From: Candidatus Heimdallarchaeota archaeon | GTDB lineage: Archaea > Asgardarchaeota > Heimdallarchaeia > JABLTI01 | NCBI GenBank assembly: GCA_018238155.1 | Contig: JABCTZ010000017.1 | Coordinates: 1 to 64,000, forward strand | Reading direction: 5' to 3' | DNA: 64,000 nucleotides | Part shown: positions 1 to 64,000 of the stretch, in pieces | Numbering within the stretch: the stretch's first letter is position 1 | Layout of the letters: the number at the start of each line of letters is the position of its first letter | Notes under the pieces: model-generated | Told to the model about the DNA's origin: nothing | What the model saw: the letters and a program-made list of their open reading frames with translations, nothing else | Databases searched by the model: none | Program-made: the position numbers and the translations under genes

Positions 1-2
1 CT

Positions 3-143
3 TGGAAATGGTATGATCATTTACATGAGTTTGTATTTGGAGTTTTCAATCCTTTTGCAACAAAATATTGGTGTTCAAGCACAGGTCCTAATGGTTGTAC
101 AGCTAAATTTGATGCAAATTGGGCAAGATTTTACAGTTGCTAA
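3..143 (+). CDS. 3' end of a gene truncated by the window edge (unknown product)
   Basis: Open frame from position 3 (WKWYDHLHEF...WARFYSC) to TAA at 141-143. Confidence 0.4.
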   Translation, partial: WKWYDHLHEFVFGVFNPFATKYWCSSTGPNGCTAKFDANWARFYSC

Positions 144-228
144 TTGTAATAGAGACAGTATTGGATAACATAGGAGTAATTGAAGAAATACAAAAAGCTA
201 AAACAGATGATGACGGAACGGAAATAAT

Positions 229-852
229 ATGAGAACAAGTAAATTAATAACAACTCAAGGTAACAAAAATAGAATTAGGGCAAGTGTTATCATTTTGTTT
301 GTCTTGATATTTCTGTTTGGGACTTTGAGCTCGACAAAGAATAGTTTTGCATGTTCATATAATACTGAACATGTTATCATTTGCAATACACCTGAGACAG
401 ATATAGCCTTAATTTATGAGGAAGGTGTATTAGAGATGTATTGGGAAGTCTCCAATGAATACTTTGTAAGTTCGCCAATTTTGGGTATAAGTGCTATTTT
501 CCAAATTAATTGTACACTTTTAGCAATCTCAAATACCAGTGTATTGTTTAAATTTGATGATAATCCAGTTGAGCACTGGTCACCTTCCCCAGAGAACATA
601 ACTCTATTACCTGGTGAATCTTTTGAAGAAACATTTACATTAGAATCCAGTGAATTTCAAGGTGCAGGTGAATTCACTTATTTACCGACATTGCTAACAG
701 AAGGATCGAATGCCACAGTTAATTGGTGGTGGAAAGTTCTGAATAAAGGAGAAATAGCACCAGGAAATAGCTTTGTATACACTTTTGGTATTCTCTTACT
801 CTTTACAACTATTAATGCACTTGTTCTTAAAAAACAAAGAAAGAAAAAGTAA
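229..852 (+). CDS. Secreted/surface protein with N-terminal signal-like helix and C-terminal TM anchor plus basic tail
   Basis: Hydrophobic VIILFVLIFLFG near N-terminus; C-terminal PGNSF-TM-KKQRKKK resembles archaeal CTERM anchors. Confidence 0.7.
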   Translation: MRTSKLITTQGNKNRIRASVIILFVLIFLFGTLSSTKNSFACSYNTEHVIICNTPETDIALIYEEGVLEMYWEVSNEYFVSSPILGISAIFQINCTLLAISNTSVLFKFDDNPVEHWSPSPENITLLPGESFEETFTLESSEFQGAGEFTYLPTLLTEGSNATVNWWWKVLNKGEIAPGNSFVYTFGILLLFTTINALVLKKQRKKK

Positions 853-1599
853 TGGTTTTGAAAGACAAATTCATACTTTTTCTATTCATTTTTTTTTCAA
901 AAAACGCGATAATTGACTTTAAGAAAATCGTAAAAGAAATGAGACTGGGGAGAACTCGTAAAATTCTATTTTGAGAGACAGAACAATCTTAAACAATTTC
1001 CAGATACTCTATTGTGTAATTTTATTCGAGCACAAGCAAATAATATCACGATTATTCCAGAGAATAATTTGTGAAGCATATTAAATAGGGTTAACAAAAA
1101 ACAACGAAAATTAATACTGAAAAGGAGATAAAAAAAAAGTAGTAATACTAATGATTATTCAGTTTTTTTGAAAAACAAAGAAGGTGGAAAAAATAACGAA
1201 AACAGTGGATGAATCAAATAAATAAAAAAGGAAAAAAGAATAGGAGAGAAATCAAAGCAACCTGAGAGAGAACTAAAACGTTCCGCTCAGAGCGGTTAAA
1301 CGAGCAAATGATACTGTCCTTTATTGTTTCTTAACAATAAAAGTTGACTTAATACTAATTTGACTTTGAGCTTGTTTATTAAATGGTCGGCCACTTTAGA
1401 AATGTGCGTAATCATGAGAAAAGAGCTTATTTCAACATTTTTTCATTGAATAACTTGTAGTTTTACTTCTGTAGTGTGCATTAAAAACTACTATCTATGA
1501 TCATATATTTGAAATAAATTCTGTACCATTTTCAATTTTCAGTTGCACCCACAAAAGATAAAAGACCAAGTTTCTTCTTCTTTAATTGGTAATGATACG

Positions 1600-2154
1600 A
1601 TGAATGATACATCAGCTAAAGAACTAATCTTTAAGATTTTAGAGAAATCGGGAGCATTGAAATTCGGTGATTTCACACTTGCTTCCGGAGCAAAATCTAA
1701 ATATTACATTGATATGAGAATTATTCCAAATTTCCCCGAGGAATTTGAGCAATTGGTTGATCATGCTATCACATATATCAAGGCAACTATCCCTGACCTT
1801 GAGGGCATCGTTGGTATTCCTCTTGCAGCAATGCCATTTGGAACCTTGATTGCTTACAAACTCAAGTTACCTTACTATATTCTGCGAAAAGAACCTAAGA
1901 AACATGGTTTGAAAAAGTTAATAGAAGGTGAAATAAGGAAGGGACAGAAAATTCTCTTAGTTGATGACTTAATTTCAAGTGGTTTTAGTAAATTAGCAGC
2001 AATTACTGCTTTACGAGATGAAGGAGCAAAAGTGGATGATTTATTCGTTTTCATTGATCGTACTCCAGAGGGTTTGACCGAATTTGAAAAAGAGCACAAA
2101 ATAAATGTTCACTATTTAGTGAATGCTAAAGATATTCTTGAAAAGGCTCAATAA
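1600..2154 (+). CDS. pyrE: Orotate phosphoribosyltransferase
   Basis: FGDFTLASGAKSKYYID, RKEPKKHG and PRPP loop LLVDDLISSG; ATG at 1600 preferred over TTG at 1543. Confidence 0.93.
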   Translation: MNDTSAKELIFKILEKSGALKFGDFTLASGAKSKYYIDMRIIPNFPEEFEQLVDHAITYIKATIPDLEGIVGIPLAAMPFGTLIAYKLKLPYYILRKEPKKHGLKKLIEGEIRKGQKILLVDDLISSGFSKLAAITALRDEGAKVDDLFVFIDRTPEGLTEFEKEHKINVHYLVNAKDILEKAQ

Positions 2155-2211
2155 ATTGATAAGACAGATAATAGTAAAAACAAAGAATTACAAATCTGGA
2201 ATTGTTTATGC

Positions 2212-2958
2212 ATGAACTCTCGAGTCTCATCTAAAAAGTCAGCAATAATCCTTCTAAGTGGTGGATTAGATTCAACAGTTTGCCTTTGGTGGACAAAGCA
2301 ACAAGATTATACTCAAGTAGTCTGTCTTACCTTTGAATATGGTTCGAAAGAAGAGACAGTATTACATGCTGTTACTAAGAAACTGGGAGAGCTGGCTAAA
2401 GTTGATGACCATACATTCATCACTCTTGATTTCCTTGCAGAATTCTCAAAAAGAATTGGAAGCTCACTAGCAAAGGATAGTAACAAAACACTTCCAAAAC
2501 CTAAAACTGAGGATCTGGATGATGAAACAATTGGGAAAGAAAATGCTCAATCAGTTTGGATTCCTGCCAGAAATCTTGTCTTTCTCTCCATTGCTTCCTC
2601 CTATGCGGAAACACTGGGTGGAGAAGTTGACATCATTACCGGTTTCAATCTAGAGGAAGGTGCAACTTTTCCTGATAACACTCAAGAATTCATTGATGAT
2701 TTCACTAAAACTGCTTCACGAGGAGTTATGAATGCTCAAGTACAAATTTATTCACCGATATCTGGTATGGATAAAGCAGAGATAGTGAAGCTCGGGAGGA
2801 AGCTAAAAGTACCATTCGATTTTAGTAATTCTTGTTATGAACCTAAAGGTTTTGATGCTGGAAAAAGACCAATCCATTGTGGTGTATGTGAAAGTTGTAT
2901 GCGTAGGAAACGAGGCTTTAACGAAGCAGCCAATTCTGACCCCACAAAGTATGATTAG
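2212..2958 (+). CDS. queC: 7-cyano-7-deazaguanine synthase
   Basis: LSGGLDS PP-loop, WIPARN, FPDN, SCY...HCGVCESC zinc motif. Confidence 0.93.
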   Translation: MNSRVSSKKSAIILLSGGLDSTVCLWWTKQQDYTQVVCLTFEYGSKEETVLHAVTKKLGELAKVDDHTFITLDFLAEFSKRIGSSLAKDSNKTLPKPKTEDLDDETIGKENAQSVWIPARNLVFLSIASSYAETLGGEVDIITGFNLEEGATFPDNTQEFIDDFTKTASRGVMNAQVQIYSPISGMDKAEIVKLGRKLKVPFDFSNSCYEPKGFDAGKRPIHCGVCESCMRRKRGFNEAANSDPTKYD

Positions 2959-3014
2959 TAAAAAAACAATTAAAAATCGTAAACGATACTATTACATTAT
3001 CTGAGGGAAAAACA

Positions 3015-3827
3015 ATGAATCCAAACCAAGATGAAAACGATAACAAACCACCTGGTCATTTAGTCGAGATTTTTAGCTCCTACCAAGGAGAAGGAGGTTC
3101 TGTTAGAGGATCCTGCTTTGGTAGAAGACAAATATTTATTCGATTTGCTGGTTGTGATCTTCGCTGTGCATGGTGCGATTCAGCAAAATCCCGAGACCCC
3201 AAATACCCAGAATGTAAAGTAGAGATCAGTCCAGGAACATGGAAGTTCACTACTTATACAAATCCCATAGATGAAACATTCGTTCTCGATCAAATATTGA
3301 ATTTATCTACAAAGGACTTTCATTCTGTATCCCTTACGGGTGGAGAACCAGCTTATCAGGAGGATTTCTTTTACAAAATAGTTAATCGTCTGTACGATTT
3401 GGAATTACCAATTTTCCTCGAAACGGCAGGTTATTTTCCAGAACGAATTGAAAAAGTAGCCCATCTCCTCAGCTATTCTTGTGTTGATATTAAAGATCGA
3501 AGTGCAAAAAGTATCAAAAACAGTGATTGGGAAAAACTCGTTGAAAAAGAATTGAAAACATTAGCTATCTTAAATGAGCATTCCGTTAAAGCCTTTGCAA
3601 AATTAGTTGTTACTGAAGACACCTTAATAGACGATGTTCGAATGATTGCTGATAAAATGAGAGAGATAGTTTTACCGATAGTTATTCAACCCGTTACGCC
3701 AATAAATAACGTAGGACCAATATCTAATGAAAAATTGTTTAATATAACAGAAACGATTGCAGAGGTTTTGCCCACTGATTTATTTGGTGTATCAATACAA
3801 AGTCACAAAATATTCAATTTGTTATAG
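3015..3827 (+). CDS. queE: 7-carboxy-7-deazaguanine synthase (radical SAM)
   Basis: EIFSSYQGEG, IRFAGCDLRCAWCDS (CxxxCxxC), TGGEP; adjacent to queC. Confidence 0.9.
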   Translation: MNPNQDENDNKPPGHLVEIFSSYQGEGGSVRGSCFGRRQIFIRFAGCDLRCAWCDSAKSRDPKYPECKVEISPGTWKFTTYTNPIDETFVLDQILNLSTKDFHSVSLTGGEPAYQEDFFYKIVNRLYDLELPIFLETAGYFPERIEKVAHLLSYSCVDIKDRSAKSIKNSDWEKLVEKELKTLAILNEHSVKAFAKLVVTEDTLIDDVRMIADKMREIVLPIVIQPVTPINNVGPISNEKLFNITETIAEVLPTDLFGVSIQSHKIFNLL

Positions 3828-3956
3828 TATCCAGTAATTTAACATTCTTCATAAGTAAAAATGAAAAAAGGAACGGTAAATATTTCCTAGAATATTTTTT
3901 GATTTTCACTCCAATTTCTGCAATTTAATTAATTCTGACATTGAAGTTTCTGATTT

Positions 3957-4607
3957 CTATTTGAACATTTTTAAAATCAAACTGTAGACATATTTGTGAA
4001 ATTCCATTTTGTTAAATTCTTCTGATTCAAGACCTTCAAAGAAGCCTGCTTGAATAGGTGATGTTATTATAGCTGGTCCAAGAACAAATCCCCATAATGC
4101 TAACGAAAAATACATCGAATTTGGAGTATTCAGCTCTCCAGAATTCACTGCTTGAGAAACCGTTTTAAACAAATTTGTAAAACCGCCCCTGTTGCATTTT
4201 AGCTCATTAGGGCCTGGTTTTTCGCTATTTGCTTTCGGAGGGTCATGTAGAAACATGAATTTAAATAGTGGGAAATTTCTGAGTGACAATTCAAGAAATG
4301 CTTTTCCGAATTTTCCTACTAACTCCAAGTTATTGCCTTTATGCTCTCCTTCCATTTTGTCCCATTCTTTTGCTAATTGATCGAACGCTCTATTTTGACA
4401 TGCAAACCACAACTCTCTCTTATTATCTACATACTTGTACAATCCACTTACTGTAATGTTTAACTCTCTTGCCAAGTTACGTAAACTCATATTTTGCCCA
4501 TCTTTGAGAAATAATTCAGTTCCTTTATCTACTATCTTCTCCATTCTTTCCTTCTTCTTTTCCAGACTTCTATTTCTACTACTTTTCTTCTCAGACATTA
4601 TCTTCAC
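3957..4607 (-). CDS. TetR/AcrR-family transcriptional regulator
   Basis: N-terminal HTH SLRNLARELNITVSGLYKYVDNKREL, helical C-terminal domain. Confidence 0.88.
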   Translation of the reverse strand: MKIMSEKKSSRNRSLEKKKERMEKIVDKGTELFLKDGQNMSLRNLARELNITVSGLYKYVDNKRELWFACQNRAFDQLAKEWDKMEGEHKGNNLELVGKFGKAFLELSLRNFPLFKFMFLHDPPKANSEKPGPNELKCNRGGFTNLFKTVSQAVNSGELNTPNSMYFSLALWGFVLGPAIITSPIQAGFFEGLESEEFNKMEFHKYVYSLILKMFK

Positions 4608-4610
4608 TTA

Positions 4611-4676
4611 AGAGAACACTATTCGCTATATTTATATACTTTTACGACTACCTTATCCGAGAGAACGATGTTCTCT
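4611..4676. promoter_or_regulatory. Probable TetR operator pair in the divergent intergenic region
   Basis: Perfect palindrome AGAGAAC-GAT-GTTCTCT at 4660-4676 and degenerate copy AGAGAAC-ACT-ATTCGCT at 4611-4627. Confidence 0.65.
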
Positions 4677-4729
4677 TAAATAGATATTATCTTTGAGATA
4701 ACAAAAAACTGAGCAAGAGGAAAATAATA

Positions 4730-6520
4730 ATGAAAATAGATTTGAAGAAAGTTTTACTTTCGGTAATAAAATATTCACCATTTGTTTATCTGATATTATT
4801 GAGTATATTGAGTAGTATTTATCTTTATGATGTAGGAACATTGCTGATTCCAACGATAATATTCAGTTCGTTGCTTACTATAAATCTTGTATTAGCAATA
4901 ATCTTGCGAGTAAATGATTACTTCATATATGGTATCTCAACTGTTGCATTAATTGGAAGCATTTTTGTATTTACAATTCGATCAGTTGGGCAACTTTATT
5001 TGGAAAATGTTGTAGCTTGTATATACATTGGCTTGTTTTGTGTAGCATTTTTACCACCAATTTTCAAGTTAAAGCCATTTACTTTTAGCTTTTCAGAAGC
5101 AAGTTATCCAGAAGCTATTACTAAGTCCAAAGTATTTTTGAAAATTAATCTGGTAATAAATTATCTTTGGGCGCTCATTTTTGCAGGATCTTTTCTGCTA
5201 ACAATAATAAAGTACTCGGAGATTAAAGCGGTACAAATTCCACTTTCAATAATTCTGCCAATTGTTTTACAAATGTCGATTGGTATTCCTGCGACGATAA
5301 AACTTCCGGCATTATTAATGAAAGGAGAATCTGGTGCTAGGAAGAATATTTCATCCGTTAAAGAATTATTAGAGACCATGCCTTTAGGTCTGAACAAAGA
5401 TAAAGCCAAAGGTTTGGATATTATAATACAATTTCTCCTCACTGGAGATGAACCAATAGAAGGTTATCTCGAGATAAAAAACTCTAGCTGTAGATATATT
5501 GAAGGTGTTCATCCGACTCCAACTACAACGATAAAAGCTGATTCAAACCTATGGTTGGGGATTTCAAATAATGAGATATCTGGAACTAAATCCTATATCA
5601 ACAATGAATACAAAGTAGAAGGTAATATGTCAATATTAATGGAACTAGGCTCCTTATTCTCCCCCTCCTCCAATCCTTCCGAAATAATCCAGAAAAAAGA
5701 GAAAAATCCTACAAGTGAGAGAGATGAAACAAGTTATACAAGTTTTGCTCCTGGAAAGATAAAGAATGTAATAGTCTTTGATAGTGGTCCAAGAAATAGA
5801 ACACTTAGCAAAACAACATTTATGGTGGATAAATTCATTGAAGGAATAGAAGCTATGGGAGCAAAAGTGGAATATATTCAGTTGAAAAATGCTGAAATAA
5901 AGGATTGTAAGGGGTGTTATAATTGCTGGACGATAACTCCTGGAAAGTGTGTTTACAAAGATGATATGCCAGAACTTTTGATTAAATATCGAAAAGCAGA
6001 TCTAATTGTTTTCGCTTCCCCTCTCTATATTTATAATGTGAATGGAATTATGAAGCGATTTCTTGATAGATTGATTCCAATAGTTTTGCCATATATGGAC
6101 ATCCATGTAGACGGTTTTATACAACATCCTGATAGATTCCCTGAGATGGGGAAACAAGGTTTCGTTGTATTTAGTGCTGCCGGATTTCCAGATGTGAAGA
6201 ATAACTTTGATGGTTTGGTTTCAATGTTTAAAATGTTCGATATGCATAATGAAAACTTGCACATGATGGGTGAATTTTATTTACCTGCAGCTGAAACAAT
6301 TGTTCAAAAAGTGTATACAAAAAGATTTGAACTCGTGGCAGAAAATTGTAGAAAGGCAGGTGAACAAATCATTAAACATGGAAAGATTGATACCATTCTA
6401 ATGGATCAATTACAAGAACATGATTATTCAGCAGAACGATTTAAAGAAGACTCGAATTATTTTTGGGAAAGGTTAGAAGGAAAATTATCTTATCTAAAAG
6501 AAATCCCAAAAATCAAATAA
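4730..6520 (+). CDS. Fusion of multi-TM domain, SCP2 sterol/lipid-binding domain and iron-sulfur flavoprotein (NADPH-dependent FMN reductase family)
   Basis: About 6 TM helices; SCP2-like IIQFLLTGDE...TTIKADSNLW...YKVEGNM; C-terminal CKGCYNCW...C and ASPLY flavodoxin motifs. Confidence 0.8.
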   Translation: MKIDLKKVLLSVIKYSPFVYLILLSILSSIYLYDVGTLLIPTIIFSSLLTINLVLAIILRVNDYFIYGISTVALIGSIFVFTIRSVGQLYLENVVACIYIGLFCVAFLPPIFKLKPFTFSFSEASYPEAITKSKVFLKINLVINYLWALIFAGSFLLTIIKYSEIKAVQIPLSIILPIVLQMSIGIPATIKLPALLMKGESGARKNISSVKELLETMPLGLNKDKAKGLDIIIQFLLTGDEPIEGYLEIKNSSCRYIEGVHPTPTTTIKADSNLWLGISNNEISGTKSYINNEYKVEGNMSILMELGSLFSPSSNPSEIIQKKEKNPTSERDETSYTSFAPGKIKNVIVFDSGPRNRTLSKTTFMVDKFIEGIEAMGAKVEYIQLKNAEIKDCKGCYNCWTITPGKCVYKDDMPELLIKYRKADLIVFASPLYIYNVNGIMKRFLDRLIPIVLPYMDIHVDGFIQHPDRFPEMGKQGFVVFSAAGFPDVKNNFDGLVSMFKMFDMHNENLHMMGEFYLPAAETIVQKVYTKRFELVAENCRKAGEQIIKHGKIDTILMDQLQEHDYSAERFKEDSNYFWERLEGKLSYLKEIPKIK

Positions 6521-6736
6521 AAAATAGTTAAATTGTCAGAACAGCTTCTGTTCTGGTAATTAACTATATTCAAATCTTACTCTTCACCTTTTGTAGTATT
6601 TCTTGAATAATTTGTTTCTACAAATTTCGAATCATCTATTACAAAATGATTATTTATATCTAAAACAAATAAAAATAGCTCTTATGAAAAAAGAAAAATC
6701 TCCAAAATCTTTTTGCTGTGATTCTGGAAAAAAAGA

Positions 6737-7072
6737 TTACTCTAATTTCTGCAGTTTGATTATATCAGGCATAGAAGCTTTAATTTTGATCTTACCTTGA
6801 TTGTATAGCTTCAAACCTTTTACTTTACCATGCATTAAATCTAACCAGTCATCAGTTGCTATTTTATAACTAATTTCAGGTTTTTCTACCTGACCTTTTA
6901 CAGGCTCTTCTGGGAAACCATTGACGAGTTTAATGTACCAGTATTCTTCAATATCTGTAAAGTGGTATTGCATAGTCTTGTTCCATTTTTTGAAATGTCT
7001 GGTGAGCTTTTCGTTTGTTATTTTACTTCGAAAATTATTCAATTCAGCTCTTATTTCTTCATCTGTGACCAT
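6737..7072 (-). CDS. SCP2 sterol-binding domain protein
   Basis: Typical SCP2 C-terminus DWLDLMHGKVKGLKLYNQGKIKIKA. Confidence 0.8.
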   Translation of the reverse strand: MVTDEEIRAELNNFRSKITNEKLTRHFKKWNKTMQYHFTDIEEYWYIKLVNGFPEEPVKGQVEKPEISYKIATDDWLDLMHGKVKGLKLYNQGKIKIKASMPDIIKLQKLE

Positions 7073-7109
7073 TTAATTTACCTCCAAAAAAGTGAAATGA
7101 TTGGACATA

Positions 7110-7370
7110 TTATCCAAACTCAAATCTTACACCGGTTCCTCCTTTAGGTTCACTAAAAATAACTGCATCAAAGTCGCAAATATTCCAGCAAGCACCACAT
7201 TCAGCACAATCCTTCAAATTCTTTGGTCGATAGATTTTACCATCTTTTACCCAAACATTTCTTGTACAGAATTTAGCACAATCGCCGCATCCAGTGCACT
7301 TTTCTTCATCTACTTTGATGAATTCACCAGTATCACCAGGATAGTAATCTACTTTCATTTCAACTTTCAT
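7110..7370 (-). CDS. 2x[4Fe-4S] ferredoxin (FixX-like)
   Basis: CTGCGDCAKFC and CAECGACWNIC; ends PKGGTGVRFEFG. Confidence 0.9.
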   Translation of the reverse strand: MKVEMKVDYYPGDTGEFIKVDEEKCTGCGDCAKFCTRNVWVKDGKIYRPKNLKDCAECGACWNICDFDAVIFSEPKGGTGVRFEFG

Positions 7371-8671
7371 TTTTCAGCCCTCATTTTTTTGTATATTTCA
7401 ACAGATTCAGAACCCACTTGTCTGTAGGGTTGAATAAAATCATAGAAATCTTTTGCATCTTGCACTAGACTCATATCATCTTCATCTGCTCCTTTCATCC
7501 AGTTTGAATGAATTGCATTGCTGATGAATCCACCTCCAATGACGACATTTTGCATCATTGCTGCTATTTCTTCATCTGGCATTGATTGGATTGATTTTTT
7601 ATTCAAATCAGCAACATAGCGGAAACTTTGTAAGAAAGTATTTTCATTAAATTTGCCCATGAAGTTTTCTTCTAAGAACTCTGCTGAGAAATCGTTTGCT
7701 TCAATTGCTTTTGCTGCTACTTCAGCTGCATAGATGCCCGTGAAAAATGCTTCTGGCATTCCTTCACCCAGGAACGGAATTACGAATCCTCCCGCATCAC
7801 CAGTTAGGATCAATCTGTTTTTCGTTCTTTTTTCAATTCCTTCATCATATTCGAGATGCAATCCCCATGCTTCTACTCGTCCCCCTTCTAGTTTTTCTTT
7901 AATCACTGGGAGATTGATGAGATTCTGCATGTAATCATTAACTGATTTAATATCTCCTTTGAATAATTCATCATCCATATAGCCACCTGTTCCGATTGTG
8001 ACTACATCTTTCTTTGGAAAGATCCACGGCCATGTCTTGTGTTGAGTATTGGGTGCTAAGAAATAATAGATTGAATTACCAAATCGTTCATTGACAACTT
8101 CCTCTCCTAACCAGACATTCAGGATGGTATAGAGAATCATATTTTTTCCTTTTCTCTTTGGAATAAGTCCTGCTTTTCGACCAATTATTGAATTTACTCC
8201 TGCGGCATCAATAATCACTTTTCCGAAGTATTTTTCACCCGAATCAGTTACTACTCCGGTAATCGTTCCATTTTCTTCAATGATGTCAATAACGGTTGTT
8301 GATAGCTTAACTTCTGCTCCTGCTTTCTTTGCTTCTTCAGTGTGCCACGCATCGAATTCGTCTCTTCTTACAGAAAGCAAAATTAATCCTTCACTAGGGG
8401 TTTCACGCATCATTGTTGTTCTTTCTGGTGTTACCATGTAGGAATGCATTTCAGTTATTTCACGTTCAACTGGTCCTTTCATTAAATAATGTAAATCAGG
8501 ATCAATCAAAGCAGCCATATTCAAACAAGTACCAGAAACGTTTTTCTCTCCTGGTTTTTGAGATTTTTCTAAAAGAAGAACTTTCAAGCCGAGCTCTGCA
8601 GCTTTCTTTGCTGCTGCCGGTCCCGCACATCCAGCGCCAACTACTATAATATCATATTCAGAGTTTCCCAT
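7367..8671 (-). CDS. FAD-dependent oxidoreductase, geranylgeranyl reductase/FixC family
   Basis: VVGAGCAG, RDEFDAW, WPWIFPK, TGDAGG...GEGM; overlaps the ferredoxin start. Confidence 0.85.
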   Translation of the reverse strand: MGNSEYDIIVVGAGCAGPAAAKKAAELGLKVLLLEKSQKPGEKNVSGTCLNMAALIDPDLHYLMKGPVEREITEMHSYMVTPERTTMMRETPSEGLILLSVRRDEFDAWHTEEAKKAGAEVKLSTTVIDIIEENGTITGVVTDSGEKYFGKVIIDAAGVNSIIGRKAGLIPKRKGKNMILYTILNVWLGEEVVNERFGNSIYYFLAPNTQHKTWPWIFPKKDVVTIGTGGYMDDELFKGDIKSVNDYMQNLINLPVIKEKLEGGRVEAWGLHLEYDEGIEKRTKNRLILTGDAGGFVIPFLGEGMPEAFFTGIYAAEVAAKAIEANDFSAEFLEENFMGKFNENTFLQSFRYVADLNKKSIQSMPDEEIAAMMQNVVIGGGFISNAIHSNWMKGADEDDMSLVQDAKDFYDFIQPYRQVGSESVEIYKKMRAEK

Positions 8672-9040
8672 AGGTGGTTCAACTATTTATTGTTGGTAAT
8701 ATTATGAATAGGCAGAGTGTTCCTTAACTCAAACCTAATATTGTTGGAAATAATGTTTTCATTAGAACTTGGTAGTTTTTAACATTTTCCCATTAAGTAT
8801 CAATTTAACAGTTCCACTTAATCCTAGATACAATAACCTTGGATTAATGGTTTGGAATTTAACGGTAAAATTTTTATCTATTTTAAAAGCAAAAGATACG
8901 TTTTAGGAATCCAATGTGCATTTCTTCTGCTGAAATAAGAAATACAACTAGAATTTCATTATTGTTTTACTTCCACTTTATCAACCATTTGTTGAACACC
9001 AACTTATTAATATCAAATCTATTTTTCAACTGGTGGTAAT

Positions 9041-9739
9041 ATGAAAATTATTGGTATTTGTAGTAGTCCATCTATAAACGGTAACACTGGCGTTTTAGTA
9101 AAAAGCTTACTAGGTGAATTAGAAAATCTTGGAGCTGAAATTGAGTTCATTGATTTAGCTCGAGAAGAATTGCAGTTCTGTCGAGGTTGTATGTCCTGTT
9201 TGCGAACTGGTCAATGTATCATCCCCGATTCTCTGAATGAAATACGGAATAAGATGGCTGTTGCTGATGGACTCATCCTTGGTTCTCCCTCTTATGGTAT
9301 CCGACCAAATGCTATTATGAAGAATTTCCTTGACCGCGTTGGTTTGTTTAACGCATATGCTGCAATGTTTGGTGATAAGTACATTATTGGAGTATCAACA
9401 GCTGGTGGAATCGGTGCAAAACAAGTTGCGAAACAACTTACTGATCTTGTCATTTGTCCATTCAAGCAAGGTAAAATCGTAGGTACACTTCATGCTCATG
9501 TAGGAGTTAAAAGAGTTGAAGAATTACCTGATATCGACAAGAAAATTTCAAAACTTGCGCTAAAGATGTTCAATGCAATTGAACGAAAACGTCGATTTCC
9601 TTTTCAGAAATTATTCAAAAAAATTTTGTTTGGAATATTGTTGAGAAGAATCTTCATTAATAATCTAATGAGAAATAAGGATGGTCGAATGAAAGCAGTT
9701 TATGAGTATCTTATTGAAAAGAAAATACTTGCTGCTTAA
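9041..9739 (+). CDS. Flavodoxin-family / iron-sulfur flavoprotein
   Basis: SSPSINGNT, CRGCMSC...C, GSPSY. Confidence 0.85.
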   Translation: MKIIGICSSPSINGNTGVLVKSLLGELENLGAEIEFIDLAREELQFCRGCMSCLRTGQCIIPDSLNEIRNKMAVADGLILGSPSYGIRPNAIMKNFLDRVGLFNAYAAMFGDKYIIGVSTAGGIGAKQVAKQLTDLVICPFKQGKIVGTLHAHVGVKRVEELPDIDKKISKLALKMFNAIERKRRFPFQKLFKKILFGILLRRIFINNLMRNKDGRMKAVYEYLIEKKILAA

Positions 9740-9762
9740 TATCCTCTTTTTTTCAGTTATTT

Positions 9763-10643
9763 TTAGAATTCATCAAAAATATTCATTCTCCAAGTTTCGA
9801 AGAAATAGCCAGTATATATTACTCGTAATATTACATCTTTAAAATTTGAAGTATCAAATTTCTCATATGCTTTTTGCAGTTTTCTTGAAGCCTCAAACCA
9901 AGTTGTTAGCATAATTAAATTGGTGATATTTTTAAATGTTTGAAGAAATATAATATTGGGGTACTCTTTGTGAAATTGAAAAGTTTCCTCATTGAGGTTT
10001 TGCTCTTCACTTAGATACAATTCGAAATTTCCAATTATGTCTTTCTCTGAATCTGGTGCCCAAAAAATCGAAAAATCAACCATTTTTTTATCTTGCATAC
10101 GTTTCAATGATTTTCTAATTGTTTTTGTTGAAATACCTATTTCAACTGCAATATCTACTGTAGACTTTCTACCATTCTCACTTAATGCACTTAAGATTGC
10201 AATATCCGTTTTTGTGAATGTTTCTGGGGTTTCTACTTTTGGTTGGTTGATATAACCAATAAATGGGTTCGATAACTTTGCTGTTTCAGTTACAAAAGAA
10301 CAGTATTCTTGGATATCATCATCTTTCCTTAATTCACCATCTATTAGAAGGTGTTTTCCTCCTGTAATACCAATAAAGAAAACTGATTCGTGTTTTCCTA
10401 ATTCCTGACACATCTCTGTGACTGCCTTTTCATTTGAAATTCCACTAATTAGCACTTGTTGACCTTGTAAATTTGCTAGATTGGGTGTTGCGGTAAATTT
10501 TCGTATGACTTCTAATTCACAAAGATTTTTCACTCTTTTATGGATAGCATTAACTGTCATCTCTAGCTGAGTAGCTATTTTTCGATATGATGTCCGAGAA
10601 TTTCTAAGAAGTATTTAATAATTGCTAGATCCGTGATATCCAT
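9763..10643 (-). pseudogene. Double-HTH Lrp/AsnC-family regulator with a 1-nt frameshift near codon 10
   Basis: ATG at 10643 gives MDITDLAIIK; adding one A at 10614-10616 continues as ILLRNSRTSYRKIATQLEMTVNAIHKRV into the 265-aa ORF; second HTH at TDIAILSALSENGRKS. Confidence 0.75.
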
Positions 10644-10949
10644 TTTAATCAACCAAATATACCACTGTTTTATTGTTCAATTTGTGTGACAGAGTTTAAT
10701 AACAATTGTCTTTCTATCCTTTGATGAAACAGATATGTTGCAAGAATTTTTTTGTTAATATTTCTTTAATTTAGGAAAAAAGAAACGATACTTTGATTTG
10801 TTATTACTTGTTATTTCTCATTTTTTATATTACCAATTTATTTATGTGTAAATTCATCAAAAGGTGACTTGAAATTACAAATTGAATAATTGGCAATATT
10901 TAATTACTCCCTAGTCAATAGGAAGATACAATAAAATAAAAAGAGGTAA

Positions 10950-11783
10950 TTAGAAACGACAATTTTTTGTCCAAGTTGCGGTACTGCTAACCGCGATGAT
11001 ATAGCAGTTTGCTCTGAATGTGGTAGTGTTATTCCTAAATTAGCTGATGATGAGATTACTTCTAATAACCAATCCTCTCCTGCTGATTTCGGCATAATTG
11101 AAGATTCTCCACGTTCAACAGTTCCCAATGATTATCCTCTTCCTCCCCCTCCTCCTGGATATACACTTCCTCCTTCTTCTAGCGGTACTCCTACAAATAC
11201 TCGTCGAGGTTTTGTAAAAGCAGGATCTAAAATTGTTTGTGATCGATGTGGTACTGTTTTACATTCTGATGATAGACAATGCTCTGGATGTGGAAATCCT
11301 ATTCAATCTACAGCAAATCGTACTGCAGAACCTTATCCAACTCCTCCACCCCCACAAAAATCTCCAATTCAACCATATCCACCTCCACAACAACAAAAAC
11401 GACCTCCCCCTCAACAAATAGATAGAAAGAAAGGTAATTTTGCTAAGTGTGCTAAATGTGGTACTATTGTGTATGATTATGAAACTAGATGTAATAACTG
11501 TGGACGAGTTCTATCTCCTCCTAAACCCACAAATAAATCAAAATCGGTTGATACCACACCTAAAAGAGCTCCTCTTGGAACTGCTCAATGTGAACGTTGT
11601 AATGCATTAGTCTTTCCACATCAATCGGTATGTCCAAATTGTAGTAAACCTCTTGCTACAGTATCCTCTGAACAATCTAGAGGTTCTGGACAAAGAGTTT
11701 CTCGGTGCCGACGTTGTGGTCATACTGTGTATCCTACTGATACTATTTGCTCAAATTGTGGGAGAGATTTAGATGCCTTATAG
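10950..11783 (+). CDS. Five-zinc-ribbon, proline-rich protein (start uncertain, non-canonical)
   Basis: Frame open from 10950, in frame with track ORF 11469; five CxxC-x10-CxxC units with Pro-rich linkers; GAGGT at 10943-10947. Confidence 0.75.
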   Translation, partial: LETTIFCPSCGTANRDDIAVCSECGSVIPKLADDEITSNNQSSPADFGIIEDSPRSTVPNDYPLPPPPPGYTLPPSSSGTPTNTRRGFVKAGSKIVCDRCGTVLHSDDRQCSGCGNPIQSTANRTAEPYPTPPPPQKSPIQPYPPPQQQKRPPPQQIDRKKGNFAKCAKCGTIVYDYETRCNNCGRVLSPPKPTNKSKSVDTTPKRAPLGTAQCERCNALVFPHQSVCPNCSKPLATVSSEQSRGSGQRVSRCRRCGHTVYPTDTICSNCGRDLDAL

Positions 11784-11945
11784 TTCCATTATTCTCTATG
11801 GTTTTATTTTACTCTCTTCAAAAACAATTTCTTGCTCCTATTCAGAAAAATCTTTTCTTCAACATTTTCAAAATGAAATAAATAGAACAAGAAAATGAAC
11901 GAAAAGAAGAAGGAAAAAAATAAAAAAACGAAAGAGGATAAAAGC

Positions 11946-14786
11946 TTAAATGGTCTTTAACGTTCCTCCAATTTTCTTGCGGGAATTTATTATTATTGGA
12001 ATTATCGTACTTATTAATCCACAACCAAATATTACCAATGTTGTCCAAGCAATATTTCCTAATGGAAAGATATTTTCATGTGGTGGGAAAACCGATCCAA
12101 TTCTCAATACCTTCATTATCATTACTGAAGTACCAAAACCAAGGCTCACACCCACAATCATCGTAAAGATTAGTACAATCAATGCTTCTGAAAAGAAAAA
12201 CGTGAATAATTGTCTGAAGTTAATACCCATTGATTTCATGACTGCTAATTCTTTTTCTCGTTCGATTGCTTGTATTGTCATCATTATCATTAAAGTAGCT
12301 GCTGAGATCAGCATTGAAATTATGAAACTTGTGTTTAGAGAACCGAAGAGAACTGTTGCTTTCAGTGTTCCTGTTGAGATTAGTAACATGTCTTCAACAT
12401 TGACAGTATCATGTTTTATAGCTGTTTTGATAGTTTGTGCTACTTCACTAATACTGTATCCCTCTTTTACTTTTACAAATAATTTCCCTTGAATATCACT
12501 TTGAAATCTAGATATGTGACTAAGTAACGAGATATTTGCAATCAATCCAATATGGATTTCCTTTGAAATTGTTGATGGTTGAACAGTATACAGTGTAGGC
12601 CAGTATTCATAAAAGTTCACAAAATTGACAGGGTATTTCAGCATTACAACATCTGCGCCTACGTCTGCCCAATTTTCCATTACAAAGGTTGAATTGTCTC
12701 CTAAATTAAGGAGTTCCATTTGATCTTTTTGTCCAATTACATCAGTAAAATTGGTTATTGACTGTAGTACATTCTCAATTTGCCGTCCATTTGTATATTC
12801 ATCTTCTTGATAAGCTACCTTTGAGAAATTATCCAGCTCTATACCAAGAATTTTTATTGTATATACTAAATCACTTTCAGAATTGGAAAGCTCCAATATT
12901 CCAACATATGTTGATGCTTCCACTCCCTCTATTGCTTCTACAGTTTGTTTATAAGTCGGATTTAGAATATCTAACTGATTTACAACAATATCTGAACCTA
13001 GGGTATAGTAAGCATTCTCTAAATCATACGCCCTATAAGAGTCTGGTATGATAATCGTTGCTACTGTTAAAGTGAATGTAATTGTCATTAATATTATCGT
13101 TCTGTTTGTTGAACCCTTCCTTCTGAGAGCATTTCTTGCTGAAACAGCACTAATTTCCATTTTTGGAATTTTGAAGAGTAGATCTGAAAAGAGCTTTATA
13201 ATTGTTGGATAAATTCTCGTTGAAAGCATTACTGTTCCGGTAATAATTAATATTGGAGCCGGTGCTGCAAAGAAGAATGCAAACTCAACTGCTTTATCGG
13301 ATGAACCTCCGATATTAGATGAAGCTAATATCCATAGGACGATGCCAATGATTAAAATAAAAATATCAATATAGAACCGTTCCCAGAAAGGACTTTTTTC
13401 TACTCGCTCTTGAGTGGCTTCGTCAATAGTTGTTTTTGTTCTTTTCCAAAGGGAAAAGATATTTGAGAAGATTGCAATACCAAAGCCTATTCCTAGACAA
13501 ATAAGAGTTATCCAAATACTTGGTATTGATATTGCTGCTGTTCCTCCAAATGAGAAGAATCCATCACTTTTTTGTGCAACCATTGTATATGGCCAACCAA
13601 TTAGAAAACCAATTACTACTGCTAAGAAAGCATAGATAATAAGCTCAAAAATCATAAATAAGAAGAGCTTGTCTCTTGAAGCTCCACGTTGATGCAAATT
13701 ATTTATGTGTAGATCTCTCTGTTTTTTAACTTGATTTGTAGCAAAGGCTGTTAAAGCAAGCGAAATTCCTAAAGTTGGAAGCATGAATAATAGGATAAAA
13801 ATCTGAAATATACGATATTCTTGTTTAAATGTAGAAAGAAGGGGAATGATTCTAGAATTAATATCTAATTCATAATTCGTACCTCCTTTAATGATTACTA
13901 ATAGAGATTCTTGAAGATTATTTACCGTGATTTGCAAATCGTCAATTATTTTATCCAAGTCAAAAACATTGAATTCTGGTAAATTGAAAAGAACTCTCCC
14001 TGATATAGAAATATCATCTCTTGAACGATTAATATAATTAACAGTATTGATACAAGTAGACATATCAGTAATTATTATCTCAGAACCTAATGAGAAAGCC
14101 ATTGAGATTAATGTTTGTAGTTCTGTTGGAAGTTCGATGCTCCCAAAAGCAATTTCATCAAAATTGATTATCCCTGCAAAATCAATAGTAATACCAGCTT
14201 CCCCTAAACCATAGCTGAATGAAATGTAAGGATTACGTGATTCTTCTACAGGGACATATATTTCAAAAGTATCATTTACGTTTAGATTTGTCTCTTCCAT
14301 TGTTTGGGAATTTGTGATGATAACCGCTTCTCCATTCCCAGGTGCACTTCCTTCAGTAATTAATGGAGCAAGTTCAGCAAGATAAAGGGGGTCTATTCCT
14401 ATCAGGAACGTATCATGAAATTCATTTTCGTGATATATATCATTATATAACATCAGAAAGAAATCTTTGTATGTAAACCATTCTTGGTTATATAATTCTT
14501 CTTCAAAATCCACTTTTTCCATTTGCGTATCAACAGATAATTCAATCTGAGTAACAATCCCCGTAGCAGAGGTACTAATATGGTTCATATCTATATCTAT
14601 GTACGTCTCAGCTGTATTACTGGAAAATTCATTGAATGCATTCTCTCTAAAACTATTTAGAAATAAAATGTTTTGGGTTATCATAGCTATGCTAATACTC
14701 AATCCAATAACAGTAATTATTGCTAATCTCTTACTGAACCCTATAAACTTCATATTTAATTTAATGTGTTCCCAGAATGTTCCCAT
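11946..14786 (-). CDS. FtsX/MacB-like ABC transporter permease with two FtsX repeats
   Basis: LHQRGASRDKL and EREKELAVMKSMGI motifs, many TM helices, large extracytoplasmic loops. Confidence 0.85.
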   Translation of the reverse strand: MGTFWEHIKLNMKFIGFSKRLAIITVIGLSISIAMITQNILFLNSFRENAFNEFSSNTAETYIDIDMNHISTSATGIVTQIELSVDTQMEKVDFEEELYNQEWFTYKDFFLMLYNDIYHENEFHDTFLIGIDPLYLAELAPLITEGSAPGNGEAVIITNSQTMEETNLNVNDTFEIYVPVEESRNPYISFSYGLGEAGITIDFAGIINFDEIAFGSIELPTELQTLISMAFSLGSEIIITDMSTCINTVNYINRSRDDISISGRVLFNLPEFNVFDLDKIIDDLQITVNNLQESLLVIIKGGTNYELDINSRIIPLLSTFKQEYRIFQIFILLFMLPTLGISLALTAFATNQVKKQRDLHINNLHQRGASRDKLFLFMIFELIIYAFLAVVIGFLIGWPYTMVAQKSDGFFSFGGTAAISIPSIWITLICLGIGFGIAIFSNIFSLWKRTKTTIDEATQERVEKSPFWERFYIDIFILIIGIVLWILASSNIGGSSDKAVEFAFFFAAPAPILIITGTVMLSTRIYPTIIKLFSDLLFKIPKMEISAVSARNALRRKGSTNRTIILMTITFTLTVATIIIPDSYRAYDLENAYYTLGSDIVVNQLDILNPTYKQTVEAIEGVEASTYVGILELSNSESDLVYTIKILGIELDNFSKVAYQEDEYTNGRQIENVLQSITNFTDVIGQKDQMELLNLGDNSTFVMENWADVGADVVMLKYPVNFVNFYEYWPTLYTVQPSTISKEIHIGLIANISLLSHISRFQSDIQGKLFVKVKEGYSISEVAQTIKTAIKHDTVNVEDMLLISTGTLKATVLFGSLNTSFIISMLISAATLMIMMTIQAIEREKELAVMKSMGINFRQLFTFFFSEALIVLIFTMIVGVSLGFGTSVMIMKVLRIGSVFPPHENIFPLGNIAWTTLVIFGCGLISTIIPIIINSRKKIGGTLKTI

Positions 14787-14970
14787 TGATATCAGCTCAG
14801 AGTGATATTACACTCAATCTACGTTTAAATTGTAAAATCCCATTTAAAGTATTATTACTAATCTAAGAAAGCATTTTCTCCATGAGGATATTATAAAGAT
14901 TGGAAAAAAATTGTAAAAGCAAAAATTGGTTGGATTAAAGTCCACCAATCTTTGTCTTTAAAAAGAAAAA

Positions 14971-15387
14971 CTATTTTTTCTTCAAGTGGTTAGGATAATT
15001 TTTAGGTCTAAATTTGAAACCATAGGTAATAACACCTTCATCTCCTTCAGATGAAATTTTTCTGAAAGAGAATTCTACTGGCATTCCAATTTCAACATCA
15101 CCTTCTTCCACAGCAACAAGCTGTGTTGTTAATTTTGGACCTTCATCCAGTTCAACAATAGCTAAACAATATGGTATTCTATTATTGAACCCCTTAGGTG
15201 GTGTATAGACCCATGAATAGGTTGCGACTTTCCCTGTTCCAGAGAAGTTGTAATTTTCTAATTCATTAGTATTGCAATCTAGGCATCTATTACGGCCTGG
15301 GAAGTAATATTTCCCACATTTTTGGCACTTTGATCCTTCAAGACTGTAAAGCGCTCTTCTGTTTCTCCAAGTACGTGGTACGGACAT
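14971..15387 (-). CDS. DUF35 Zn-ribbon/OB-fold protein (thiolase-HMGCS scaffold)
   Basis: CQKCG..FPGR..CLDC plus OB-fold; context with thiolase and HMGCS. Confidence 0.9.
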   Translation of the reverse strand: MSVPRTWRNRRALYSLEGSKCQKCGKYYFPGRNRCLDCNTNELENYNFSGTGKVATYSWVYTPPKGFNNRIPYCLAIVELDEGPKLTTQLVAVEEGDVEIGMPVEFSFRKISSEGDEGVITYGFKFRPKNYPNHLKKK

Positions 15388-15390
15388 TTT

Positions 15391-16554
15391 TTAAGCACCT
15401 CTTGAAAAGACGTTTATGACACATGAAGCTCCAGAACCGCCGATATTTTGTGTCACACCAATGTCGTTCTTTGACACTTGTCTTTTACCTGCTTCATTTC
15501 GCAATTGATGGAACATCTCAATAACTTGATAGATACCTGTTGCACCTACCGGATGACCCTTTGATTTGAGTCCGCCACTAGGATTAACAGAAATGGTACT
15601 ATTTAGTGCTGTTTCTCCATCTAGAGAGAATTTTCCACCTTTCCCAACTTTGCAAAATCCAAGATCTTCAAGAGTAATTACTTCTGCAACAGTAAAGCAA
15701 TCATGGACTTCTATAAAATCAATGTCTTTTGGAGTGATCTTGGCCATTTTGAAAGCTGTTTCTGCAGCTCTTTTGGTTGCTTGTAGTGAAGTTAAGCTTT
15801 CTCGTTGATGGAGTGCTATATGATCTGTTCCTGCACCTGATCCTTTAATGTAAATAGGATCATCAGTGTATTTCTTAGCAACATCTTTTGCTGTAAGAAT
15901 GACAGCTGCTGCTCCATCGCTTACTGGTGAACAATCAAATAATCTAACAGGTTCAGCAATCATTCTCGAATTCATTACTGTCTCCATTGTCACTACTTTT
16001 CTAAATTGTGCATCGGGATTTAGTGAACCATTTTTATGATTTTTAACTGATACACTGGCAAATTCTTCCAAGGTGCTACCGTATTGATGCATGTGAGCTC
16101 GCATTATTAGTGCATAGAGTGCTGGAAAAGTAGCTCCTATACCAAGTTCCCATTCGCCATCTGATGCAGTTCCTAATGCAGTAGTAACATCTCCAATATC
16201 AATAAGATCGGTCATTTTCTCTACACCAACAACTAAAGCCGTTTCATAGAAACCAGCGTTAATTGCCATCATTGCAACTCGTAATGCTGACCCACCACTT
16301 GCACAAGCATTTTCAACTCGTATTGCCGGAGCGTTAATACCTGAATGTGGTCCTATTAATGCAGCTAAATGTTCTTGTTGGTTAAATATTCCTGAGGACA
16401 TAGATCCCACAAAAGTGGCTCCTATTTCTTTAGGATCAATATTAGCTGATTGAACAGCTTTTGATATAGCTTCATCCGTTAATTCACGAAGGCTGCTATC
16501 ATACCATTCTCCGATTTTGGTGTTTCCTACACCTACAACTGCTGTCTCTTTCAT
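15391..16554 (-). CDS. Acetyl-CoA acetyltransferase (archaeal thiolase)
   Basis: ENACASG, EVHDCFT, KGHPVGATG. Confidence 0.92.
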   Translation of the reverse strand: MKETAVVGVGNTKIGEWYDSSLRELTDEAISKAVQSANIDPKEIGATFVGSMSSGIFNQQEHLAALIGPHSGINAPAIRVENACASGGSALRVAMMAINAGFYETALVVGVEKMTDLIDIGDVTTALGTASDGEWELGIGATFPALYALIMRAHMHQYGSTLEEFASVSVKNHKNGSLNPDAQFRKVVTMETVMNSRMIAEPVRLFDCSPVSDGAAAVILTAKDVAKKYTDDPIYIKGSGAGTDHIALHQRESLTSLQATKRAAETAFKMAKITPKDIDFIEVHDCFTVAEVITLEDLGFCKVGKGGKFSLDGETALNSTISVNPSGGLKSKGHPVGATGIYQVIEMFHQLRNEAGKRQVSKNDIGVTQNIGGSGASCVINVFSRGA

Positions 16555-16568
16555 ATGCTCTCTTCCTC

Positions 16569-17645
16569 CTAGTGTATCTTAATTTTGCCTCTATGTTTCG
16601 TATAGAAAGCATAGTCTAAGTATTGTTTATGGTCGAGATAATTTTGCACCGTTGGTACAATGCCTCTGTGTTTCTCGATTTCATCAGTTATTGTGTAGAT
16701 AAATGCATCACTACCAGAACCCGATCCATAGGAAACCATTAGTATTCTATCACCGGATTTGGCGATATCAAGAACTGCTGCTAAACCAATCATCGAAGAT
16801 GCGGAATAAGTATTTCCAATATATTTCACCGTAAGGCTTGGTTCAACTTTCTCCTTCGGAAAACCCAACATTTTAGCAGTAGCTAAAGGAAATTTTGAAT
16901 TTGGTTCATGAAAAACCACATAATCAAAATCATCAGGTGTTGTATTAGTATGTTTCATTATGTTCTTTGCTGCAGCTATTACATGTCTGAAATAAGCTGG
17001 TTCTCCAGTAAATCTTCCACCATGAGAGGGGTACGTTGCTCCTTCTCTTCTCCAGAAATCTGGAGTATCAGTGGTATAACTTTCTGTGTGGTCAATAGTT
17101 GCAATAACATTTTCATTGCCAAGAAGTAATGCACATGCTCCTGCACTTGCGGTATATTCAAGTGCATCGCTTGGTCTGCCCTGGGAACAATCTGCTCCAA
17201 TAGCCAATCCAACTTTTATTAGGTTGCTTTTCACCATTCCAAGACACATTTGGATTCCTGCCGTTCCAGCTTTGCAAGCAAATTCAAGATCTGCTGCAGT
17301 GGTAATTGGAGTAATCCCATTTGCTTCTGCAACAATAGTTGCAGTTGGTTTAACAGCATAAGGATGACTTTCGGAACCAACATAAACTGCTTCTATGTCG
17401 TCTGGGTTAGTGTTAGCCATTTTTATAGCATTACGTGAGGCTTCAACAGAAATTGTTATTGTGTCTTCATCCATATCAGGAATACTCTTTTCGAGAACAC
17501 CAAGACCTTTTTTCACTGCTTCTCCTGGTTGCCCCCAAATTCGAGCAATTTCTTCCACTTTTATTCTAAAGCGAGGAATATAGACACCATATCCTATTAT
17601 TCCCGTTTTGTCTTTTTTAGTCAATAGTTGTGACCTCATATTCAT
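16569..17645 (-). CDS. Hydroxymethylglutaryl-CoA synthase (archaeal)
   Basis: GSESHPYAVKP, EFACKAG, GNTYSAS, SYGSG. Confidence 0.95.
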   Translation of the reverse strand: MNMRSQLLTKKDKTGIIGYGVYIPRFRIKVEEIARIWGQPGEAVKKGLGVLEKSIPDMDEDTITISVEASRNAIKMANTNPDDIEAVYVGSESHPYAVKPTATIVAEANGITPITTAADLEFACKAGTAGIQMCLGMVKSNLIKVGLAIGADCSQGRPSDALEYTASAGACALLLGNENVIATIDHTESYTTDTPDFWRREGATYPSHGGRFTGEPAYFRHVIAAAKNIMKHTNTTPDDFDYVVFHEPNSKFPLATAKMLGFPKEKVEPSLTVKYIGNTYSASSMIGLAAVLDIAKSGDRILMVSYGSGSGSDAFIYTITDEIEKHRGIVPTVQNYLDHKQYLDYAFYTKHRGKIKIH

Positions 17646-17988
17646 TTGCGACCCAAAAAACAGTTACATTAGCATAACTGCCTTCCAAATCTTTTAACTC
17701 TACAGAGATAGAATATAAACGCCGATTTCTTTCTTTAATGTTCTATATTAGTTTTCCCTCATTGTTTGATATTGTTTAAGGTTCTCTAATAGTACAGTAA
17801 AAAAAGCTCACTCGAAAAATGCATAATACAAAGTGTTTTTTAATTCAAATGTAAATAATCTTTTTAGATATAAATTTGTAATGAAAAATTTGACTAATTA
17901 TGACTAATTTCATTTCATTGTTAGATACTTATCTATGTAATTAATAGAAAGTCAAGTTTTCCATTGAAAATATAATTGAGGCTTCCTT

Positions 17989-20289
17989 ATGAAAAAAAGT
18001 AAATTAATAACAATCTGTTTCTTTATTTTGTTTACTTTTCCCATAATCTTCAATGTTTATGCAACAAATACACCTACATTTGAATTCACTCCACAGAGAA
18101 GAGCTACTTATAATCCATTTGTAGAAGTAAATGCCGCATTAGACAAAAATGGGAATAAAATTGATGATCAATTAGAACAAATTGTTTCAAAAGGTTTTAC
18201 TAGCACCTATTATGATACCATCGTTACTTTTGATGAACCTGTTAATAATGCAATAATCAAAAGTATTGAAGCTGTTGGAGGAGTTATCCTTTCAACTTGG
18301 ACTTTAATAAATGGTGCAGCAGTAAGAATAAAATCGACAGATCTTACAGCACTATCAACAATAGCTGAAGTAAGTTTTGTTGCAAGAAATGCACGCACTC
18401 GTGCAAAGCTAAGTACTAGCGTTCCACAAATCAATGTTCGTCCGTATGTTTGGGATACACTTGGTTACGAAGGTGATTCAGGTACTACAATTGCAATCCT
18501 TGATACCGGAGTAGACGATATTCATTCCGATCTCTCAGGTAAAGTTTCCTATTGGAAGGATTTCATTGGTGCTGACGTTAGCGCTGGTGGTGATTTATAC
18601 GTAACTGCAACAGATAAAAATGGTCATGGAACTCATTGTTCAAGTATAGCGGTAGGTAGTGGTGCAGCTGGCGGTACAGCTTCAACTGTAGAGGTAACTG
18701 GTACACTTGGAGTATCTACGACTCTGGCTGGTGGTAGTGGTTATGTTGTTTATATTGAAGTCGAGTCTACAGGCACTGTTACTGTTGATTTCCAATGGGA
18801 AGAAGAACCGGGTCCTTCAGCTGCTGGTGATACAATGTTCGTTATGATTGATGTTGATAATAATGGAGCATTTGATGATGCTTATGTTACAGTTGATTAT
18901 GACAGTCAACCTGGTTCAATAACCACTGGATCATTAACTCCTGGTTTTTATCCGATGCTAATTGGTGCTCAATCAGATAGCGAAATTGATCGCTGTGCAA
19001 TTATCTATACAATAACAAGACCCGCTTCATCAACATCGGATGGTAATAATAAATATCGTGGTGTTGCTCCCAGTTGCGATGTCGTTGGTTTGAAAGTGCT
19101 CGATGATTCAGGTTATGGCACTAGTGTCATTTTATTGGATGCTCTAGATTGGATAAAAGTAAATGGTCTGACATATGACATTGATGTAGTAAGTATGTCA
19201 CTAGGATTAGATGCAGTTCTTTCTGCAGTTGATACGGCAATAAATGAACTCGTTGGGTTAGGATATGTATGTGTTGTTGCAGCTGGAAATGGTTTTACAG
19301 ATGGAACAACTATTAATTCTCCTGGTACGGCAGAAAAGGCAATTACTGTAGGTGCAATTGATGATGTTGATAAAATTGCTATCTACTCCTCAAATGGTGC
19401 TGCAAGCAGTGGAAAACCAGATGTATTAGCTCCTGGTGGAGCTTATCAATACTTCCAATCAACAGATGAAGACACTCACCCTATTATTGCAGCTGATTCA
19501 AATGATGCAGATGCAATAACTGTTGGCAATCCTGATACTACATATTGGGAAACAGATGTTAATTCAAATGACTATGCAGGTTATCAAGGAACAAGTATGG
19601 CAACACCTCATATTGCCGGTTTAGTTGCTCTATTAATCGATGCAATGGGTTCAGATTGGACTCACTCAGAGGCGGATGTTCTTGAAATCAAGAATTATCT
19701 CTGTGGTACTGCTACAGAAGTAATTTATGGTGAAGAATTGAGCACTTATCATAATGAACCCATTCTAAACAGAGGCGATGCTGATTTAGTCGAAGGTTTT
19801 GGTAAAGTGCATGCCGATGCTGCAATTGAAGCATTTCTATCAACATATACTGCTGGTGCTGTCGTTACTGCAACTCTAAGTGATTCTCCCACTGGTGCTC
19901 AAAGTTGGGCAAGAAAAGTGGAACTTGTTGGTGGAATTGAATTTACAGCAGGTATTGAAATGGATGGAACTGCAGATTATGATTTATATCTCTATGATCC
20001 CTCTCAAGATATGGGTCAGTATCTTGGTTATTTAGCATCAAGCACTACAGCTGGCACAGGCATATCAGAGAACATTCTCTACACTCCCAGTTCCAATATG
20101 ACTGCTTATATCGTTATAAAGCGAGTTTCAGGAGAGGGTTCATTTACCTTACAAGCTGAAGCAACTAAAATCGGAACAACAAGTGGTGGATTTACAAACC
20201 CATTTGGAATATCTGCTTTAGCATGGATTGCTTTGGGAACTCTTGGATTAGCTAGTGTAACCTTTGCTTTTAGAAAGTTACGAAAATAA
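17989..20289 (+). CDS. Secreted membrane-anchored S8 subtilisin-like serine protease
   Basis: Signal peptide, I9-like prodomain, triad ILDTG / HGTHC / GTSMATPH, beta-rich insert, C-terminal TM plus RKLRK. Confidence 0.92.
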   Translation: MKKSKLITICFFILFTFPIIFNVYATNTPTFEFTPQRRATYNPFVEVNAALDKNGNKIDDQLEQIVSKGFTSTYYDTIVTFDEPVNNAIIKSIEAVGGVILSTWTLINGAAVRIKSTDLTALSTIAEVSFVARNARTRAKLSTSVPQINVRPYVWDTLGYEGDSGTTIAILDTGVDDIHSDLSGKVSYWKDFIGADVSAGGDLYVTATDKNGHGTHCSSIAVGSGAAGGTASTVEVTGTLGVSTTLAGGSGYVVYIEVESTGTVTVDFQWEEEPGPSAAGDTMFVMIDVDNNGAFDDAYVTVDYDSQPGSITTGSLTPGFYPMLIGAQSDSEIDRCAIIYTITRPASSTSDGNNKYRGVAPSCDVVGLKVLDDSGYGTSVILLDALDWIKVNGLTYDIDVVSMSLGLDAVLSAVDTAINELVGLGYVCVVAAGNGFTDGTTINSPGTAEKAITVGAIDDVDKIAIYSSNGAASSGKPDVLAPGGAYQYFQSTDEDTHPIIAADSNDADAITVGNPDTTYWETDVNSNDYAGYQGTSMATPHIAGLVALLIDAMGSDWTHSEADVLEIKNYLCGTATEVIYGEELSTYHNEPILNRGDADLVEGFGKVHADAAIEAFLSTYTAGAVVTATLSDSPTGAQSWARKVELVGGIEFTAGIEMDGTADYDLYLYDPSQDMGQYLGYLASSTTAGTGISENILYTPSSNMTAYIVIKRVSGEGSFTLQAEATKIGTTSGGFTNPFGISALAWIALGTLGLASVTFAFRKLRK

Positions 20290-20303
20290 TTGGAATAACC
20301 TAT

Positions 20304-20335
20304 AGAAGGATTTTTCCTTCTTTTCTCTTTTTCTT
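20304..20335 (+). terminator. Hairpin plus T-rich tract after the subtilase
   Basis: AGAAGGA-TTTT-TCCTTCT followed by pyrimidine/T run. Confidence 0.5.
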
Positions 20336-20569
20336 ATTAAACTATTTTTAATATATTACCAACTTACTTCAATATAAACAATGTATTAGACTAATGCCAA
20401 GTAACTTTAGAGAGCTGGATAAATGCTATTATGCAAATACTTTCGGCTAACTCCATTGGTATTGTTATTTAAATCGAATGAAATAGTAGAACCATTTAGT
20501 AAAATAGAAAGAAAAGAGAAATCGGGTTTAGTGTTTAATTAGGGTTTCATCTAATGAAAAGACATCTTC

Positions 20570-20590
20570 ATTAGGAGTATAGCTCCTAAT
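20570..20590. promoter_or_regulatory. Palindromic site upstream of the SMC-Ubl operon
   Basis: ATTAGGAG-TATAG-CTCCTAAT, ending 37 nt before the smc start codon. Confidence 0.4.
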
Positions 20591-20627
20591 AATTCAATTG
20601 ATGTCTGTTCGTTATGGGGTATAAATT

Positions 20628-23615
20628 ATGGAAAACAAAGTAACGCTATTCCAAAAGATAACGCTCGATAATCTAATGCTACATGAATTCACTGAAGTTG
20701 ACTTAGCAAAAGAGTCAATTACATTGATTACTGGAGCAAACGGTTCTGGAAAAACGCAAATACTTGATGGAATTATTATTTGTATCGGACATATACCTAC
20801 TCGAGCAAAGGCTAAAGGGATTGGGAGTTTGGTTGGGAAAAATGGTAAAAATGCGAAAGTAACCCTTGAATTAGCAAATCCAATAGTAAACTCTCGTAGA
20901 GCAATTACTACCATGGATAAAGACCTTAATGCAGTAATTAATTCTGATCGTTTTAAAATAAATGCTAAAATATCTAGAAATGATAGTTCGATTATCTATT
21001 CAATAAATAATTCTCGGACAATTATTAGAGGACGGTTAGTCTCTAGGAGAGATATTAGACGAATTTTCGAATCAATTGGTGTTCGAGGTGACAATCGATT
21101 GGCATTTACAGGAGAAGGTACTGTAGATGAATTTGCTTCAAAGAGTGCAAAACGAAAATTGGATGTTCTATTAGATGTTACTGGTCTTAAACAATACAGA
21201 GAAGAAGTAATCGCTTCTCAAGATACACTCAGAGCAAGCATTCAAGAAATTGAACCATTAAAGAGAAAATTAGAGACAGAAGGAAAGCTCCTCAACCTAT
21301 GGAATGATGCATTGAATATTCTAAAACAAAAAAAGAAATTAATGATAATGAAAACCAATTTGCAAAACGAAATGGCTTGGTCTTATGTTATACGATTAGA
21401 AAAAAGAGTAGAGGGTCTGAATAAAGAGCGATTAAAAATTCTAAAACAAAGAAGCGACAATGAATCCGCAATTCAAAAGAAGGATGAAGAGATAATCATT
21501 CTTAGACGAAAACTAAATTCGTTAGATGACGAATTGGATTCTTTTGAGGAACAGCAAAGAGTAAAAAATAGACGAGTAATAACTCTCGAGACTCAATTAG
21601 AAAATGATGAAGATAACATTGCTAGTTTCCAAAAGGAAATTGTAAGATATTCTGAGCAAAAACAACAAATGGAGTCTCTATTAGCAAATAAGGATTTGAG
21701 TGCCAAGGATCTAAAAATTCAAGATAAACAAGAAGCTCTTGCAGTAAAATTAAAGAAACTTTCAATCCTTCAAGAAAAATGTTCTAGAGCCGAAAATGAA
21801 TTAAGACTTTTACGAAAACAAATTATCAATGAACCGGATTTTGATTCATTCACTTCTAATGAGGAAGTATTCGCGGGGAAAAGATTAACCAAATATGAAA
21901 ACGAAATGGTTCACGCTTCACAAATCTTCCTGCAAAAAGTGAAGCAAATTTCAAAATCTGACGAAATTGCAGGACCAATAATTTCTCTAATTAAGATAAA
22001 AGATGGGCATAAATCTTGGGAAAAAGCAGTAAAAACTATCATCGGTCGAAATCTCTATGCATTTATTGCTAAATCAGATGATGCTTACAGGTTGGCAAAA
22101 CGGATTTATGACGAAACATGGCCTAGATGGAAACCCCCATTATCAGTATACAAAGTTTCAGCAGAAGATGCCCAAAGAGCAACTATCACTACAAAAAAAC
22201 CTTCGTTTAAGGAAATTTATAACATAGCTGCTAATCTAATAGAGGGAGACCCTTTTGCAGTTGGATTCTTGAAAAGAACAACAAGAAATGCATTAGCAGA
22301 AGATAAATACGATCCAAATAGCTTAACCGGTATTGCTAAGCTAATTAAAACTAATATTTTAACAAAATCAGGTAAAAGTTATTACCTTTATCATGGCGGT
22401 TTCGGAAGACCGCCCGTACCGATTAATAATCCATTAGGATATCAATTAAAACCACAAACCGGTAAAACTAGAATTTCTTTTTCAAATGAACGAAAAATAA
22501 GAGTAGAAATTGCTAAATTAGAAAAAGAAAGGAGAGATCTAAAATTCGATGAAATTCAAACAATGGGTGCGATTTCAAAATTACATCAAGAAGTTCAAGC
22601 ATTAGGATTGCCTGATGAAAAAATAATCGGTAAAATTGAAACAATAAACGAACTGATTGCTAATATTGAAGCAAAAGCTGCAGAAATCAAATCACATTAT
22701 AATCAACTAGATTCTGATCTGAATATTGCTACAACTGCTTTTACTTCTTTCAAAAACTCTAAAGGAGAAATTACTCTAAGAATTGACGAAATTGCGGAAA
22801 CAATGGATTTACTAAGAATCGAACAACATAGCTTAAAAGAAAAAGGATCGAGATTATTAACTCTCGAACTAAATTATGATGCTGAATATGAGGAATTTAT
22901 TGAAGATAAAAAAGAACGAGAAGAAACCGCAAAGCGAAAAGGAGAACGACCCGAAGAAATTAGAAATTACTCTGACATTAGAGATGAGCTTAATAGAATA
23001 GAAGGACATCTCGAGTCAATTGGTATAAGCAATGTTGATGAAGACAAAATCGAAGATCAAAAAACAAAGGTCGAATCTCTTAAGAAATATATGACTGAAA
23101 GAGAGGAGCATATTACTCGATTACGTGCTGATTTAGAAGCAAGATTAGCCTTTTGGAATGGTGAATTGCAAGAAATAATAACTAACATCTCAAGAGCGAT
23201 GAAACTACTTCTAGGAGGGATTTTTGATAAGATTCGTTTGAAAGTAACAAATATCAACAAACCTGATGAGGCTGGCTTATTCATTGAAGCCATTACTAAA
23301 GGAGATGACTTTAGGGATTTCCGTGAATTAAGCGGAGGAGAAAAAGTACTTGCCATTGAAGGTCTAATTCTTGCTATGCATACTCTCACAGATTCTCCAA
23401 TTCATGCTATTGATGAATTTACTCAAAGATTAGATGAAAAAAATAAAGCACTAGCCTTTAGTATTGCAATTAGGACACAGAAATTAGCTAATGAAAATTC
23501 TCGTTTTATACCTCAATTTATTCTTTTGTGCCCAGAAGCTCTTGATGTTAAACTCTCAGAAAGCATACATCATGTAGTTGTATCAGAAATGAAGGTGATG
23601 AAAGCTGAACACTGA
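20628..23615 (+). CDS. SMC-family ATPase, Smc5/6 (ClsN/coalescin)-like
   Basis: Walker A GANGSGKT; coiled coils; hinge GPIISLIKIKD..WEKAVKTIIGRNLYAFI; signature LSGGEK; SPIHAIDEFTQRLD, like Smc6 SPFRCLDEFDVFMD. Confidence 0.88.
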   Translation: MENKVTLFQKITLDNLMLHEFTEVDLAKESITLITGANGSGKTQILDGIIICIGHIPTRAKAKGIGSLVGKNGKNAKVTLELANPIVNSRRAITTMDKDLNAVINSDRFKINAKISRNDSSIIYSINNSRTIIRGRLVSRRDIRRIFESIGVRGDNRLAFTGEGTVDEFASKSAKRKLDVLLDVTGLKQYREEVIASQDTLRASIQEIEPLKRKLETEGKLLNLWNDALNILKQKKKLMIMKTNLQNEMAWSYVIRLEKRVEGLNKERLKILKQRSDNESAIQKKDEEIIILRRKLNSLDDELDSFEEQQRVKNRRVITLETQLENDEDNIASFQKEIVRYSEQKQQMESLLANKDLSAKDLKIQDKQEALAVKLKKLSILQEKCSRAENELRLLRKQIINEPDFDSFTSNEEVFAGKRLTKYENEMVHASQIFLQKVKQISKSDEIAGPIISLIKIKDGHKSWEKAVKTIIGRNLYAFIAKSDDAYRLAKRIYDETWPRWKPPLSVYKVSAEDAQRATITTKKPSFKEIYNIAANLIEGDPFAVGFLKRTTRNALAEDKYDPNSLTGIAKLIKTNILTKSGKSYYLYHGGFGRPPVPINNPLGYQLKPQTGKTRISFSNERKIRVEIAKLEKERRDLKFDEIQTMGAISKLHQEVQALGLPDEKIIGKIETINELIANIEAKAAEIKSHYNQLDSDLNIATTAFTSFKNSKGEITLRIDEIAETMDLLRIEQHSLKEKGSRLLTLELNYDAEYEEFIEDKKEREETAKRKGERPEEIRNYSDIRDELNRIEGHLESIGISNVDEDKIEDQKTKVESLKKYMTEREEHITRLRADLEARLAFWNGELQEIITNISRAMKLLLGGIFDKIRLKVTNINKPDEAGLFIEAITKGDDFRDFRELSGGEKVLAIEGLILAMHTLTDSPIHAIDEFTQRLDEKNKALAFSIAIRTQKLANENSRFIPQFILLCPEALDVKLSESIHHVVVSEMKVMKAEH

Positions 23616-24510
23616 AGATGATACCAACAACATTGAATTTATAATAGAATCTAATTCAGATGAATCTTTAGTAGATGTAATTGAAAACAATGACAATACC
23701 TCCAAACTAAAGAAGGTCAAAGATAAAATTAAATCTCCAAAGAAAAAGACTTCTTCAGTTTCTAGTATAGAGAAGAAATTATGGAATGTCGCTAAAAAAT
23801 ACAAGTCGTTTTTCGATAAAGATGAAGTCCCCCAAATTGCTGAAAGTGAAGAAGATCGCCAAGAAGTATCTGATGCTTATTTGGAAGTTTCAACAAAGCG
23901 CCATAGACAGCTAGATTCACGCGTTTATTACTCTTTGACAAAAATGCAAAGAACACGAGATGCAAAAGTTGCTTTAGAAGGGACGACAGAGAAAGATAGA
24001 TTAAGAATGATTGCTTGGGAAGTAAAAATTCGTCTTCAACCGATTATTTTTGCTGTTGGTGATAGTACAATAGAAATGGACATTTTTAATCTTCATGAGA
24101 CAGGGGCTGATGTTAGAATTATTGAGGGAAATAGTCAAGAATTGCTGATTGAAGATAATGTCCTTGATGAGAACAGCATTGCAATACTTGATGATTTACC
24201 TCTTAGAAAACTAACAAAAGATCAGAAAACAAAATTGAAAAGAGAAATTATCGAGAAATTTGTTGGAAAGGTTTTTTCAAGAGATGATTTTAATAGAAAG
24301 CTCAACAGCCTTTATGCAGATTTGATTTCTTTAATGGTGCGTGAAAAACAAATCATCATTTTAAAACAGCAAGATAATAGATTCAAGCTTATACACGTAG
24401 AACATGAAGAAGCTATTGACTTAGAACATCTAGTTAGTCAATCACTTGTAATTATACCAAAAATGGTTCAACTACAGAATGTAGCTATTAGAAGGAGTAA
24501 GAAGAAATGA
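23605..24510 (+). CDS. Putative kleisin (Nse4/ScpA-like) subunit, probable CTG start
   Basis: Frame open 92 codons upstream of the track start; GGTGA 6 nt before CTG at 23605; C-terminal DDFNRKLNSLYADLISLMVREKQIII resembles the Nse4 C-terminal winged helix; directly after smc. Confidence 0.55.
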   Translation: MNTEDDTNNIEFIIESNSDESLVDVIENNDNTSKLKKVKDKIKSPKKKTSSVSSIEKKLWNVAKKYKSFFDKDEVPQIAESEEDRQEVSDAYLEVSTKRHRQLDSRVYYSLTKMQRTRDAKVALEGTTEKDRLRMIAWEVKIRLQPIIFAVGDSTIEMDIFNLHETGADVRIIEGNSQELLIEDNVLDENSIAILDDLPLRKLTKDQKTKLKREIIEKFVGKVFSRDDFNRKLNSLYADLISLMVREKQIIILKQQDNRFKLIHVEHEEAIDLEHLVSQSLVIIPKMVQLQNVAIRRSKKK

Positions 24511-25136
24511 TTGATAATAGATTAGAAGATTACGAAGAAGTGACAGAAAATACTCGAGATTCATCTGAAGTAGAAGAAAAATTAACAGAAGATTTTGGAG
24601 AAATGGACCCCCAGTTATTTGTTGCATTATCTTCGCGTTGGAGAAAAGAAAATGGCTCACTTGCTTTTGGTATAGAAAAACGACAACTACGTAATAAGAC
24701 AGGCTTAACGTTGATGGAACTTGAAACGCTGCTTGAAGATTTTGGCAAAAAAGTAAAAAGAATAGGATTGGAACTAATTTCATATGTTGAGAATAATCAA
24801 GAATGGTATTGTTTACGCTCGATATTTGTTGTTCCAAATGAATTGTCATTGGATGAACAAGCAGTACTAGGTACAATTATTTTCTTAATAGAGAAAAAAA
24901 CTGATCATCGAAGAAGGGAAGAAACACCAATTACTTCAACTGAATTAATTGCAAGATTGGTAAAAAGGGGCTACTACTCTGAATATACATTAACGAAAAT
25001 TCTACGTAGATTAGATAATTCTGGGTATGTTAGGCGAGGGGGAAATAAAATACGCTATGGAGCAAGAACAAAAATTGAGATTTCTTCTGATAGACGAAAA
25101 GAAATTGCTGATAGAACTGAGGGAATGCTACTTTAA
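24507..25136 (+). CDS. KITE subunit (tandem winged helix; Nse3/MAGE/Nse1-like)
   Basis: IGLELI, VLGTIIFLIE and YGARTKIEISS resemble MAGE/Nse3 FGxELxE, LxxILGLI and WGPRTxLETSK; overlaps upstream gene by ATGA. Confidence 0.7.
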   Translation: MIDNRLEDYEEVTENTRDSSEVEEKLTEDFGEMDPQLFVALSSRWRKENGSLAFGIEKRQLRNKTGLTLMELETLLEDFGKKVKRIGLELISYVENNQEWYCLRSIFVVPNELSLDEQAVLGTIIFLIEKKTDHRRREETPITSTELIARLVKRGYYSEYTLTKILRRLDNSGYVRRGGNKIRYGARTKIEISSDRRKEIADRTEGMLL

Positions 25137-25156
25137 TTCAATGAGGTGAAGATGAA

Positions 25157-25648
25157 ATGGCCGTTGTAACAACTACTACTGTTTCGGTGAGGTGTGCGGG
25201 GCACAATGGTAGAGCTACGCTAAAAGAAGCGGTAGAAGCAGGTTGGCGTATGTGTAGAATTTGTAGGTCATTTATCTGTCCAAAATGCATCGAAGAATTT
25301 GATTTGAAAATGAATGGAACTTGCCCATCGTTTATTTTTGGAATGGACCAACACCAGCTTAGTCCAGGGCCTATTCCCGTTGAAGAAGTAATTCTATTTG
25401 CAGAATCAAACAAACAAGAAGGAATTACCGGTGGGTTGTTAGAAGCACTCTTCTTTGAGGATGAGCAAATGGGTTTTATGCCTTTTTATGCTGCTATTGA
25501 AAAGAAAAAGAAAGAAGAAGAAGAGACGGATGAAGATGAATTGAGTTTAGAACCTCCAAAAATACAAGAAGAAATGTGGTCGTCTTTTGGATTTGTAATG
25601 ACTAAAAGAAGACGAGGAAAATTCATTACTTGGGAGAAAATCGGTTAA
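25157..25648 (+). CDS. RING-like Zn-finger protein (Nse1-RING-like spacing), candidate E3
   Basis: C13-x2-H-x16-C-x2-C-x4-C-x2-C-x11-CP-x8-H66. Confidence 0.6.
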   Translation: MAVVTTTTVSVRCAGHNGRATLKEAVEAGWRMCRICRSFICPKCIEEFDLKMNGTCPSFIFGMDQHQLSPGPIPVEEVILFAESNKQEGITGGLLEALFFEDEQMGFMPFYAAIEKKKKEEEETDEDELSLEPPKIQEEMWSSFGFVMTKRRRGKFITWEKIG

Positions 25649-25681
25649 GGTTTTTAGAGACTAACAATAGGTGTAATACAG

Positions 25682-26317
25682 GTGACAAAAAAACAACAAA
25701 AACAAAAAAAATTACTTTCCGAATTACTTGGTGAAGTCGCACCTGAAGAAACCCCTTCAGAACAAATTGAAGAGGAATCTCAAACTGTTGATAATGAAGA
25801 GCTTACTGAGGAAATTTTAGAAGAATATCCATTAAATGAAATATATTCGGTATACATTCTACATAGAGTCGTTTATGAAACAATAGTTATGTGTAAGAAA
25901 GCTATTCCAAATGAAGCAATTGGTATTCTCTTAGGATATAAAATGCGATACAAGGGGAAAAATTATGTCAAGGTAGTTGATTGGGTCACAGGTAAAGCAA
26001 ACCAAAGTCAAGCTTTTGCAGAATTTACTCCTGAGGGTGTAAGACAATACACTACACTAATTGATGAAAGATATGGAGAAAGTGAAAACCGACCAAGAAT
26101 AGTGGGTATAATTCATTCACATCCATTTGGGTCTAATCCACATTTCTCCAGAACGGATTATAATACCTTTCTGAATTTTCCCTATGATGCAGAGCACAAT
26201 GTATTCGTTTTAGTAGATCCGAAATCTGGTTACTACAAAACATACATGGTTCTTACAAATGAGGAAAAACAAAAGGATTTGATCGAAGTAAACTGGATTG
26301 AATATACAGCACGATAA
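25682..26317 (+). CDS. JAMM/MPN+ metallo-isopeptidase
   Basis: EAIGILLG and IVGIIHSHPFGSNPHFSRTD (HxH..SxxD). Confidence 0.92.
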   Translation: MTKKQQKQKKLLSELLGEVAPEETPSEQIEEESQTVDNEELTEEILEEYPLNEIYSVYILHRVVYETIVMCKKAIPNEAIGILLGYKMRYKGKNYVKVVDWVTGKANQSQAFAEFTPEGVRQYTTLIDERYGESENRPRIVGIIHSHPFGSNPHFSRTDYNTFLNFPYDAEHNVFVLVDPKSGYYKTYMVLTNEEKQKDLIEVNWIEYTAR

Positions 26318-26329
26318 AGAGGTGAAAAA

Positions 26330-27184
26330 ATGACTGAAAAACCACTACATGTAGGATTTTACGAGGATGACCTTGAAGATCGTACTCGAAGATATTATGG
26401 AATAGATAACCTCAAACGAATTAAAGATAGCACAATTTTGTGTGTCGGTGCCGGAGCTGTTGGAAATGAGGTTTGTAAAAATCTTGGTATGTTGGGTGTA
26501 GGTCATATTCGTTTAGTTGATTTTGATATAGTAAGTAAATCAAACATAAATCGTTGTATATTTTTCAGACCTGAGGATCACAAAGAAATTTCAAAAGTTG
26601 AAGCTGTAACAAAACGATTGCCGGAAATTGTCCCAAATACAAAGATTACTCCCTATAATGTGAGAATAGAAGAAGCACCCCTAGAAGTTTATGATGCTGA
26701 TTTAATTATTATGGCATTGGATAATGACTATGCAAGGTATATGTTAAATTTCGCTGATTTAATGTTAGAAGTACCCATTCCAATTGTTAATGGTGCTATG
26801 GGAAGATCATTTTTAGAAGCGGAAATATATCTCCCAGGTGATACTGCTTGTGCAGTTTGCTTATGGAGTGAGGATTATTATCGTTCAATAATGACTCATC
26901 AAGTAACGCTAAAATGTGATGAATTTTTTATTGACACATTACCTAAATTTCCAATGATCAGTACATTGACTTCAATTGTTGGTGGGATTATGTCTGTTGA
27001 AGCAACTAAAATTCTCATTAGTAGCGATGGAACTGGTAAATACCCGAATATTACAAAAGGGCAAGAACCAAACTTCGGTAAAATGATTAGATATGATCTT
27101 AGAAATCATGAATTAACTATTGGGAATATTATGCCAAATCCAAAATGTGTAGATGTAACATGCAGAGCAAGGCGAAAAAATTGA
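26330..27184 (+). CDS. ThiF/E1-like ubiquitin-like protein activating enzyme
   Basis: GAGAVG, DFDIVSKSNINR, CAVC, candidate catalytic Cys in LKCDE, PNPKCVDVTC. Confidence 0.9.
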   Translation: MTEKPLHVGFYEDDLEDRTRRYYGIDNLKRIKDSTILCVGAGAVGNEVCKNLGMLGVGHIRLVDFDIVSKSNINRCIFFRPEDHKEISKVEAVTKRLPEIVPNTKITPYNVRIEEAPLEVYDADLIIMALDNDYARYMLNFADLMLEVPIPIVNGAMGRSFLEAEIYLPGDTACAVCLWSEDYYRSIMTHQVTLKCDEFFIDTLPKFPMISTLTSIVGGIMSVEATKILISSDGTGKYPNITKGQEPNFGKMIRYDLRNHELTIGNIMPNPKCVDVTCRARRKN

Positions 27185-27312
27185 CGCTCACATCGGTAAT
27201 TTCCATCAATCAAATATTTGATGGAATATCAAAGATGCAGAGCAGCATCCATACAGTTGTAATAATAAATTACTCTGTAAAAATAAAAAAAATCAACTAA
27301 AGGTGTTAATAA

Positions 27313-27624
27313 ATGAGCGAAGAAATATGGCGTGAAATAATCGTTGACGTAGAGCCTAGACAAAAAGAGTTTAGGGTAGCAGTTGAAGAAGAATCTACTA
27401 TAGATGAAGTTGTCAAAACATTAGTACAACGATGTGTAGATGAAGGTGTAGACATTTCCAAATGGGCTAAAGAAAAGGTAGGACAACCAAATGTTAGTTT
27501 CGTGTTAATGCGAAAATCAACAGGTAATACTGCCTTACCTCCTGCAGTAACTTTTGGTTCATTAGAACCAATACTCGAGACAAATGAACGCTTTAAACTT
27601 GATGCATGTGCTCAAGTTGGATAA
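27313..27624 (+). CDS. Ubiquitin-like beta-grasp modifier ending in Val-Gly
   Basis: ESTIDEVVKTL, GNTALPPAVTFGSL and ETNERFKL parallel ubiquitin SDTIENVK, GKQLEDGRTLSDY and QKESTLHL; C-terminal Gly; lies between E1 and E2. Confidence 0.75.
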   Translation: MSEEIWREIIVDVEPRQKEFRVAVEEESTIDEVVKTLVQRCVDEGVDISKWAKEKVGQPNVSFVLMRKSTGNTALPPAVTFGSLEPILETNERFKLDACAQVG

Positions 27625-27722
27625 AGTTTCGAAACGAACATTCAACAGTAATTATAGTTAGGTATTGATCTTTGGGGATTACAAATTAATTCCCAATTTA
27701 TCTTAATGAAATAAAACGAAAG

Positions 27723-28502
27723 GTGAAAAAAATTTCAAGAGCAAATTTCCCGGCGACTGTAGTAAACGCAAGAATAGCCGAATCGATAAATGTCTTTTAT
27801 GATTCGATGGAAGATTTCTTCAAAAAAGAAGGATGGAAATGGCAACCATTCGCACGAAAAGGTGACAAATGGGTACAAGAAGATTATACAGTAGAAATAA
27901 CTGGGAAATATCAAGATGGCGCATTTAGAGAGATACTCTTTACTGCTAGAAGAACTCCGGGTTTAATTGGACAATCAACTAAAAAGGATAAAATGAATAT
28001 CGGTTACATTCACAAGTTCTCGATATATCTACCCAGGGTGTATCCTGCAAACTTGTCCCACATAAAAATGAAAGTTATATCACGACTTTGGCATCCAAGA
28101 ATATCCATGTCTGGTAGAGGAGATGCTTGTATAACCGTAAATGGTGAAGTGGATAGAATTTTGATTGATTTGATTTACCATCTATTAATGGACCCAAAGA
28201 GAATACGTCCACCAAAACTATATCCAAAAGAGGATTCGGGTATGAATACAGTAGCTATGCGTTGGTTTGAAAAAGATGCAGAAGATATACATAAAGCAAT
28301 GCTAGTAAATTGGGATACAAAACACGAAAAAACTTCTTTGAAAGATGGTGGTGGTGGAATAAAGATAATCGGTGGAGATAACAAAAAGCAGGAAAGCAAA
28401 GGAAAGAGTGCAATCAGAATCATTCCAAAAAAGATTGAGGAAACAAAAGAATCCTCACAAAAGAAAGAGAAAAAGAAGAAGGGTGGCATGCGTATAATTT
28501 GA
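27723..28502 (+). CDS. E2 ubiquitin-conjugating (UBC-fold) enzyme with basic low-complexity tail
   Basis: FSIYLPRVYP...LWHPRISMSGRGDACI (HPN-like motif plus catalytic Cys), MNTVAMRWF. Confidence 0.8.
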   Translation: MKKISRANFPATVVNARIAESINVFYDSMEDFFKKEGWKWQPFARKGDKWVQEDYTVEITGKYQDGAFREILFTARRTPGLIGQSTKKDKMNIGYIHKFSIYLPRVYPANLSHIKMKVISRLWHPRISMSGRGDACITVNGEVDRILIDLIYHLLMDPKRIRPPKLYPKEDSGMNTVAMRWFEKDAEDIHKAMLVNWDTKHEKTSLKDGGGGIKIIGGDNKKQESKGKSAIRIIPKKIEETKESSQKKEKKKKGGMRII

Positions 28503-28795
28503 AAAAAAGGACGAATGTGCAAGCAAACGATGAATTCGATGAGTTTACCTTCGAAATTAGCTCATCAAATGCAAATGATGAGATAATTGAAGAAATTGAA
28601 AGCCTAGATCTGATAGATGAAAACATTGAAGATAAACCCAAACAAAAAACGATTAAAATTCTATCTGAAAGGGATATTCAATACAGAGAATCACCACCTC
28701 CAAATTATTATCCAAAATTCAAATGTATTTTACATTATAAAGGTGGGAACTATCGGAAAAGGAAAATACTCAAGGTAGCACATCAGGAAGACTAG
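28499..28795 (+). CDS. Small acidic/basic hypothetical protein, last gene of the operon
   Basis: TTG start overlapping the E2 stop; acidic N-half, basic C-half. Confidence 0.55.
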   Translation: MKKRTNVQANDEFDEFTFEISSSNANDEIIEEIESLDLIDENIEDKPKQKTIKILSERDIQYRESPPPNYYPKFKCILHYKGGNYRKRKILKVAHQED

Positions 28796-28940
28796 TGAAA
28801 CGCAATTCATATTCTTTTTTTATCAACTCTATTTTGGATTTAATAGATGATTTAAAAACACATCAGTTATTTAGCTTGCTAAGCAAATACTATCATTATC
28901 AAAGTAGTTCTAGTTAATTCAATCTTAGGAGAAAAATAAC

Positions 28941-30659
28941 TTGACAAAAACTATTGTTCTAAAAGTAAAAGGTTTGTCACATGAAGATGTATGTAATATT
29001 GTGAGGAATAATTATCAATTAACCCTCTCTGAACCTGTTAAGAAAAAAATACGATTAGCTAGAAAAGCAATTGAGATATCTGTGGAATCAGGACAGAAAG
29101 TCTATGGAATTACTACCGGTTTTGGCTCTCTAAGGGATATCGTTATCCGAGAGAAAGATGCTGAACAATTACAGATAAATTTAATCAGAAGCCACTCTGT
29201 TGCTGTGGGTGAACCCGCAAAAGATGAACAAGTAAAAGCAATGATGGTTCTACGCGTTACTGCTTTGGCTAGAGGGAACTCTGGTTGTCAGCTCTCTACA
29301 GTAGAGAATCTAATTGCTATGATAAATGACAATGTATTACCTATCATTCCAAGTAAGGGATCTGTTGGCGCAAGTGGTGATTTAGCTCAACTTTCACATA
29401 TGGCATTAACAATGATTGGGGATGGTCATAATAACCTAAAATATAAAGGTAAAATATATGATGCTAAAGATGGTTTGAAAAAAGCAGGCATCCCTATAAC
29501 AAAATTATCATACAAAGAAGGCTTGGCTTTAAATAATGGTGTACAATATTCTGCTGGAATAGCATGTATGGCTATAAAGGATTCATATAATCTATTAGAG
29601 AATTCGCTAATAGCGCTTGCATTAACAATGGAAGCTCTAAAAGCTGCAAAACAACAGTTTGATGAGAGAATACATTTAGCAAGAAATCATCCTGGACAAA
29701 TAGCAATTGCTCGAAAAATAAGAGCATTCTATAAAGGGAGCAAATTAGTAAAAATCTATGGGGATGTCTATACTTGTCCCGAAGAATTTTGTGGATACTA
29801 TTACGATTCTGAAATGGGCGATTCAAATCGTGGAATTAAAGAATGGACTCTTTTTGAAGATTTGCCTGAAGATTGGACTTGTCCAAAATGCGGTTTAGTA
29901 AAGAACACTTTCATAAAAACACTGCCAAAGTTGCAAGATGATTATTCAATCCGATGTTCACCACAAGTACTTGGACCAATAAGTGATGTGATGGATAATA
30001 CTAGAACAATATTATCTCGAGAGATAAATGCTGCAACAGATAATCCTTTGATTTTCATTAAGAGGGAAGATCCACTAGAATTTGATATTTTTTCCGGTGG
30101 CAATTTTCATGGGGAACCGATAGCAATTGCTATGGATCATCTAGCTATAGCAATGGCAGAATTAGGAAACATTGCAGAAAGACGATGTGCAAAATTAGTT
30201 GACGGTTCTAGGAATGAGGGCTTGGGTGCATTTCTAATCCATAGAGAAGCTTTAGGATTAAATAGTGGTTTTATGATGCCTCAGTATGTCACCGCCGCAC
30301 TTGCTTCTGAAAACAAAGTATTAGCTTCTCCTGCTTCAATAGATTCAATACCAACTTCTGCAAATGCTGAAGATCATGTAAGTATGAGTCCAATTGCTGC
30401 AAGAAAAGTTGTTGCAATAAATGAAAATTTAGTCTATATTATTGCTATAGAAATGATGCTAGCTGCACAAGGTGTAGATTTAAGATGCCAAATACAAAGC
30501 TTGACTCCAAAAGATGCTCTAGGTGATAAGACTTTCAAAGCTTATCAATTTATAAGAAGTATAATTCCAGTATTAACTCATGATAGAATAATTTATACCG
30601 ATATAGAAAAACTAGCTAAAAAAATAATTGATGGAAGTATTGTAAAATCAATTTCATGA
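28941..30659 (+). CDS. hutH: Histidine ammonia-lyase with an inserted rubredoxin domain
   Basis: VYGITTGFG, LIRSH, MIO motif GASGD, QDDYSIRC, GGNFHG, EDHVSM; insert CPEEFCGYYYD...FEDLPEDWTCPKCG. Confidence 0.88.
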   Translation: MTKTIVLKVKGLSHEDVCNIVRNNYQLTLSEPVKKKIRLARKAIEISVESGQKVYGITTGFGSLRDIVIREKDAEQLQINLIRSHSVAVGEPAKDEQVKAMMVLRVTALARGNSGCQLSTVENLIAMINDNVLPIIPSKGSVGASGDLAQLSHMALTMIGDGHNNLKYKGKIYDAKDGLKKAGIPITKLSYKEGLALNNGVQYSAGIACMAIKDSYNLLENSLIALALTMEALKAAKQQFDERIHLARNHPGQIAIARKIRAFYKGSKLVKIYGDVYTCPEEFCGYYYDSEMGDSNRGIKEWTLFEDLPEDWTCPKCGLVKNTFIKTLPKLQDDYSIRCSPQVLGPISDVMDNTRTILSREINAATDNPLIFIKREDPLEFDIFSGGNFHGEPIAIAMDHLAIAMAELGNIAERRCAKLVDGSRNEGLGAFLIHREALGLNSGFMMPQYVTAALASENKVLASPASIDSIPTSANAEDHVSMSPIAARKVVAINENLVYIIAIEMMLAAQGVDLRCQIQSLTPKDALGDKTFKAYQFIRSIIPVLTHDRIIYTDIEKLAKKIIDGSIVKSIS

Positions 30660-31115
30660 AAATTAAATTGACCAAATCTGGCGAGTCGAGAGCTCGCTTC
30701 TCTCTTCCACCAGTATTTTCATTTTCTTAATCACTTTATTTAATCAAAAAACTAAAAAAAACCAGTACTTCTTTCTTCTTCAGTTTTTAATAAAAACTGT
30801 TGGTATTATTCCTCCAATACCTATCATAGCTAAATGAATTATGATTTCTGAAGGTGTTATTTTGGTATGTGCATTAGAATCGATAACTGTTATAGTATCC
30901 ATTGTATTTTATCCAATAATACCGTGACCATAGCCTTTGAATACGTCCAAATGTAAATACCTTTTTTGTACAAAAGAATCTTCAAGTTAATAGTAAAAAC
31001 TGCTTTTTGTGGGTAGAATGTGGGGTAACGAACCAATCCTATCCCATGCTTTCTAGATAAAGATTTTAAACTTAGCTCAAATACTTTGACAATCATTCAC
31101 TTTAGGTGGAAAAAC

Positions 31116-32639
31116 ATGACCTATACAATCAAAGGTGCTGGACTAACAATTGAAGATGTTGTAAAAGTCGCACGACATAATGAAAAAGTAAAGTTGCATC
31201 CTGACGCAATAAAACGCATGCAAACATGTAGAGATATGGTCGAAGAAAAAATCGAAGCAAACGAAGTTATGTACGGAATAACAACAGGAATTGGTGAATT
31301 CTCAGAGACATTTCTTAAAGGTGAGGAAGTCAAGTTATTCCAGAAATATTTGATATATAATCACGCTGCAGGTATTGGTAAAGCAGCTCCTATTGAGCAT
31401 GTTCGTGCTGCTATGCTAGGTAGACTCAATGTTCTCGCACATGGAAATTCTGGTAACAGAGTAGTAATTGCTGAAACATATGTTGAAATGTTGAATAAAG
31501 GAGTCACTCCAGAAGTTTGTGAAAAGGGTTCTGTTGGTGCTTCTGGTGACTTATGTTCCATGTCACAAATAGCTTTACTTCTTATGGATGAAGGAAGAGC
31601 TTTCTATAAAGGTAAATTATTGCCTGGAAAAGAAGCCTTGGCTAAAGCAGGAATCAAAGCTCCAGGATTAGAACCTAGAGATGGTTTAGCAGCAATTAAT
31701 GGCTCTAATTTTCTTACTGCAATGAGTGCTCTTTGGCTTTATGACGCATTAAGATTCATGAAGCAAGCAGAGATTGCTTGTGCAATGACAATTGAAGCAT
31801 TAATGGGTAATATGAAACCTTACACTCCAAAGCTGCACGAAATTCGCGGCTTCCCTGGCGCAATTAGATCTGCAAAGTCACTTTCAAAACTTTTCAAAGG
31901 AGGGGACTTGTTTGAAGCAAAACTAAAAGTAAAAGTTCAAGATGCTTATTCAATGCGCTCTGCTCCCCAAGTATTAGGTGCTGCTCATGATGCATTAGCT
32001 TGGGCTCGTTCACAAGTGGAAATTGAATTAAATGGCGTTGGAGATAATCCTATCTTCTTCCCCGAAGAAAAATTAACACTCACTGGAGCAAACTTCCAAG
32101 GAACTCCTGTTAGTTTACCATTTGATATGGCTGGTGCAGCAATTACTATGGTCTGTGTTATGTCTGAAAGACGTATGAATAGATTAAATCATCCAGCACT
32201 TAGTGTAGGTTTACCACCATTCCTAACAAAAGGAGCAGGATTAATGTCTGGTTTGATGTTAAGTCAATATACTGCAGGTATGCAAATCGTTGAAATGCGA
32301 ATCTTATCCGCTCCTGCAAGCATCCAATCTATTCCAGCAGCTGCAGATCAAGAGGACTTCGTTTCAATGGGAATGAATACTGCTCTCAAAAACAATCAAA
32401 TTTTGGATAATGCTTATGGTGTTCTTGGTATAGAGCTTATGGCAGCTGCACAAGCTTTGGATTTCAGAGAATTCAAATTTGGTGATGGTGTAATAAAAGC
32501 CAAAGAAGTAATTCGAAAACATGTTGATTTCCTTGACGAAGATAGACCATTGTTTGACGATCACAATGCTATGAAAGCATTGGTCAAATCATGTGAAATT
32601 CTCGAAGAAGTTGAAAAAGAAATTGGCAGTTTAGATTAA
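31116..32639 (+). CDS. Second aromatic amino-acid (histidine) ammonia-lyase paralog
   Basis: MYGITTGIG, YNHAAG, GASGD, QDAYSMR, GANFQG, QEDFVSMG; ATG at 31116 after AGGTGG. Confidence 0.88.
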   Translation: MTYTIKGAGLTIEDVVKVARHNEKVKLHPDAIKRMQTCRDMVEEKIEANEVMYGITTGIGEFSETFLKGEEVKLFQKYLIYNHAAGIGKAAPIEHVRAAMLGRLNVLAHGNSGNRVVIAETYVEMLNKGVTPEVCEKGSVGASGDLCSMSQIALLLMDEGRAFYKGKLLPGKEALAKAGIKAPGLEPRDGLAAINGSNFLTAMSALWLYDALRFMKQAEIACAMTIEALMGNMKPYTPKLHEIRGFPGAIRSAKSLSKLFKGGDLFEAKLKVKVQDAYSMRSAPQVLGAAHDALAWARSQVEIELNGVGDNPIFFPEEKLTLTGANFQGTPVSLPFDMAGAAITMVCVMSERRMNRLNHPALSVGLPPFLTKGAGLMSGLMLSQYTAGMQIVEMRILSAPASIQSIPAAADQEDFVSMGMNTALKNNQILDNAYGVLGIELMAAAQALDFREFKFGDGVIKAKEVIRKHVDFLDEDRPLFDDHNAMKALVKSCEILEEVEKEIGSLD

Positions 32640-32653
32640 TAGATTTGTATTAA

Positions 32654-32686
32654 GAATTAGGATATTCCTAATTCCTTTCTTTTATT
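32654..32686. terminator. Hairpin terminator between convergent genes
   Basis: GAATTAGGA-TAT-TCCTAATTC followed by T-rich run. Confidence 0.55.
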
Positions 32687-32716
32687 TCAATTTATATCAA
32701 TGTTGTTTGATTTTTC

Positions 32717-33160
32717 TTATCTTATTTTGTATTGATTTCGATGTATCAATGATTTTGCGAATTTTGTAACTATCTCAGCGTGTGTTGAATTATAATCAAT
32801 TAATCCAATAATCTCATCATTATTGTTTGAATCTATAACTGCTAATCGGTTTATTTTTTCCTTATGCATAATTTGATCTGCTTCATCAATAGATGCTAAT
32901 CGATTTACTGAAATCACTGGTTTTATCATGAAACTTTTTGCAGTAGTATCAGGTGAGATTATTCCACCATCTTTTAAAATCAATCTTTGAATATCTCTGT
33001 CAGTAATTATTCCAACTAATTTTCCAAACCTTGTTACAAAAACACACCCTCGTTTTGTTTTAAGCAATATTTTAGTTACTTTAACGAAGTTTGTATTTTC
33101 TTCTACTATTTCAGGCTTAATCATTATCGTTTCTACTGTTGTAGTTCTTAAGAAAGGCAT
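32717..33160 (-). CDS. CBS-pair domain protein
   Basis: GKLVGIITDRDI, MIKPVISV, KINRLAVI..IIGLI. Confidence 0.88.
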   Translation of the reverse strand: MPFLRTTTVETIMIKPEIVEENTNFVKVTKILLKTKRGCVFVTRFGKLVGIITDRDIQRLILKDGGIISPDTTAKSFMIKPVISVNRLASIDEADQIMHKEKINRLAVIDSNNNDEIIGLIDYNSTHAEIVTKFAKSLIHRNQYKIR

Positions 33161-33484
33161 TAGCTATATCCTTCATTTTCAATAAACATTGAATCTCTAA
33201 TCTTTTAAACATTTGGTTCACTATTTAGACTTATACATTGCTAATTAATTCTTCTACTAATTCTTTAACTTCTTTATTCGTTTCTCTTTTCGAGGGAAAT
33301 AGTTAAATAAATCTAATTTTGTGTTCTCATTAGGTGAAATTTAATGTGGGATTAACTTCACTAATAATAAAATTGAAAAGATAAGATTTTATGATAGATA
33401 TTGTTCCACATCTGAAGAGATTTTTTCATCCAACCAATGAGTTATATTAGTTGAAAGAAAAAATTCTTCCAAGAAAGCCCCGAG

Positions 33485-34990
33485 GTGTTTCATTTGACAG
33501 AAGAAGAAATGAAGAAATTAAAAGTAGGCAGACCAGCCGGTTTCCGAGATTTTTATCCAGAAGATTATACAAAAGTAGATTTTGTATTACAAACTATGCG
33601 ACGAATCTCTCAAGAATATGGATATGTTGAATATGTTTCTCCATCCATTGAACTAAGAAAATTATATGAGTTAAAATCCGGTGAAGGTTTAATTAAAGAA
33701 ACTTTCAAAATTGAAAGTAGAAGTGGTCAAGAACTCGTGCTTATTCCTGAGTTAACTCCAAGCTTATCTAGAATGCTTGCAGCAAAACAACAGTATTATA
33801 CTAAACCAATTCGCTGGTTTTCATTTCCAAAATGTTACCGTGATGAAACTCTCCAAAGAGGAAGAGTAAAAGAATTCTGGCAATATAATATTGATATTTT
33901 AGGTATAGATGAAATTTATGCAGATGCTGAAATAATAACTATACTAGCAAGAATAATCAATGAATGTGGATTGTCAAAAGAGCAATTCGTAGTACTAGTT
34001 AATGATAGAGAGTTTATGCAACAATTCATGGTCGCTCTCGGTATTTCTGATTTTCTAGCAGTTTTCAGGTTATTTGATCGAAAGGATAAGTTGTTTCAAG
34101 AACGCATTCAAGAAATGCTTAAAGGAGCCTTTGAAGAGGATCAAATAATTGATATTGCTCTAAAGATTCGTCATGCAAAAAAACCAGATGAATCAATATT
34201 TGAGCAAATTCCTAAAACGAAAATTACCGAAGAAATAATAGATGGATTTGAGAGCATCCGAAAAGTAACCTTGATTGATGCTTTGAAAAAGTTAGAAATT
34301 TCAAAGGAACAGGCAGAAATCTTGTACGAATTATCTGAAATTAAAGATACACCAAAAAATTTCATTAAAAAAGTCAAGAAACTTTACCCAGGGGAAAATT
34401 CAATTGAAGCATTGAAAAATCTCGAAGATTTAGCTTTAATTCTTGATAATTTTGGGATAGCTGATTTCATTCTTTATGATGGAAGTTTAGCAAGAGGATT
34501 GGATTACTATACCGGAATTATTTTCGAAGCTTGGAGCAAAGAAGGAATTATTCCAAGAGCAATTGCCGGTGGAGGTAGATATGCTGATTTAGTAGCAATT
34601 CTAGGAGGTCAACCCCTAACAGGAGTAGGATTTGGATTCGGTGAAACCGTGTTAATGGAATTGATGAGTGACTTTGAAGTAGAATATCCAAGAGTGGAAA
34701 TTTGTGATGTTTATATTGCTCCAATAAAATTAGATGATTTTTCGATAATAATTGATCTTTCTAATAAACTTCGAACAAAAGGGTTGAAAGTTATCTTAAA
34801 CCCCTTTAATTGGAAAATGAAGAGACATTTTGAAAATGCAGAGAGAATAGATGTTGAGTGGATGATAATTGTTGGTAAGAAAGACCTAGCAAACGATTCA
34901 GTAACATTACGAAATATTATTTCTGGGGATCAAGAAACTATTCCTTTAAAGAAAATCACAACAATACTTCAGAAGAAATTAGAAAAGTAA
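33485..34990 (+). CDS. hisS: Histidine--tRNA ligase
   Basis: GFRDFYP, PELTPS, RDETLQRGRVKEFWQ, RGLDYYTG, GGGRY, anticodon-binding domain. Confidence 0.95.
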   Translation: MFHLTEEEMKKLKVGRPAGFRDFYPEDYTKVDFVLQTMRRISQEYGYVEYVSPSIELRKLYELKSGEGLIKETFKIESRSGQELVLIPELTPSLSRMLAAKQQYYTKPIRWFSFPKCYRDETLQRGRVKEFWQYNIDILGIDEIYADAEIITILARIINECGLSKEQFVVLVNDREFMQQFMVALGISDFLAVFRLFDRKDKLFQERIQEMLKGAFEEDQIIDIALKIRHAKKPDESIFEQIPKTKITEEIIDGFESIRKVTLIDALKKLEISKEQAEILYELSEIKDTPKNFIKKVKKLYPGENSIEALKNLEDLALILDNFGIADFILYDGSLARGLDYYTGIIFEAWSKEGIIPRAIAGGGRYADLVAILGGQPLTGVGFGFGETVLMELMSDFEVEYPRVEICDVYIAPIKLDDFSIIIDLSNKLRTKGLKVILNPFNWKMKRHFENAERIDVEWMIIVGKKDLANDSVTLRNIISGDQETIPLKKITTILQKKLEK

Positions 34991-35103
34991 TCCTACCAAC
35001 ATACGCAAGATTATTTAGAAGAAATAATACACTCAGAAGAGTAAGTAAGTGTATTTATTTCTAAATCTAAATAATTGATTAACATGGGAATTTAAAGTCT
35101 GGT

Positions 35104-35481
35104 GTGATTTTATTGGTAGAGACTAGAACAGAACAAATTCGTTGTATTTTGTGTAATAAGCACCTAGACCTTACAATGAGCGATGGAAAAGAATTGTTCA
35201 TTTGCTCGGAATGCCAAGCCTATTTTTGCCCTGACTGTTTACAAGCAATAGAAAATTATTCAGCATGCCCTGCAGCAAGATTGCTAGGAGCTAAAGAGCA
35301 TGAGTTGAAATTTCTAAAAATCCTTCCACCAAAACTAATCTTTTCAAGTGGTAATTTATCACAAATTGAAAAAAATAAACCATCTACAGTAAAAATTTTG
35401 CCCAAAAAAAGTATCAAGGTAATTGAATCAAAATCCGAAAGGAATAAAGCAGTGAAAAAAAAAAATAACTTCAAGAAATAA
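35104..35481 (+). CDS. RING-like Zn-finger protein, paralog of 25157-25648
   Basis: C14-x2-C-x16-C-x2-C-x4-C-x2-C-x9-CP-x9-H66 plus basic tail. Confidence 0.65.
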   Translation: MILLVETRTEQIRCILCNKHLDLTMSDGKELFICSECQAYFCPDCLQAIENYSACPAARLLGAKEHELKFLKILPPKLIFSSGNLSQIEKNKPSTVKILPKKSIKVIESKSERNKAVKKKNNFKK

Positions 35482-35499
35482 ATAGCATTCATAAAAGGG

Positions 35500-37212
35500 G
35501 TGTATTATTTGCAAATTAAAGCGTTCAAATTAACTATGACCGGTGAAATAGCAATAACTAAAACTACTCCAATAAGTAGTGGAGAACTGCTCAGGTTAAT
35601 GGTCATCCCAGTAATGAACGATTCAGAAATTGTAAATGCTTCCAAAGTTGAAGTTCTAAATCCGTATGAAATTAGAGTTGTTGATTCTAGATTACCTGTA
35701 TTTGATCAAACAAAAGTTGTTTATTTTGATATCACAATTCCAAAAAATTGGTCTAGTGGACGCTATTTAACTAGTGTACTGTGTACTAATGGAAAAATAA
35801 TAACCAGTTGCTATTTTTATTTTCAAGCGGGGAAAAATGCTCATGTAATAAATCGAATACAAAACCCAAAATGGATTCTTAATTATTCGTTAAATGTGAA
35901 AAATGTCAGTGAAAAACCAGTGGGTAATTTTTCAGCATTTATTGCGTTACCATTAACTATTTCTCCACAGCAAATAGTAAGCAATTTACAAATTCATCCC
36001 AGTAACCTAACTATATCAACCGATGTAGAAGGAAACCATTGGACACATTTCTCAGTAAAAAGAATGGAAGCAAAAGAATCGCGTTTATTGAGCTATAGTG
36101 CTGAAGTTGAAATGAAACCTTTGATTATCCCTCAAAGGATTTCTAAAATTACGAAAACAAATCCCTACGAAAGAAAATTCTTGCAAAATTATCTGCAACC
36201 TGAACCACATATTGAAAGTGATCATCTTAAAATAGTGAAGATGGCTGCAAATATTCCAAATAATGATCCGCTCACCTTTGCTAAACGTGCTGCAAAACAA
36301 GTGCAAAAAACAGTTAAATATGAAATACAACCAGGAGAATTCGGAGCAGCTTTTGCTATTGAAAAAAGAAAAGGGGATTGTACTGAATTTGCTGCATTAT
36401 TTGTTGCTCTTTGTCGAGCTGCTGGCATTCCAGCAAGAACAAATGCCGGTTTTGCTTTAGCCCAAAGATGGGAGAGGCACGCAACTGCAGAATTCTTAGT
36501 TCAAGGAAGGTGGATTCCTATAGATCTCACTATGCAGAGAAGCAGTGAAATTATTCTCGGATCTTTACCACTAAATATTATCGTTACTCGAGGTAACTGG
36601 ATGGGTGGAACTTTAGCTAAAGAAGTAGCTTACAAATATCAAGTTATAGAACCTAAACAGAAAGTAGATATTGATATTCTCTGGAATATTGTTCTTAGCA
36701 ATGGGAATAATCACTCAACAACTAATCATTCTGCAATAAATAAAACAGTTAAAATTATTGATCCACAAATTTTTAACTCATCAAAAATTAAACCAAAAGT
36801 AATTGAGCAAAGCAAAATAAAAATTTTAGTCGAAAATGAAGGACAAGAAGTTGATTTTATAAAAGTAACTAAAAATAAACCAATTGTTCTTTCGAAAAAG
36901 AAGCATAAAATGTTCGAGTTAAAAGTAGAAATGCCTGATGCTATTAAACAAGGTGCCTCTTTTAAACCAAAAATAACTCTTATTAACCATTCAGAAAACA
37001 ATCTCACTGGCTGCTGCGAAATAAGAGAATTTGTGGATGGAATAATCAAAATACGATCAATTGTAGGGAAGAAAATACCGCCGAATTCCCAAAGGACGAT
37101 TAAACCAATAATTAGTTTGGATTCCATTGGAATGAGTGAACTAGAAATTATTTACAGCAATCGTATTGGAAGAGTGCTATCCAGAATATCTGATTTGATA
37201 AGTCTTTATTAG
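35500..37212 (+). CDS. Transglutaminase-like (papain-fold) protein with flanking beta-sandwich domains
   Basis: GDCTEFAALFVALCRAAGIPAR, HATAEF, WIPIDLT (Cys-His-Asp triad). Confidence 0.88.
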   Translation: MYYLQIKAFKLTMTGEIAITKTTPISSGELLRLMVIPVMNDSEIVNASKVEVLNPYEIRVVDSRLPVFDQTKVVYFDITIPKNWSSGRYLTSVLCTNGKIITSCYFYFQAGKNAHVINRIQNPKWILNYSLNVKNVSEKPVGNFSAFIALPLTISPQQIVSNLQIHPSNLTISTDVEGNHWTHFSVKRMEAKESRLLSYSAEVEMKPLIIPQRISKITKTNPYERKFLQNYLQPEPHIESDHLKIVKMAANIPNNDPLTFAKRAAKQVQKTVKYEIQPGEFGAAFAIEKRKGDCTEFAALFVALCRAAGIPARTNAGFALAQRWERHATAEFLVQGRWIPIDLTMQRSSEIILGSLPLNIIVTRGNWMGGTLAKEVAYKYQVIEPKQKVDIDILWNIVLSNGNNHSTTNHSAINKTVKIIDPQIFNSSKIKPKVIEQSKIKILVENEGQEVDFIKVTKNKPIVLSKKKHKMFELKVEMPDAIKQGASFKPKITLINHSENNLTGCCEIREFVDGIIKIRSIVGKKIPPNSQRTIKPIISLDSIGMSELEIIYSNRIGRVLSRISDLISLY

Positions 37213-37303
37213 AGAAAGAATATATTTAAATCACTTCACCTATTATTTTTCTAGAACAATATTAATTTAAATTAAAAAAATTGTTATACTCTTAAACACA
37301 TGG

Positions 37304-39172
37304 ATGATTGATGGCATGCATTTTGCACTTTTGGCACTTATTCTGGGTTCAATATTTGGCGTTCTCGCTACTCTTGTAGTTTGGGTAGCGAAAGGAGAAG
37401 CTACTCCTGCAATGGGCATCATTGGCGGTGGGACCTTTGTAGCAGGATTTCTCGTATCTCTAACACAATTTTGGTATTCACTACCAACGCATGGTACAGT
37501 AATTGTGGTAAGCCTATTATTTGGTGGAATAATGGTAATTGTAATGTTGAGATTATTCTCAAAAAGCTTCGGCAGATTAGGACGGTCACCATTAAAAATC
37601 GTTGTTTTGGTAGTAGGTATTCTATTGATGGTAACACCTGCCTATTTTGGTTTTAGTTCTGCGATTTATAGGGGCTTCGATACCGCTCGCTACTTTGATT
37701 CAGTACTTGAATTTCCTGATGAGCAGTTACCTTTTAACAATATCGTTACAGGTGATCATTTACGTGTGGTCGACAGTGATCTTGCAGAAGAAATCATTCA
37801 AAAATCATCCCCATTTGGTAGCAATACTAAGATTTTAGAAATGCATGTTGGAAAAATTTATGGGAAATTGATGTGGATTGGAGTAATAGGTACGGATTCG
37901 TTTCATGTTGGAACGGATAATGCTGATCGGAAACGGAACTCCATTTTTGGATTTGTTGGAGTAGACTTGACAAATCCATCTGCAGATGTGGTAGTAATTG
38001 AACAATCCTTCACAATTGGTCATTATCTAGTCCGCTCAAAGACATTGGGCAGAATTATCTGGAAATATAATCCTGATTACAGAGCAGGTGATAACAGCTA
38101 TTTCTCAATGAATGATGAAGATCAAATGCGATTACTTGTACCGTATTCAATCTCACATAGTTTAACGATTGAAAATGTCAATGGAATAGCAATGACGACC
38201 TACCTGGAAAAAGTTGGTGGTGTGCTTGAATATGATTCATTGGGTAATTTGATTAAAGATCATACAGACCTCGAAGATTTACCTCATTATGCTCGCATTC
38301 AATGTTATCCTGAGGATTGGTTAGAATTTAATATCAATAAATGGGGTCGACACAGAAAAGGTAATCATGAATTCCAATATTTCTTTACTACCACAGAGCA
38401 ATTAGGCATTTCTTGGTATGATGATGTTAGAGTTATTTATGATGCAAATACCGGTGAAACATCACAATATGTTATGCTCACACAACCTGAATCCGAAAGT
38501 CAGTTATTACGAGGTGCAATAAAAGCAAATGCTTCTGGTATCTTCTTCTTTGATTGGTCCGATCTTCAACCAAAACCAATTGATACCTATAACGCACTGA
38601 TACATTGTGCAACAGCTATCGATGTTGAAGTTGGAACAACAGAGCATAATTATCATCCAATATTACCATTATTGTATCCAGTAAGAGAAAAATATCAGAA
38701 CATGTCTGATTATGCGTATATTGTTCCAATTCAATTTGAGCAATTAAGATTTGGAGGAATAACGATAACAAATCCACTTGATACAAGTGGTATAGAAACC
38801 ATTGTAGAAATTGCTGATCCAAGTGACACTGTTGAAACAGTGCTAATTAGAGCATTAGACAGTTATTTGCTTATGTTAGGAGATGAAGGTGTTACAGTTT
38901 CTAACTACACAGAAACATTGGAAATAGAAGCAATTACTTCCTTTGAAAAAGATGGGGACACAATTTACGTTGCTTATGGTAACCTAACATATCTTCCTGA
39001 AGGAGAAGTAATACCCATTAGTGAAAACCAAACGGTATGGTTCACACAAAATTACCTAAATCTAACATATTGGGAACAAGTATTATTCCTAGAAGCTGGT
39101 GATGTTCTAAAATTAGAAGTGATTTATCTTCTTGATGTCTTCTATTGTAAGAGCATTGTTTCGATAAATTAG
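37304..39172 (+). CDS. Membrane protein with about 4 N-terminal TM helices and a large soluble domain, function unknown
   Basis: 622-aa ORF with hydrophobic N-terminus. Confidence 0.7.
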   Translation: MIDGMHFALLALILGSIFGVLATLVVWVAKGEATPAMGIIGGGTFVAGFLVSLTQFWYSLPTHGTVIVVSLLFGGIMVIVMLRLFSKSFGRLGRSPLKIVVLVVGILLMVTPAYFGFSSAIYRGFDTARYFDSVLEFPDEQLPFNNIVTGDHLRVVDSDLAEEIIQKSSPFGSNTKILEMHVGKIYGKLMWIGVIGTDSFHVGTDNADRKRNSIFGFVGVDLTNPSADVVVIEQSFTIGHYLVRSKTLGRIIWKYNPDYRAGDNSYFSMNDEDQMRLLVPYSISHSLTIENVNGIAMTTYLEKVGGVLEYDSLGNLIKDHTDLEDLPHYARIQCYPEDWLEFNINKWGRHRKGNHEFQYFFTTTEQLGISWYDDVRVIYDANTGETSQYVMLTQPESESQLLRGAIKANASGIFFFDWSDLQPKPIDTYNALIHCATAIDVEVGTTEHNYHPILPLLYPVREKYQNMSDYAYIVPIQFEQLRFGGITITNPLDTSGIETIVEIADPSDTVETVLIRALDSYLLMLGDEGVTVSNYTETLEIEAITSFEKDGDTIYVAYGNLTYLPEGEVIPISENQTVWFTQNYLNLTYWEQVLFLEAGDVLKLEVIYLLDVFYCKSIVSIN

Positions 39173-39189
39173 TTAAAAAGAGATAGAAG

Positions 39190-39212
39190 AGTTTTCCTAT
39201 CACCGGAAAACT
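39190..39212. terminator. Hairpin between convergent genes
   Basis: AGTTTTCC-TATCACC-GGAAAACT. Confidence 0.5.
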
Positions 39213-39245
39213 TTCAATATTTTTTTCTGTTTTTTCTATTATCAA

Positions 39246-40628
39246 CTATTTTTTTGCTTTAGCTTTTTTTCGCTCAATTTTACGAATACAAACATCTGCA
39301 ACTTTTACTAAAGGATAAATCGTTTCAGAAACTGCCGGAGCATAACAGAAGTCAATATCCATTATGTCATATACAGTTAAACCAGTTTGTAATGCAAAAG
39401 CAACATAATTGACATTTTCATCAATTTTTTCTTCGCCAATTACTTCTACACCAAGAATTTTTCCATCATTTGCTTGAGCAATAAGTTTGATGGTAATTTC
39501 TTTACTTTCAGGCATGTAATGTGGTCTAATTGGGGCAGAAAGTTTTGCCGTAACAACTTCGATTCCTCTTTCTTTTGCTTGCTCATCATTTAAACCTGCT
39601 AAGCCAACATAAAAAGTTCTTGATGAAACAATGAAGGAGTTAACACTTCCCGGATATATGCCTTTTCCACCTGCAGCATTTATTCCTGCAATTCTTGCTT
39701 GTCTTACTGCTGGACCTGCTAACATAGCAAGACTTGTGCTATTTGTAACTAAATTATTTACAACAACACAATCGCCTGCAGCGTAAATGTCCTTAATACT
39801 TGTTTCCATTTTGTCATTGACAACAATGGCTTTGAATTTATCATGAATCTTTAGGTTCATAGCTTTAGCAAGTTCAACGTTTGGTCGCACTCCCGTTGCT
39901 AAAACAACAAGATCTGCATCAATGGTTTCTTCGAAATCTTTACTACCATATTTGATTTTCTGGACTTTATCTTTACCAATGATTTCTTTTACCATCATCT
40001 CAGTTTTAACAATCAAACCAGTTTCTTCTAAATTTTCTTTTACTAATTTAGCAAATCCACCGGATATTTTGAAAGGCATAAGTTGAGGTTGCATTTCAAT
40101 AATAGTGACCTTTTTACCTAGGTGAACTAATTCAGAAGCAACTTCTATACCAATAGCACTTCCTCCTATCACAACAACATTTTTGACTTCTTTTGCATCA
40201 GCTGCTTGTTTAATTGCTGCAGCATCCTCTGCAAATTTAAGTGAAAAGGCATTTCCCAAATCTCTTCCTGGAATGGGTGGAACAAAAACACAAGAACCAA
40301 TACAGAGAACTAATTTTTCGTACTCAGTAGAAGATTCTTCTCCATTTTTATGTTTATAATATACTTTTTTCTTCTCAGTATCTACCTTTTCTACTATAGA
40401 GTTTTTGTGAAGCGTAATCTTTGATCTTTCATAATTAAGATCTTCAATAATAGAGTCGATATCTGGTAGATAACCACCTATTACAAAAGGCATAGCACAA
40501 GGGTGATAGGTATCATAATCTTTTGAATCTATAACCGTGATTTCTGCCGTTCTATTAGCTAAACGTGCTGCACCTGCTGCACTCATACCTGCGGGACCAT
40601 TCCCAATAATAACAATCTTTTGGCTCAT
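39246..40628 (-). CDS. FAD-dependent NADH oxidase / CoA-disulfide reductase family
   Basis: GNGPAG, YHPCAMP redox Cys, GGSAIG, IYAAGD, CYAPAV. Confidence 0.9.
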   Translation of the reverse strand: MSQKIVIIGNGPAGMSAAGAARLANRTAEITVIDSKDYDTYHPCAMPFVIGGYLPDIDSIIEDLNYERSKITLHKNSIVEKVDTEKKKVYYKHKNGEESSTEYEKLVLCIGSCVFVPPIPGRDLGNAFSLKFAEDAAAIKQAADAKEVKNVVVIGGSAIGIEVASELVHLGKKVTIIEMQPQLMPFKISGGFAKLVKENLEETGLIVKTEMMVKEIIGKDKVQKIKYGSKDFEETIDADLVVLATGVRPNVELAKAMNLKIHDKFKAIVVNDKMETSIKDIYAAGDCVVVNNLVTNSTSLAMLAGPAVRQARIAGINAAGGKGIYPGSVNSFIVSSRTFYVGLAGLNDEQAKERGIEVVTAKLSAPIRPHYMPESKEITIKLIAQANDGKILGVEVIGEEKIDENVNYVAFALQTGLTVYDIMDIDFCYAPAVSETIYPLVKVADVCIRKIERKKAKAKK

Positions 40629-40748
40629 TAGATAACCTTCAATTATATAGATTTTTGATTAAATCAAATAAAGGAATTACTTTATTTGATATTTAAATGC
40701 TAACAAGTAATTGAATTAAATGAAATAAAAGAAAAAAGTTAGAAATAG

Positions 40749-41369
40749 CTAAATTTCTAATTGAAATGCCATATCAGCTGCATTCTTAACAGCAATGCTA
40801 AAACCAGGTTGAAAACCAATTATTGCTGTATCTAGACCATTTGCTTTTGCAGCTCGAAGTAATGGAGCACATCTTGCATGTCTGCTGGCTATAACTACAA
40901 TATCAACATTCTTCGAAAAAACACTATCCATAACTTCAACAACCATACGAATATAGATATCACTTGAAGCAACAATAGGTTCATAGCCACTATTCTCAAC
41001 AGCTTTTAGTAAATTGCGAGGAGCATGACGATTTAGAATTACTTTGGCAATTTTAATTTGTCCTAATTTATTAGCTATTCTCTCAATATCTTCTAGACGA
41101 ATCTGTTTGTTATTCACTCTGCGAAGAATATTTGGTGCATCAATAATTAGCGCTATTTTCTTTTGTTTAGAGAAAATATTCTTCACTGTTTTGAAACCCA
41201 ATGTGCTTCGTTCTTCGATACTCCCACTTCGTGTTGCAGCTGCAGAAGCAACAGAACCTTCTATTTCTTCATCTGCACTATTTTTGTGGTTTTGAGGTGC
41301 GTTTTCATTGGTTTCTGATAAATCTGTCAATTGTAATTCAACCTCTTTATTAAGCGAAGTTTTTGTCAT
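40749..41369 (-). CDS. NYN/LabA (DUF88, TIGR00288-like) PIN-fold protein
   Basis: IALIIDAPNIL, SDIYIRM, AVKNAAD. Confidence 0.8.
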   Translation of the reverse strand: MTKTSLNKEVELQLTDLSETNENAPQNHKNSADEEIEGSVASAAATRSGSIEERSTLGFKTVKNIFSKQKKIALIIDAPNILRRVNNKQIRLEDIERIANKLGQIKIAKVILNRHAPRNLLKAVENSGYEPIVASSDIYIRMVVEVMDSVFSKNVDIVVIASRHARCAPLLRAAKANGLDTAIIGFQPGFSIAVKNAADMAFQLEI

Positions 41370-41496
41370 TTTAATCTATTCGTTACTTCACACTTATCGA
41401 CATAAGTAAAATATAAATAATCCTCGATTGTTGCATTTTATTTGCTAATGATATTTGAAGCATTTGATTTTTGAAATAAAAAAATGGCTGGGAGAA

Positions 41497-43128
41497 TTAA
41501 ACCCTATTTACAAAGGTTTTATTCTCTTTTTTAGAAACTTTCACTAATCCATCTTCTTTCAAATCGGAAACAATGTGTTCAACCACATTATTTGACTGTC
41601 CAACAATCTTAGAAAGATCCTTTATAGCTATTTCGCCACCAATATCCTGAATGGCTAAAAAGACTCTGAATTTTGGAACTCCTTGTAGTGATTTGGTGAG
41701 GCTTTTGATTATAGCTTCTTTCTCATTAGCTGCTTTTTCTAGATCACCAACACTACTTTTAAGATTTTCAAGTTGAATCATAATTTTGTCTCGTTCTTCT
41801 TGAATGGCATTTCTATCTTTTTCAATAACCTCTTGAGTTTTCGAAATTTCAGCAATAGACTTCTCTTTCCCCTCAAATGACTTTTTAATATCCCTTATTT
41901 CTTTCTTAAGATTTTTGAGTTCAGCTTCATTATTGGTTTTCTCTTTAAGCAAATCATTGATTTTTGCCTCTTGAGATGATTTTTCAGATGAAACATTATC
42001 CTTTGCATCTACAATCTGGTCCCTAAGTGAACGAATCTCATCATCTTTAGTATCTATTGCTTTCTCTTTCTCAGTTAGCTCTGCACTAAGATTTGCAGTT
42101 TTCTTTTCAGTTCGCTCTAAGGAATTTTTATTATCAGTTAGCTGGTGCTCTAGAGCTTTGTGATCATCTTGTAATTTTTTGATTTGTGCATCCTTTTCTG
42201 TAGATGAAGAAGCAATTTCTGATTTTGTATCTGTAACATTTTTTCGAAGCTTGTCAATTTCTTTATCTTTTTGTTGAACAGCATCTTTGTAACTATTGAT
42301 TGCTGTTGTTGCCTCTTTCATACTTACTTCTAATTCATCTGCTCGTTGCCTTTCAAGATTGAGAAGTTCATCAAGTTGATTGGTTTTCGCTTCAAATTTT
42401 TCGGAGCTAACAGACTTCATTTGGGAAACACGTTTTTCCATTGAGGTCAGTTGTTCCTTCAAAGCTTCAATGTCCTTCTTTTGTTCAGTAATTACTTCTT
42501 CTTTTTCTTTTGTAGAGACATCTGAATGTTCTCTTTGTTGAGAAAGGTTGCCAAGTTGTGTTTGTAAATCCTCAATTTCCATTCGTTGATTAACTAAGGA
42601 TTCTCCATGTTCCATAACCTGTTTCTCGTACATTTCAATAGTACGTTTCTGTTCATCAGTAATTTCTTGGAGTTTATTAAGTTCTCCAATCTGACCTTCC
42701 CCTCGATTTTTAGAGGTCTGCCGTTCTGTTTCAAACGTCTTCTCTCTTTCGACGAGTTCAATTTTCAATCGATTTGTTTCTTGTTCCAATTCCGCTATTC
42801 GTTGAGTTGCCTCACCGCTAAAGCTTAAGTTACCTGAAAGGGCACTACTTAAAGTATTTCCAAGAATTTTGCTACCATTTCCAGAAGCATTGGTTAGGAT
42901 ATTCTTCATATAATCCAATTCGAGAGATTTGATGGTATCAAATATTTTACTAATCTCTGCAGGAGGATAGCTAGCTTTAGAAGTAGCTAGAAAATTGTTT
43001 ATTTGTTCATCAAATCTTGAGGAAAACTCAAGCTCAATTTTCTGCTTTAGATCTTGCATTTCTGCAAGAAAACGAACAACAGATTGTCTTTTAATTTCAT
43101 CAGCGTTAGGTGGTTGAAGTTCAGGCAT
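41497..43128 (-). CDS. Long coiled-coil protein with C-terminal winged helix
   Basis: About 380 aa of heptad-rich E/K/Q sequence, then IKDLSKIVGQS...VSDLKEDGLVKV. Confidence 0.75.
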   Translation of the reverse strand: MPELQPPNADEIKRQSVVRFLAEMQDLKQKIELEFSSRFDEQINNFLATSKASYPPAEISKIFDTIKSLELDYMKNILTNASGNGSKILGNTLSSALSGNLSFSGEATQRIAELEQETNRLKIELVEREKTFETERQTSKNRGEGQIGELNKLQEITDEQKRTIEMYEKQVMEHGESLVNQRMEIEDLQTQLGNLSQQREHSDVSTKEKEEVITEQKKDIEALKEQLTSMEKRVSQMKSVSSEKFEAKTNQLDELLNLERQRADELEVSMKEATTAINSYKDAVQQKDKEIDKLRKNVTDTKSEIASSSTEKDAQIKKLQDDHKALEHQLTDNKNSLERTEKKTANLSAELTEKEKAIDTKDDEIRSLRDQIVDAKDNVSSEKSSQEAKINDLLKEKTNNEAELKNLKKEIRDIKKSFEGKEKSIAEISKTQEVIEKDRNAIQEERDKIMIQLENLKSSVGDLEKAANEKEAIIKSLTKSLQGVPKFRVFLAIQDIGGEIAIKDLSKIVGQSNNVVEHIVSDLKEDGLVKVSKKENKTFVNRV

Positions 43129-43334
43129 ATTCAGACCTCTTCAATAATGCATTTTATACTAATATCTGATAATTATCACTCTTATATGCACAAGTAAGCT
43201 TGATAATACTTTTTCACTTTATTAATCATTTAGTTTGAGGAATATATATCTTTCACCTTATTCTTAAACATTAAAAACATCTAGAGAATATTATTTTTTC
43301 CTATAGAGCACATTCTTAAGCATAAGAAACACAG

Positions 43335-44036
43335 TTAATTTTCTTTTTCCTCAGAAAGATTCACAGGTATCTGAAGAATGTCATCGATATACAAATAGAA
43401 ATTAGTGAAAAACGAATGCAGTTTAGTGAAAGGAACAACAGGTACATTTTCATGAAAATATACTGAATCATCTAACCATGTAACTATCATAGGTATTATT
43501 ATTCCCTTTTTCCATTTTCTTACGTTAATTTTACTTTTCAGTTTGTTGATATTTATTACTAGAGCTTCAGTTCGAATTATCTGTTCGGTAACTGCAGTAC
43601 GTAAAACAGACTGCTTTCCCGTGCCTCCAAAATGTTTACAATCAATAAGAAGTATGTACGGTTTATTCTTCAAGATGACATCAATTTGATACTTTCTCTC
43701 TTCTGTTGAGAAATTCAAACCAGTTTTTGCTATATATCCGAACTCATCACTAACCATAGTAGTTAATAGTTCAAATTCTTGCCAAGATAATTGTTTGATG
43801 ATTTTATCCCAATCTACACCATTCTTTGCACCATATAATACTAATTGAGCTCTCTGCTCTCGAGTAATTTGAAAGTTACCATCTATGGTTGGCTGTAGTT
43901 GTATTCCAATTTGTTCTATTTCCCTCAAAAAAGAATTTATCTTGTAAAGATTTACTTCTTCCTTCAATTCATCTAACAGAAGGTACGGAACATCTTTTGT
44001 TTTTTGTAGAACTACTAGAAGTAGCTTTTTATACAA
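43335..44036 (-). CDS. PD-(D/E)xK restriction-endonuclease-like (Mrr/NERD-like) protein
   Basis: LSWQEFE, YQIDVIL, LLIDCKH. Confidence 0.75.
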   Translation of the reverse strand: MYKKLLLVVLQKTKDVPYLLLDELKEEVNLYKINSFLREIEQIGIQLQPTIDGNFQITREQRAQLVLYGAKNGVDWDKIIKQLSWQEFELLTTMVSDEFGYIAKTGLNFSTEERKYQIDVILKNKPYILLIDCKHFGGTGKQSVLRTAVTEQIIRTEALVININKLKSKINVRKWKKGIIIPMIVTWLDDSVYFHENVPVVPFTKLHSFFTNFYLYIDDILQIPVNLSEEKEN

Positions 44037-44165
44037 GGATTATCTCTCCGGTTAAGATGCAGTGTTGATTTCTAATTAAAAATCATTTTGGTTAGATAAT
44101 AGATTAACTTTAAGAGTTGAAATGCTTTTATTTGAAAAGGAAGAATACATTATCTAGATTAGAAG

Positions 44166-45131
44166 GTGAATAAAATAGACCAAAAAATTGTTGTTACAGG
44201 CGGATGTGGGTTCATTGGTAGTAACATTGTTAAAAAGCTGGTTAGTATTGGTTATTCAGTAAAAGTTATTGATGATTTATCTGCAGGAAAAGTAGAGTAT
44301 ATTGAGGAACCTATGAAAGATAGGGAAAAATGTATTTTTGTTAAAGGAAGTATAACTGATTCCGAGTTTCTCAAAAGAGAATTCGAGGGTTATGATGCAA
44401 TACTGCACGAAGCCGCAAATCCAGATGTAAGAACCAGTAAGGATAACATCTTCAAGGATTTTGAAATCAATGTTTTAGGAACATTGAACGTGTTACAAGC
44501 AATGACCAGTAATAAAATAACAAAAATCGTTTTTGCCTCATCAGGAGGAACAGTTTATGGAGAAACAAAAGTAATACCAACTCCTGAAGATCATCGCTTA
44601 GATCCAATCAGTCACTATGGAGCTTCAAAAGCTTCATGTGAACAATACATGGCCAGTTATGCTAGTTTGTATGAAATTGATGCTATTACATTGCGGTTAG
44701 GCAATATTTTCGGTCCTCCATCAAATCACGGAGTAATGCGAGATTTCTTCATGAAATTAAAGAAGAATCCAAATACATTGGAAATTCTTGGAAATGGGAA
44801 ACAAATAAAATCCTATCTCTATATTGATGATTGTGTGGATGCACATATACGCGCATTACAAACACAACTTAGTGGACATACAGCTTTTAACATAGCAACC
44901 TCTGAAGGGATAACTGTAAATGAAATTGCTGACAGTGTAGTCTCTGTAATGGGATTAGATAATGTAGAATACTCTTATACTGGTGGTGAAAGAGGTTGGG
45001 CAGGAGATGTCAAAAAAGCAGTATCTGATACTTCAAAAGCAGAAAGGGAATTGCAATGGAAACCAAAAACATCAATTAAAGATGGTATTAGGAAGTATAT
45101 TTCATGGTTGGAAAAGGAATCTCAAGGATAG
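44166..45131 (+). CDS. NAD-dependent epimerase/dehydratase (UDP-glucose 4-epimerase-like)
   Basis: TGGCGFIG, YGASK, GWAGDV. Confidence 0.92.
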   Translation: MNKIDQKIVVTGGCGFIGSNIVKKLVSIGYSVKVIDDLSAGKVEYIEEPMKDREKCIFVKGSITDSEFLKREFEGYDAILHEAANPDVRTSKDNIFKDFEINVLGTLNVLQAMTSNKITKIVFASSGGTVYGETKVIPTPEDHRLDPISHYGASKASCEQYMASYASLYEIDAITLRLGNIFGPPSNHGVMRDFFMKLKKNPNTLEILGNGKQIKSYLYIDDCVDAHIRALQTQLSGHTAFNIATSEGITVNEIADSVVSVMGLDNVEYSYTGGERGWAGDVKKAVSDTSKAERELQWKPKTSIKDGIRKYISWLEKESQG

Positions 45132-45136
45132 CATTC

Positions 45137-45802
45137 CTAGTTCTCTGATAAAATCTGAATGAGTTCTACCATAGAGCGAATGTGCTTCCAAATAGTTATT
45201 CCATATTTTTGAGCATCCAATAAATCATTACGTATTAAGATAAAAGATACTTTAGCTTCATTTGCAGCTTTTGCATCAATCCATGAATCACCAACAAAAA
45301 GGACTTCGTCGGGTTGAAGCCCCATTTTTGATAAAATGAGTTCAATACCTTCTTTATCTGGTTTCATCTTTGTAACATCTTCTCGTGCAACAATTAGAGA
45401 AAAATAGTTGGTCATGTTGAATTTTGTTAAAACTTCCATAGTTGGATTACAAGCGTTATTAGTTAATAGAGCAGATTCAATTTCTAATTTCATAATTGAG
45501 TCCAATGTTGTAAGAACATCTTGATCAATAGTGATATTTTCCATTCCTTTACGTTCAAATTCCTCGACAATTTCCCATAATTCCGGGACTAGTATAGTAC
45601 CATTTCTTTTATCAAAAGATTCAGCTTTGTCGATGATATTTCCGGCAGTATATTTGTGAGGAATCTCTTCTTCACTTCCGAATTCTAAACCAAATTTGGT
45701 TGTTAAACGTGCCATTTCAACTTTCATTTTTGGAAAATCAATATTCGATTTAACTAGGGTGTTATCAAAGTCAAAGATAATACATTTCAAGGAATTGATC
45801 AC
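45137..45802 (-). CDS. HAD-family hydrolase
   Basis: FDFDNTL, KPD, FVGDSWID. Confidence 0.9.
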   Translation of the reverse strand: MINSLKCIIFDFDNTLVKSNIDFPKMKVEMARLTTKFGLEFGSEEEIPHKYTAGNIIDKAESFDKRNGTILVPELWEIVEEFERKGMENITIDQDVLTTLDSIMKLEIESALLTNNACNPTMEVLTKFNMTNYFSLIVAREDVTKMKPDKEGIELILSKMGLQPDEVLFVGDSWIDAKAANEAKVSFILIRNDLLDAQKYGITIWKHIRSMVELIQILSEN

Positions 45803-45805
45803 TAT

Positions 45806-47014
45806 TCAATCACCTTTTTTCACAACAGAATGTGCTACTATTTTACATCCTTTTGTAATAGTAACATTTGCTGATAAGAGTGCTTTCCCACCAATAATAA
45901 CAAAATCCTCTAGCTTGTCACGATCGCGTTCTGCGATCAATAATTCTTCTGAAAGCTCTATTGGAGTAATTTTAGTATTAGAACCTACCACTACTTCTTC
46001 CCCTATAATTGTGGATGAAAATTCACAATTGGCTCCAATACGAGACTTGTTCATCAACAAAGTTTCAGCAATAATACTATCACCACCAATTTCACAATCG
46101 GAACCAATATAGACTCGTGGACCGATTTTAGACCCCGTTTCAATAAGTGTTCCTTTGCCAACAAGAACGGGTCCTTTGAAGAAAACACTAGAGAATTCTA
46201 TTTCTACATCCGCTTCAAAGAATATATCTTTGACAGCTTTGAAACCGATTTCTCCGCCTGAATGAAATTGCATTTTAAGCATTTTCTCTTTTGGAAGGAA
46301 AAATCTCTGAGCATTGAATAAATCAATAGGATTCTCAATACTCATCCAATTATCAGTAATTAACGCACCAAGAACTCCTTTCTCGCCAAGAAGGGAAATG
46401 GTATCAGTTATTTCGAATTCTCCTCTCTCTGAAAGAGGTGTTGCTCGAATAGTATCAAAAAGATCATTACCAAAAAGGTAAATTCCCGCATTGATGTACC
46501 TTTGCTCACCGTTAGCAGATCCTCCTTTTGCCTTTTCTTTAATATCAAGAACTTTCCCATCATCAGTAATTCGAAGTAACCCATATCGTTCATCATCTCC
46601 TGGAAAAACAACCATAGAACATTTGGCTTTGATTTTTTCATGATGATCAATTAATTCGGGAATGATCACATCCAAAGGTGCAAGAATATCTCCATTCATA
46701 ACTAAACAATGTTTTTCATTACCAACAAAAGGCTCTGCTTGTGCGATAGCATCTGCTGTACCTTGTGCTGGATCTTGGATAGTGATTTCAATTTTATCGG
46801 AATATTCCTTACATGAAAAAATAGCACTCATTTTATCAACTTGTCCTGGAGAAACAACTAAAACCAATTTATCCATTAAACCTGATTCTTGAATCATATC
46901 TGCCATATGCACTAAAAGAGGTTCATTCATAATAGGTAATGACCCCTTCAAACGAGTTTCTGTTAAGGGTCGTAATCGTTTCGCTTGTCCGGCTGCAATA
47001 ATAATAACAATCAA
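45806..47014 (-). CDS. Sugar-1-phosphate nucleotidyltransferase (GlmU/GCD1-like) with left-handed beta-helix
   Basis: AAGQAKRLRPLT, GTADA, NGD, SERGEFEITD, hexapeptide repeats. Confidence 0.88.
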   Translation of the reverse strand: MIVIIIAAGQAKRLRPLTETRLKGSLPIMNEPLLVHMADMIQESGLMDKLVLVVSPGQVDKMSAIFSCKEYSDKIEITIQDPAQGTADAIAQAEPFVGNEKHCLVMNGDILAPLDVIIPELIDHHEKIKAKCSMVVFPGDDERYGLLRITDDGKVLDIKEKAKGGSANGEQRYINAGIYLFGNDLFDTIRATPLSERGEFEITDTISLLGEKGVLGALITDNWMSIENPIDLFNAQRFFLPKEKMLKMQFHSGGEIGFKAVKDIFFEADVEIEFSSVFFKGPVLVGKGTLIETGSKIGPRVYIGSDCEIGGDSIIAETLLMNKSRIGANCEFSSTIIGEEVVVGSNTKITPIELSEELLIAERDRDKLEDFVIIGGKALLSANVTITKGCKIVAHSVVKKGD

Positions 47015-47126
47015 CAGTGATCACCAAGATAATTACAAACAATCAAAGAATGAATACTCTTACTTATTTTAATACTATCATTGACTTTATGATTAGAAGA
47101 AAAGACAAGTACAAATAAGAGAAAAA

Positions 47127-47148
47127 TCTCAGCGGAAAGAAGCTGAGA
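47127..47148 (-). terminator. Hairpin downstream of the UEV gene
   Basis: TCTCAGC-8 nt-GCTGAGA flanked by A/T runs. Confidence 0.45.
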
Positions 47149-47170
47149 AAAAAATAAAATAACAAATAAG

Positions 47171-47854
47171 CTAGCTTATTTGTGTGATGATCTGAAGTTG
47201 TTTGCGAATTCGGAGATAATTTTTAGCAAAATCGGTAGCAGAATAATCTGCCCAGTGGAACTTCTCCTCGCAATCAAAGAGCTCCTCTTCAAGATGTAAC
47301 TTTCGACGTTCAAGATATTTTTCACGTTCTGAGCTTCGATCAAGAGATGAACGACCACTCATTCCTGCACGAATACTAGCTAGCTCTTGTTCTTTTTGGC
47401 GTAGAACTTCCTCAAGTTGAGCTTTCTGTCGAGTGAAAACTTTAATTGCGTTAGCAGGTTTTGAGGCAGCTGAAATTGGTCTAGCACCTTTCTCAAGTAA
47501 ATGTCTCGCAGGGCGGAGAGGCTCTCGAGCAAATAACCCTTTAATGGAATTTGCAACTTGGAATATATGATACTCTGGATTCCATTTCTTAACAATCCAG
47601 AGGTCAATAATTTTGCCTTCAGTAACCCTAGGGTGCTCTACTTCAGAAATCATTTTAACAATAGGAGGAGTAGCGGGAAAACCACCGATAATTTCAATTT
47701 CAACAGTGAAGAAGCGATTGGAAAATTCGCCCCTGCCTGGAATAAGACCTTTCCATCGAGTCATATCACCTTTGATAGGTTCAAACCCACGACCCTTCTC
47801 ATACATCCAACGTGCCTCACGGGCAATGACAAGATCTGGAATATTTTTAATCAT
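47171..47854 (-). CDS. UEV (Cys-less E2 variant)-coiled coil-steadiness box protein, Vps23/Vps37 (ESCRT-I)-like
   Basis: FPATPP...EHPRV..GKIIDLWIV lacks the catalytic Cys; coiled coil; C-terminal EEKF...YSATDFAKNYLRIRKQL; ATG at 47854 preferred over 47989. Confidence 0.72.
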   Translation of the reverse strand: MIKNIPDLVIAREARWMYEKGRGFEPIKGDMTRWKGLIPGRGEFSNRFFTVEIEIIGGFPATPPIVKMISEVEHPRVTEGKIIDLWIVKKWNPEYHIFQVANSIKGLFAREPLRPARHLLEKGARPISAASKPANAIKVFTRQKAQLEEVLRQKEQELASIRAGMSGRSSLDRSSEREKYLERRKLHLEEELFDCEEKFHWADYSATDFAKNYLRIRKQLQIITQIS

Positions 47855-48415
47855 TATACTATCAACCACTTTTATTTTCTTTTTTATAAAATTGATACTA
47901 TTCGTATCTCTACTTCTTATAGGGCTCTTACCCTTATTATTTATTTGCAATTCAACATTATAAAAGTGATTAATTGACATTATTCGCATTAAATTAAAAA
48001 TGGGCAGTTGATTTTCTCTGCTAAAATATAAAAATTCACTTATCGAACCTCGAATATTATACTTACATTTATCAACCTACAGAATTTCTCTAATTCATTG
48101 AATCAAAGAACTATTGAAAAAATCGTTTCAAAAACTATTTCCTTTGAATGATGAATTAGTTTCTGTATAGTTAATGTTATGAAAAACAACAATTTGAGAA
48201 TGAAAAAATTTCTATTGAAAGAAAGAATTATAAATAGATAGTCTCAACTTCGTCAAGTGATAAAGAAAACTTTATCTTTGTTAGAGATGCTGAGATGCAT
48301 TCTATTCTTAGTCTATGAATAAAGCTGAAACTGAGAGTGTAACCAACTCAAAGAACGAGTAGGCTTAGAACATAGCCCGAGAAAATCAAATAAAAAACTT
48401 CAAGGTTATATAAAA

Positions 48416-48856
48416 ATGCCAACGGCTTATGACGTTCCTGCAGAAGACTTGATCAAAGAAGTTGCAAAGGAACTAAAGAAATCAAAGAAAATAACTCCGC
48501 CCGAATGGGCAAGCTACGTTAAGACAGGATCATTTAAGCAACATGCCCCAAGAGAAGAAGATTGGTGGTTCATCCGTTGTGCATCTCTATTACGTAAGCT
48601 CTATGTTAGTGGTCCAATCGGAACTTCCCATCTAAGAAAAGAGTACGGTGGATTAAGAAGAGGAAGAAATAGACCAGAGAAGTTCACAAGAGCAAGTGGA
48701 GCAGTTATACGAAAAGCTTTACAACAATTGGAAAAAGCTGATTTAGTGACCTCAGACAGAAAAGGCAGAGTTGTTTCAGCAAAAGGGCGATCAATGCTTG
48801 ATAAAACTGCAGCACAAATCATAAAAGAACAATATCCCGAACTCAAAAAATATTAG
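48416..48856 (+). CDS. rps19e: 30S ribosomal protein S19e
   Basis: PEWASYVKTG, WWFIRCASLLRKLY, YGG, IRKALQQLE. Confidence 0.97.
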   Translation: MPTAYDVPAEDLIKEVAKELKKSKKITPPEWASYVKTGSFKQHAPREEDWWFIRCASLLRKLYVSGPIGTSHLRKEYGGLRRGRNRPEKFTRASGAVIRKALQQLEKADLVTSDRKGRVVSAKGRSMLDKTAAQIIKEQYPELKKY

Positions 48857-48894
48857 TTCTTGAACGATGATTAGTAAATGTGAGAGAAAAAAAT

Positions 48895-49233
48895 ATGTCC
48901 CAAGATAAAGAGCTTGAAGAATTGCGAAAAAGAAGAGAAGCTGAATTACAATCTCAAGCAGGAACACAAGCGCAAGCACAAGCTCAAAGAGCAGAAATTG
49001 ATGCTCAAAAAGCAGTGATCCTACGACAAATTCTCACACCAAAAGCAAGAGACCGATTAGCAAATATCAAGATGGCTAGAGCCGATTTTGCTGAAAAATT
49101 AGAAAACCAACTAATTCAATTAGCGTCAAGTGGGAACCTTCGAGGCCAAATGACCGAAGAACAATTAGTGGAAATCTTGCGACGATTGCAATCTGGAAAA
49201 AGAGAAAGTACTATCGAGTTTAAAAGAAAATAA
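48895..49233 (+). CDS. PDCD5/TFAR19-family DNA-binding protein
   Basis: ILRQILTPKARDRLANIKM; conserved position after rps19e. Confidence 0.93.
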   Translation: MSQDKELEELRKRREAELQSQAGTQAQAQAQRAEIDAQKAVILRQILTPKARDRLANIKMARADFAEKLENQLIQLASSGNLRGQMTEEQLVEILRRLQSGKRESTIEFKRK

Positions 49234-49254
49234 TAACAAAGGAAGGAAAAAACA

Positions 49255-49410
49255 ATGGGTCGAAGTGTACCACTAGGAAAAAAATTAAGAATGGCAAAAG
49301 CAAAAAGAAGAACACACGGTGTTCCAACCTGGGTTGTTATGAAAACCTCTGGTAAAGTAAGAAACCACCCCAAGAAGCGACACTGGCAGAGAAATAATCT
49401 GAAAGTGTGA
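49255..49410 (+). CDS. rpl39e: 50S ribosomal protein L39e (not in the ORF track)
   Basis: MGRSVPLGKKLRMAKAKRRTHGVPTWVVMKTSGKVRNHPKKRHWQRNNLKV. Confidence 0.95.
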   Translation: MGRSVPLGKKLRMAKAKRRTHGVPTWVVMKTSGKVRNHPKKRHWQRNNLKV

Positions 49411-49449
49411 TTACGATTAATGAATCAATGTTAAGTGAGATGATACCCA

Positions 49450-49824
49450 ATGAGCTCAGAAGAAGTTGAAATCGAGGAAAGAATTTATACGATTCCGTTC
49501 TACCCCAAGCTTAAATTATCTACACGCTATAAACGTGCTCCTCGTGCTATTAGAATTATGAAGGAATTCATTTACCGTCATATGAAAGCTGAGGATATCA
49601 TTATCGATAATGAATTGAATGAATTCATTTGGGCACGCGGCATCCAAAAGCCACCTCGAAAAGTGCGTGTACGTGCAATTAAAGATGAAGATGGTATTGT
49701 AGAACTCTATTTAGTTGAAAAGAAAGTTGCTACAGAGGCAAGAATTCCCGAAGTCCGCAGAAAACCAGGACGAGGCGAACTCCGCCCACCCGAAGACGAA
49801 GATATCGAAGAAGAAGAAGACTGA
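49450..49824 (+). CDS. rpl31e: 50S ribosomal protein L31e
   Basis: ERIYTIP, KRAPRAI, IWARGIQKPPRKVRV. Confidence 0.96.
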   Translation: MSSEEVEIEERIYTIPFYPKLKLSTRYKRAPRAIRIMKEFIYRHMKAEDIIIDNELNEFIWARGIQKPPRKVRVRAIKDEDGIVELYLVEKKVATEARIPEVRRKPGRGELRPPEDEDIEEEED

Positions 49825-50045
49825 GATCTTTTTCCTTTTTTCTTTCCTTTTTCCTTCCCTTCAAACTTTCTCTTTTTCTTATTTTTTCAATCTGTTTTTT
49901 GAACATTTTCCTTTTTTGAGACGATTAACCATCTTTTTGTTGCGTCACTCATAATTGAGTTAATACAATTTCTATTTATAAGAATTTGATAACATAATTT
50001 TAAGCAAACTATTTTGCCTAACTAAAAACATCTGGGTGACAATGC

Positions 50046-50822
50046 TTGGGTAATTCATTCACAAACGAAATTGATGATAAAATAGCAAAAGAAGATGAAA
50101 CTTCAATAACAGAGCAGATCAATTCCAAACCTGTTGATCTTGAAATAGATTCCTCTTCTGATAAATTCGATGATGATTTAATTGAAACAAGAGAATTTAA
50201 GGGAAAATCAATTGCTATAGAGTTTGCTGGAGGAGCAATATTAGGTGGGTTAAGTATTGTTTTTGCAGTATTAGTTAATCCCTTTATGCCTACCCTCCCT
50301 GGGTTGGGTATCAAAATCTTTGATTTAATAGCAATTCCAATGATACTGGCTTACATTATCTTTGGTATTAGAAGTGGTCTTTTAGCAACAGTTATTGGTT
50401 GTTTAGGGATTTTAATCTTACCTGAATCAATGGCTTGGGTCGGAATGCTTGCTAAATTCTTTGCAACGATTCCTATGATAATCATTCCTTGGTTAGTTTT
50501 CAAGACCAATACCTTAATCTCTAAGAAAAGTAAAATTATTCCTATTATCGAAGAAACTTCTGATAATCTGAAGAAATATTATTTTTGGTTTATGTTAGTA
50601 GCAATTTTAATTCGTTTTATTCTCATGTTCGTTTTGAATCTTTTTGTGTTTGTTCCTCTATTCACTGGTGGAGGTGTCACAATAGCAACTAATCCACAAA
50701 TTGCTCTAACGAGTGCAATTATTTATGCTCTTTGGAATTTCGTACAAGGAACGGGTGATGCATTAATTCCTTTTCTGCTTGCCTATCCAACGCGATTCAC
50801 AAAAATCTTTGGAACTTGGTAA
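50046..50822 (+). CDS. ECF transporter S component (RibU/PanT-like)
   Basis: About 6 TM helices, FDLIAIPMILAYIIFG. Confidence 0.7.
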   Translation: MGNSFTNEIDDKIAKEDETSITEQINSKPVDLEIDSSSDKFDDDLIETREFKGKSIAIEFAGGAILGGLSIVFAVLVNPFMPTLPGLGIKIFDLIAIPMILAYIIFGIRSGLLATVIGCLGILILPESMAWVGMLAKFFATIPMIIIPWLVFKTNTLISKKSKIIPIIEETSDNLKKYYFWFMLVAILIRFILMFVLNLFVFVPLFTGGGVTIATNPQIALTSAIIYALWNFVQGTGDALIPFLLAYPTRFTKIFGTW

Positions 50823-51121
50823 AAAACCATTTTCTTCTTTTTCTTTATCTATGAAATTGTATCGACCTAAAGGTAATTTAATAAACAAAGCGAATACTTT
50901 ATAAAATGCATCTAAAAAGTGCGCTAAAATCACATATTTACGCGTAACACTTTTTAGGTAGATTGCATTTAACATATTACCTTAAACAATCTATCGTAAT
51001 ACGTACTAGAAAACCTTGAGTCTATTACAGCTCAAAGACAAACAAAAGCTTGCCGAAGGTGATCTGTCGTTTTCTATTATAGATGAAATTACAGATGAAT
51101 TTGCGTGTGAGGTCTAAAAAA

Positions 51122-51520
51122 ATGATTGCTATTACAAAAGAATTCAAACAAATGTTGAAAGAATTGTTTGATGCTCGAGAAGTTACAGAGATGTCCGTAG
51201 AGGACCTAGTTAACCTTCTATCCGTGAGCTTAGATGAATTGAGAATATTGCTGAAAGATGAGCAGATAAGAACAGAATACAAACTCACACAAGCAAATGA
51301 TGGATCAGAATATGTGAAAAGATTCCTTCAAACAATATTAGAAGGGAAACAAATGACAATCTCACTTAATATCCAATGGGACAATATCGGTGGATGCCCA
51401 TGTTTCACCTGTCATGAACTTGATAGATGTGATATTGGTAACCCAATCTCTTCAGTTGATTGCCCATTGTTTAGTCGATGGTTATTTACTGAACCCCAAC
51501 AGGAAGAAGAAGAAGAGTAG
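51122..51520 (+). CDS. TFE-beta / RPC34-like winged-helix protein with C-terminal Fe-S motif
   Basis: CPCFTCHELDRCDIGNPISSVDCPLFSRWL. Confidence 0.7.
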   Translation: MIAITKEFKQMLKELFDAREVTEMSVEDLVNLLSVSLDELRILLKDEQIRTEYKLTQANDGSEYVKRFLQTILEGKQMTISLNIQWDNIGGCPCFTCHELDRCDIGNPISSVDCPLFSRWLFTEPQQEEEEE

Positions 51521-51674
51521 CTCTAGCTAGATCTTTTTTATCTTCTTATTTATCCTTTTACTTTCTTAGTTTGAATCAAAGGGCTAATAAAAACAGTAAA
51601 ATTGTTTTTTGGTTTTCTTAAACATGACTTACTTTTTAAAGGGAATCTCTTCAATTTGTAACAAGGTGAATTTC

Positions 51675-52325
51675 TTGAGCCATAGAGAACGAATGAGACG
51701 TAGAGAATTTTATTACCGAGAAGCACAACGAATAGGTTATCGCTCTCGAGCAACCTTTAAGCTCAAACAGATTCAAGAAAAATTCACTGTATTCAAAATA
51801 GGTGATATTGTTCTCGATGTTGGTGCAGCTCCTGGTGGGTGGAGTCAAATTGCAACAGAATTTGTTGGTATCCCTGGAAGGGTTTATGCTGTTGATTTGG
51901 ATTTCATTGAACCTATTGATTTTGTAATTTCTATTCAAGGAGATATCACTGATAGAAAAACCCATGAACGTCTTAAAACTCTCATAGGTGAGCCTGTTGA
52001 TATTATTATAAGCGATTTGAGTCCAAAAGTAACTGGTAATTGGTCTACCGACCAAGCAAGACAAATATTCCTTTCAGAACAAGCTCTTAGATTAGCTGTT
52101 TCCGGTCTTTTAAAACAAGGCGGAAAATTTGTGAGCAAGGTTTTCCAAGGGGATCTTTATGAACAATTTCTAGCAATTGTAAAACAATTATTTACCGTTG
52201 TCTATTTATATAAACCAAAAGCTTCTCGAAAAGGAAGTGCTGAAATTTACGTTATTGCAAAGGGATTAAAGAAAGGACCAAGGAAGAAGCGAAAACCCAC
52301 TAAGAAGGTGGAACAAGATGATTAA
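51675..52325 (+). CDS. rlmE: 23S rRNA Um2552 methyltransferase RlmE/FtsJ
   Basis: GYRSRATFKL, DVGAAPGGW, SDLSP, KPKASRKGSAEIY; TTG start after AGGTGA. Confidence 0.93.
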   Translation: MSHRERMRRREFYYREAQRIGYRSRATFKLKQIQEKFTVFKIGDIVLDVGAAPGGWSQIATEFVGIPGRVYAVDLDFIEPIDFVISIQGDITDRKTHERLKTLIGEPVDIIISDLSPKVTGNWSTDQARQIFLSEQALRLAVSGLLKQGGKFVSKVFQGDLYEQFLAIVKQLFTVVYLYKPKASRKGSAEIYVIAKGLKKGPRKKRKPTKKVEQDD

Positions 52326-53547
52326 GTATCCTTTAGCAAAGGTCATTGAAGGACAAACAACAATCATCGTACCCGATGTAGAAGCTTTTAGAAAGTCTCC
52401 CTCAAGTTTCCCGCCTTCAGATGCCCCTGTTTTTTACAATAAAAAGATGGAAATCAATCGAGATTTTGCTCTTGCTCTATTACGAGTGTACCTTAATAAG
52501 AAAGAAATTGAGGATGAAGTTACTTACTGTGAACCAATGGCTGGAAGTGGCATCCGTTCTATTCGTGTAGCAAATGAGCTGCCTTCTATACAAGTGCTAA
52601 TGAATGATCGAAATCCTCAAGCAGTAAAGCTTATCAAGGAAAACGTCAAACGATTAAAATTAAAAAAACATACTGAGGTTTTTGAAGAGGATGCTAATGA
52701 ATTAATGCTGCGTTTTCGAGCCTCGGGGAGGAAAATAGATATCATAGATTTGGACCCATTTGGATCACCATCACAGTTCATAGATGTGACTGCACAAACA
52801 ATAAGTAAAAATGGTCTGTTGGCAGTTACCTCTACTGATATGGCTACAATGTGTGGTGTGTACCCTAAAGCATGTATACGGAAATATGCATCAAAACCAA
52901 TTCATTCATTCATTAGTCATGAATTAGCTGTAAGAATGATGTTAGGGTTCACTGCAATAGCTTTAGCACGACATGGAAAAAGTGCGGTACCGATTTTTGC
53001 TCATAGTACTGAGCATTTTATTAGAGCATATATAATAATTGAGAAAGGTATTACCAAAGCAAAGAATGCAATGACAAATTTAGGTTTTGTTGCTCATTGC
53101 AATAATTGTTATAGTCTTGAAACGGTAAATGGATTGATCAATACTCTTGCGAAGCAATGTTCCAATTGTGAGCAAATACGTCAAATAGGTGGTCCTATCT
53201 GGCTAGGTAAAATGTATGAGAAGGATTATGTTAAAGCTTTGGAAAATGAATTGGTTCAAAATGCAATTGCTTATGGTACTACAAAGAAAATGCTCAAAAT
53301 TGTTTCTTTAGTAAAAGAGGAAGTTGAAGCAGAAGTTTCCTCAGAAAAAAATCATTTTTACTTTGACATACATCGAATAACTGATAAATTAAATTTACCC
53401 TCGCCAAAAATGGTCAAAGTAATTGCCATCCTTCAAAAAGGAGGTTTCATTGCTTTTAGAACTCATTTCAGAACAAATTCGATTAAAACTGATGCTCCAA
53501 TTGAAAAAGTAGTTGAAACAGTGAAACAAGCTATCCAAGAAAAGTAA
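52318..53547 (+). CDS. trm1: tRNA (G26) N2,N2-dimethyltransferase
   Basis: PVFYN..MEINRD, GSGIRSIR, DLDPFGSP, GPIWLG. Confidence 0.95.
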   Translation: MIKYPLAKVIEGQTTIIVPDVEAFRKSPSSFPPSDAPVFYNKKMEINRDFALALLRVYLNKKEIEDEVTYCEPMAGSGIRSIRVANELPSIQVLMNDRNPQAVKLIKENVKRLKLKKHTEVFEEDANELMLRFRASGRKIDIIDLDPFGSPSQFIDVTAQTISKNGLLAVTSTDMATMCGVYPKACIRKYASKPIHSFISHELAVRMMLGFTAIALARHGKSAVPIFAHSTEHFIRAYIIIEKGITKAKNAMTNLGFVAHCNNCYSLETVNGLINTLAKQCSNCEQIRQIGGPIWLGKMYEKDYVKALENELVQNAIAYGTTKKMLKIVSLVKEEVEAEVSSEKNHFYFDIHRITDKLNLPSPKMVKVIAILQKGGFIAFRTHFRTNSIKTDAPIEKVVETVKQAIQEK

Positions 53548-53589
53548 TTTTTAAGACAATCCTTTTGTTTCAAGAAGGTAGAGAATACT

Positions 53590-54267
53590 TTGAAGCCAAT
53601 GTATCTTGCCGGAGTAGATGAAGCAGGACGAGGTCCCGTTTTAGGTCCCCTAGTAGTTGCTGGAGTAGTTTTACACCAAGATGATTTACCACAACTAGTT
53701 GAAAATGGGCTTGCAGATTCTAAACTCGTTCCAAAGGAAAAACGAGAACGCCTATATCAAACTATTTTAGCCAAAGCAATTGATTATAAAGTAATTATCA
53801 TTGAAGCATCAGATATTGATAGTCAAAGAGCACAAGCAATAAACCTGAATAAAATTGAAATGAATTCCTTTGTTGAAATATTACTTTTAATGAAAAAATG
53901 GTCAAAGGCTTTTGTTGATGCTTGCGATAGAAATGCTAATCGATTTCAATTAACATTACAAAATAGAGTGAGTACTAATATCGTTGCAGAGCATTTTGCA
54001 GATCAAACCTACCCCATTGTTTCTGCAGCATCAATTATTGCCAAGGTTGTTCGTGATAGGGAAATAGAAAAATATCACAATGAATATGGTGTGGACTTTG
54101 GTAGTGGGTACCCACACGATTCAAAAACAAATCAGTTTCTAAACGACTACATTTCTAAATATGGTAAATTACCGTTGGTTGCCCGAAAAAGTTGGGAAAC
54201 ATCAAGAAGAGTTGTTGAAATATACGAACAAAGAAATTTGGATGAGTTCTTTTCAAACGCTGAATAG
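53590..54267 (+). CDS. rnhB: Ribonuclease HII
   Basis: GVDEAGRGPVLGP, DSK, VSAASIIAKV, FGSGYP. Confidence 0.96.
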   Translation: MKPMYLAGVDEAGRGPVLGPLVVAGVVLHQDDLPQLVENGLADSKLVPKEKRERLYQTILAKAIDYKVIIIEASDIDSQRAQAINLNKIEMNSFVEILLLMKKWSKAFVDACDRNANRFQLTLQNRVSTNIVAEHFADQTYPIVSAASIIAKVVRDREIEKYHNEYGVDFGSGYPHDSKTNQFLNDYISKYGKLPLVARKSWETSRRVVEIYEQRNLDEFFSNAE

Positions 54268-54274
54268 GACAACA

Positions 54275-55258
54275 TTATTTTTCCTTGTTATCTTTTTTCT
54301 TCTTTAATTTTGTGAGTTCATCAATAGAGAGAATAGGGACTCCTTTGAATTCTTTCTGATCAATTTCAGAACCAACTATAACCAAAGGATTAGCATCGGC
54401 AATTCTGGATACATTGTAAGTTACAAGTATTTTTTTAGTAAAATCATCTCCACTAGGCTTTCGTGTTATTCCAGTAATAGTTGTAATTGATTTTTCAAAT
54501 TCATCGATCTTATCGACCGATTTTGCTAACACTCTAAATGGCAATTTTTTCGTCCAAAGCTGATCCTTCATTCCTAAGGAATCAAAATGTTTTTTGACAT
54601 CTTTTTCAAGTTCACTTCTTGGTGCTCCAGAATATTTCTCAGGTTGAGTAACAGACCCTATCCTTTGCATTTCATCGAACAAGTTTATTGCTAAGGTTAA
54701 GGGTTCATCAAGGAATTCTTCAATCATCATTGCTGTCTCTAGAGAGACGTTGATCTTCCCACGTTCATACTCATATACAGCTCGCTTTGATATACCCACT
54801 TCTCGGGCTAGATCACTTAAGCTAAGGTTTTTTCCAACTCTTTTTTCTTTCAAAAGGTCGCCATCAAACCTAACTTTGAACCCGCCACGGTAGGCAAAGA
54901 TGAGAGGAGGAATTTTGTGGAGCAGCAGATTTCGAAGAGTTTCGAGAGAAACTACTGGAATTTCATAGCGAGAATAAACAACACCATCTTCAATAACTGA
55001 ATTTCTTCGAATATTTTTTCCAACAATAAGTGGAAGACCTCCAAGCATTGAAGAAAGTTTTCGAAGTTCATAAGCTTGATCTTCACGGAGGTTATCGATA
55101 GTTTCAATTATTTTTACTAACATTAGTAGATATTGTTTCTTTGCGATAATGTCGAAACAACCACCACAACCTAGTAAAGGAATCGATAGATCAAAATGGA
55201 GGGTCTCAAATAACTGAGTGATTCCTTGAATAAATTGTTGGTGTTTATCTACAATCAT
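54275..55258 (-). CDS. Archaeal HTH transcription regulator with nuclease-like flanking domains (COG1395-like)
   Basis: CFDIIAK..LLMLVK; Cro/XRE HTH SLSDLAREVGISKRAVYEYERG. Confidence 0.8.
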   Translation of the reverse strand: MIVDKHQQFIQGITQLFETLHFDLSIPLLGCGGCFDIIAKKQYLLMLVKIIETIDNLREDQAYELRKLSSMLGGLPLIVGKNIRRNSVIEDGVVYSRYEIPVVSLETLRNLLLHKIPPLIFAYRGGFKVRFDGDLLKEKRVGKNLSLSDLAREVGISKRAVYEYERGKINVSLETAMMIEEFLDEPLTLAINLFDEMQRIGSVTQPEKYSGAPRSELEKDVKKHFDSLGMKDQLWTKKLPFRVLAKSVDKIDEFEKSITTITGITRKPSGDDFTKKILVTYNVSRIADANPLVIVGSEIDQKEFKGVPILSIDELTKLKKKKDNKEK

Positions 55259-55390
55259 TTTCTTATCCTTCGTACACTCATTGTATAATTGGACGGTTCT
55301 CTCAAATGAAAAAATAATCTTATTAGAAAGAAATTTGTCACAAGTGACTTTAAAGTCTTGCGTTTTTTACATGTGAGATGAAGAAAAAAA

Positions 55391-56392
55391 CTATCCTTTC
55401 TGCTTCCGAATAAGCAATTTTAATGGTTTTGCAAGGCGCTCATCCATAACGAATATTTTTATTCCAGATTTGAGATTCTTTTTATTTACGACCATTTTTC
55501 CGTCAAGAATAATTCCTTTAAGCATAAGCTTTGGATCTGCAAGACCAAAAGCATAAGCAATGCGAGTTGCGAGTTCTTCTATTGTTTCTCCATTTTCAAC
55601 TATGAATTTCGCTTCTTCAAGCTCATATTGTTCTCCACAAACAGGACACTTCTTATTTCGTGCTAACCTAATGGTTGTTGATGTACCTGAAAGACCATCA
55701 TAAAAGAAATAATTATCAAGGGGAGTTCCAATTTTCATTATTGTTTTTAATGCTTCTTGACTGAGAATGCCGCCGATAATCATAGATAGAGTTGCGACAG
55801 CAGGCATTGGAGCTTCTTTTTTCTTAGGTAAATGCTTTCGTTTTTTACCTACAGGAGAACAAGCTTGACTTAGCTTTTCTTGCGGAATTAGAGGTTGGCA
55901 TTCAAAACATGGAGTTTCATATGGAACGATTCTCTGTACATGCCCTAGAAAACCAAACATACCACCAGAGATGAGTGGTTTTTTCACATCTACTACCAAT
56001 GAGTTTAACCATCGACGAGCATCGAAGGAATCCAAACCAGCGATAATAACATCACATTCCTTGTAATATTTTCGCTTTACTTCTTCCAATCTCATAGGTA
56101 AGGAAATAACTTCGATTTCAGGATTTATTTCTCGTAACCGCTTAGCGGCAATTTCTGATTTGTATTTTCGAACATCTCGTTTTCGAAATAGAAATTGACG
56201 GTTCAAATTACTGTATTCAATAGTATCCATATCACAGAGGTATATATGACCAACACCACTTAAAGCTAAATTTGCGGCAACGAAAGAGCCAAGAGCACCA
56301 ACACCAGCTACTAGAGCAGTAGCTTTAGTAATACTATCTTGATTCCAATTTTTAATTCTCATTTGTCGGTCGTATCTTGACATACCTCTCAC
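55391..56392 (-). CDS. Second E1-like (ThiF/UBA) activating enzyme with C-terminal ubiquitin-fold-like domain
   Basis: RYDRQ, GVGALG, DTIEYSNLNRQFLF, CFEC, candidate catalytic Cys in QACSP, CPVC, ETIEELATRI... Confidence 0.88.
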   Translation of the reverse strand: MRGMSRYDRQMRIKNWNQDSITKATALVAGVGALGSFVAANLALSGVGHIYLCDMDTIEYSNLNRQFLFRKRDVRKYKSEIAAKRLREINPEIEVISLPMRLEEVKRKYYKECDVIIAGLDSFDARRWLNSLVVDVKKPLISGGMFGFLGHVQRIVPYETPCFECQPLIPQEKLSQACSPVGKKRKHLPKKKEAPMPAVATLSMIIGGILSQEALKTIMKIGTPLDNYFFYDGLSGTSTTIRLARNKKCPVCGEQYELEEAKFIVENGETIEELATRIAYAFGLADPKLMLKGIILDGKMVVNKKNLKSGIKIFVMDERLAKPLKLLIRKQKG

Positions 56393-56581
56393 TCACAAGA
56401 AGTTTTATGCATTAGTCCGAAATAGTTTAGAACACAATTAACTCTTTCGTTTAAGAAATCACTCTAGGATTTTAATTGCTTTGATAATTCCCAAAGCAAT
56501 GATTTTTATACTAATTCAATCTGAAATAACACAGTAATTCTTAACAAAAAAATGAAGGTAAGAATTTTAAAAAATAAATAG

Positions 56582-57571
56582 GTGCAAAACAAGTTGCCAG
56601 AAGTTTACGAATGGCGTGGAGCCAGACCCGGAGACATAGTTTGGAGACACCCTGATGATAGAATTCAATGGGGCAGTCAAATTATTGTCAAGCAAAATCA
56701 AAACGCTATCCTTTTCAAAGAAGGAAAAGCTTATGATGTACTTTCACCAGGAAGACATTTCATCACAACCAAAAATCTTCCCTTAATAACTAAGTTATTA
56801 TCAAAGATTGTTGGTTATGACAGATCACCATTTAATGCTGAAGTTATTTTTATAAGTCTTAGTGATTTTAAAGGTAAATTTGGTGGTAGAACACAAACAA
56901 TGGACCTTGCTCCATTACAATTCCATGGGGAATATTTCTTTGAAATAAAAGAACCAACACCCTTCATTATGGAAGTTGTAGGAAACCAAAGTATCTACAA
57001 TTCTGCTGCAGCACTAGATTATCTCAGAGGATTCTTTGTGCAAACATCTATGGATAATTTATCAGGATTTAAACTGATCAAAGTAATGCAAGAATTGAAT
57101 GAAGTAAGCGAAGAGATTGAGAAAACAATCTATCAACAATTAACTAGATGGGGTATTAATCTCATTGATTTGAAATTCCTTGGAGTTGATACTACACCAG
57201 AATATCGTGACCGATTGTTCTGGATGCAATCAGGAGTTTCTGCTGATAAACTCATTACATTGAAAACAGTAGAAAAATCATCAGAACATCTTGGAAAATC
57301 ACCAGGAGCAGGTCTCGGTGCAGGTATGTTCCTCATGCCAGAATTAATGAGACAAGCCAATGAAACAAAATCATCTGGTAGAGCTGATCAAGAAGCAGTA
57401 GTTCAATGTGCAAAATGTGGACACGATTCTTCTCCAGCAGCGAAATTCTGTCCTTCGTGTGGGACCCAAATGGGTGTCAAACCAAGAAAAGCGGCAAAGT
57501 TCTGTACTAATTGCGGAGCTCAGGTTGATGGTAAATCCAAATTCTGTTCAGGATGCGGTGCTTCGTTTTAA
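56582..57571 (+). CDS. SPFH/band-7 domain protein with C-terminal double zinc ribbon
   Basis: GSQIIVKQNQNAIL, PGRH..TTKNLP, SPFNAEV; CAKC..FCPSCG and FCTNCG..FCSGCG. Confidence 0.88.
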   Translation: MQNKLPEVYEWRGARPGDIVWRHPDDRIQWGSQIIVKQNQNAILFKEGKAYDVLSPGRHFITTKNLPLITKLLSKIVGYDRSPFNAEVIFISLSDFKGKFGGRTQTMDLAPLQFHGEYFFEIKEPTPFIMEVVGNQSIYNSAAALDYLRGFFVQTSMDNLSGFKLIKVMQELNEVSEEIEKTIYQQLTRWGINLIDLKFLGVDTTPEYRDRLFWMQSGVSADKLITLKTVEKSSEHLGKSPGAGLGAGMFLMPELMRQANETKSSGRADQEAVVQCAKCGHDSSPAAKFCPSCGTQMGVKPRKAAKFCTNCGAQVDGKSKFCSGCGASF

Positions 57572-57772
57572 TTAGAAATCAAGTGGTTTCTAATTTATCC
57601 CCTCTTTTTTTCGGGGAATTTCCTTTCTTTTTCAAATAAACCTTCTTTCGATCATTTAATTTGAGTAGCAATTTCTTGAGTATAATTCTAACGAAAATAT
57701 TATCAAGTTCCAAAAGCAATGTAACGCGTTGACAAAAACTCTTTAGCAATTAGACAATTAAATAGACCGTTA

Positions 57773-58999
57773 GTGATTAAAATGAGTGAAGCGAAAACAC
57801 CAAGAAACGTTCATCTAAAAATAGTAAAAGAAAAACATAAACAATTACCTGCAATAATGAAAGAAGCAGCTATTGACTGTTGGGTTATTTTTACTCGAGA
57901 AACAGCACAAATATCAGAACCAGTAATGGATATTGTCGTAGGAGGAGATATAGTGTGGCATTCAGCATTTGTCTTCTCAAACATAAAAGGACAATTCAAG
58001 AAAACAGCAATAGTGGGAAATTATGATGTGAATGCTGAAAAAGATAAGGAGATTTGGGATGAAGTACTGGGATACAAAGAAGGGATTTCTGCTCTCCTAA
58101 AAGGATACATTGAGAAATTGGATTCAAAAAACATAGCACTAAATTATGATATAGATGATGTGTCCGCAGACGGACTAACTTATGGAATGTACCTAACTCT
58201 AGTGAAAATATTAGGTGAGAAAAAGGAACTATTCACAAGTGCAGCACCAATAATACAGAAATTGCGTGGACGAAAATCTGAAACAGAAATAGAGCTAGTA
58301 ACTAAAGCATGTTTACTAACAAAAGACATATACAAAAGGATAGGTGCACAAGTAAAAGTAGGGATGAATGAAGCCGAAATACAAAAGATGTTCCACGATG
58401 AAATGAACAAATTGGGAATAATAGAATCCTGGCAAAGAAACTCATGTCCATCCGTTGATGCAGGACCTGATAAAGAAATAGGTCATTCGGGACCACAACC
58501 AACAATAAAAGTGCAAAAGGGACAAACACTCCATTACGATTTTGGAGTGAAATTACATGGCTATTGTTCGGATATACAAAGAATGTATTTCTTCGGTGCA
58601 GAGAAAGATATCCCAGATGAATTGATACACGCATTTGATACTGTGTATAAAGCAATAACACTCTCAGCAGAATTCATAAAACCAGGGGTAAAAGGACATG
58701 AAGTAGATAAAATAGCCCGGAACCACGTAATCTCGAGAGGATATGAAGAATACGGGCATGCATTAGGTCATCAAGTAGGAAGACAAGCGCACGATGGAGG
58801 AACATTATTGGGTCCATTATGGGAACGATATGGAAATATTCCAAAAGGTGTAGTAGAAGAAAATATGATTTTTACTTTAGAACTAAATGTTAAAACAAAG
58901 AATTATGGTTATGTTTCCTTAGAGGAAGATATAGTAATAACAAAAGATGGTTGTAGATTTCTAATTCCACGACAAGAAAAATTCATAATAATTGACTGA
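57773..58999 (+). CDS. Xaa-Pro aminopeptidase (M24)
   Basis: DFG..GYCSD, HALGHQVG..HD, TLE, LEED. Confidence 0.9.
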   Translation: MIKMSEAKTPRNVHLKIVKEKHKQLPAIMKEAAIDCWVIFTRETAQISEPVMDIVVGGDIVWHSAFVFSNIKGQFKKTAIVGNYDVNAEKDKEIWDEVLGYKEGISALLKGYIEKLDSKNIALNYDIDDVSADGLTYGMYLTLVKILGEKKELFTSAAPIIQKLRGRKSETEIELVTKACLLTKDIYKRIGAQVKVGMNEAEIQKMFHDEMNKLGIIESWQRNSCPSVDAGPDKEIGHSGPQPTIKVQKGQTLHYDFGVKLHGYCSDIQRMYFFGAEKDIPDELIHAFDTVYKAITLSAEFIKPGVKGHEVDKIARNHVISRGYEEYGHALGHQVGRQAHDGGTLLGPLWERYGNIPKGVVEENMIFTLELNVKTKNYGYVSLEEDIVITKDGCRFLIPRQEKFIIID

Positions 59000-59334
59000 A
59001 TGCTAACAAAAATCATTATAGAAAGAAAAAACAAGGGAAGAGAAAAGGACTAGTTCTTTCTCTCAATTCTTTTTCTACTTTCGAATTAACAATAAATATT
59101 GATACTACCAACATAAGAAAAATTAGTCGCATTTTTTTTTCAAGCAATCAAAAAAACTACTTTTTATCTTAGATTCTTTTCGGAATAATAATGAGAATGA
59201 ACGATCTTTCCTTTTAGATTATTTTGGATCTTTCAGAGAGGATGTTTGTAAGTAACTATTAAAGTCAAATAATCTCAACAATTATTAACAAAAAATCCAT
59301 TTGTAGTAGTGATTAGTAGAATAATCAGTTGTAG

Positions 59335-60354
59335 ATGATTTATACCATGACCAAATTAGTGCTAGCTGGAACAATTCGTGCTGATATTGGAATGCCCCGG
59401 GGCATTGATCTATTGCTTTCTGGAAAAAGTGCTCTAGATGCTATTGAGGAGACAATCAAAATTGTTGAGGATAATCAGGATGATTGGACCGTTGGATCAG
59501 GTGGTTTACCAAACCTTCTTGGTGAGGTTGAACTCGACGCTTCAATAATGGACGGGACAACTCTTCGTGCAGGCGCTGTTGCTAGTATTAAGAACTATAA
59601 GAATCCCATTTCTATTGCTCGGAAAGTCATGGAGAAAACTCCTCACGTTTTACTGGTTGGAGAGGGTGCTAGCCAATTTGCAAAGATAATGGGTTTTGAG
59701 CAAGCAGAATTATTGACTGAAAATGCTCAAGACATGCACAAAGATTTCTTGGAAGGAAAGGGAATAATCAAGAAATCATATGACACTGAAAAATCTTTCA
59801 AAACCAAAGAACGATATTTCAAATCATTTCAAGATATGGTTCAAAATGCCAAGCTTATGGATTGGTATCGTGATTACGTTGCAAATAATCATGGAACAGT
59901 TAACATCCTTGCAAAAGATATAAACGATAATATTTGCTGTGGAGTGTCCACCTCGGGATTATCTTTTAAATTTCCAGGAAGAGCAGGTGATTCTCCAATT
60001 ATTGGAGCAGGAAATTATGCTGATAGTCGGTATGGCGCAGCTGCATGTGTAGGAATGGGTGAACTGGTCATTCGTTTATCTCTTGCTCGAATAGCTGTCT
60101 ATGAACTCTCTAAAGGAGCAACTGTAGAAGAAGCAGCTGTTAATGCGATAAAATCTTTGAAGGATTTAGCTCCAGATCAAGGTTCAGTTTCAATTTTGGT
60201 TATGGGTAAAGATGGAAAAGTCACTGCTGCTTGTAATTGGAAAAATTACTATTATTGGATAGCCACTTCAGATGAACCTATTCTACAAAAGAAAGAATGT
60301 ATTTATGTTGATCTAGCATTAGAAGAAATTAATGGTGTTGGTTATCATCGTTAA
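59335..60354 (+). CDS. Isoaspartyl peptidase / glycosylasparaginase (Ntn hydrolase)
   Basis: VELDASIMDG, HGTV nucleophile, STSG, GRAGDSPIIGAG. Confidence 0.9.
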   Translation: MIYTMTKLVLAGTIRADIGMPRGIDLLLSGKSALDAIEETIKIVEDNQDDWTVGSGGLPNLLGEVELDASIMDGTTLRAGAVASIKNYKNPISIARKVMEKTPHVLLVGEGASQFAKIMGFEQAELLTENAQDMHKDFLEGKGIIKKSYDTEKSFKTKERYFKSFQDMVQNAKLMDWYRDYVANNHGTVNILAKDINDNICCGVSTSGLSFKFPGRAGDSPIIGAGNYADSRYGAAACVGMGELVIRLSLARIAVYELSKGATVEEAAVNAIKSLKDLAPDQGSVSILVMGKDGKVTAACNWKNYYYWIATSDEPILQKKECIYVDLALEEINGVGYHR

Positions 60355-60556
60355 GATTTTTTTAAAAAGAGGTTAAGAGACGTTAATTAACCTTCTTGGT
60401 TTTTTTCTTGTTGTTGTTGTTATCGTCTTCTTCATACCAACCTACGAGAAAGTGATTTGTGTATTGAGATATGTTTTATATTTAGCTAATTATGCACAAA
60501 AAATAATAAGGAGATTAAAGTTAGAGAATATAATTTAGCAATATGAGGGATCAACA

Positions 60557-61075
60557 ATTTCAAATGAAGATGAAACCAATATCTACACTGCGAGTGCAAG
60601 ACGAGCTTTTATAGTCAAGAACCCAGTTCCAGAAGAGAAACTGTTAGCTGGAAATGAAATTATGATTGGGTGGTCCAAAGCTGAAGGATTATTAGATGAG
60701 AAATTATCTCGAGATGATTTTCGAGAAATTATTCATAAAGAATATTTTCCGCGGGAAGAGAATAAGCGTCGCTCAGGACAAGTTGCTGGTGATCTCTGGC
60801 GATTCATTCGCGATATGAAATTAAATCATTATGTTCTCATACCAACAAAAGATGGATTCTTCATTGGACAGATTACTGGTCCATCAACATATGATGAAAT
60901 GAAAATCTTTAATGATACTGCATATCATAGAAAAGTGGAATGGTTAAATGATAAGAAATCTGTCCCCTATAAAATGATCACTGAAGAGCTGCAAAAGAAG
61001 ATGAAATCAATTCAATCAGTTATTGATGCAACTGTTCTTTATGATGAAATTGAATTTGCCTTAAGACATCTGTAA
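60557..61075 (+). CDS. Stand-alone EVE/PUA-like domain similar to the N-terminus of Mrr-associated (COG4127-like) proteins; probable ATT start
   Basis: AFIVK...IMIGW, LWRFIRDMK..YVLIP, HRKVEW; frame open from 60539; GAGG 8 nt before ATT at 60557. Confidence 0.6.
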   Translation: MSNEDETNIYTASARRAFIVKNPVPEEKLLAGNEIMIGWSKAEGLLDEKLSRDDFREIIHKEYFPREENKRRSGQVAGDLWRFIRDMKLNHYVLIPTKDGFFIGQITGPSTYDEMKIFNDTAYHRKVEWLNDKKSVPYKMITEELQKKMKSIQSVIDATVLYDEIEFALRHL

Positions 61076-61126
61076 ACATGAAGTAGCTAATGAATCCAAT
61101 AATGATAGATTATTGGACTATTATCT

Positions 61127-61663
61127 TTATTCAGTTTTTTTAGTCAATTGCTCAAAAAACGTTGGAGCATTTTTGGGTGCTTTTCCATGTTTTACTTTGT
61201 GATAATAAGCATAGGTCAGTGGTTCTCCATCTCGAGTAATTTTTCCACCAACAACTTTCGCGATAAAGAGAGTATGTGTTCCACAATCAACTGACTCTTT
61301 TACAACACCTTCAAGATATCCTAGAGAATGATCATAAACAATAGGTGCACCGGTTAAGAAATTTTCAATATTCAATGGTTCTTCGAATTTATCGAAATCC
61401 CTGCCAGATCGAAAACCAAAACGGCCAATAAATTTCATAGGTGTTTCTTTACAGAGAACAGAGGCAGTAAAGACTTTACTTTCCATAATGAAATCATGAG
61501 TGTAATTTTCTTTCGAAATGCTTACTGCAATCATTTGTGGTTCAGATGTTATTTGAAATATAGTATTTACTATCAAACCATTGTACTTGTCTCCTTTTTT
61601 AGAACAGAGGAGAAAGAGACCATAGCTGATTAAGCGTATGCTTTCGTAGAGTTTTTCGACCAT
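61127..61663 (-). CDS. Flavin reductase-like (flavoredoxin) protein
   Basis: ISYGLF, FGFRSGRDFDKF, GTHTLFI, PLTYAYYH. Confidence 0.88.
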   Translation of the reverse strand: MVEKLYESIRLISYGLFLLCSKKGDKYNGLIVNTIFQITSEPQMIAVSISKENYTHDFIMESKVFTASVLCKETPMKFIGRFGFRSGRDFDKFEEPLNIENFLTGAPIVYDHSLGYLEGVVKESVDCGTHTLFIAKVVGGKITRDGEPLTYAYYHKVKHGKAPKNAPTFFEQLTKKTE

Positions 61664-61796
61664 GAGATTTCATCCAAAATAGTACATTATATCTATACCT
61701 TTAGAATATTCTAAATTTAACCATTAAAAAAATATCGCTTAATAATATTCTCTTTTCCATTCTCTAAAATGTTATAAAAAAGTGGAATTAGTTTTT

Positions 61797-62414
61797 TTAA
61801 TCGAATTGTTTTGTTATAATAGTAGTGTCTTTTCCTGTGAAAAAATAATGATTTGTAACCCAATCTTTTTTTATTTCCCATAAGGTTCCTTGTATTCGAC
61901 GTTTATTAATGGGTATATCATCGAAAGGATAACTAATACCTAAATCGAAAATCTTTTTCCAACTATCTACAATTCGTTGATGATAGTGATTATTTGGGAG
62001 TGGCTTCTGAGTGAAAAAATTTGACTCTTGTTGTAGAAGTTCATCTTCTTCATCTACAGGTAAATACCAATAATTGAATACATAATGATAACGTTCAAAA
62101 TCAGAAAGCAAAATTGCTTGTTCTGGGATATCAAATTGTACAAGCACCATTTTTTGACCTTTTTCAATATCCTGACGAACCTTTCTCTTATGAGGTTTAT
62201 TGTTAGGTTGTTCAATCCATACACAAACGGGAAAGTGATTTGGCGAAGGTCATTTAAGACCACGTTCTTCCATGTGATGGATTATATAATCATAACTTCT
62301 TTCCAATAAAGAGTAACTTGGATGTTTCTCAACCATTTCTTTCAATGAATGATAACTACCTGTTCTTTGGAGAGATTCCCACATATCTGGAGCTTGAATG
62401 GTCCAACATTTCAT
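61797..62414 (-). pseudogene. DUF3841-like gene with an in-frame TGA at codon 55
   Basis: MKCWTIQ...SYDYIIHHMEERGLK*PSPNHFPVCVW...LLSDFERYHYVFNYWYL...IQGTLWEIKKDWV; stop at 62250-62252. Confidence 0.65.
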
Positions 62415-62621
62415 AGCAAATTAACTACATCATACTAATTGATATTATTTTGTGTTCTCAATTTCAAGCACTCGATTTCATTAATCTCTCTCAGAAGACA
62501 AACACCTGAAAAATAGACTAATTGAATATACACTAAAGTTAGATTCCGTTTTTTCAGCAAAAACTTAAGTATCACTATTTACTTAATGGAAGTTTAAACA
62601 ATAATCATTTGGAGGAGACAG

Positions 62622-64000
62622 ATAATAACTTTAGATAAGGACTATTCGATACAGAATGTTGCATCTCGTTTCTACAAGCAATTTACTGTATTTCGGAGAA
62701 CACTGGCAAACTCTATCAAAAATAATTTTGAAGATACTGAGAAACTCCTTATTGCTCAAAGGATATTCAATAGAATTTTTTTATTATATTTCATAGTAAA
62801 CAAGCATGTGATTAAATGGAAAAACAATCAAATAATTGAGACTAAAGCATTTTTTGAAGTTTTACTCTCAGATGGGGATTTCGTTAATCATCTCTATCTA
62901 ATTTTTGATTTCATACAAACTCCAGGAAAGGAGAAGTTCCATCAAATTGGTGAACAAACGATAAAAATTCCTTTTTTACAAAAAAAGTTGTACCTAAAGA
63001 TCGAAGAAGAAAAAAGAATACTGACAGATTTGAAAACTGAAGATTGGCAAGAAATTCTCTCTTTTCTAAATTCCTTTGAATGGGATTCTGAGGATGGAAC
63101 CAATTATAACTCGATTACACCAGAGATATTGGGTTATATTTATGAAAGAAGTGTTGTTGAATGGGAAGAACAAAAGACGAAAACTTCCAAATCAGTTTCT
63201 TCTCGGAAAAAAAGAGGTGTATTTTACACTCGAGATGAAGTTATCCAATATATCATAAAACATACCTTCTATCCATTGCTTTCTGAAAGATTAGATAATC
63301 GTTACAAGAATCTCATCGATTTTCTGGAGAATGGAAAAAGTGATTATAAAGCAGCTTTTGAAATAATTGATTCTCTAACGATCTTGGATCCTGCTTGTGG
63401 TTCAGGTGCATTTCTCATCAAAGCTGCAGAGGAGCTGTATAAATTTAAATGCACTCTAATGAAGAAAATGGGAGAATCATTTGAAAAAGTGGACTTGAAA
63501 AAAGGAATTATTCTGCACAATCTCTATGGTGTAGATTTGCTTAAAGGTGCAATTGAAATTACAAAATTGAGGTTACACCTCTGGGGCATTACAAGTTATA
63601 CTCAATCTGACGAAATTAATTCTCTGCCAGATATTGAGCATATACTCGAGGGGAATAGTCTCATTGGGAAAATTAAAGACGAGCTTTCCGATATAGAAAA
63701 GAAACCAAATAAAAAACAAGCTACTTTCAAAGAAATTGAAAAACCATTCCATTGGAATACAAATTTCAAGGAAATACTATCAACTAGTGGTTTTGATATA
63801 ATAATTGGTAATCCACCATATGGTGCTTTAATTACTAAAAAAGAACATCAAATTATCTCTGAAGAATATAGTTGCACATCCAGCAATAATACCGCAGAGT
63901 ATTTCCTAGAACGCTCATATCGTTTGCTTAAGGAAAATGGATTCATGGGTTTTGTAGTTCCAAAACAAATAGCGTTTACTTCCAAATGGTGCGATATACG
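62622..64000 (+). CDS. Eco57I/type IIG-like N6-adenine DNA methyltransferase (partial, runs off the window); probable ATA start
   Basis: EILGYIYE, RKKRGVFYT, ILDPACGSGAFL, NLYGVD and FDIIIGNPPY in one frame; GGAGG 6 nt before ATA at 62622. Confidence 0.85.
   Translation, partial: MITLDKDYSIQNVASRFYKQFTVFRRTLANSIKNNFEDTEKLLIAQRIFNRIFLLYFIVNKHVIKWKNNQIIETKAFFEVLLSDGDFVNHLYLIFDFIQTPGKEKFHQIGEQTIKIPFLQKKLYLKIEEEKRILTDLKTEDWQEILSFLNSFEWDSEDGTNYNSITPEILGYIYERSVVEWEEQKTKTSKSVSSRKKRGVFYTRDEVIQYIIKHTFYPLLSERLDNRYKNLIDFLENGKSDYKAAFEIIDSLTILDPACGSGAFLIKAAEELYKFKCTLMKKMGESFEKVDLKKGIILHNLYGVDLLKGAIEITKLRLHLWGITSYTQSDEINSLPDIEHILEGNSLIGKIKDELSDIEKKPNKKQATFKEIEKPFHWNTNFKEILSTSGFDIIIGNPPYGALITKKEHQIISEEYSCTSSNNTAEYFLERSYRLLKENGFMGFVVPKQIAFTSKWCDI

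Follow-up and report, generated by a model that had tools for sequence, protein, structure and literature searches.

A RING-like zinc protein encoded alongside a second SMC-kleisin-KITE gene set in Asgard archaea

Results

Organization of the locus

The window, that is, the whole 64,000-nucleotide stretch of DNA analysed here, carries four consecutive genes for an SMC-family ATPase, a kleisin-like protein, a tandem winged-helix protein of the kleisin-interacting (KITE) family and a zinc protein designated ZnF1. They are followed on the same strand by genes of a ubiquitin-like (Ubl) conjugation pathway (Table 1). A first-pass annotation of this DNA had drawn attention to the KITE gene and the zinc gene lying 20 nt apart. 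Coordinates and translations confirm the pair and its spacing, the ZnF1 reading frame beginning 20 nt past the KITE stop codon behind a GAGGTGA ribosome-binding site. The 209-residue KITE protein ends in ...YGARTKIEISSDRRKEIADRTEGMLL, and its start codon overlaps the stop codon of the kleisin-like gene (ATGA). The kleisin-like frame is open from position 23602 and has its first canonical start, a TTG, at 23881. Since initiation at this TTG would remove a conserved N-terminal block, translation is likely to begin at the CTG at 23605 or at some other non-canonical codon. A scan for promoters and terminators gave the shuffled expectation, with models that are of bacterial type and not applicable to archaea.

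Family searches left several members of the cluster without a name. No Pfam, PDB or PADLOC family matched the kleisin-like protein, whose profile retrieved nothing from the PDB sequences, and no Pfam family matched the presumed Ubl. The kleisin, KITE, ZnF, Ubl, E2 and P98 proteins were not assigned to any specific family by PADLOC or NCBIfam. A second zinc gene, for ZnF2, is followed 18 nt downstream by a transglutaminase-like gene.

Table 1. Features of the SMC and Ubl-conjugation gene cluster (positions in the window).
Feature	Position	Strand	Basis and remarks
SMC-family ATPase, 995 aa	20628..23615	+	second, non-canonical SMC of the genome; Pfam SMC_N, E=5.8e-20
Kleisin-like gene	23602..24510	+	assigned by position only; homologs of 231-290 aa lie between the SMC and KITE genes at every locus
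KITE, tandem winged-helix, kleisin-interacting (by family), 209 aa	24507..25136	+	fold and operon position
ZnF1, 163 aa	25157..25648	+	N-terminal two-zinc RING-like domain, docking helix (predicted), acidic linker, basic C-terminal beta-hairpin
Putative two-zinc cross-brace domain of ZnF1, about aa 9-70	25181..25366	+	ligand conservation, joint ligand loss, RING-dominated matches
Conserved ZnF1 helix TGGLLEALFFEDEQ, aa 90-103	25424..25465	+	predicted docking site on KITE dimer and kleisin
Conserved ZnF1 C-terminal module, aa about 135-163, KIQEE-W..G.V..KR.RGKF.TWE	25559..25645	+	predicted helix and beta-hairpin, low pLDDT
JAB/MPN isopeptidase	25682..26317	+	Pfam Prok-JAB, E=4.6e-9
E1-like adenylyltransferase, ThiF family	26330..27184	+	Pfam ThiF, E=9.9e-39
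Presumed ubiquitin-like modifier, 103 aa, ending ...QVG	27313..27624	+	conserved place between E1 and E2
Divergent UBC-like E2, invariant HPR...C136	27723..28502	+	weak UQ_con match, homolog alignment
P98, conserved 98-aa partner gene	28499..28795	+	always after E2
ZnF2, 125-aa paralog, zinc domain only	35104..35481	+	match at E=1.6e-8

A second SMC-kleisin-KITE set

The SMC-kleisin-KITE set of the window coexists in an Asgard genome with canonical SMC-ScpAB: canonical SMC and ScpA are encoded on contig C17 and ScpB on contig C24, the four-gene SMC operon being on contig C13. Matches of the window SMC in the PDB include SMC1A, Smc and Smc6; its N-terminal half (residues 8-562) aligns best, among PDB chains, with yeast Smc6. 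This alignment hints that the protein may belong to the archaeal SMC5/6-related clade, whose SMC-kleisin-kite operons have been described as consisting of three genes (van Hooff et al., bioRxiv 10.1101/2024.01.07.573240; Yoshinaga and Inagaki, PMC8665677). Table S3 of the archaeal SMC5/6 papers scores a species of JABLTI01, a group that includes one close relative of the window, as devoid of SMC5/6-related subunits, and for this reason the window SMC remains a candidate member. A second SMC-kleisin-KITE set beside SMC-ScpAB is common to the published operons and to ours, whereas the fourth, RING-like gene is found only here.

The 209-residue protein had been read in the first-pass annotation as a tandem winged-helix KITE, and both its fold matches and its place in the operon bear this out. 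The AF2 model (mean pLDDT 73) comprises two consecutive winged-helix domains, and Foldseek matches were mostly to ScpB, MukE, JetB, Nse1 and MAGE proteins. The comparison with Nse1-Nse3 folds proposed at the outset yielded the WH-B domain of Nse1 as top VIA-align match (7dg2_A: Z 10.8, rmsd 2.8, 88 residues), with alignments spanning both domains leading to Nse3, MAGE-G1 and ScpB (Z 7.9-8.1, 125-133 residues). Sequence searches were less telling. Pfam matches among 16 KITE relatives all fell below threshold (MksE in two members; SMC_Nse1, PF07574, in one, at E=0.0021), the KITE profile found only MarR/SarA-type winged helices among PDB sequences, and phmmer searches of PDB sequences with KITE and with ZnF gave nothing useful.

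Conservation of the four-gene operon

The SMC, kleisin-like, KITE and ZnF genes follow one another in the same order at all 13 fetched loci that were long enough, which represent families f1, f2, f3, f4, f8 and f12, and neighbouring genes often overlap by 4 bp. As judged from called genes only, the same order is found on a metagenomic contig encoding a ZnF of 35% identity. At one locus (L057) the cluster is split and the SMC and kleisin genes are inverted, with KITE and ZnF still adjacent. Adjacency of these two genes persists over deep divergence among Asgard archaea. When loci were scored by DNA, all 14 had the kleisin-like gene immediately upstream of KITE or, in L057, ZnF immediately downstream of it. 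ZnF and the KITE subfamily have closely matching distributions: ZnF versus KITE was present in 10/11 versus 9/11 genomes of f1, 28/31 versus 28/31 of f3, 3/3 versus 3/3 of f4 and 19/19 versus 16/19 of f12. Within families, almost every genome has the operon (10/11, 28/31, 19/19), and in a single copy. In a relative at 72% identity the flanking genes, for an S8 protease and a HAL-rubredoxin protein, are also the same. A locus search with an alignment of close sequences retrieved near relatives and Ca. Asgardarchaeum abyssi only; one full-length ZnF homolog stands alone on a bacterial-looking contig. We conclude that the SMC-kleisin-KITE-ZnF system is real and apparently undescribed.

Zinc ligands and class of the ZnF domain

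In the translation, the ZnF1 ligands are spaced C13-x2-H16-x16-C33-x2-C36-x4-C41-x2-C44-x11-C56-P57-x8-H66, exactly the pattern C-x2-H-x16-C-x2-C-x4-C-x2-C-x11-CP-x8-H reported earlier. None of the eight varies among 19 homologs with 73-93% identity. In a set of 36 domains that reaches down to about 20% identity, C13, C33, C36, C41, C44 and C56 remain invariant, ligand 2 varies (H, C, D, N or G) and ligand 8 switches between C (x4) and H (x9); in most sequences ligands 2 and 8 are replaced only by other metal-binding residues. The ligand set of the family is thus C-[HCD]-C4-C-[HC], with C-x9-H or C-x4-C as the last pair, and a near-invariant Trp lies three residues ahead of ligand 3. Two natural variants, P0100 and P0104, have jointly lost ligands 1, 2, 5 and 6 and kept 3, 4, 7 and 8. 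Since pairs 1 and 3 disappear together while pairs 2 and 4 stay, zinc is probably bound in cross-brace fashion. A non-cross-brace fold, the outcome that the first-pass annotation had set against its own RING-like assignment, is made less likely by this joint loss, which is indirect evidence.

The ZnF model, of moderate quality (pLDDT 70-87 at residues 1-88, below 50 beyond), superposes on RING, PHD and U-box domains. VIA-align matches to the zinc domain included the TRAF3 RING (Z 5.3), Listerin, APC11 and the Nse1 RING (2ct0: Z 4.7, rmsd 3.2, 59 residues), Z values of 4-5 being a range that the tool itself rates as common. In the PDB a profile of the domain matched RNF4 (E=0.002) and, along the full length of the domain, the RING of cellulose synthase (E=0.011), as well as TRIM56, TRAF6 and CNOT4. 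No Pfam family was found for window ZnF1 at E<=1, and among 36 relatives no Pfam RING model reached its cut-off: zf-RING_4 (8 members, best 2.5e-4), zf-UDP (7 members, best 7.7e-5), zf-RING_UBOX and zf-C3HC4 were all sub-threshold, and B-box and FYVE models gave sub-threshold scores similar to those of the RING models. A feature search of the ESM Atlas with the domain was uninformative (maximum score 0.79). Judging from ligand pattern and model, the zinc domain is a two-zinc cross-brace domain of the RING superfamily. It is placed at this level, with no subclass, because its matches, nearly all to RINGs, stay sub-threshold. The earlier RING-like reading holds insofar as ligand co-loss and RING matches point to a cross-brace domain of that superfamily, but no curated RING model scores above its cut-off.

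The CesA RING (zf-UDP) gives the best whole-domain alignment, with identical x2/x4/x2/x11-CP spacing. Nonetheless, the CesA and CNOT4 (zf-RING_4) RINGs differ from ZnF in their second and eighth ligands, match it only below curated cut-offs, and are set apart from it by the Trp residue ahead of ligand 3.

Predicted docking of ZnF1 on KITE and kleisin

Complex prediction was carried out with the kleisin, two copies of KITE and ZnF, the ZnF partner alone being scored. ZnF docked with ipSAE values of 0.65, 0.61 and 0.65, the best of three controls giving 0.00. In calibration, 58 of 80 solved complexes and 2 of 110 mismatched pairs attained the ipSAE mark; these counts are approximate here given the custom alignments and the multi-chain job. 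Contacts agreed between runs to at least 42%, and partner pLDDT was at least 55. The predicted interface joins ZnF residues 90-103 to KITE residues 30-65 and 107-110 and to kleisin residues 139-143, all of them conserved positions; within the ZnF1 helix, L94, L95, E96, L98, F99 and E101 are invariant in 19 close homologs. The prediction thus puts the ZnF1 helix in contact with the KITE dimer and the kleisin.

Linkage to Ubl conjugation

E2 genes of the window type were confined to four families with the ZnF1 operon (f1, f7, f8 and f12) and were absent from the 31 genomes of f3 and from all other Asgard families surveyed. The order is ZnF1-JAB-E1-UBL-E2 in f1 and on the contig with the 35%-identical ZnF, and ZnF1-JAB-E1 in f8. 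In f12 a divergent UBL-E2-P98-ZnF2 group lies beside the SMC operon, the orthologous ZnF2 gene closing the UBL-E2-P98 operon, and all ZnF2 paralogs observed belong to families that have the E2. These genomic and phyletic links to the E1/E2/Ubl/JAB set fit an E3-like role for the ZnF domain, and make E3 activity of ZnF, and substrates for it, plausible. Families f3 (28 of 31 genomes with ZnF), f4 and f2 keep ZnF with neither a dedicated E2 nor nearby Ubl genes. Therefore, in these families either ZnF has a role independent of such an E2 or it makes use of other UBC E2s that are present.

Discussion

The data presented above suggest that, in Heimdallarchaeia-type and some other Asgard archaea, a second, non-canonical SMC-kleisin-KITE complex probably has ZnF1 as its dedicated fourth subunit, that this protein docks through its helix and that, where the divergent E2 is present, it most likely serves as an E3-like adaptor. 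We propose that the helix at about residues 90-103 binds where the KITE dimer meets the kleisin and would thereby hold the N-terminal two-zinc cross-brace domain on the SMC complex. In lineages with the divergent E2, the adjacent E1 would charge this E2 with the Ubl, the zinc domain would bring the charged E2 to the SMC complex or its chromatin substrates, and the adjacent JAB protein would reverse the modification.

ZnF could alternatively be a purely structural or nucleic-acid-binding SMC subunit with no part in ligation. The zinc domain would then be a B-box-, PHD- or FYVE-like module for binding protein or DNA, and the basic C-terminal hairpin would serve as a DNA clamp. Retention of ZnF in f2, f3 and f4 without a dedicated E2 would be explained in this way, as would the basic character of the C-terminal KR.RGKF motif; RING models score no better than those for B-box and FYVE, and the vRING of Nse1 is itself structural in the Nse1/3/4 trimer (PMC8750328). 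Against it, catalytic RINGs give the best matches by profile and fold, the UBL-E2-P98 operon of f12 ends with ZnF2, and the E2 was found in no family without ZnF; we regard this explanation as unlikely, though it carries real weight. The opposite view, that ZnF is the E3 of the downstream Ubl operon and adjoins KITE through a coincidental operon junction, draws on its position in the window, exactly between the SMC genes and JAB-E1-UBL-E2, and on the small RING protein carried by the ubiquitin operons of Caldiarchaeum. The gene orders of the other loci already contradict it: KITE is followed by ZnF in f2, f3 and f4, where no Ubl gene lies within 10 kb; the Ubl genes of f12, which have a ZnF2 of their own, flank the SMC operon at its other end; and in L057 KITE and ZnF stay together despite the SMC/kleisin inversion. 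The predicted docking of ZnF on KITE and kleisin also speaks against a chance junction, which we consider extremely improbable.

Bacterial Ubl defence operons resemble the E1/E2/Ubl/JAB set in composition, and the whole cluster might be a mobile defence island that combines a Wadjet- or Lamassu-like SMC system with a Ubl-conjugation module resembling Bil or CBASS Cap2/Cap3 and takes no part in chromosome maintenance. PADLOC models do match the SMC (LmuB, E=1.9e-16, and weakly JetC) as well as the JAB and E1 proteins (JAB and E1-E2 models), but these matches reflect generic domain similarity, and the kleisin, KITE, ZnF, E2 and Ubl proteins have none. Defence islands are usually patchy, whereas this operon is single-copy and near-universal within families, and the S8 protease and HAL-rubredoxin flanks are kept in the relative at 72% identity. 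A defence island thus seems very unlikely.

If ZnF1 is instead a dedicated subunit of the SMC complex, the closest parallel is with Nse1. The order KITE then zinc gene corresponds to the Nse1 domain order WH-A, WH-B, vRING, and both zinc domains have the core spacing C-x2-C-x4-[C/H]-x2-C-x11-13-CP. In both a RING-bearing unit sits, here by prediction, on KITE and kleisin, much as the vRING has a structural role in stabilising Nse1/3/4 (PMC8750328). Both are linked to Ubl conjugation, in our case by genomic context. It is plausible, by analogy, that ZnF works like the Nse1 vRING. On the other hand, KITE and vRING form one polypeptide in Nse1 and are encoded here by two genes 20 nt apart. Nse1 is C4HC3 with C-x2-C as last pair, whereas ZnF has a Cys as fifth ligand and ends in C-x9-H or C-x4-C, and the Nse1/Nse3 heterodimer is presumably replaced here by a KITE homodimer. 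We know of no counterpart in Nse1 of the ZnF1 docking helix and C-terminal hairpin. The Pfam model zf-RING-like (PF08746) is absent among the matches listed for the ZnF family, and matches other Asgard proteins, including true C4HC3 RINGs, better than this family. Compared with the E1/E2/RING/Rpn11 operons of Caldiarchaeum and Asgard archaea, the likeness is that E1, E2, Ubl and JAB genes are accompanied by one for a small, separate zinc protein, and ZnF2 of f12 is placed exactly so. In contrast to the Caldiarchaeum-type RING protein, ZnF1 is anchored to an SMC operon and has predicted elements for docking on the SMC complex; the E2 and Ubl are also highly divergent, with no match to Pfam Ub or UQ_con above cut-off.

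The first-pass annotation went further and saw in the KITE and zinc genes a split ancestor of Nse1. According to this speculative reading, the eukaryote stem would have inherited an SMC5/6-type complex together with a RING-like E3 and a dedicated Ubl pathway, and a KITE paralog would later have fused to the RING gene. The KITE fold, the cross-brace domain, the conserved adjacency and the modelled docking agree with it, but there is no fusion and no Nse1-specific sequence signal, and the ligand set differs. Published work holds the Nse1 RING to be a eukaryotic innovation, absent from archaeal kites (bioRxiv 10.1101/2024.01.07.573240; PMC8665677). On balance we find a pre-fusion state of Nse1 doubtful.

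The archaeal operon makes the origin of Nse1 a testable question. Among eukaryotic SMC complexes, SMC5/6 is, to our knowledge, the only one that incorporates a ubiquitin ligase (Nse1) and a SUMO ligase (Nse2). The most recent evolutionary study regards the Nse1 RING as a eukaryotic invention. An Asgard SMC operon with a conserved RING-like fourth gene offers a prokaryotic parallel to the Nse1 RING ligase, and possibly a forerunner of it. If the pre-fusion reading were true, the ubiquitin/SUMO-ligase character of SMC5/6 would be older than eukaryotes, against the published view. Even convergence would mean that a RING and a Ubl were independently recruited to a KITE-type SMC complex, pointing to a general functional need. 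With four plus five small genes, the cluster also provides a compact, experimentally tractable prokaryotic system for the effect of Ubl modification on an SMC machine.

The search for KITE-RING fusions suggested in the first-pass annotation produced none: no KITE-ZnF fusion occurred among the 49 family members drawn from 1.84 billion representative proteins or in 400 Asgard genomes, and a search for longer forms of KITE, rated weak evidence by the tool itself, was likewise empty. Ten longer proteins with a ZnF domain were inspected (P0110, P0114-P0119, P0121, P0123 and P0127). P0114-P0119 were rejected as KITE or kleisin fusions on hhalign probabilities of 0.06% (KITE) and 0.21% (kleisin), and P0110 and P0123 were assessed only by eye and with Pfam. 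P0116 has no called SMC gene within 8 kb upstream or in the 2.5 kb of contig downstream, and its gene adjoins one for a TPR protein. In P0121 and P0127 a SWIM-like Cys/His pattern was recognized by eye.

A conserved four-gene SMC unit and a nested conjugation set

The window's contig (C13) belongs to a 4.08-Mb Asgard metagenome-assembled genome (GC 34%) whose close relatives carry the label Candidatus Heimdallarchaeota, one relative's contig falling in JABLTI01. The genes for the tandem winged-helix protein (KITE) and the RING-like protein (ZnF) lie within a co-directional array that runs from an SMC gene through a 98-aa gene (P98). Both reading frames, and the short gap between them, are as the first-pass annotation had described; the stop of the kleisin gene and the start of KITE share an ATGA.

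Features of the window
Feature	Coordinates	Strand	Remark
SMC-family ATPase	20628-23615	+	
Kleisin-sized gene	23602-24510	+	open frame
KITE, 209 aa	24507-25136	+	
ZnF, 163 aa	25157-25648	+	20 nt after KITE, behind GAGGTGA ribosome-binding site
JAB isopeptidase	25682-26317	+	
ThiF-type E1	26330-27184	+	
Presumed Ubl, 103 aa	27313-27624	+	QVG end
Divergent UBC-like E2	27723-28502	+	
P98, 98 aa	28499-28795	+	
Ammonia-lyase paralog 1	28941-30659		rubredoxin domain inserted, residues 277-324
Ammonia-lyase paralog 2	31086-32639		
ZnF2, 125 aa	35104-35481	+	zinc domain only
UQ_con-matching protein, 272 aa	47171-47989	-	

The first ATG, GTG or TTG codon of the kleisin-like gene lies only at 23881 (interval 23602-23881), and the most conserved block of the family (K66, E83, D85 and R86, numbered along the stop-to-stop frame) is upstream of it. 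A CTG at 23605, preceded by a GGTGA motif, lies inside the 3' end of the SMC gene; at locus L001, the relative has an ATG at the equivalent position. The pattern suggests either that the gene has a non-canonical start or that the assembly is at fault here. The ammonia-lyases behind the array are of the aromatic amino-acid/histidine type, and the fused ammonia-lyase/rubredoxin gene also follows the cluster in L001.

A search of 1.84 billion representative proteins with a hidden Markov model returned only 49 ZnF relatives. Among 400 Asgard genomes ZnF occurs in 68 (by family: f1, 10/11; f2, 1/1; f3, 28/31; f4, 3/3; f7, 2/2; f8, 1/1; f12, 19/19; f29, 1/1), a distribution that the KITE subfamily almost equals. 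Loci of up to 20 kb around ZnF matches were fetched from six families. The order SMC-kleisin-KITE-ZnF was found in all 13 loci long enough for four genes, with 4-bp overlaps common. The window's eight-gene order is repeated, judged by called genes, sizes and Pfam matches only, on a metagenomic contig with a ZnF of 35% identity, and another contig (L057) has SMC and kleisin inverted and the KITE-ZnF adjacency kept. A coincidental adjacency of KITE and ZnF is contradicted by these gene orders. Ubl genes lie downstream of ZnF in f1. In f8, JAB and E1 are downstream and UBL-E2-P98 is on another contig; in f12, a divergent UBL-E2-P98-ZnF2 unit with E1 and JAB lies across the SMC gene from ZnF. No Ubl gene was present in the fetched flanks (up to 10 kb) of the six f3 loci, nor in those of the f2 and f4 loci up to the contig ends. 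Judged by gene orders across families and contigs, ZnF thus belongs first and foremost to the SMC operon and is not just the E3 gene of a Ubl operon. The SMC-kleisin-KITE-RING-like unit is conserved, and the Ubl-conjugation set is phyletically nested and often adjacent. This arrangement appears to be undescribed. No paper was found that connects RING or Ubl genes with SMC operons of Asgard archaea. Archaeal SMC5/6-related operons have been described with three genes, and the Nse1 RING has been called a eukaryotic innovation (bioRxiv 10.1101/2024.01.07.573240; PMC8665677).

A full-length ZnF homolog (34% identity) stands alone on a bacterial-looking contig (L058:7001-7465), with no called SMC or KITE-sized gene within 7 kb on either side. 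It keeps the docking helix and the C-terminal hairpin; its neighbours are PlsY, GpsA, NusB and PheT.

KITE protein and second SMC system

The identification of the upstream protein as a kite was borne out by structure prediction. At the sequence level, models recognise no more than generic winged helices, and 16 relatives gave two MksE matches and one SMC_Nse1 match, all sub-threshold. Foldseek with the AF2 model (pLDDT 73) retrieved almost only kites from the PDB: archaeal ScpB, MukE, ScpB, JetB, Nse1 and MAGE-A3/A4 (TM 0.45-0.47). In all-against-all VIA-align comparisons the top match was the Nse1 WH-B domain (7dg2_A; Z 10.8, rmsd 2.8, 88 residues), while Nse3, MAGE-G1 and ScpB aligned over both domains (Z about 8, 125-133 residues). 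Since the genome also encodes canonical SMC and ScpA (contig C17) and ScpB (C24), the window operon represents a second SMC system. We infer the label "SMC5/6-related" from the Nse1-like KITE and from the N-terminal half of the SMC, whose best alignment is to Smc6; a caveat is that a JABLTI01 species is scored without SMC5/6-related subunits in a published Table S3. A third SMC_N-matching open frame of 962 aa (contig C6:56133-58919 of the same genome, G000) may encode Rad50 or an additional SMC-like protein.

A RING-superfamily zinc domain

The ligand spacing of ZnF, C13-x2-H16-x16-C33-x2-C36-x4-C41-x2-C44-x11-C56-P57-x8-H66, is exactly that first reported. The full set of eight ligands is kept without exception in 19 homologs (73-93% identity), and the six cysteines across 36 domain sequences (identity down to about 20%), which marks the pattern as real and as maintained by selection. 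Nearly all Foldseek and VIA-align matches of the usable part of the AF2 model (residues 1-88, pLDDT 70-87) are RING, U-box or PHD domains. They include TRAF3 RING (Z 5.3), Listerin, APC11, RNF4, Slx1, the Nse2 SP-RING and Nse1 (RING 2ct0, Z 4.7, rmsd 3.2, 59 residues; 7dg2, Z 4.5), all at Z 4-5, a level that the tool calls common. A profile of the 36 domains matched RNF4 (E=0.002), the cellulose synthase RING over the whole domain (E=0.011), TRIM56, TRAF6, CNOT4 and other RINGs. Pfam scans of individual members gave zf-RING_4, zf-UDP, zf-RING_UBOX and zf-C3HC4, also B-box and FYVE, all sub-threshold. In relatives P0100 and P0104, ligands 1, 2, 5 and 6 are lost jointly and 3, 4, 7 and 8 kept; the eighth ligand alternates between histidine (last pair C-x9-H) and cysteine (C-x4-C). 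This natural variation is the strongest indication that the domain binds zinc in a cross-brace. Together with the fold matches it speaks against the non-cross-brace fold that the first-pass annotation had named as adverse to its reading. Because of the RING-dominated fold and profile matches and the joint ligand loss, we class the domain no more narrowly than as a RING-superfamily two-zinc domain; a B-box-like or PHD-like identity is possible.

Coiled-coil proteins of about 320 aa carry the same type of domain at their C-terminus, a 397-aa coiled-coil protein carries it N-terminally, and in proteins of about 260 aa it is preceded by a SWIM-like Cys/His motif (P0114-P0119, P0110, P0121, P0127); it is therefore a mobile module.

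Predicted contact and comparison with Nse1

Complex models of kleisin, two KITE copies and ZnF gave ipSAE values of 0.65, 0.61 and 0.65, against no more than 0.00 for any of three controls, one of which had the kleisin replaced. In the tool's calibration, only rough here owing to our own alignments and the multi-chain job, 58 of 80 solved complexes and 2 of 110 mismatched pairs reached the mark. At least 42% of contacts agree between runs, and partner pLDDT is at least 55. The confident interface on ZnF comprises residues 90-103, an invariant LLEALFFED helix, facing residues 30-65 of one KITE copy, the VVPN motif (107-110) of the other and kleisin 139-143. These models support a putative binding of ZnF to the KITE dimer and the kleisin.

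The first-pass annotation had proposed the gene pair as a possible "split Nse1" in its pre-fusion state. The parallels hold: KITE-then-ZnF gene order matches the order of domains in Nse1, KITE and Nse1 resemble each other in WH-B, and the core spacing x2/x4/x2/about 12-CP is shared. The predicted contacts with KITE and kleisin likewise recall the Nse1 vRING, which stabilises Nse1/3/4 and whose E3 activity is stimulated by Nse3 and Nse4 (PMC8750328). However, Nse1 is one polypeptide whereas KITE and ZnF are unfused, and no KITE-RING fusion was found among the 49 relatives from 1.84 billion representatives, the 400 Asgard genomes or a search of longer proteins. Nse1 carries a C4HC3 set ending in C-x2-C; the ligand set and last pair of ZnF differ, and PF08746, the Nse1-type RING model, is absent among the family's matches listed. 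PF08746 does match other Asgard proteins, of about 250 aa in f12 and f14, that combine an HExxH (M48/SprT-like) domain with a textbook RING, C-x2-C-x4-H-x2-C-x13-CP-x-C. In f14 the gene is found next to an AAA ATPase and an E1, with a further SMC-(218 aa)-KITE-like cluster a few kb downstream of it. Such proteins are therefore alternative candidate sources for an Nse1-type RING. That the KITE-ZnF pair is the split ancestor of Nse1 is conceivable but unlikely, nothing here favouring it specifically.

The f14 cluster (L046:9-8701, L055:4950-11033) is the same in 6/6 genomes of one genus: E1 (ThiF + HhH), then HExxH-RING (C4HC3; weak PF08746, zf-RING_2), AAA ATPase, SMC (835 aa with hinge), the 218-aa gene and the KITE-like gene (172 aa). 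It is another association of RING and E1 with an SMC-KITE cluster. The f12 proteins of about 260 aa (L052:6208-7002, L053:6381-7163) have an HExxH metalloprotease-like N-terminus and a C-terminal RING, C-x2-C-x12-C-x2-C-x4-H-x2-C-x13-CP-x-C. In six-frame genome searches, several genomes yield such proteins at or above the PF08746 cut-off of 26.6 bits (27.6 and about 26.6-26.7); a direct scan of the L052 protein gave 20.1 bits, below cut-off. These genes do not adjoin the SMC operon.

Link to Ubl conjugation

The operon E2 has an invariant HPR...C136 motif. Searched with a five-sequence profile, it occurs in f1 (9/11), f7 (2/2), f8 (1/1) and f12 (19/19), in none of 31 f3 genomes and in no other Asgard family sampled; being limited to these four families, its distribution is nested in that of the ZnF operon. 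In f12, ZnF2 is the last gene of the UBL-E2-P98 operon; this paralog was detected in E2-bearing families only. Circumstantially, these patterns fit a zinc domain that acts together with the E2. We favour, as rather likely, a ZnF that is both an SMC-complex subunit and an E3 adaptor, working like the Nse1 arm of SMC5/6. Its main alternative, a structural and non-catalytic role, is suggested by f2, f3 and f4, which have the unit without a dedicated E2; ordinary UBC E2s are encoded elsewhere in f3 genomes. A defence island is disfavoured: PADLOC does match LmuB, JetC, JAB and E1-E2 models, but only generically, and the cluster is single-copy and near-universal within families, with conserved flanks.

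The presumed Ubl has a Val-Gly end and no Pfam match; Ufm1 homologs were recently reported from Asgard archaea (PMC12962969). The E2 carries HPR...C in place of HPN...C and a Lys-rich tail, and the 98-aa gene always follows it. In the window, 18 nt separate ZnF2 from the 570-aa transglutaminase-core protein encoded downstream of it (35104-37212 for the pair); the f12 ortholog of ZnF2 lies instead behind UBL-E2-P98. For the 272-aa protein, the UQ_con score exceeds the cut-off, with an alignment that spans about model residues 20-111; the protein is UBC/UEV-like and unrelated to the operon E2.

Follow-up and report, generated by a model that had tools for sequence, protein, structure and literature searches.

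No known organisms are more closely related to eukaryotes than the Asgard archaea, and each of their ubiquitin-like (Ubl) systems therefore bears on the origin of eukaryotic protein tagging. Mature UFM1 ends in Val-Gly, and UBA5 is a minimal E1 with a Cx4C second zinc pair. Conjugation in CBASS proceeds through a Gly or Ala at the C-terminus. Amongst SMC complexes, SMC5/6 is to our knowledge alone in carrying SUMO and ubiquitin ligase subunits. The operon of Caldiarchaeum subterraneum encodes Ub, E1, E2, a RING E3 and an Rpn11-like JAMM protease (PMC6043591, available part). In UBA5, Cys250 is the active site and Cys303 a buried structural residue (PMC10712953, available part), and the accessible portion of the supplement to PMC12962969 lists a Lokiarchaeal protein with UFM1 (residues 4-90) and UFC1 (101-265) as its best structural matches. 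According to PMC1779556, YukD/TmoB-type proteins are neither conjugated nor accompanied by E1 or E2 partners, and the E2 of class 6d (Bil-type) lacks the classical His. The available parts of PMC8665677 and 10.1101/2024.01.07.573240 describe an archaeal SMC operon that is related to SMC5/6 and has its own kleisin and kite. That of 10.1101/2024.01.07.573240 regards Nse2 and the RING of Nse1 as gains made by eukaryotes, and in that of the other SMC paper the word "ubiquitin" is absent. Searches of the literature on Asgard or archaeal SMC proteins combined with Ubl or SUMO yielded no report of a link between them; bioRxiv supplements may hold neighbourhood data.

The window (the whole stretch of 64,000 nucleotides that was analysed) contains the following features of interest.

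20628..23615, + strand: SMC-like ATPase, 995 aa, the second SMC paralogue of the genome (Pfam SMC_N, NCBIfam, PDB profile)
23881..24510, + strand: 209-aa protein (p209a) encoded directly behind the SMC, a kleisin candidate solely from its position
24507..25136, + strand: 209-aa winged-helix protein (p209b), kite-like candidate (weak MarR-type matches)
25157..25648, + strand: 163-aa zinc protein, RING/FYVE-like, fourth gene of the SMC-paralogue operon (eight conserved Cys/His)
25682..26317, + strand: JAMM/MPN+ metalloprotease, 211 aa (Pfam Prok-JAB, NCBIfam desampylase)
26330..27184, + strand: minimal ThiF-type E1, 284 aa (Pfam ThiF 9.9e-39; invariant residues in a 23-row alignment)
27313..27624, + strand: Ubl modifier, 103 aa, C-terminal Val-Gly (ORF, AlphaFold2 model, fold searches, family alignment)
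27723..28502, + strand: divergent UBC-fold E2, 259 aa, with an HPR...AC motif and a disordered tail (model, alignment)
28499..28795, + strand: 98-aa protein (p98), in which PPPN[YF]-x-P is conserved and [KRT]-I/V-x-I-L occurs once (conserved position after E2)
35500..37212, + strand: transglutaminase-core protein, 570 aa, possible further member (Pfam Transglut_core 1.6e-20)

We suggest, with a probability of roughly 70%, that this locus is a complete Ubl conjugation cassette of a family of its own, which has been inserted next to an operon of four genes that encodes a second SMC complex. The cassette genes are real, and their entire order is kept in related contigs. In the window the order is SMC-p209a-p209b-Zn-JAMM-E1-Ubl-E2-p98, and the cassette (JAMM, E1, Ubl, E2 and the 98-aa protein) is attached to the four-gene SMC operon in three Asgard lineages with differing gene orders. 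For example, in a genome of family f16 (G067) JAMM-E1 lie on one strand and transglutaminase-Zn128-p98-E2-Ubl on the opposite one, followed by SMC-p209a-p209b-Zn153, while in one of family f9 (G004) the genes from SMC to E1 are on one contig and Ubl-E2-p98 on another. The linkage has thus survived rearrangement. The SMC gene is no more than 1.5 kb from the Ubl gene in 17 of 18 f16 loci, the exception being cut by a contig end, and the module is present in 18 of the 19 f16 genomes. E1 orthologues (E <= 1e-92) occur in 23 of 201 Asgard genomes and the Ubl in 22; the two distributions match, with both genes in 21 genomes, E1 only in two (80-81% complete) and Ubl only in one. In family f2, 19 of 21 genomes have the SMC paralogue and none has the Ubl. 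The SMC operon of this family stands without the cassette, so that the complex is not dependent on the Ubl. More distant Ubl-E2 pairs neighbour SecA or an MshEN protein on contigs of bacterial appearance, and the contig stretches examined contain no SMC gene.

Translation of the Ubl ORF ends in ...FKLDACAQVG and stops at once, with neither di-Gly nor tail. A sequence-only reading of this locus had described just such a 103-aa Val-Gly protein without di-Gly or propeptide, had placed an insertion after helix 1, and had been prepared to give way if the fold were anything other than beta-grasp. The AlphaFold2 model (mean pLDDT 86.3, pTM 0.76, from an 8-row alignment) has strands at 7-13, 18-24, 61-67 and 92-100, a helix at 30-43 and, as the insertion after it, a second helix at 48-56; Foldseek and VIA-align returned beta-grasp domains only, among the matches listed. 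On the model, the Ubl is thus predicted to be a beta-grasp protein with an extra helix, and these claims hold. The top Foldseek match is SUMO1 (2.7e-04). The best structural matches listed, which also cover the extra helix, are YukD/EccD and TmoB (EccD5 Ubl with Z 11.2 over 87 residues, TouB/TmoB with Z 11.7-10.5 over 82-85 residues). Ubiquitin, SUMO and ISG15 fall at most about 1 unit of Z from these, Caldiarchaeum ubiquitin reaches Z 10.3 and a bacterial Bil-type Ubl Z 9.3-10.3. In sequence searches, no Pfam ubiquitin-like family matched the window Ubl above noise, PF00240 included, and nothing in the PDB was significant for the Ubl alone or for a 27-row profile (nearest, 5zmb, "ubiquitin-like protein", E 0.16). 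Pfam YukD was weakly matched by 6 of the 27 family members, and the ESM Atlas gave a sub-threshold lead to a TmoB cluster at 0.87.

The 27-row family alignment was drawn from two homologue searches (11 and 34 matches). Omitted from it were fragments or near-duplicates (P0002, P0006, P0009-P0011, P0142, P0151, P0154, P0155, P0160), proteins with an apparent C-terminal frameshift (P0137, P0144) or an aberrant N-terminus (P0149), and long multi-stretch or repeat proteins (P0157-P0159, P0162). All rows have Val at position -2, and at the final aligned position 22 have Gly and the other 5 Ala. Twelve of the 27 members extend beyond Val-Gly/Ala, some by just 1-2 residues, others by a tail of roughly 50 aa, and others again by a fused E2 (P0139 and P0147 being Ubl-E2 fusions); in the f16 Ubls, PEVG is followed by L, F or IK. 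Of the cassette proteins, the Ubl is the most highly conserved when the window is compared with locus L016 (identity 93%, against 81% for E1, 65% for E2 and 64% for JAMM), and across related loci it is 89-93% identical where E1 is 78-86%.

The same genome has a canonical set encoded elsewhere: a 77-aa ubiquitin ending in ...RTEGG (contig C1, 49.9 bits), a 333-aa E1 that has CxxC...CxxC and is extended at its C-terminus, and an E2 of the HPN type with 157 aa. The view that the window encodes a modifier distinct from canonical Asgard ubiquitin, as had been proposed from the sequence, is supported by this separate Gly-Gly ubiquitin/E1/E2 set and by the lack of any Pfam ubiquitin-like match to the window Ubl.

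With its GxGxxG nucleotide loop (GAGAVG) and putative Mg-binding Asp (D131), the 284-aa E1 is a member of the ThiF/E1 superfamily. Pfam ThiF (PF00899) spans residues 23-265 (133.3 bits against a cut-off of 28.1) and therefore leaves no room for a ubiquitin-fold domain; in agreement with the earlier claim of an E1 without one, Pfam detected neither a ubiquitin-fold nor a rhodanese domain. The C-terminus is ...PNPKCVDVTCRARRKN, so that PNPKCVDVTC, given previously as the end, is right as to the Cx4C stretch and leaves out six residues. Invariant in the 23-row alignment are GAGAVG, D64, R75, K89, D131, C174, C177, C196, C273 and C278; the set CxxC ... Cx4C is found in all 23 rows, and C196 is a candidate catalytic Cys. 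The spacing of the putative second zinc pair, Cx4C, may be that of UBA5.

The best NCBIfam matches of the E1 are ThiF (4.5e-26), MoeB (6.9e-23) and the SAMP-activating E1. Together with a beta-grasp partner that has a free C-terminal Gly, and with the observation that JAMM proteases also accompany sulfur carriers (PMC1779556, table rows 4b-4e), these might suggest a pair like those of ThiS, MoaD, Urm1 or SAMP, in which a thiocarboxylated Ubl would serve cofactor synthesis or tRNA thiolation. Such a role is improbable. All of the E1 scores are far under the cut-offs (for ThiF, 91.5 bits against an equivalog cut-off of 275), there is no rhodanese domain, the conserved module contains no sulfurtransferase or cofactor-synthesis gene, and a separate 248-aa MoeB/ThiF-like protein is present in the genome. 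Moreover, the Ubl ends in Val-Gly, unlike the Gly-Gly of these carriers, and an E2 with an invariant Cys is present in every case, sometimes fused to the Ubl.

The E2 model has pLDDT >90 over most of residues 10-200 and <50 in the tail (209-259), which bears three G-[IVM]-[KR]-I-I motifs. It matches classical E2s with VIA-align Z 8.8-9.4 over 130-140 residues. H124, P125, R126, A135, C136 and N140 are invariant, the motif being HPR, in which Arg occupies the Asn position of HPN. Pfam UQ_con (PF00179) matched the window E2 with 17.1 bits, under the cut-off of 27, and weakly matched 12 of 16 family members. The gene of the 98-aa protein comes after that of the E2 in families f16 and f9 as well as in the lineage of the window; no Pfam or NCBIfam family matched its product.

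The JAMM protein matched Pfam Prok-JAB (PF14464; 4.6e-09, 36.6 bits against a cut-off of 25) and NCBIfam desampylase (2.1e-05). Its translation carries ...EAIGILLG... and ...HSHPFGSNPHFSRTD..., in which the metal-site motif (Glu, HxH, Ser, Asp) is seen, and its gene is paired with that of the E1 in 22 of the 23 E1-centred loci. It had been argued that this protease is a deconjugase rather than a maturase. That argument is plausible for the window, where the Gly is already exposed, and fails for the family, as the extensions past Val-Gly/Ala in 12 of 27 Ubls make processing part of the family biology, and the tailed f16 Ubls and the Ubl-E2 fusions need a processing protease. We infer that JAMM acts as a maturase in the family and as a deconjugase in the window.

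The sequence-only reading had also pointed to kinship with UFM1 and UBA5, i.e. to an archaeal system in which the Ubl corresponds to UFM1, the E1 to UBA5 and the E2 to UFC1. The Val-Gly end is that of mature UFM1, the E1 is minimal, lacks a ubiquitin-fold domain and has Cx4C, probably like UBA5, and UBA5 is the PDB match whose alignment extends furthest into the E1 (query 25-230, E 2.2e-10). In addition, the fusions P0139 and P0147 resemble the architecture of the Lokiarchaeal UFM1 + UFC1 protein in the available part of PMC12962969. This kinship did not survive profile comparison and is now largely refuted, making it the least probable of the alternatives considered here. At E <= 10, Pfam Ufm1 (PF03671) matched none of the 27 Ubls and UFC1 (PF08694) none of the 16 E2s. 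UFM1 is absent among the best 50 matches listed in each of three Ubl fold searches, and with 111 representative chains at Z >= 8 it may rank lower down. UFC1 is absent among the best 50 listed in the Foldseek-based searches with the E2 model; in a wide fold search with that model UFC1 appears at ranks 34 (Z 6.2) and 40 (Z 5.6), behind classical E2s at Z 8.8-7.9. Against the PDB, the E1 scored 69.6 bits with a UBA1-type E1, 62.9 with MoeB and 43.8 with UBA5, and UBA3, SAE2 and ThiF also outscore UBA5. Its C-terminal 115 and 145 residues gave no PDB matches, and the UFM1-/UFC1-binding extension of UBA5 is absent, the window E1 ending six residues past its last Cys.

A separate UFM1/UFC1-like system does exist in Asgard archaea (loci L095-L101). 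Its Ubls end in RGVVG and match Pfam Ufm1 weakly (0.044-0.061), its E2s match UFC1 above the cut-off (6.3e-10 to 3.5e-06), and it includes Ubl-UFC1 fusions of 258-273 aa. It occurs together with the window-type module in two genomes (G118 and G033), and hhalign between the two systems gave probabilities of only 3.3% for the Ubls and 5.2% for the E2s. The E1 beside these UFM1-like genes has Cx2C, not Cx4C, and is 26% identical to the window E1, which is 33% identical to the canonical E1 paralogue of its own genome. With canonical ubiquitin and the Val-Gly system in one genome, and the Val-Gly and UFM1/UFC1-like systems together in others, several modifier classes had already diverged in archaea.

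The SMC paralogue matches Pfam SMC_N (5.8e-20), with a weak hinge match, and NCBIfam SMC_prok_A (1.8e-25, far under the cut-off); the canonical SMC of the genome (1213-aa frame) is on contig C17. A profile of three orthologues matched an archaeal Smc head in the PDB with 84.5 bits, human SMC6 with 77.7 and yeast Smc6 with 74.2 (a single stretch over 8-938), whereas other eukaryotic SMCs reached at most 52.7, leaving SMC6 ahead by more than 20 bits. The p209a gene is directly 3' of the SMC gene in L016-L020, L073, L074, L106 and L107, and its product has no match in Pfam, NCBIfam or the PDB. The p209b protein has weak MarR-type winged-helix matches at residues 138-188 and occurs in 42 of the 201 Asgard genomes; the families that have it are those of the SMC paralogue. 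Profiles of these kleisin and kite candidates retrieved no Nse, Scp or Muk protein from the PDB. In an 8-row alignment the zinc protein has C13, C/H16, C33, C36, C41 (7 of 8 rows), C44, C56 and H66. Its orthologues match Pfam weakly in the RING-like range of E 0.004-0.4 (FYVE 0.0039, zf-UDP RING 0.0088, zf-RING_4 0.031); an SP-RING was not detected, and an ESM Atlas search with the protein returned nothing usable. Even where no Ubl cassette was found, the zinc-protein gene still comes after the winged-helix gene, and it was therefore rejected as a cassette member.

Two further genes lie downstream. The 570-aa transglutaminase is 36% identical (1.8e-42) to a 289-aa transglutaminase-like protein whose gene adjoins E1 in all 18 f16 loci, and it has a relative near the SMC operon in G157. 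An aromatic amino-acid lyase gene was rejected as a module member, being conserved only in the window's own lineage.

The combination of an SMC protein with a tagging cassette might instead be a defence island against viruses or plasmids, in which the SMC would sense foreign DNA as in Lamassu or Wadjet and the Ubl would tag invader or host proteins as in Bil or CBASS Cap2/Cap3. The SMC paralogue does match the Lamassu LmuB model (1.9e-16), over the generic SMC head and coiled coil only, and JAMM and E1 match the PADLOC models for the CBASS-type JAB and E1-E2 as well as the NCBIfam 6A-MBL cap2_3 model; PADLOC returned no match to the Ubl, E2, zinc protein or 98-aa protein. The module is patchily spread across Asgard families, it has relatives on bacterial-looking contigs, and a Bil-type Ubl is among the structural matches of its Ubl at the Z values given above. 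However, near-universal presence and a kept place within the f16 lineage are unlike most defence islands, the very strong conservation of the Ubl relative to E1 speaks against this role, and the window E2 keeps the classical His that is missing in class 6d (PMC1779556). A defence function is therefore unlikely, albeit less so than sulfur transfer.

Returning to a conjugation cassette beside an SMC operon, we infer from its composition adenylation, thioester formation, targets and JAMM specificity as follows. The E1 would adenylate the exposed Gly103 and take the Ubl onto Cys196, from where it would move to Cys136 of the E2 and then onto target lysines; plausible targets are the adjacent SMC complex, through its subunits, or its clients. 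A role as ligase or adaptor might fall to the zinc protein, and the short hydrophobic strand motifs of the E2 tail and the 98-aa protein could bind the Ubl non-covalently. JAMM would strip the Ubl from its targets, and in relatives with a tailed or E2-fused Ubl it would also expose the Gly.

A bolder and doubtful extension, to which we nevertheless give somewhat more credit than to defence, is that in some Asgard archaea a complex of the SMC5/6 type is coupled to a SUMO-like conjugation machine of its own. The second SMC operon, with its SMC, kleisin candidate, winged-helix kite candidate and, encoded right behind the latter, the RING-like zinc protein, would be a split forerunner or analogue of Nse4, Nse3 and Nse1. 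Here, the cassette would supply the modifier and the zinc protein would put it on the complex or on DNA-bound clients. If this were true, a Ubl ligase activity acting on SMC5/6 would be older than the eukaryotes and no later gain of theirs. The steady linkage of the cassette to an SMC6-like operon with its own RING-like zinc protein is a concrete, testable lead, and it addresses the question of why SMC5/6 alone carries SUMO and ubiquitin ligase subunits.

Compared with described systems, the cassette shares with the Caldiarchaeum type (PMC6043591, available part) separate genes for a modifier, a ThiF-type E1, a UBC-fold E2, a zinc protein and a JAMM protease, and an E2 in which the His of HPN is retained. 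It differs in a modifier with Val-Gly instead of Gly-Gly, an extra helix and no detectable sequence similarity to ubiquitin, in an E1 with Cx4C and without a C-terminal domain, in an E2 with HPR and a long tail, in its tie to an SMC operon, and in a genome that also has a canonical ubiquitin set. With UFM1/UBA5/UFC1 and the Asgard loci L095-L101 it has in common the Val-Gly end, a minimal E1 lacking a ubiquitin-fold domain, the occasional Ubl-E2 fusion and an accompanying JAMM; it differs in showing no profile similarity to them, and in fold its E2 stands closer to classical E2s than it does to UFC1. YukD, EccD and TmoB resemble the window Ubl as its best structural matches listed, with the weak Pfam YukD matches and the Atlas TmoB lead, and lack the conserved Val-Gly end. 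We know of no conjugation of these proteins, nor of E1 or E2 partners for them. Bil (ISG15-like, class 6d) and CBASS Cap2/Cap3 are likewise prokaryotic combinations of a Ubl or target with E1, E2 and JAB. The window differs in having E1 and E2 as separate proteins and an E2 with the classical His; membership in Bil/class 6d was rejected, as His124 is invariant and the Ubl and E2 have no PADLOC match. The Ubl has no sequence homology to SUMO, the link to the SMC complex in the window is one of gene neighbourhood only, and no SP-RING was detected. In other respects the locus resembles SUMO and SMC5/6 with its Nse2 SUMO ligase and Nse1 RING: a predicted Ubl conjugation activity goes with an SMC complex, the eukaryotic protein that the SMC paralogue matches best is SMC6, SUMO1 is the top Foldseek match of the Ubl, and partner proteins carry SIM-like hydrophobic strand motifs.

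The window, a contig of a Heimdallarchaeota-type Asgard genome with ~34% GC, carries at 20628-28795 a head-to-tail array of nine + strand genes, which are considered real because they are conserved across related contigs. They comprise an SMC operon and a ubiquitin-like (Ubl) cassette.

Genes of the cluster
from 20628, +: SMC-like ATPase, 995 aa, first gene
after the SMC gene, +: p209a and p209b, two 209-aa proteins; the winged-helix (kite-like) gene is at 24507-25136
25157-25648, +: zinc protein, 163 aa
between the zinc protein and E1, +: JAMM protease, 211 aa (Pfam Prok-JAB, 4.6e-09)
26330-27184, +: E1, 284 aa (Pfam ThiF, 9.9e-39)
27313-27624, +: Ubl, 103 aa
27723-28502, +: E2-like protein, 259 aa (Pfam UQ_con, 0.0042, sub-threshold)
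28499-28795, +: p98, 98 aa, last of the nine

Downstream of the cassette, and only in the window's own lineage, there are tandem aromatic amino-acid (histidine/phenylalanine) ammonia-lyase genes (28941-30659 and 31086-32639, both +), the first of which contains an inserted rubredoxin domain (residues 277-324; Pfam, 4.8e-14).

When the window proteins were searched against Pfam, no family was assigned to the Ubl. It is the best-conserved protein of the cluster, with identities of 89-99% at loci L013-L021, compared to 78-95% for E1 and 63-90% for E2; contigs whose E1 is 78-86% identical have a Ubl that is 89-93% identical. Stronger conservation than in neighbouring genes is typical of ubiquitin-like modifiers. 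A beta-grasp fold had been set beforehand as a test, and this is what structure prediction returned (mean pLDDT 86.3, 8-row alignment); the insertion reported after helix 1 is modelled as a second helix (residues 48-56) following the main helix. The best matches listed by Foldseek include SUMO1 (2.7e-04), TouB/TmoB, ubiquitin and EccD. With VIA-align, TouB scored Z 11.7 (85 residues) and the EccD5 Ubl Z 11.2 (87 residues), while SUMO1, ubiquitin, ISG15, Caldiarchaeum ubiquitin and a bacterial Ubl were all at Z ~10.3; the ranking was similar across 48,161 representative chains. UFM1 was not among the best 50 matches listed for each fold search, and may rank below these.

A word-based search identified 11 close relatives of the Ubl, and when 1.84 billion representatives were searched exhaustively with a profile, 34 proteins reached E <= 0.001, of which 24 were retrieved. 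The family alignment has 27 rows, including sequences from these 24. It omits fragments and near-duplicates (P0002, P0006, P0009-P0011, P0142, P0151, P0154, P0155, P0160), proteins whose C-terminus looks frameshifted (P0137, P0144) or whose N-terminus is aberrant (P0149), and long multi-stretch or repeat proteins (P0157-P0159, P0162). In the window Ubl, the stop codon comes directly after ...ACAQVG, as had been read from the sequence alone. Val at position -2 is invariant (27/27), and the alignment ends on Gly in 22 rows and on Ala in the other 5. Of the 27 rows, 15 stop precisely at this Val-Gly/Ala; the other 12 continue with 1 or 2 residues, a tail of ~50 residues, or the E2 itself (fusions P0139, 301 aa, and P0147, 297 aa). 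In the sister lineage, family f16, the terminus is PEVG followed by L, F or IK. Such tails and fusions require a C-terminal protease, thus for many family members JAMM would act as a maturase. The window Ubl already has a free Gly, so that JAMM would reasonably be a deconjugase here. The sequence-only reading of JAMM as a deconjugase and not a maturase may hold for the window protein, but would not extend to the 12 relatives that continue past Val-Gly/Ala.

As originally described, the E1 has no UFD; it is a bare adenylation domain whose sequence ends ...PNPKCVDVTCRARRKN. Across 23 members of its family, drawn from several groups of Asgard archaea, six cysteines (Cys76, Cys174, Cys177, Cys196, Cys273, Cys278), the nucleotide loop GAGAVG and Asp131 are invariant. 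The cysteines include a CxxC...Cx4C four-cysteine site, with a candidate catalytic Cys located 19 residues past the first pair. The Cx4C element is a trait of this E1 family, absent from the two other E1s examined; UBA5 would have the same spacing. Against the PDB, the E1 matches best a UBA1-type E1 (69.6 bits) and MoeB (62.9), then UBA3, SAE2 and ThiF; UBA5 scores 43.8 bits in the longest-reaching alignment (query 25-230). In NCBIfam, ThiF, MoeB and SAMP E1 lead, all far under their cut-offs.

The E2 model is confident over residues 10-200. In a wide fold search it matches classical E2s (UbcH10, Z 8.8; UBE2K, 8.7; UbcH5b, 8.5; Ubc9, 7.9), whereas UFC1 is found at ranks 34 (Z 6.2) and 40 (Z 5.6). 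The active-site region reads HPR-x9-AC with His124 and Cys136 invariant in the E2 alignment, hence the classical His is kept. The disordered tail (residues 209-259) contains three conserved G-[IVM]-[KR]-I-I motifs, the third forming the end of the protein. Similar motifs (R-V-x-I-L etc.) are found in the E2 tail of f16, in the p98 proteins of the three lineages, and in a second zinc protein of f16; the f16 stretch concerned is L073, 8078-9443. These motifs look like SUMO-interacting motifs, whose mode of binding is strand addition, and might act likewise.

Kinship with UFM1/UBA5, as proposed in the sequence-only reading, is not borne out. Neither Pfam Ufm1 (0/27 family Ubls) nor UFC1 (0/16 E2s) matches even at E <= 10; weak matches are instead to YukD (6/27 Ubls, best 0.021) and UQ_con (12/16 E2s, best 6e-04). 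The most telling point is the existence of a separate Asgard system. Pfam UFC1 scores above its curated cut-off in 7 of 201 Asgard genomes, at loci L095-L101 (genome:contig G118:C84, G033:C451, G160:C7, G040:C36, G003:C33, G026:C1, G074:C1). These hold a JAMM protein of 334-352 aa, a Ubl of 87-92 aa ending RGVVG (weak Pfam Ufm1 matches, 0.044 and 0.061), and a UFC1-like E2 (3.4e-06) or Ubl-UFC1 fusions of 258-273 aa; at one locus, L095, a 278-aa ThiF E1 with CxxC...Cx2C adjoins them. The loci represent a genuine UFM1/UFC1-like system. At L097, a gene for an EAP30/Vps36-family winged-helix protein (1.7e-09) is located next to it. Two genomes (G118, G033) encode both this system and the window-type module, at different places. 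Profile-profile comparison of the two gives probabilities of 3.3% for the Ubl families and 5.2% for the E2 families, and the window E1 shares 33% identity with the canonical E1 paralogue of its genome, versus 26% with the E1 beside the UFM1-like genes. In the window's own genome (90.7% complete), neither UFM1-system profile matches above noise. The UFM1/UBA5 label is therefore dropped for the window system. Asgard 'Ufm1 homologues' have been reported (PMC12962969) and probably fit the UFM1/UFC1-like system better.

The claim of a modifier class distinct from canonical ubiquitin holds. The same genome separately encodes a 77-aa ubiquitin ending ...RTEGG, a 157-aa HPN-type E2, UEV-like proteins without a catalytic Cys, and a canonical-type E1 paralogue of 333 aa with CxxC...CxxC and a C-terminal extension, the last inside the window at 55391-56392 (-). 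Also in the window, 47171-47989 (-) encodes a UEV-like, UQ_con-fold protein that lacks the catalytic Cys and has a coiled coil. The cassette genes constitute a real and distinct Ubl conjugation system, the mechanistic steps of which are all inferred.

The main new result is the linkage of this cassette to the SMC operon. Strong orthologues of E1 are found in 23 and of Ubl in 22 of the 201 genomes, with both in 21: 2/3 in the window's genus, 1/1 in family f9 and 18/19 in f16. Family f14 has E1 only, in a genome that is 80% complete. Gene order varies between lineages, while the same gene set is kept together. In G067 (f16), JAMM-E1 precedes a transglutaminase-like gene, the second zinc protein, p98, E2 and Ubl on the opposite strand, after which come SMC, p209a, p209b and the zinc protein; in G004 (f9), SMC-p209a-p209b-Zn-JAMM-E1 is on one contig and Ubl-E2-p98 on another. 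The SMC gene lies <1.5 kb from Ubl at 17 of 18 f16 loci, the exception being a locus cut by a contig end. The SMC paralogue itself is more widespread (47/201 genomes; winged-helix protein, 42/201). Family f2 has it in 19/21 genomes and the Ubl in 0/21, and two f2 genomes have an operon limited to SMC-p209a-p209b-Zn. The zinc protein therefore belongs to the SMC operon as its fourth gene, and some lineages have added the JAMM-E1-Ubl-E2-p98 cassette to that operon.

A transglutaminase-core gene is found beside E1 at 18/18 f16 loci (e.g., L073, 7212-8081 (-)). Relatives occur in the window at 35500-37212 (+), 36% identical and 7 kb downstream of the cassette, and near the SMC operon of G157 (L107, 10767-11960 (-)). 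This protein may serve the system as a cysteine protease or a cross-linking enzyme.

Contig C17 of the same genome encodes a canonical SMC whose hinge gives a strong match, making the SMC gene in the window a second paralogue. A three-orthologue profile matches yeast Smc6 end to end (positions 8-938, 74.2 bits) and human SMC6 (77.7 bits); SMC3, SMC2, SMC4, SMC5 and SMC1A score 52.7 to 43.2 bits, and an archaeal Smc head construct 84.5. Family and PDB profile searches with p209a and p209b gave no sequence match beyond the winged helix. In the orthologue alignment the zinc protein has eight conserved Cys/His, C-x2-[CH]-x16-C-x2-C-x4-C-x2-C-x11-C-x9-H, and its orthologues have weak FYVE and RING-type finger matches (E 0.004-0.4), tentatively suggesting a candidate ligase or adaptor. 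The winged-helix gene is always directly 5' of this zinc gene, even without the Ubl cassette (window, L106, L107). Nse1 has a winged-helix plus RING architecture, and the two genes read together would resemble a split version of it. Two reports (PMC8665677; 10.1101/2024.01.07.573240) describe, in some Asgard archaea, a second SMC operon that is related to SMC5/6 and includes a kleisin and a kite of its own; the window paralogue appears to agree with this.

More distant Ubl-E2 pairs have SecA or an MshEN-domain protein as neighbour on bacterial-looking contigs, or adjoin a Ser/Thr kinase (L085, L086, L087). L087 has a tailed Ubl and E2 at 273-1225 and SecA at 1743-4571; L085 combines E1, the kinase, a 322-aa Ubl-E2 fusion and an 87-aa B-box-like zinc protein. 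The stretches examined around these pairs contain no SMC gene, and therefore the Ubl-E2 pair either predates its association with SMC in Asgard archaea or is more mobile than it. The conservation of the window cassette next to an SMC6-like operon with its own RING-like protein is the second point of interest; the first is that, with ubiquitin and the UFM1/UFC1-like system, it brings the modifier classes of Asgard archaea to three. Within the classification of operon-encoded prokaryotic ubiquitin-like systems, as set out in PMC1779556, the system is a variant of these.
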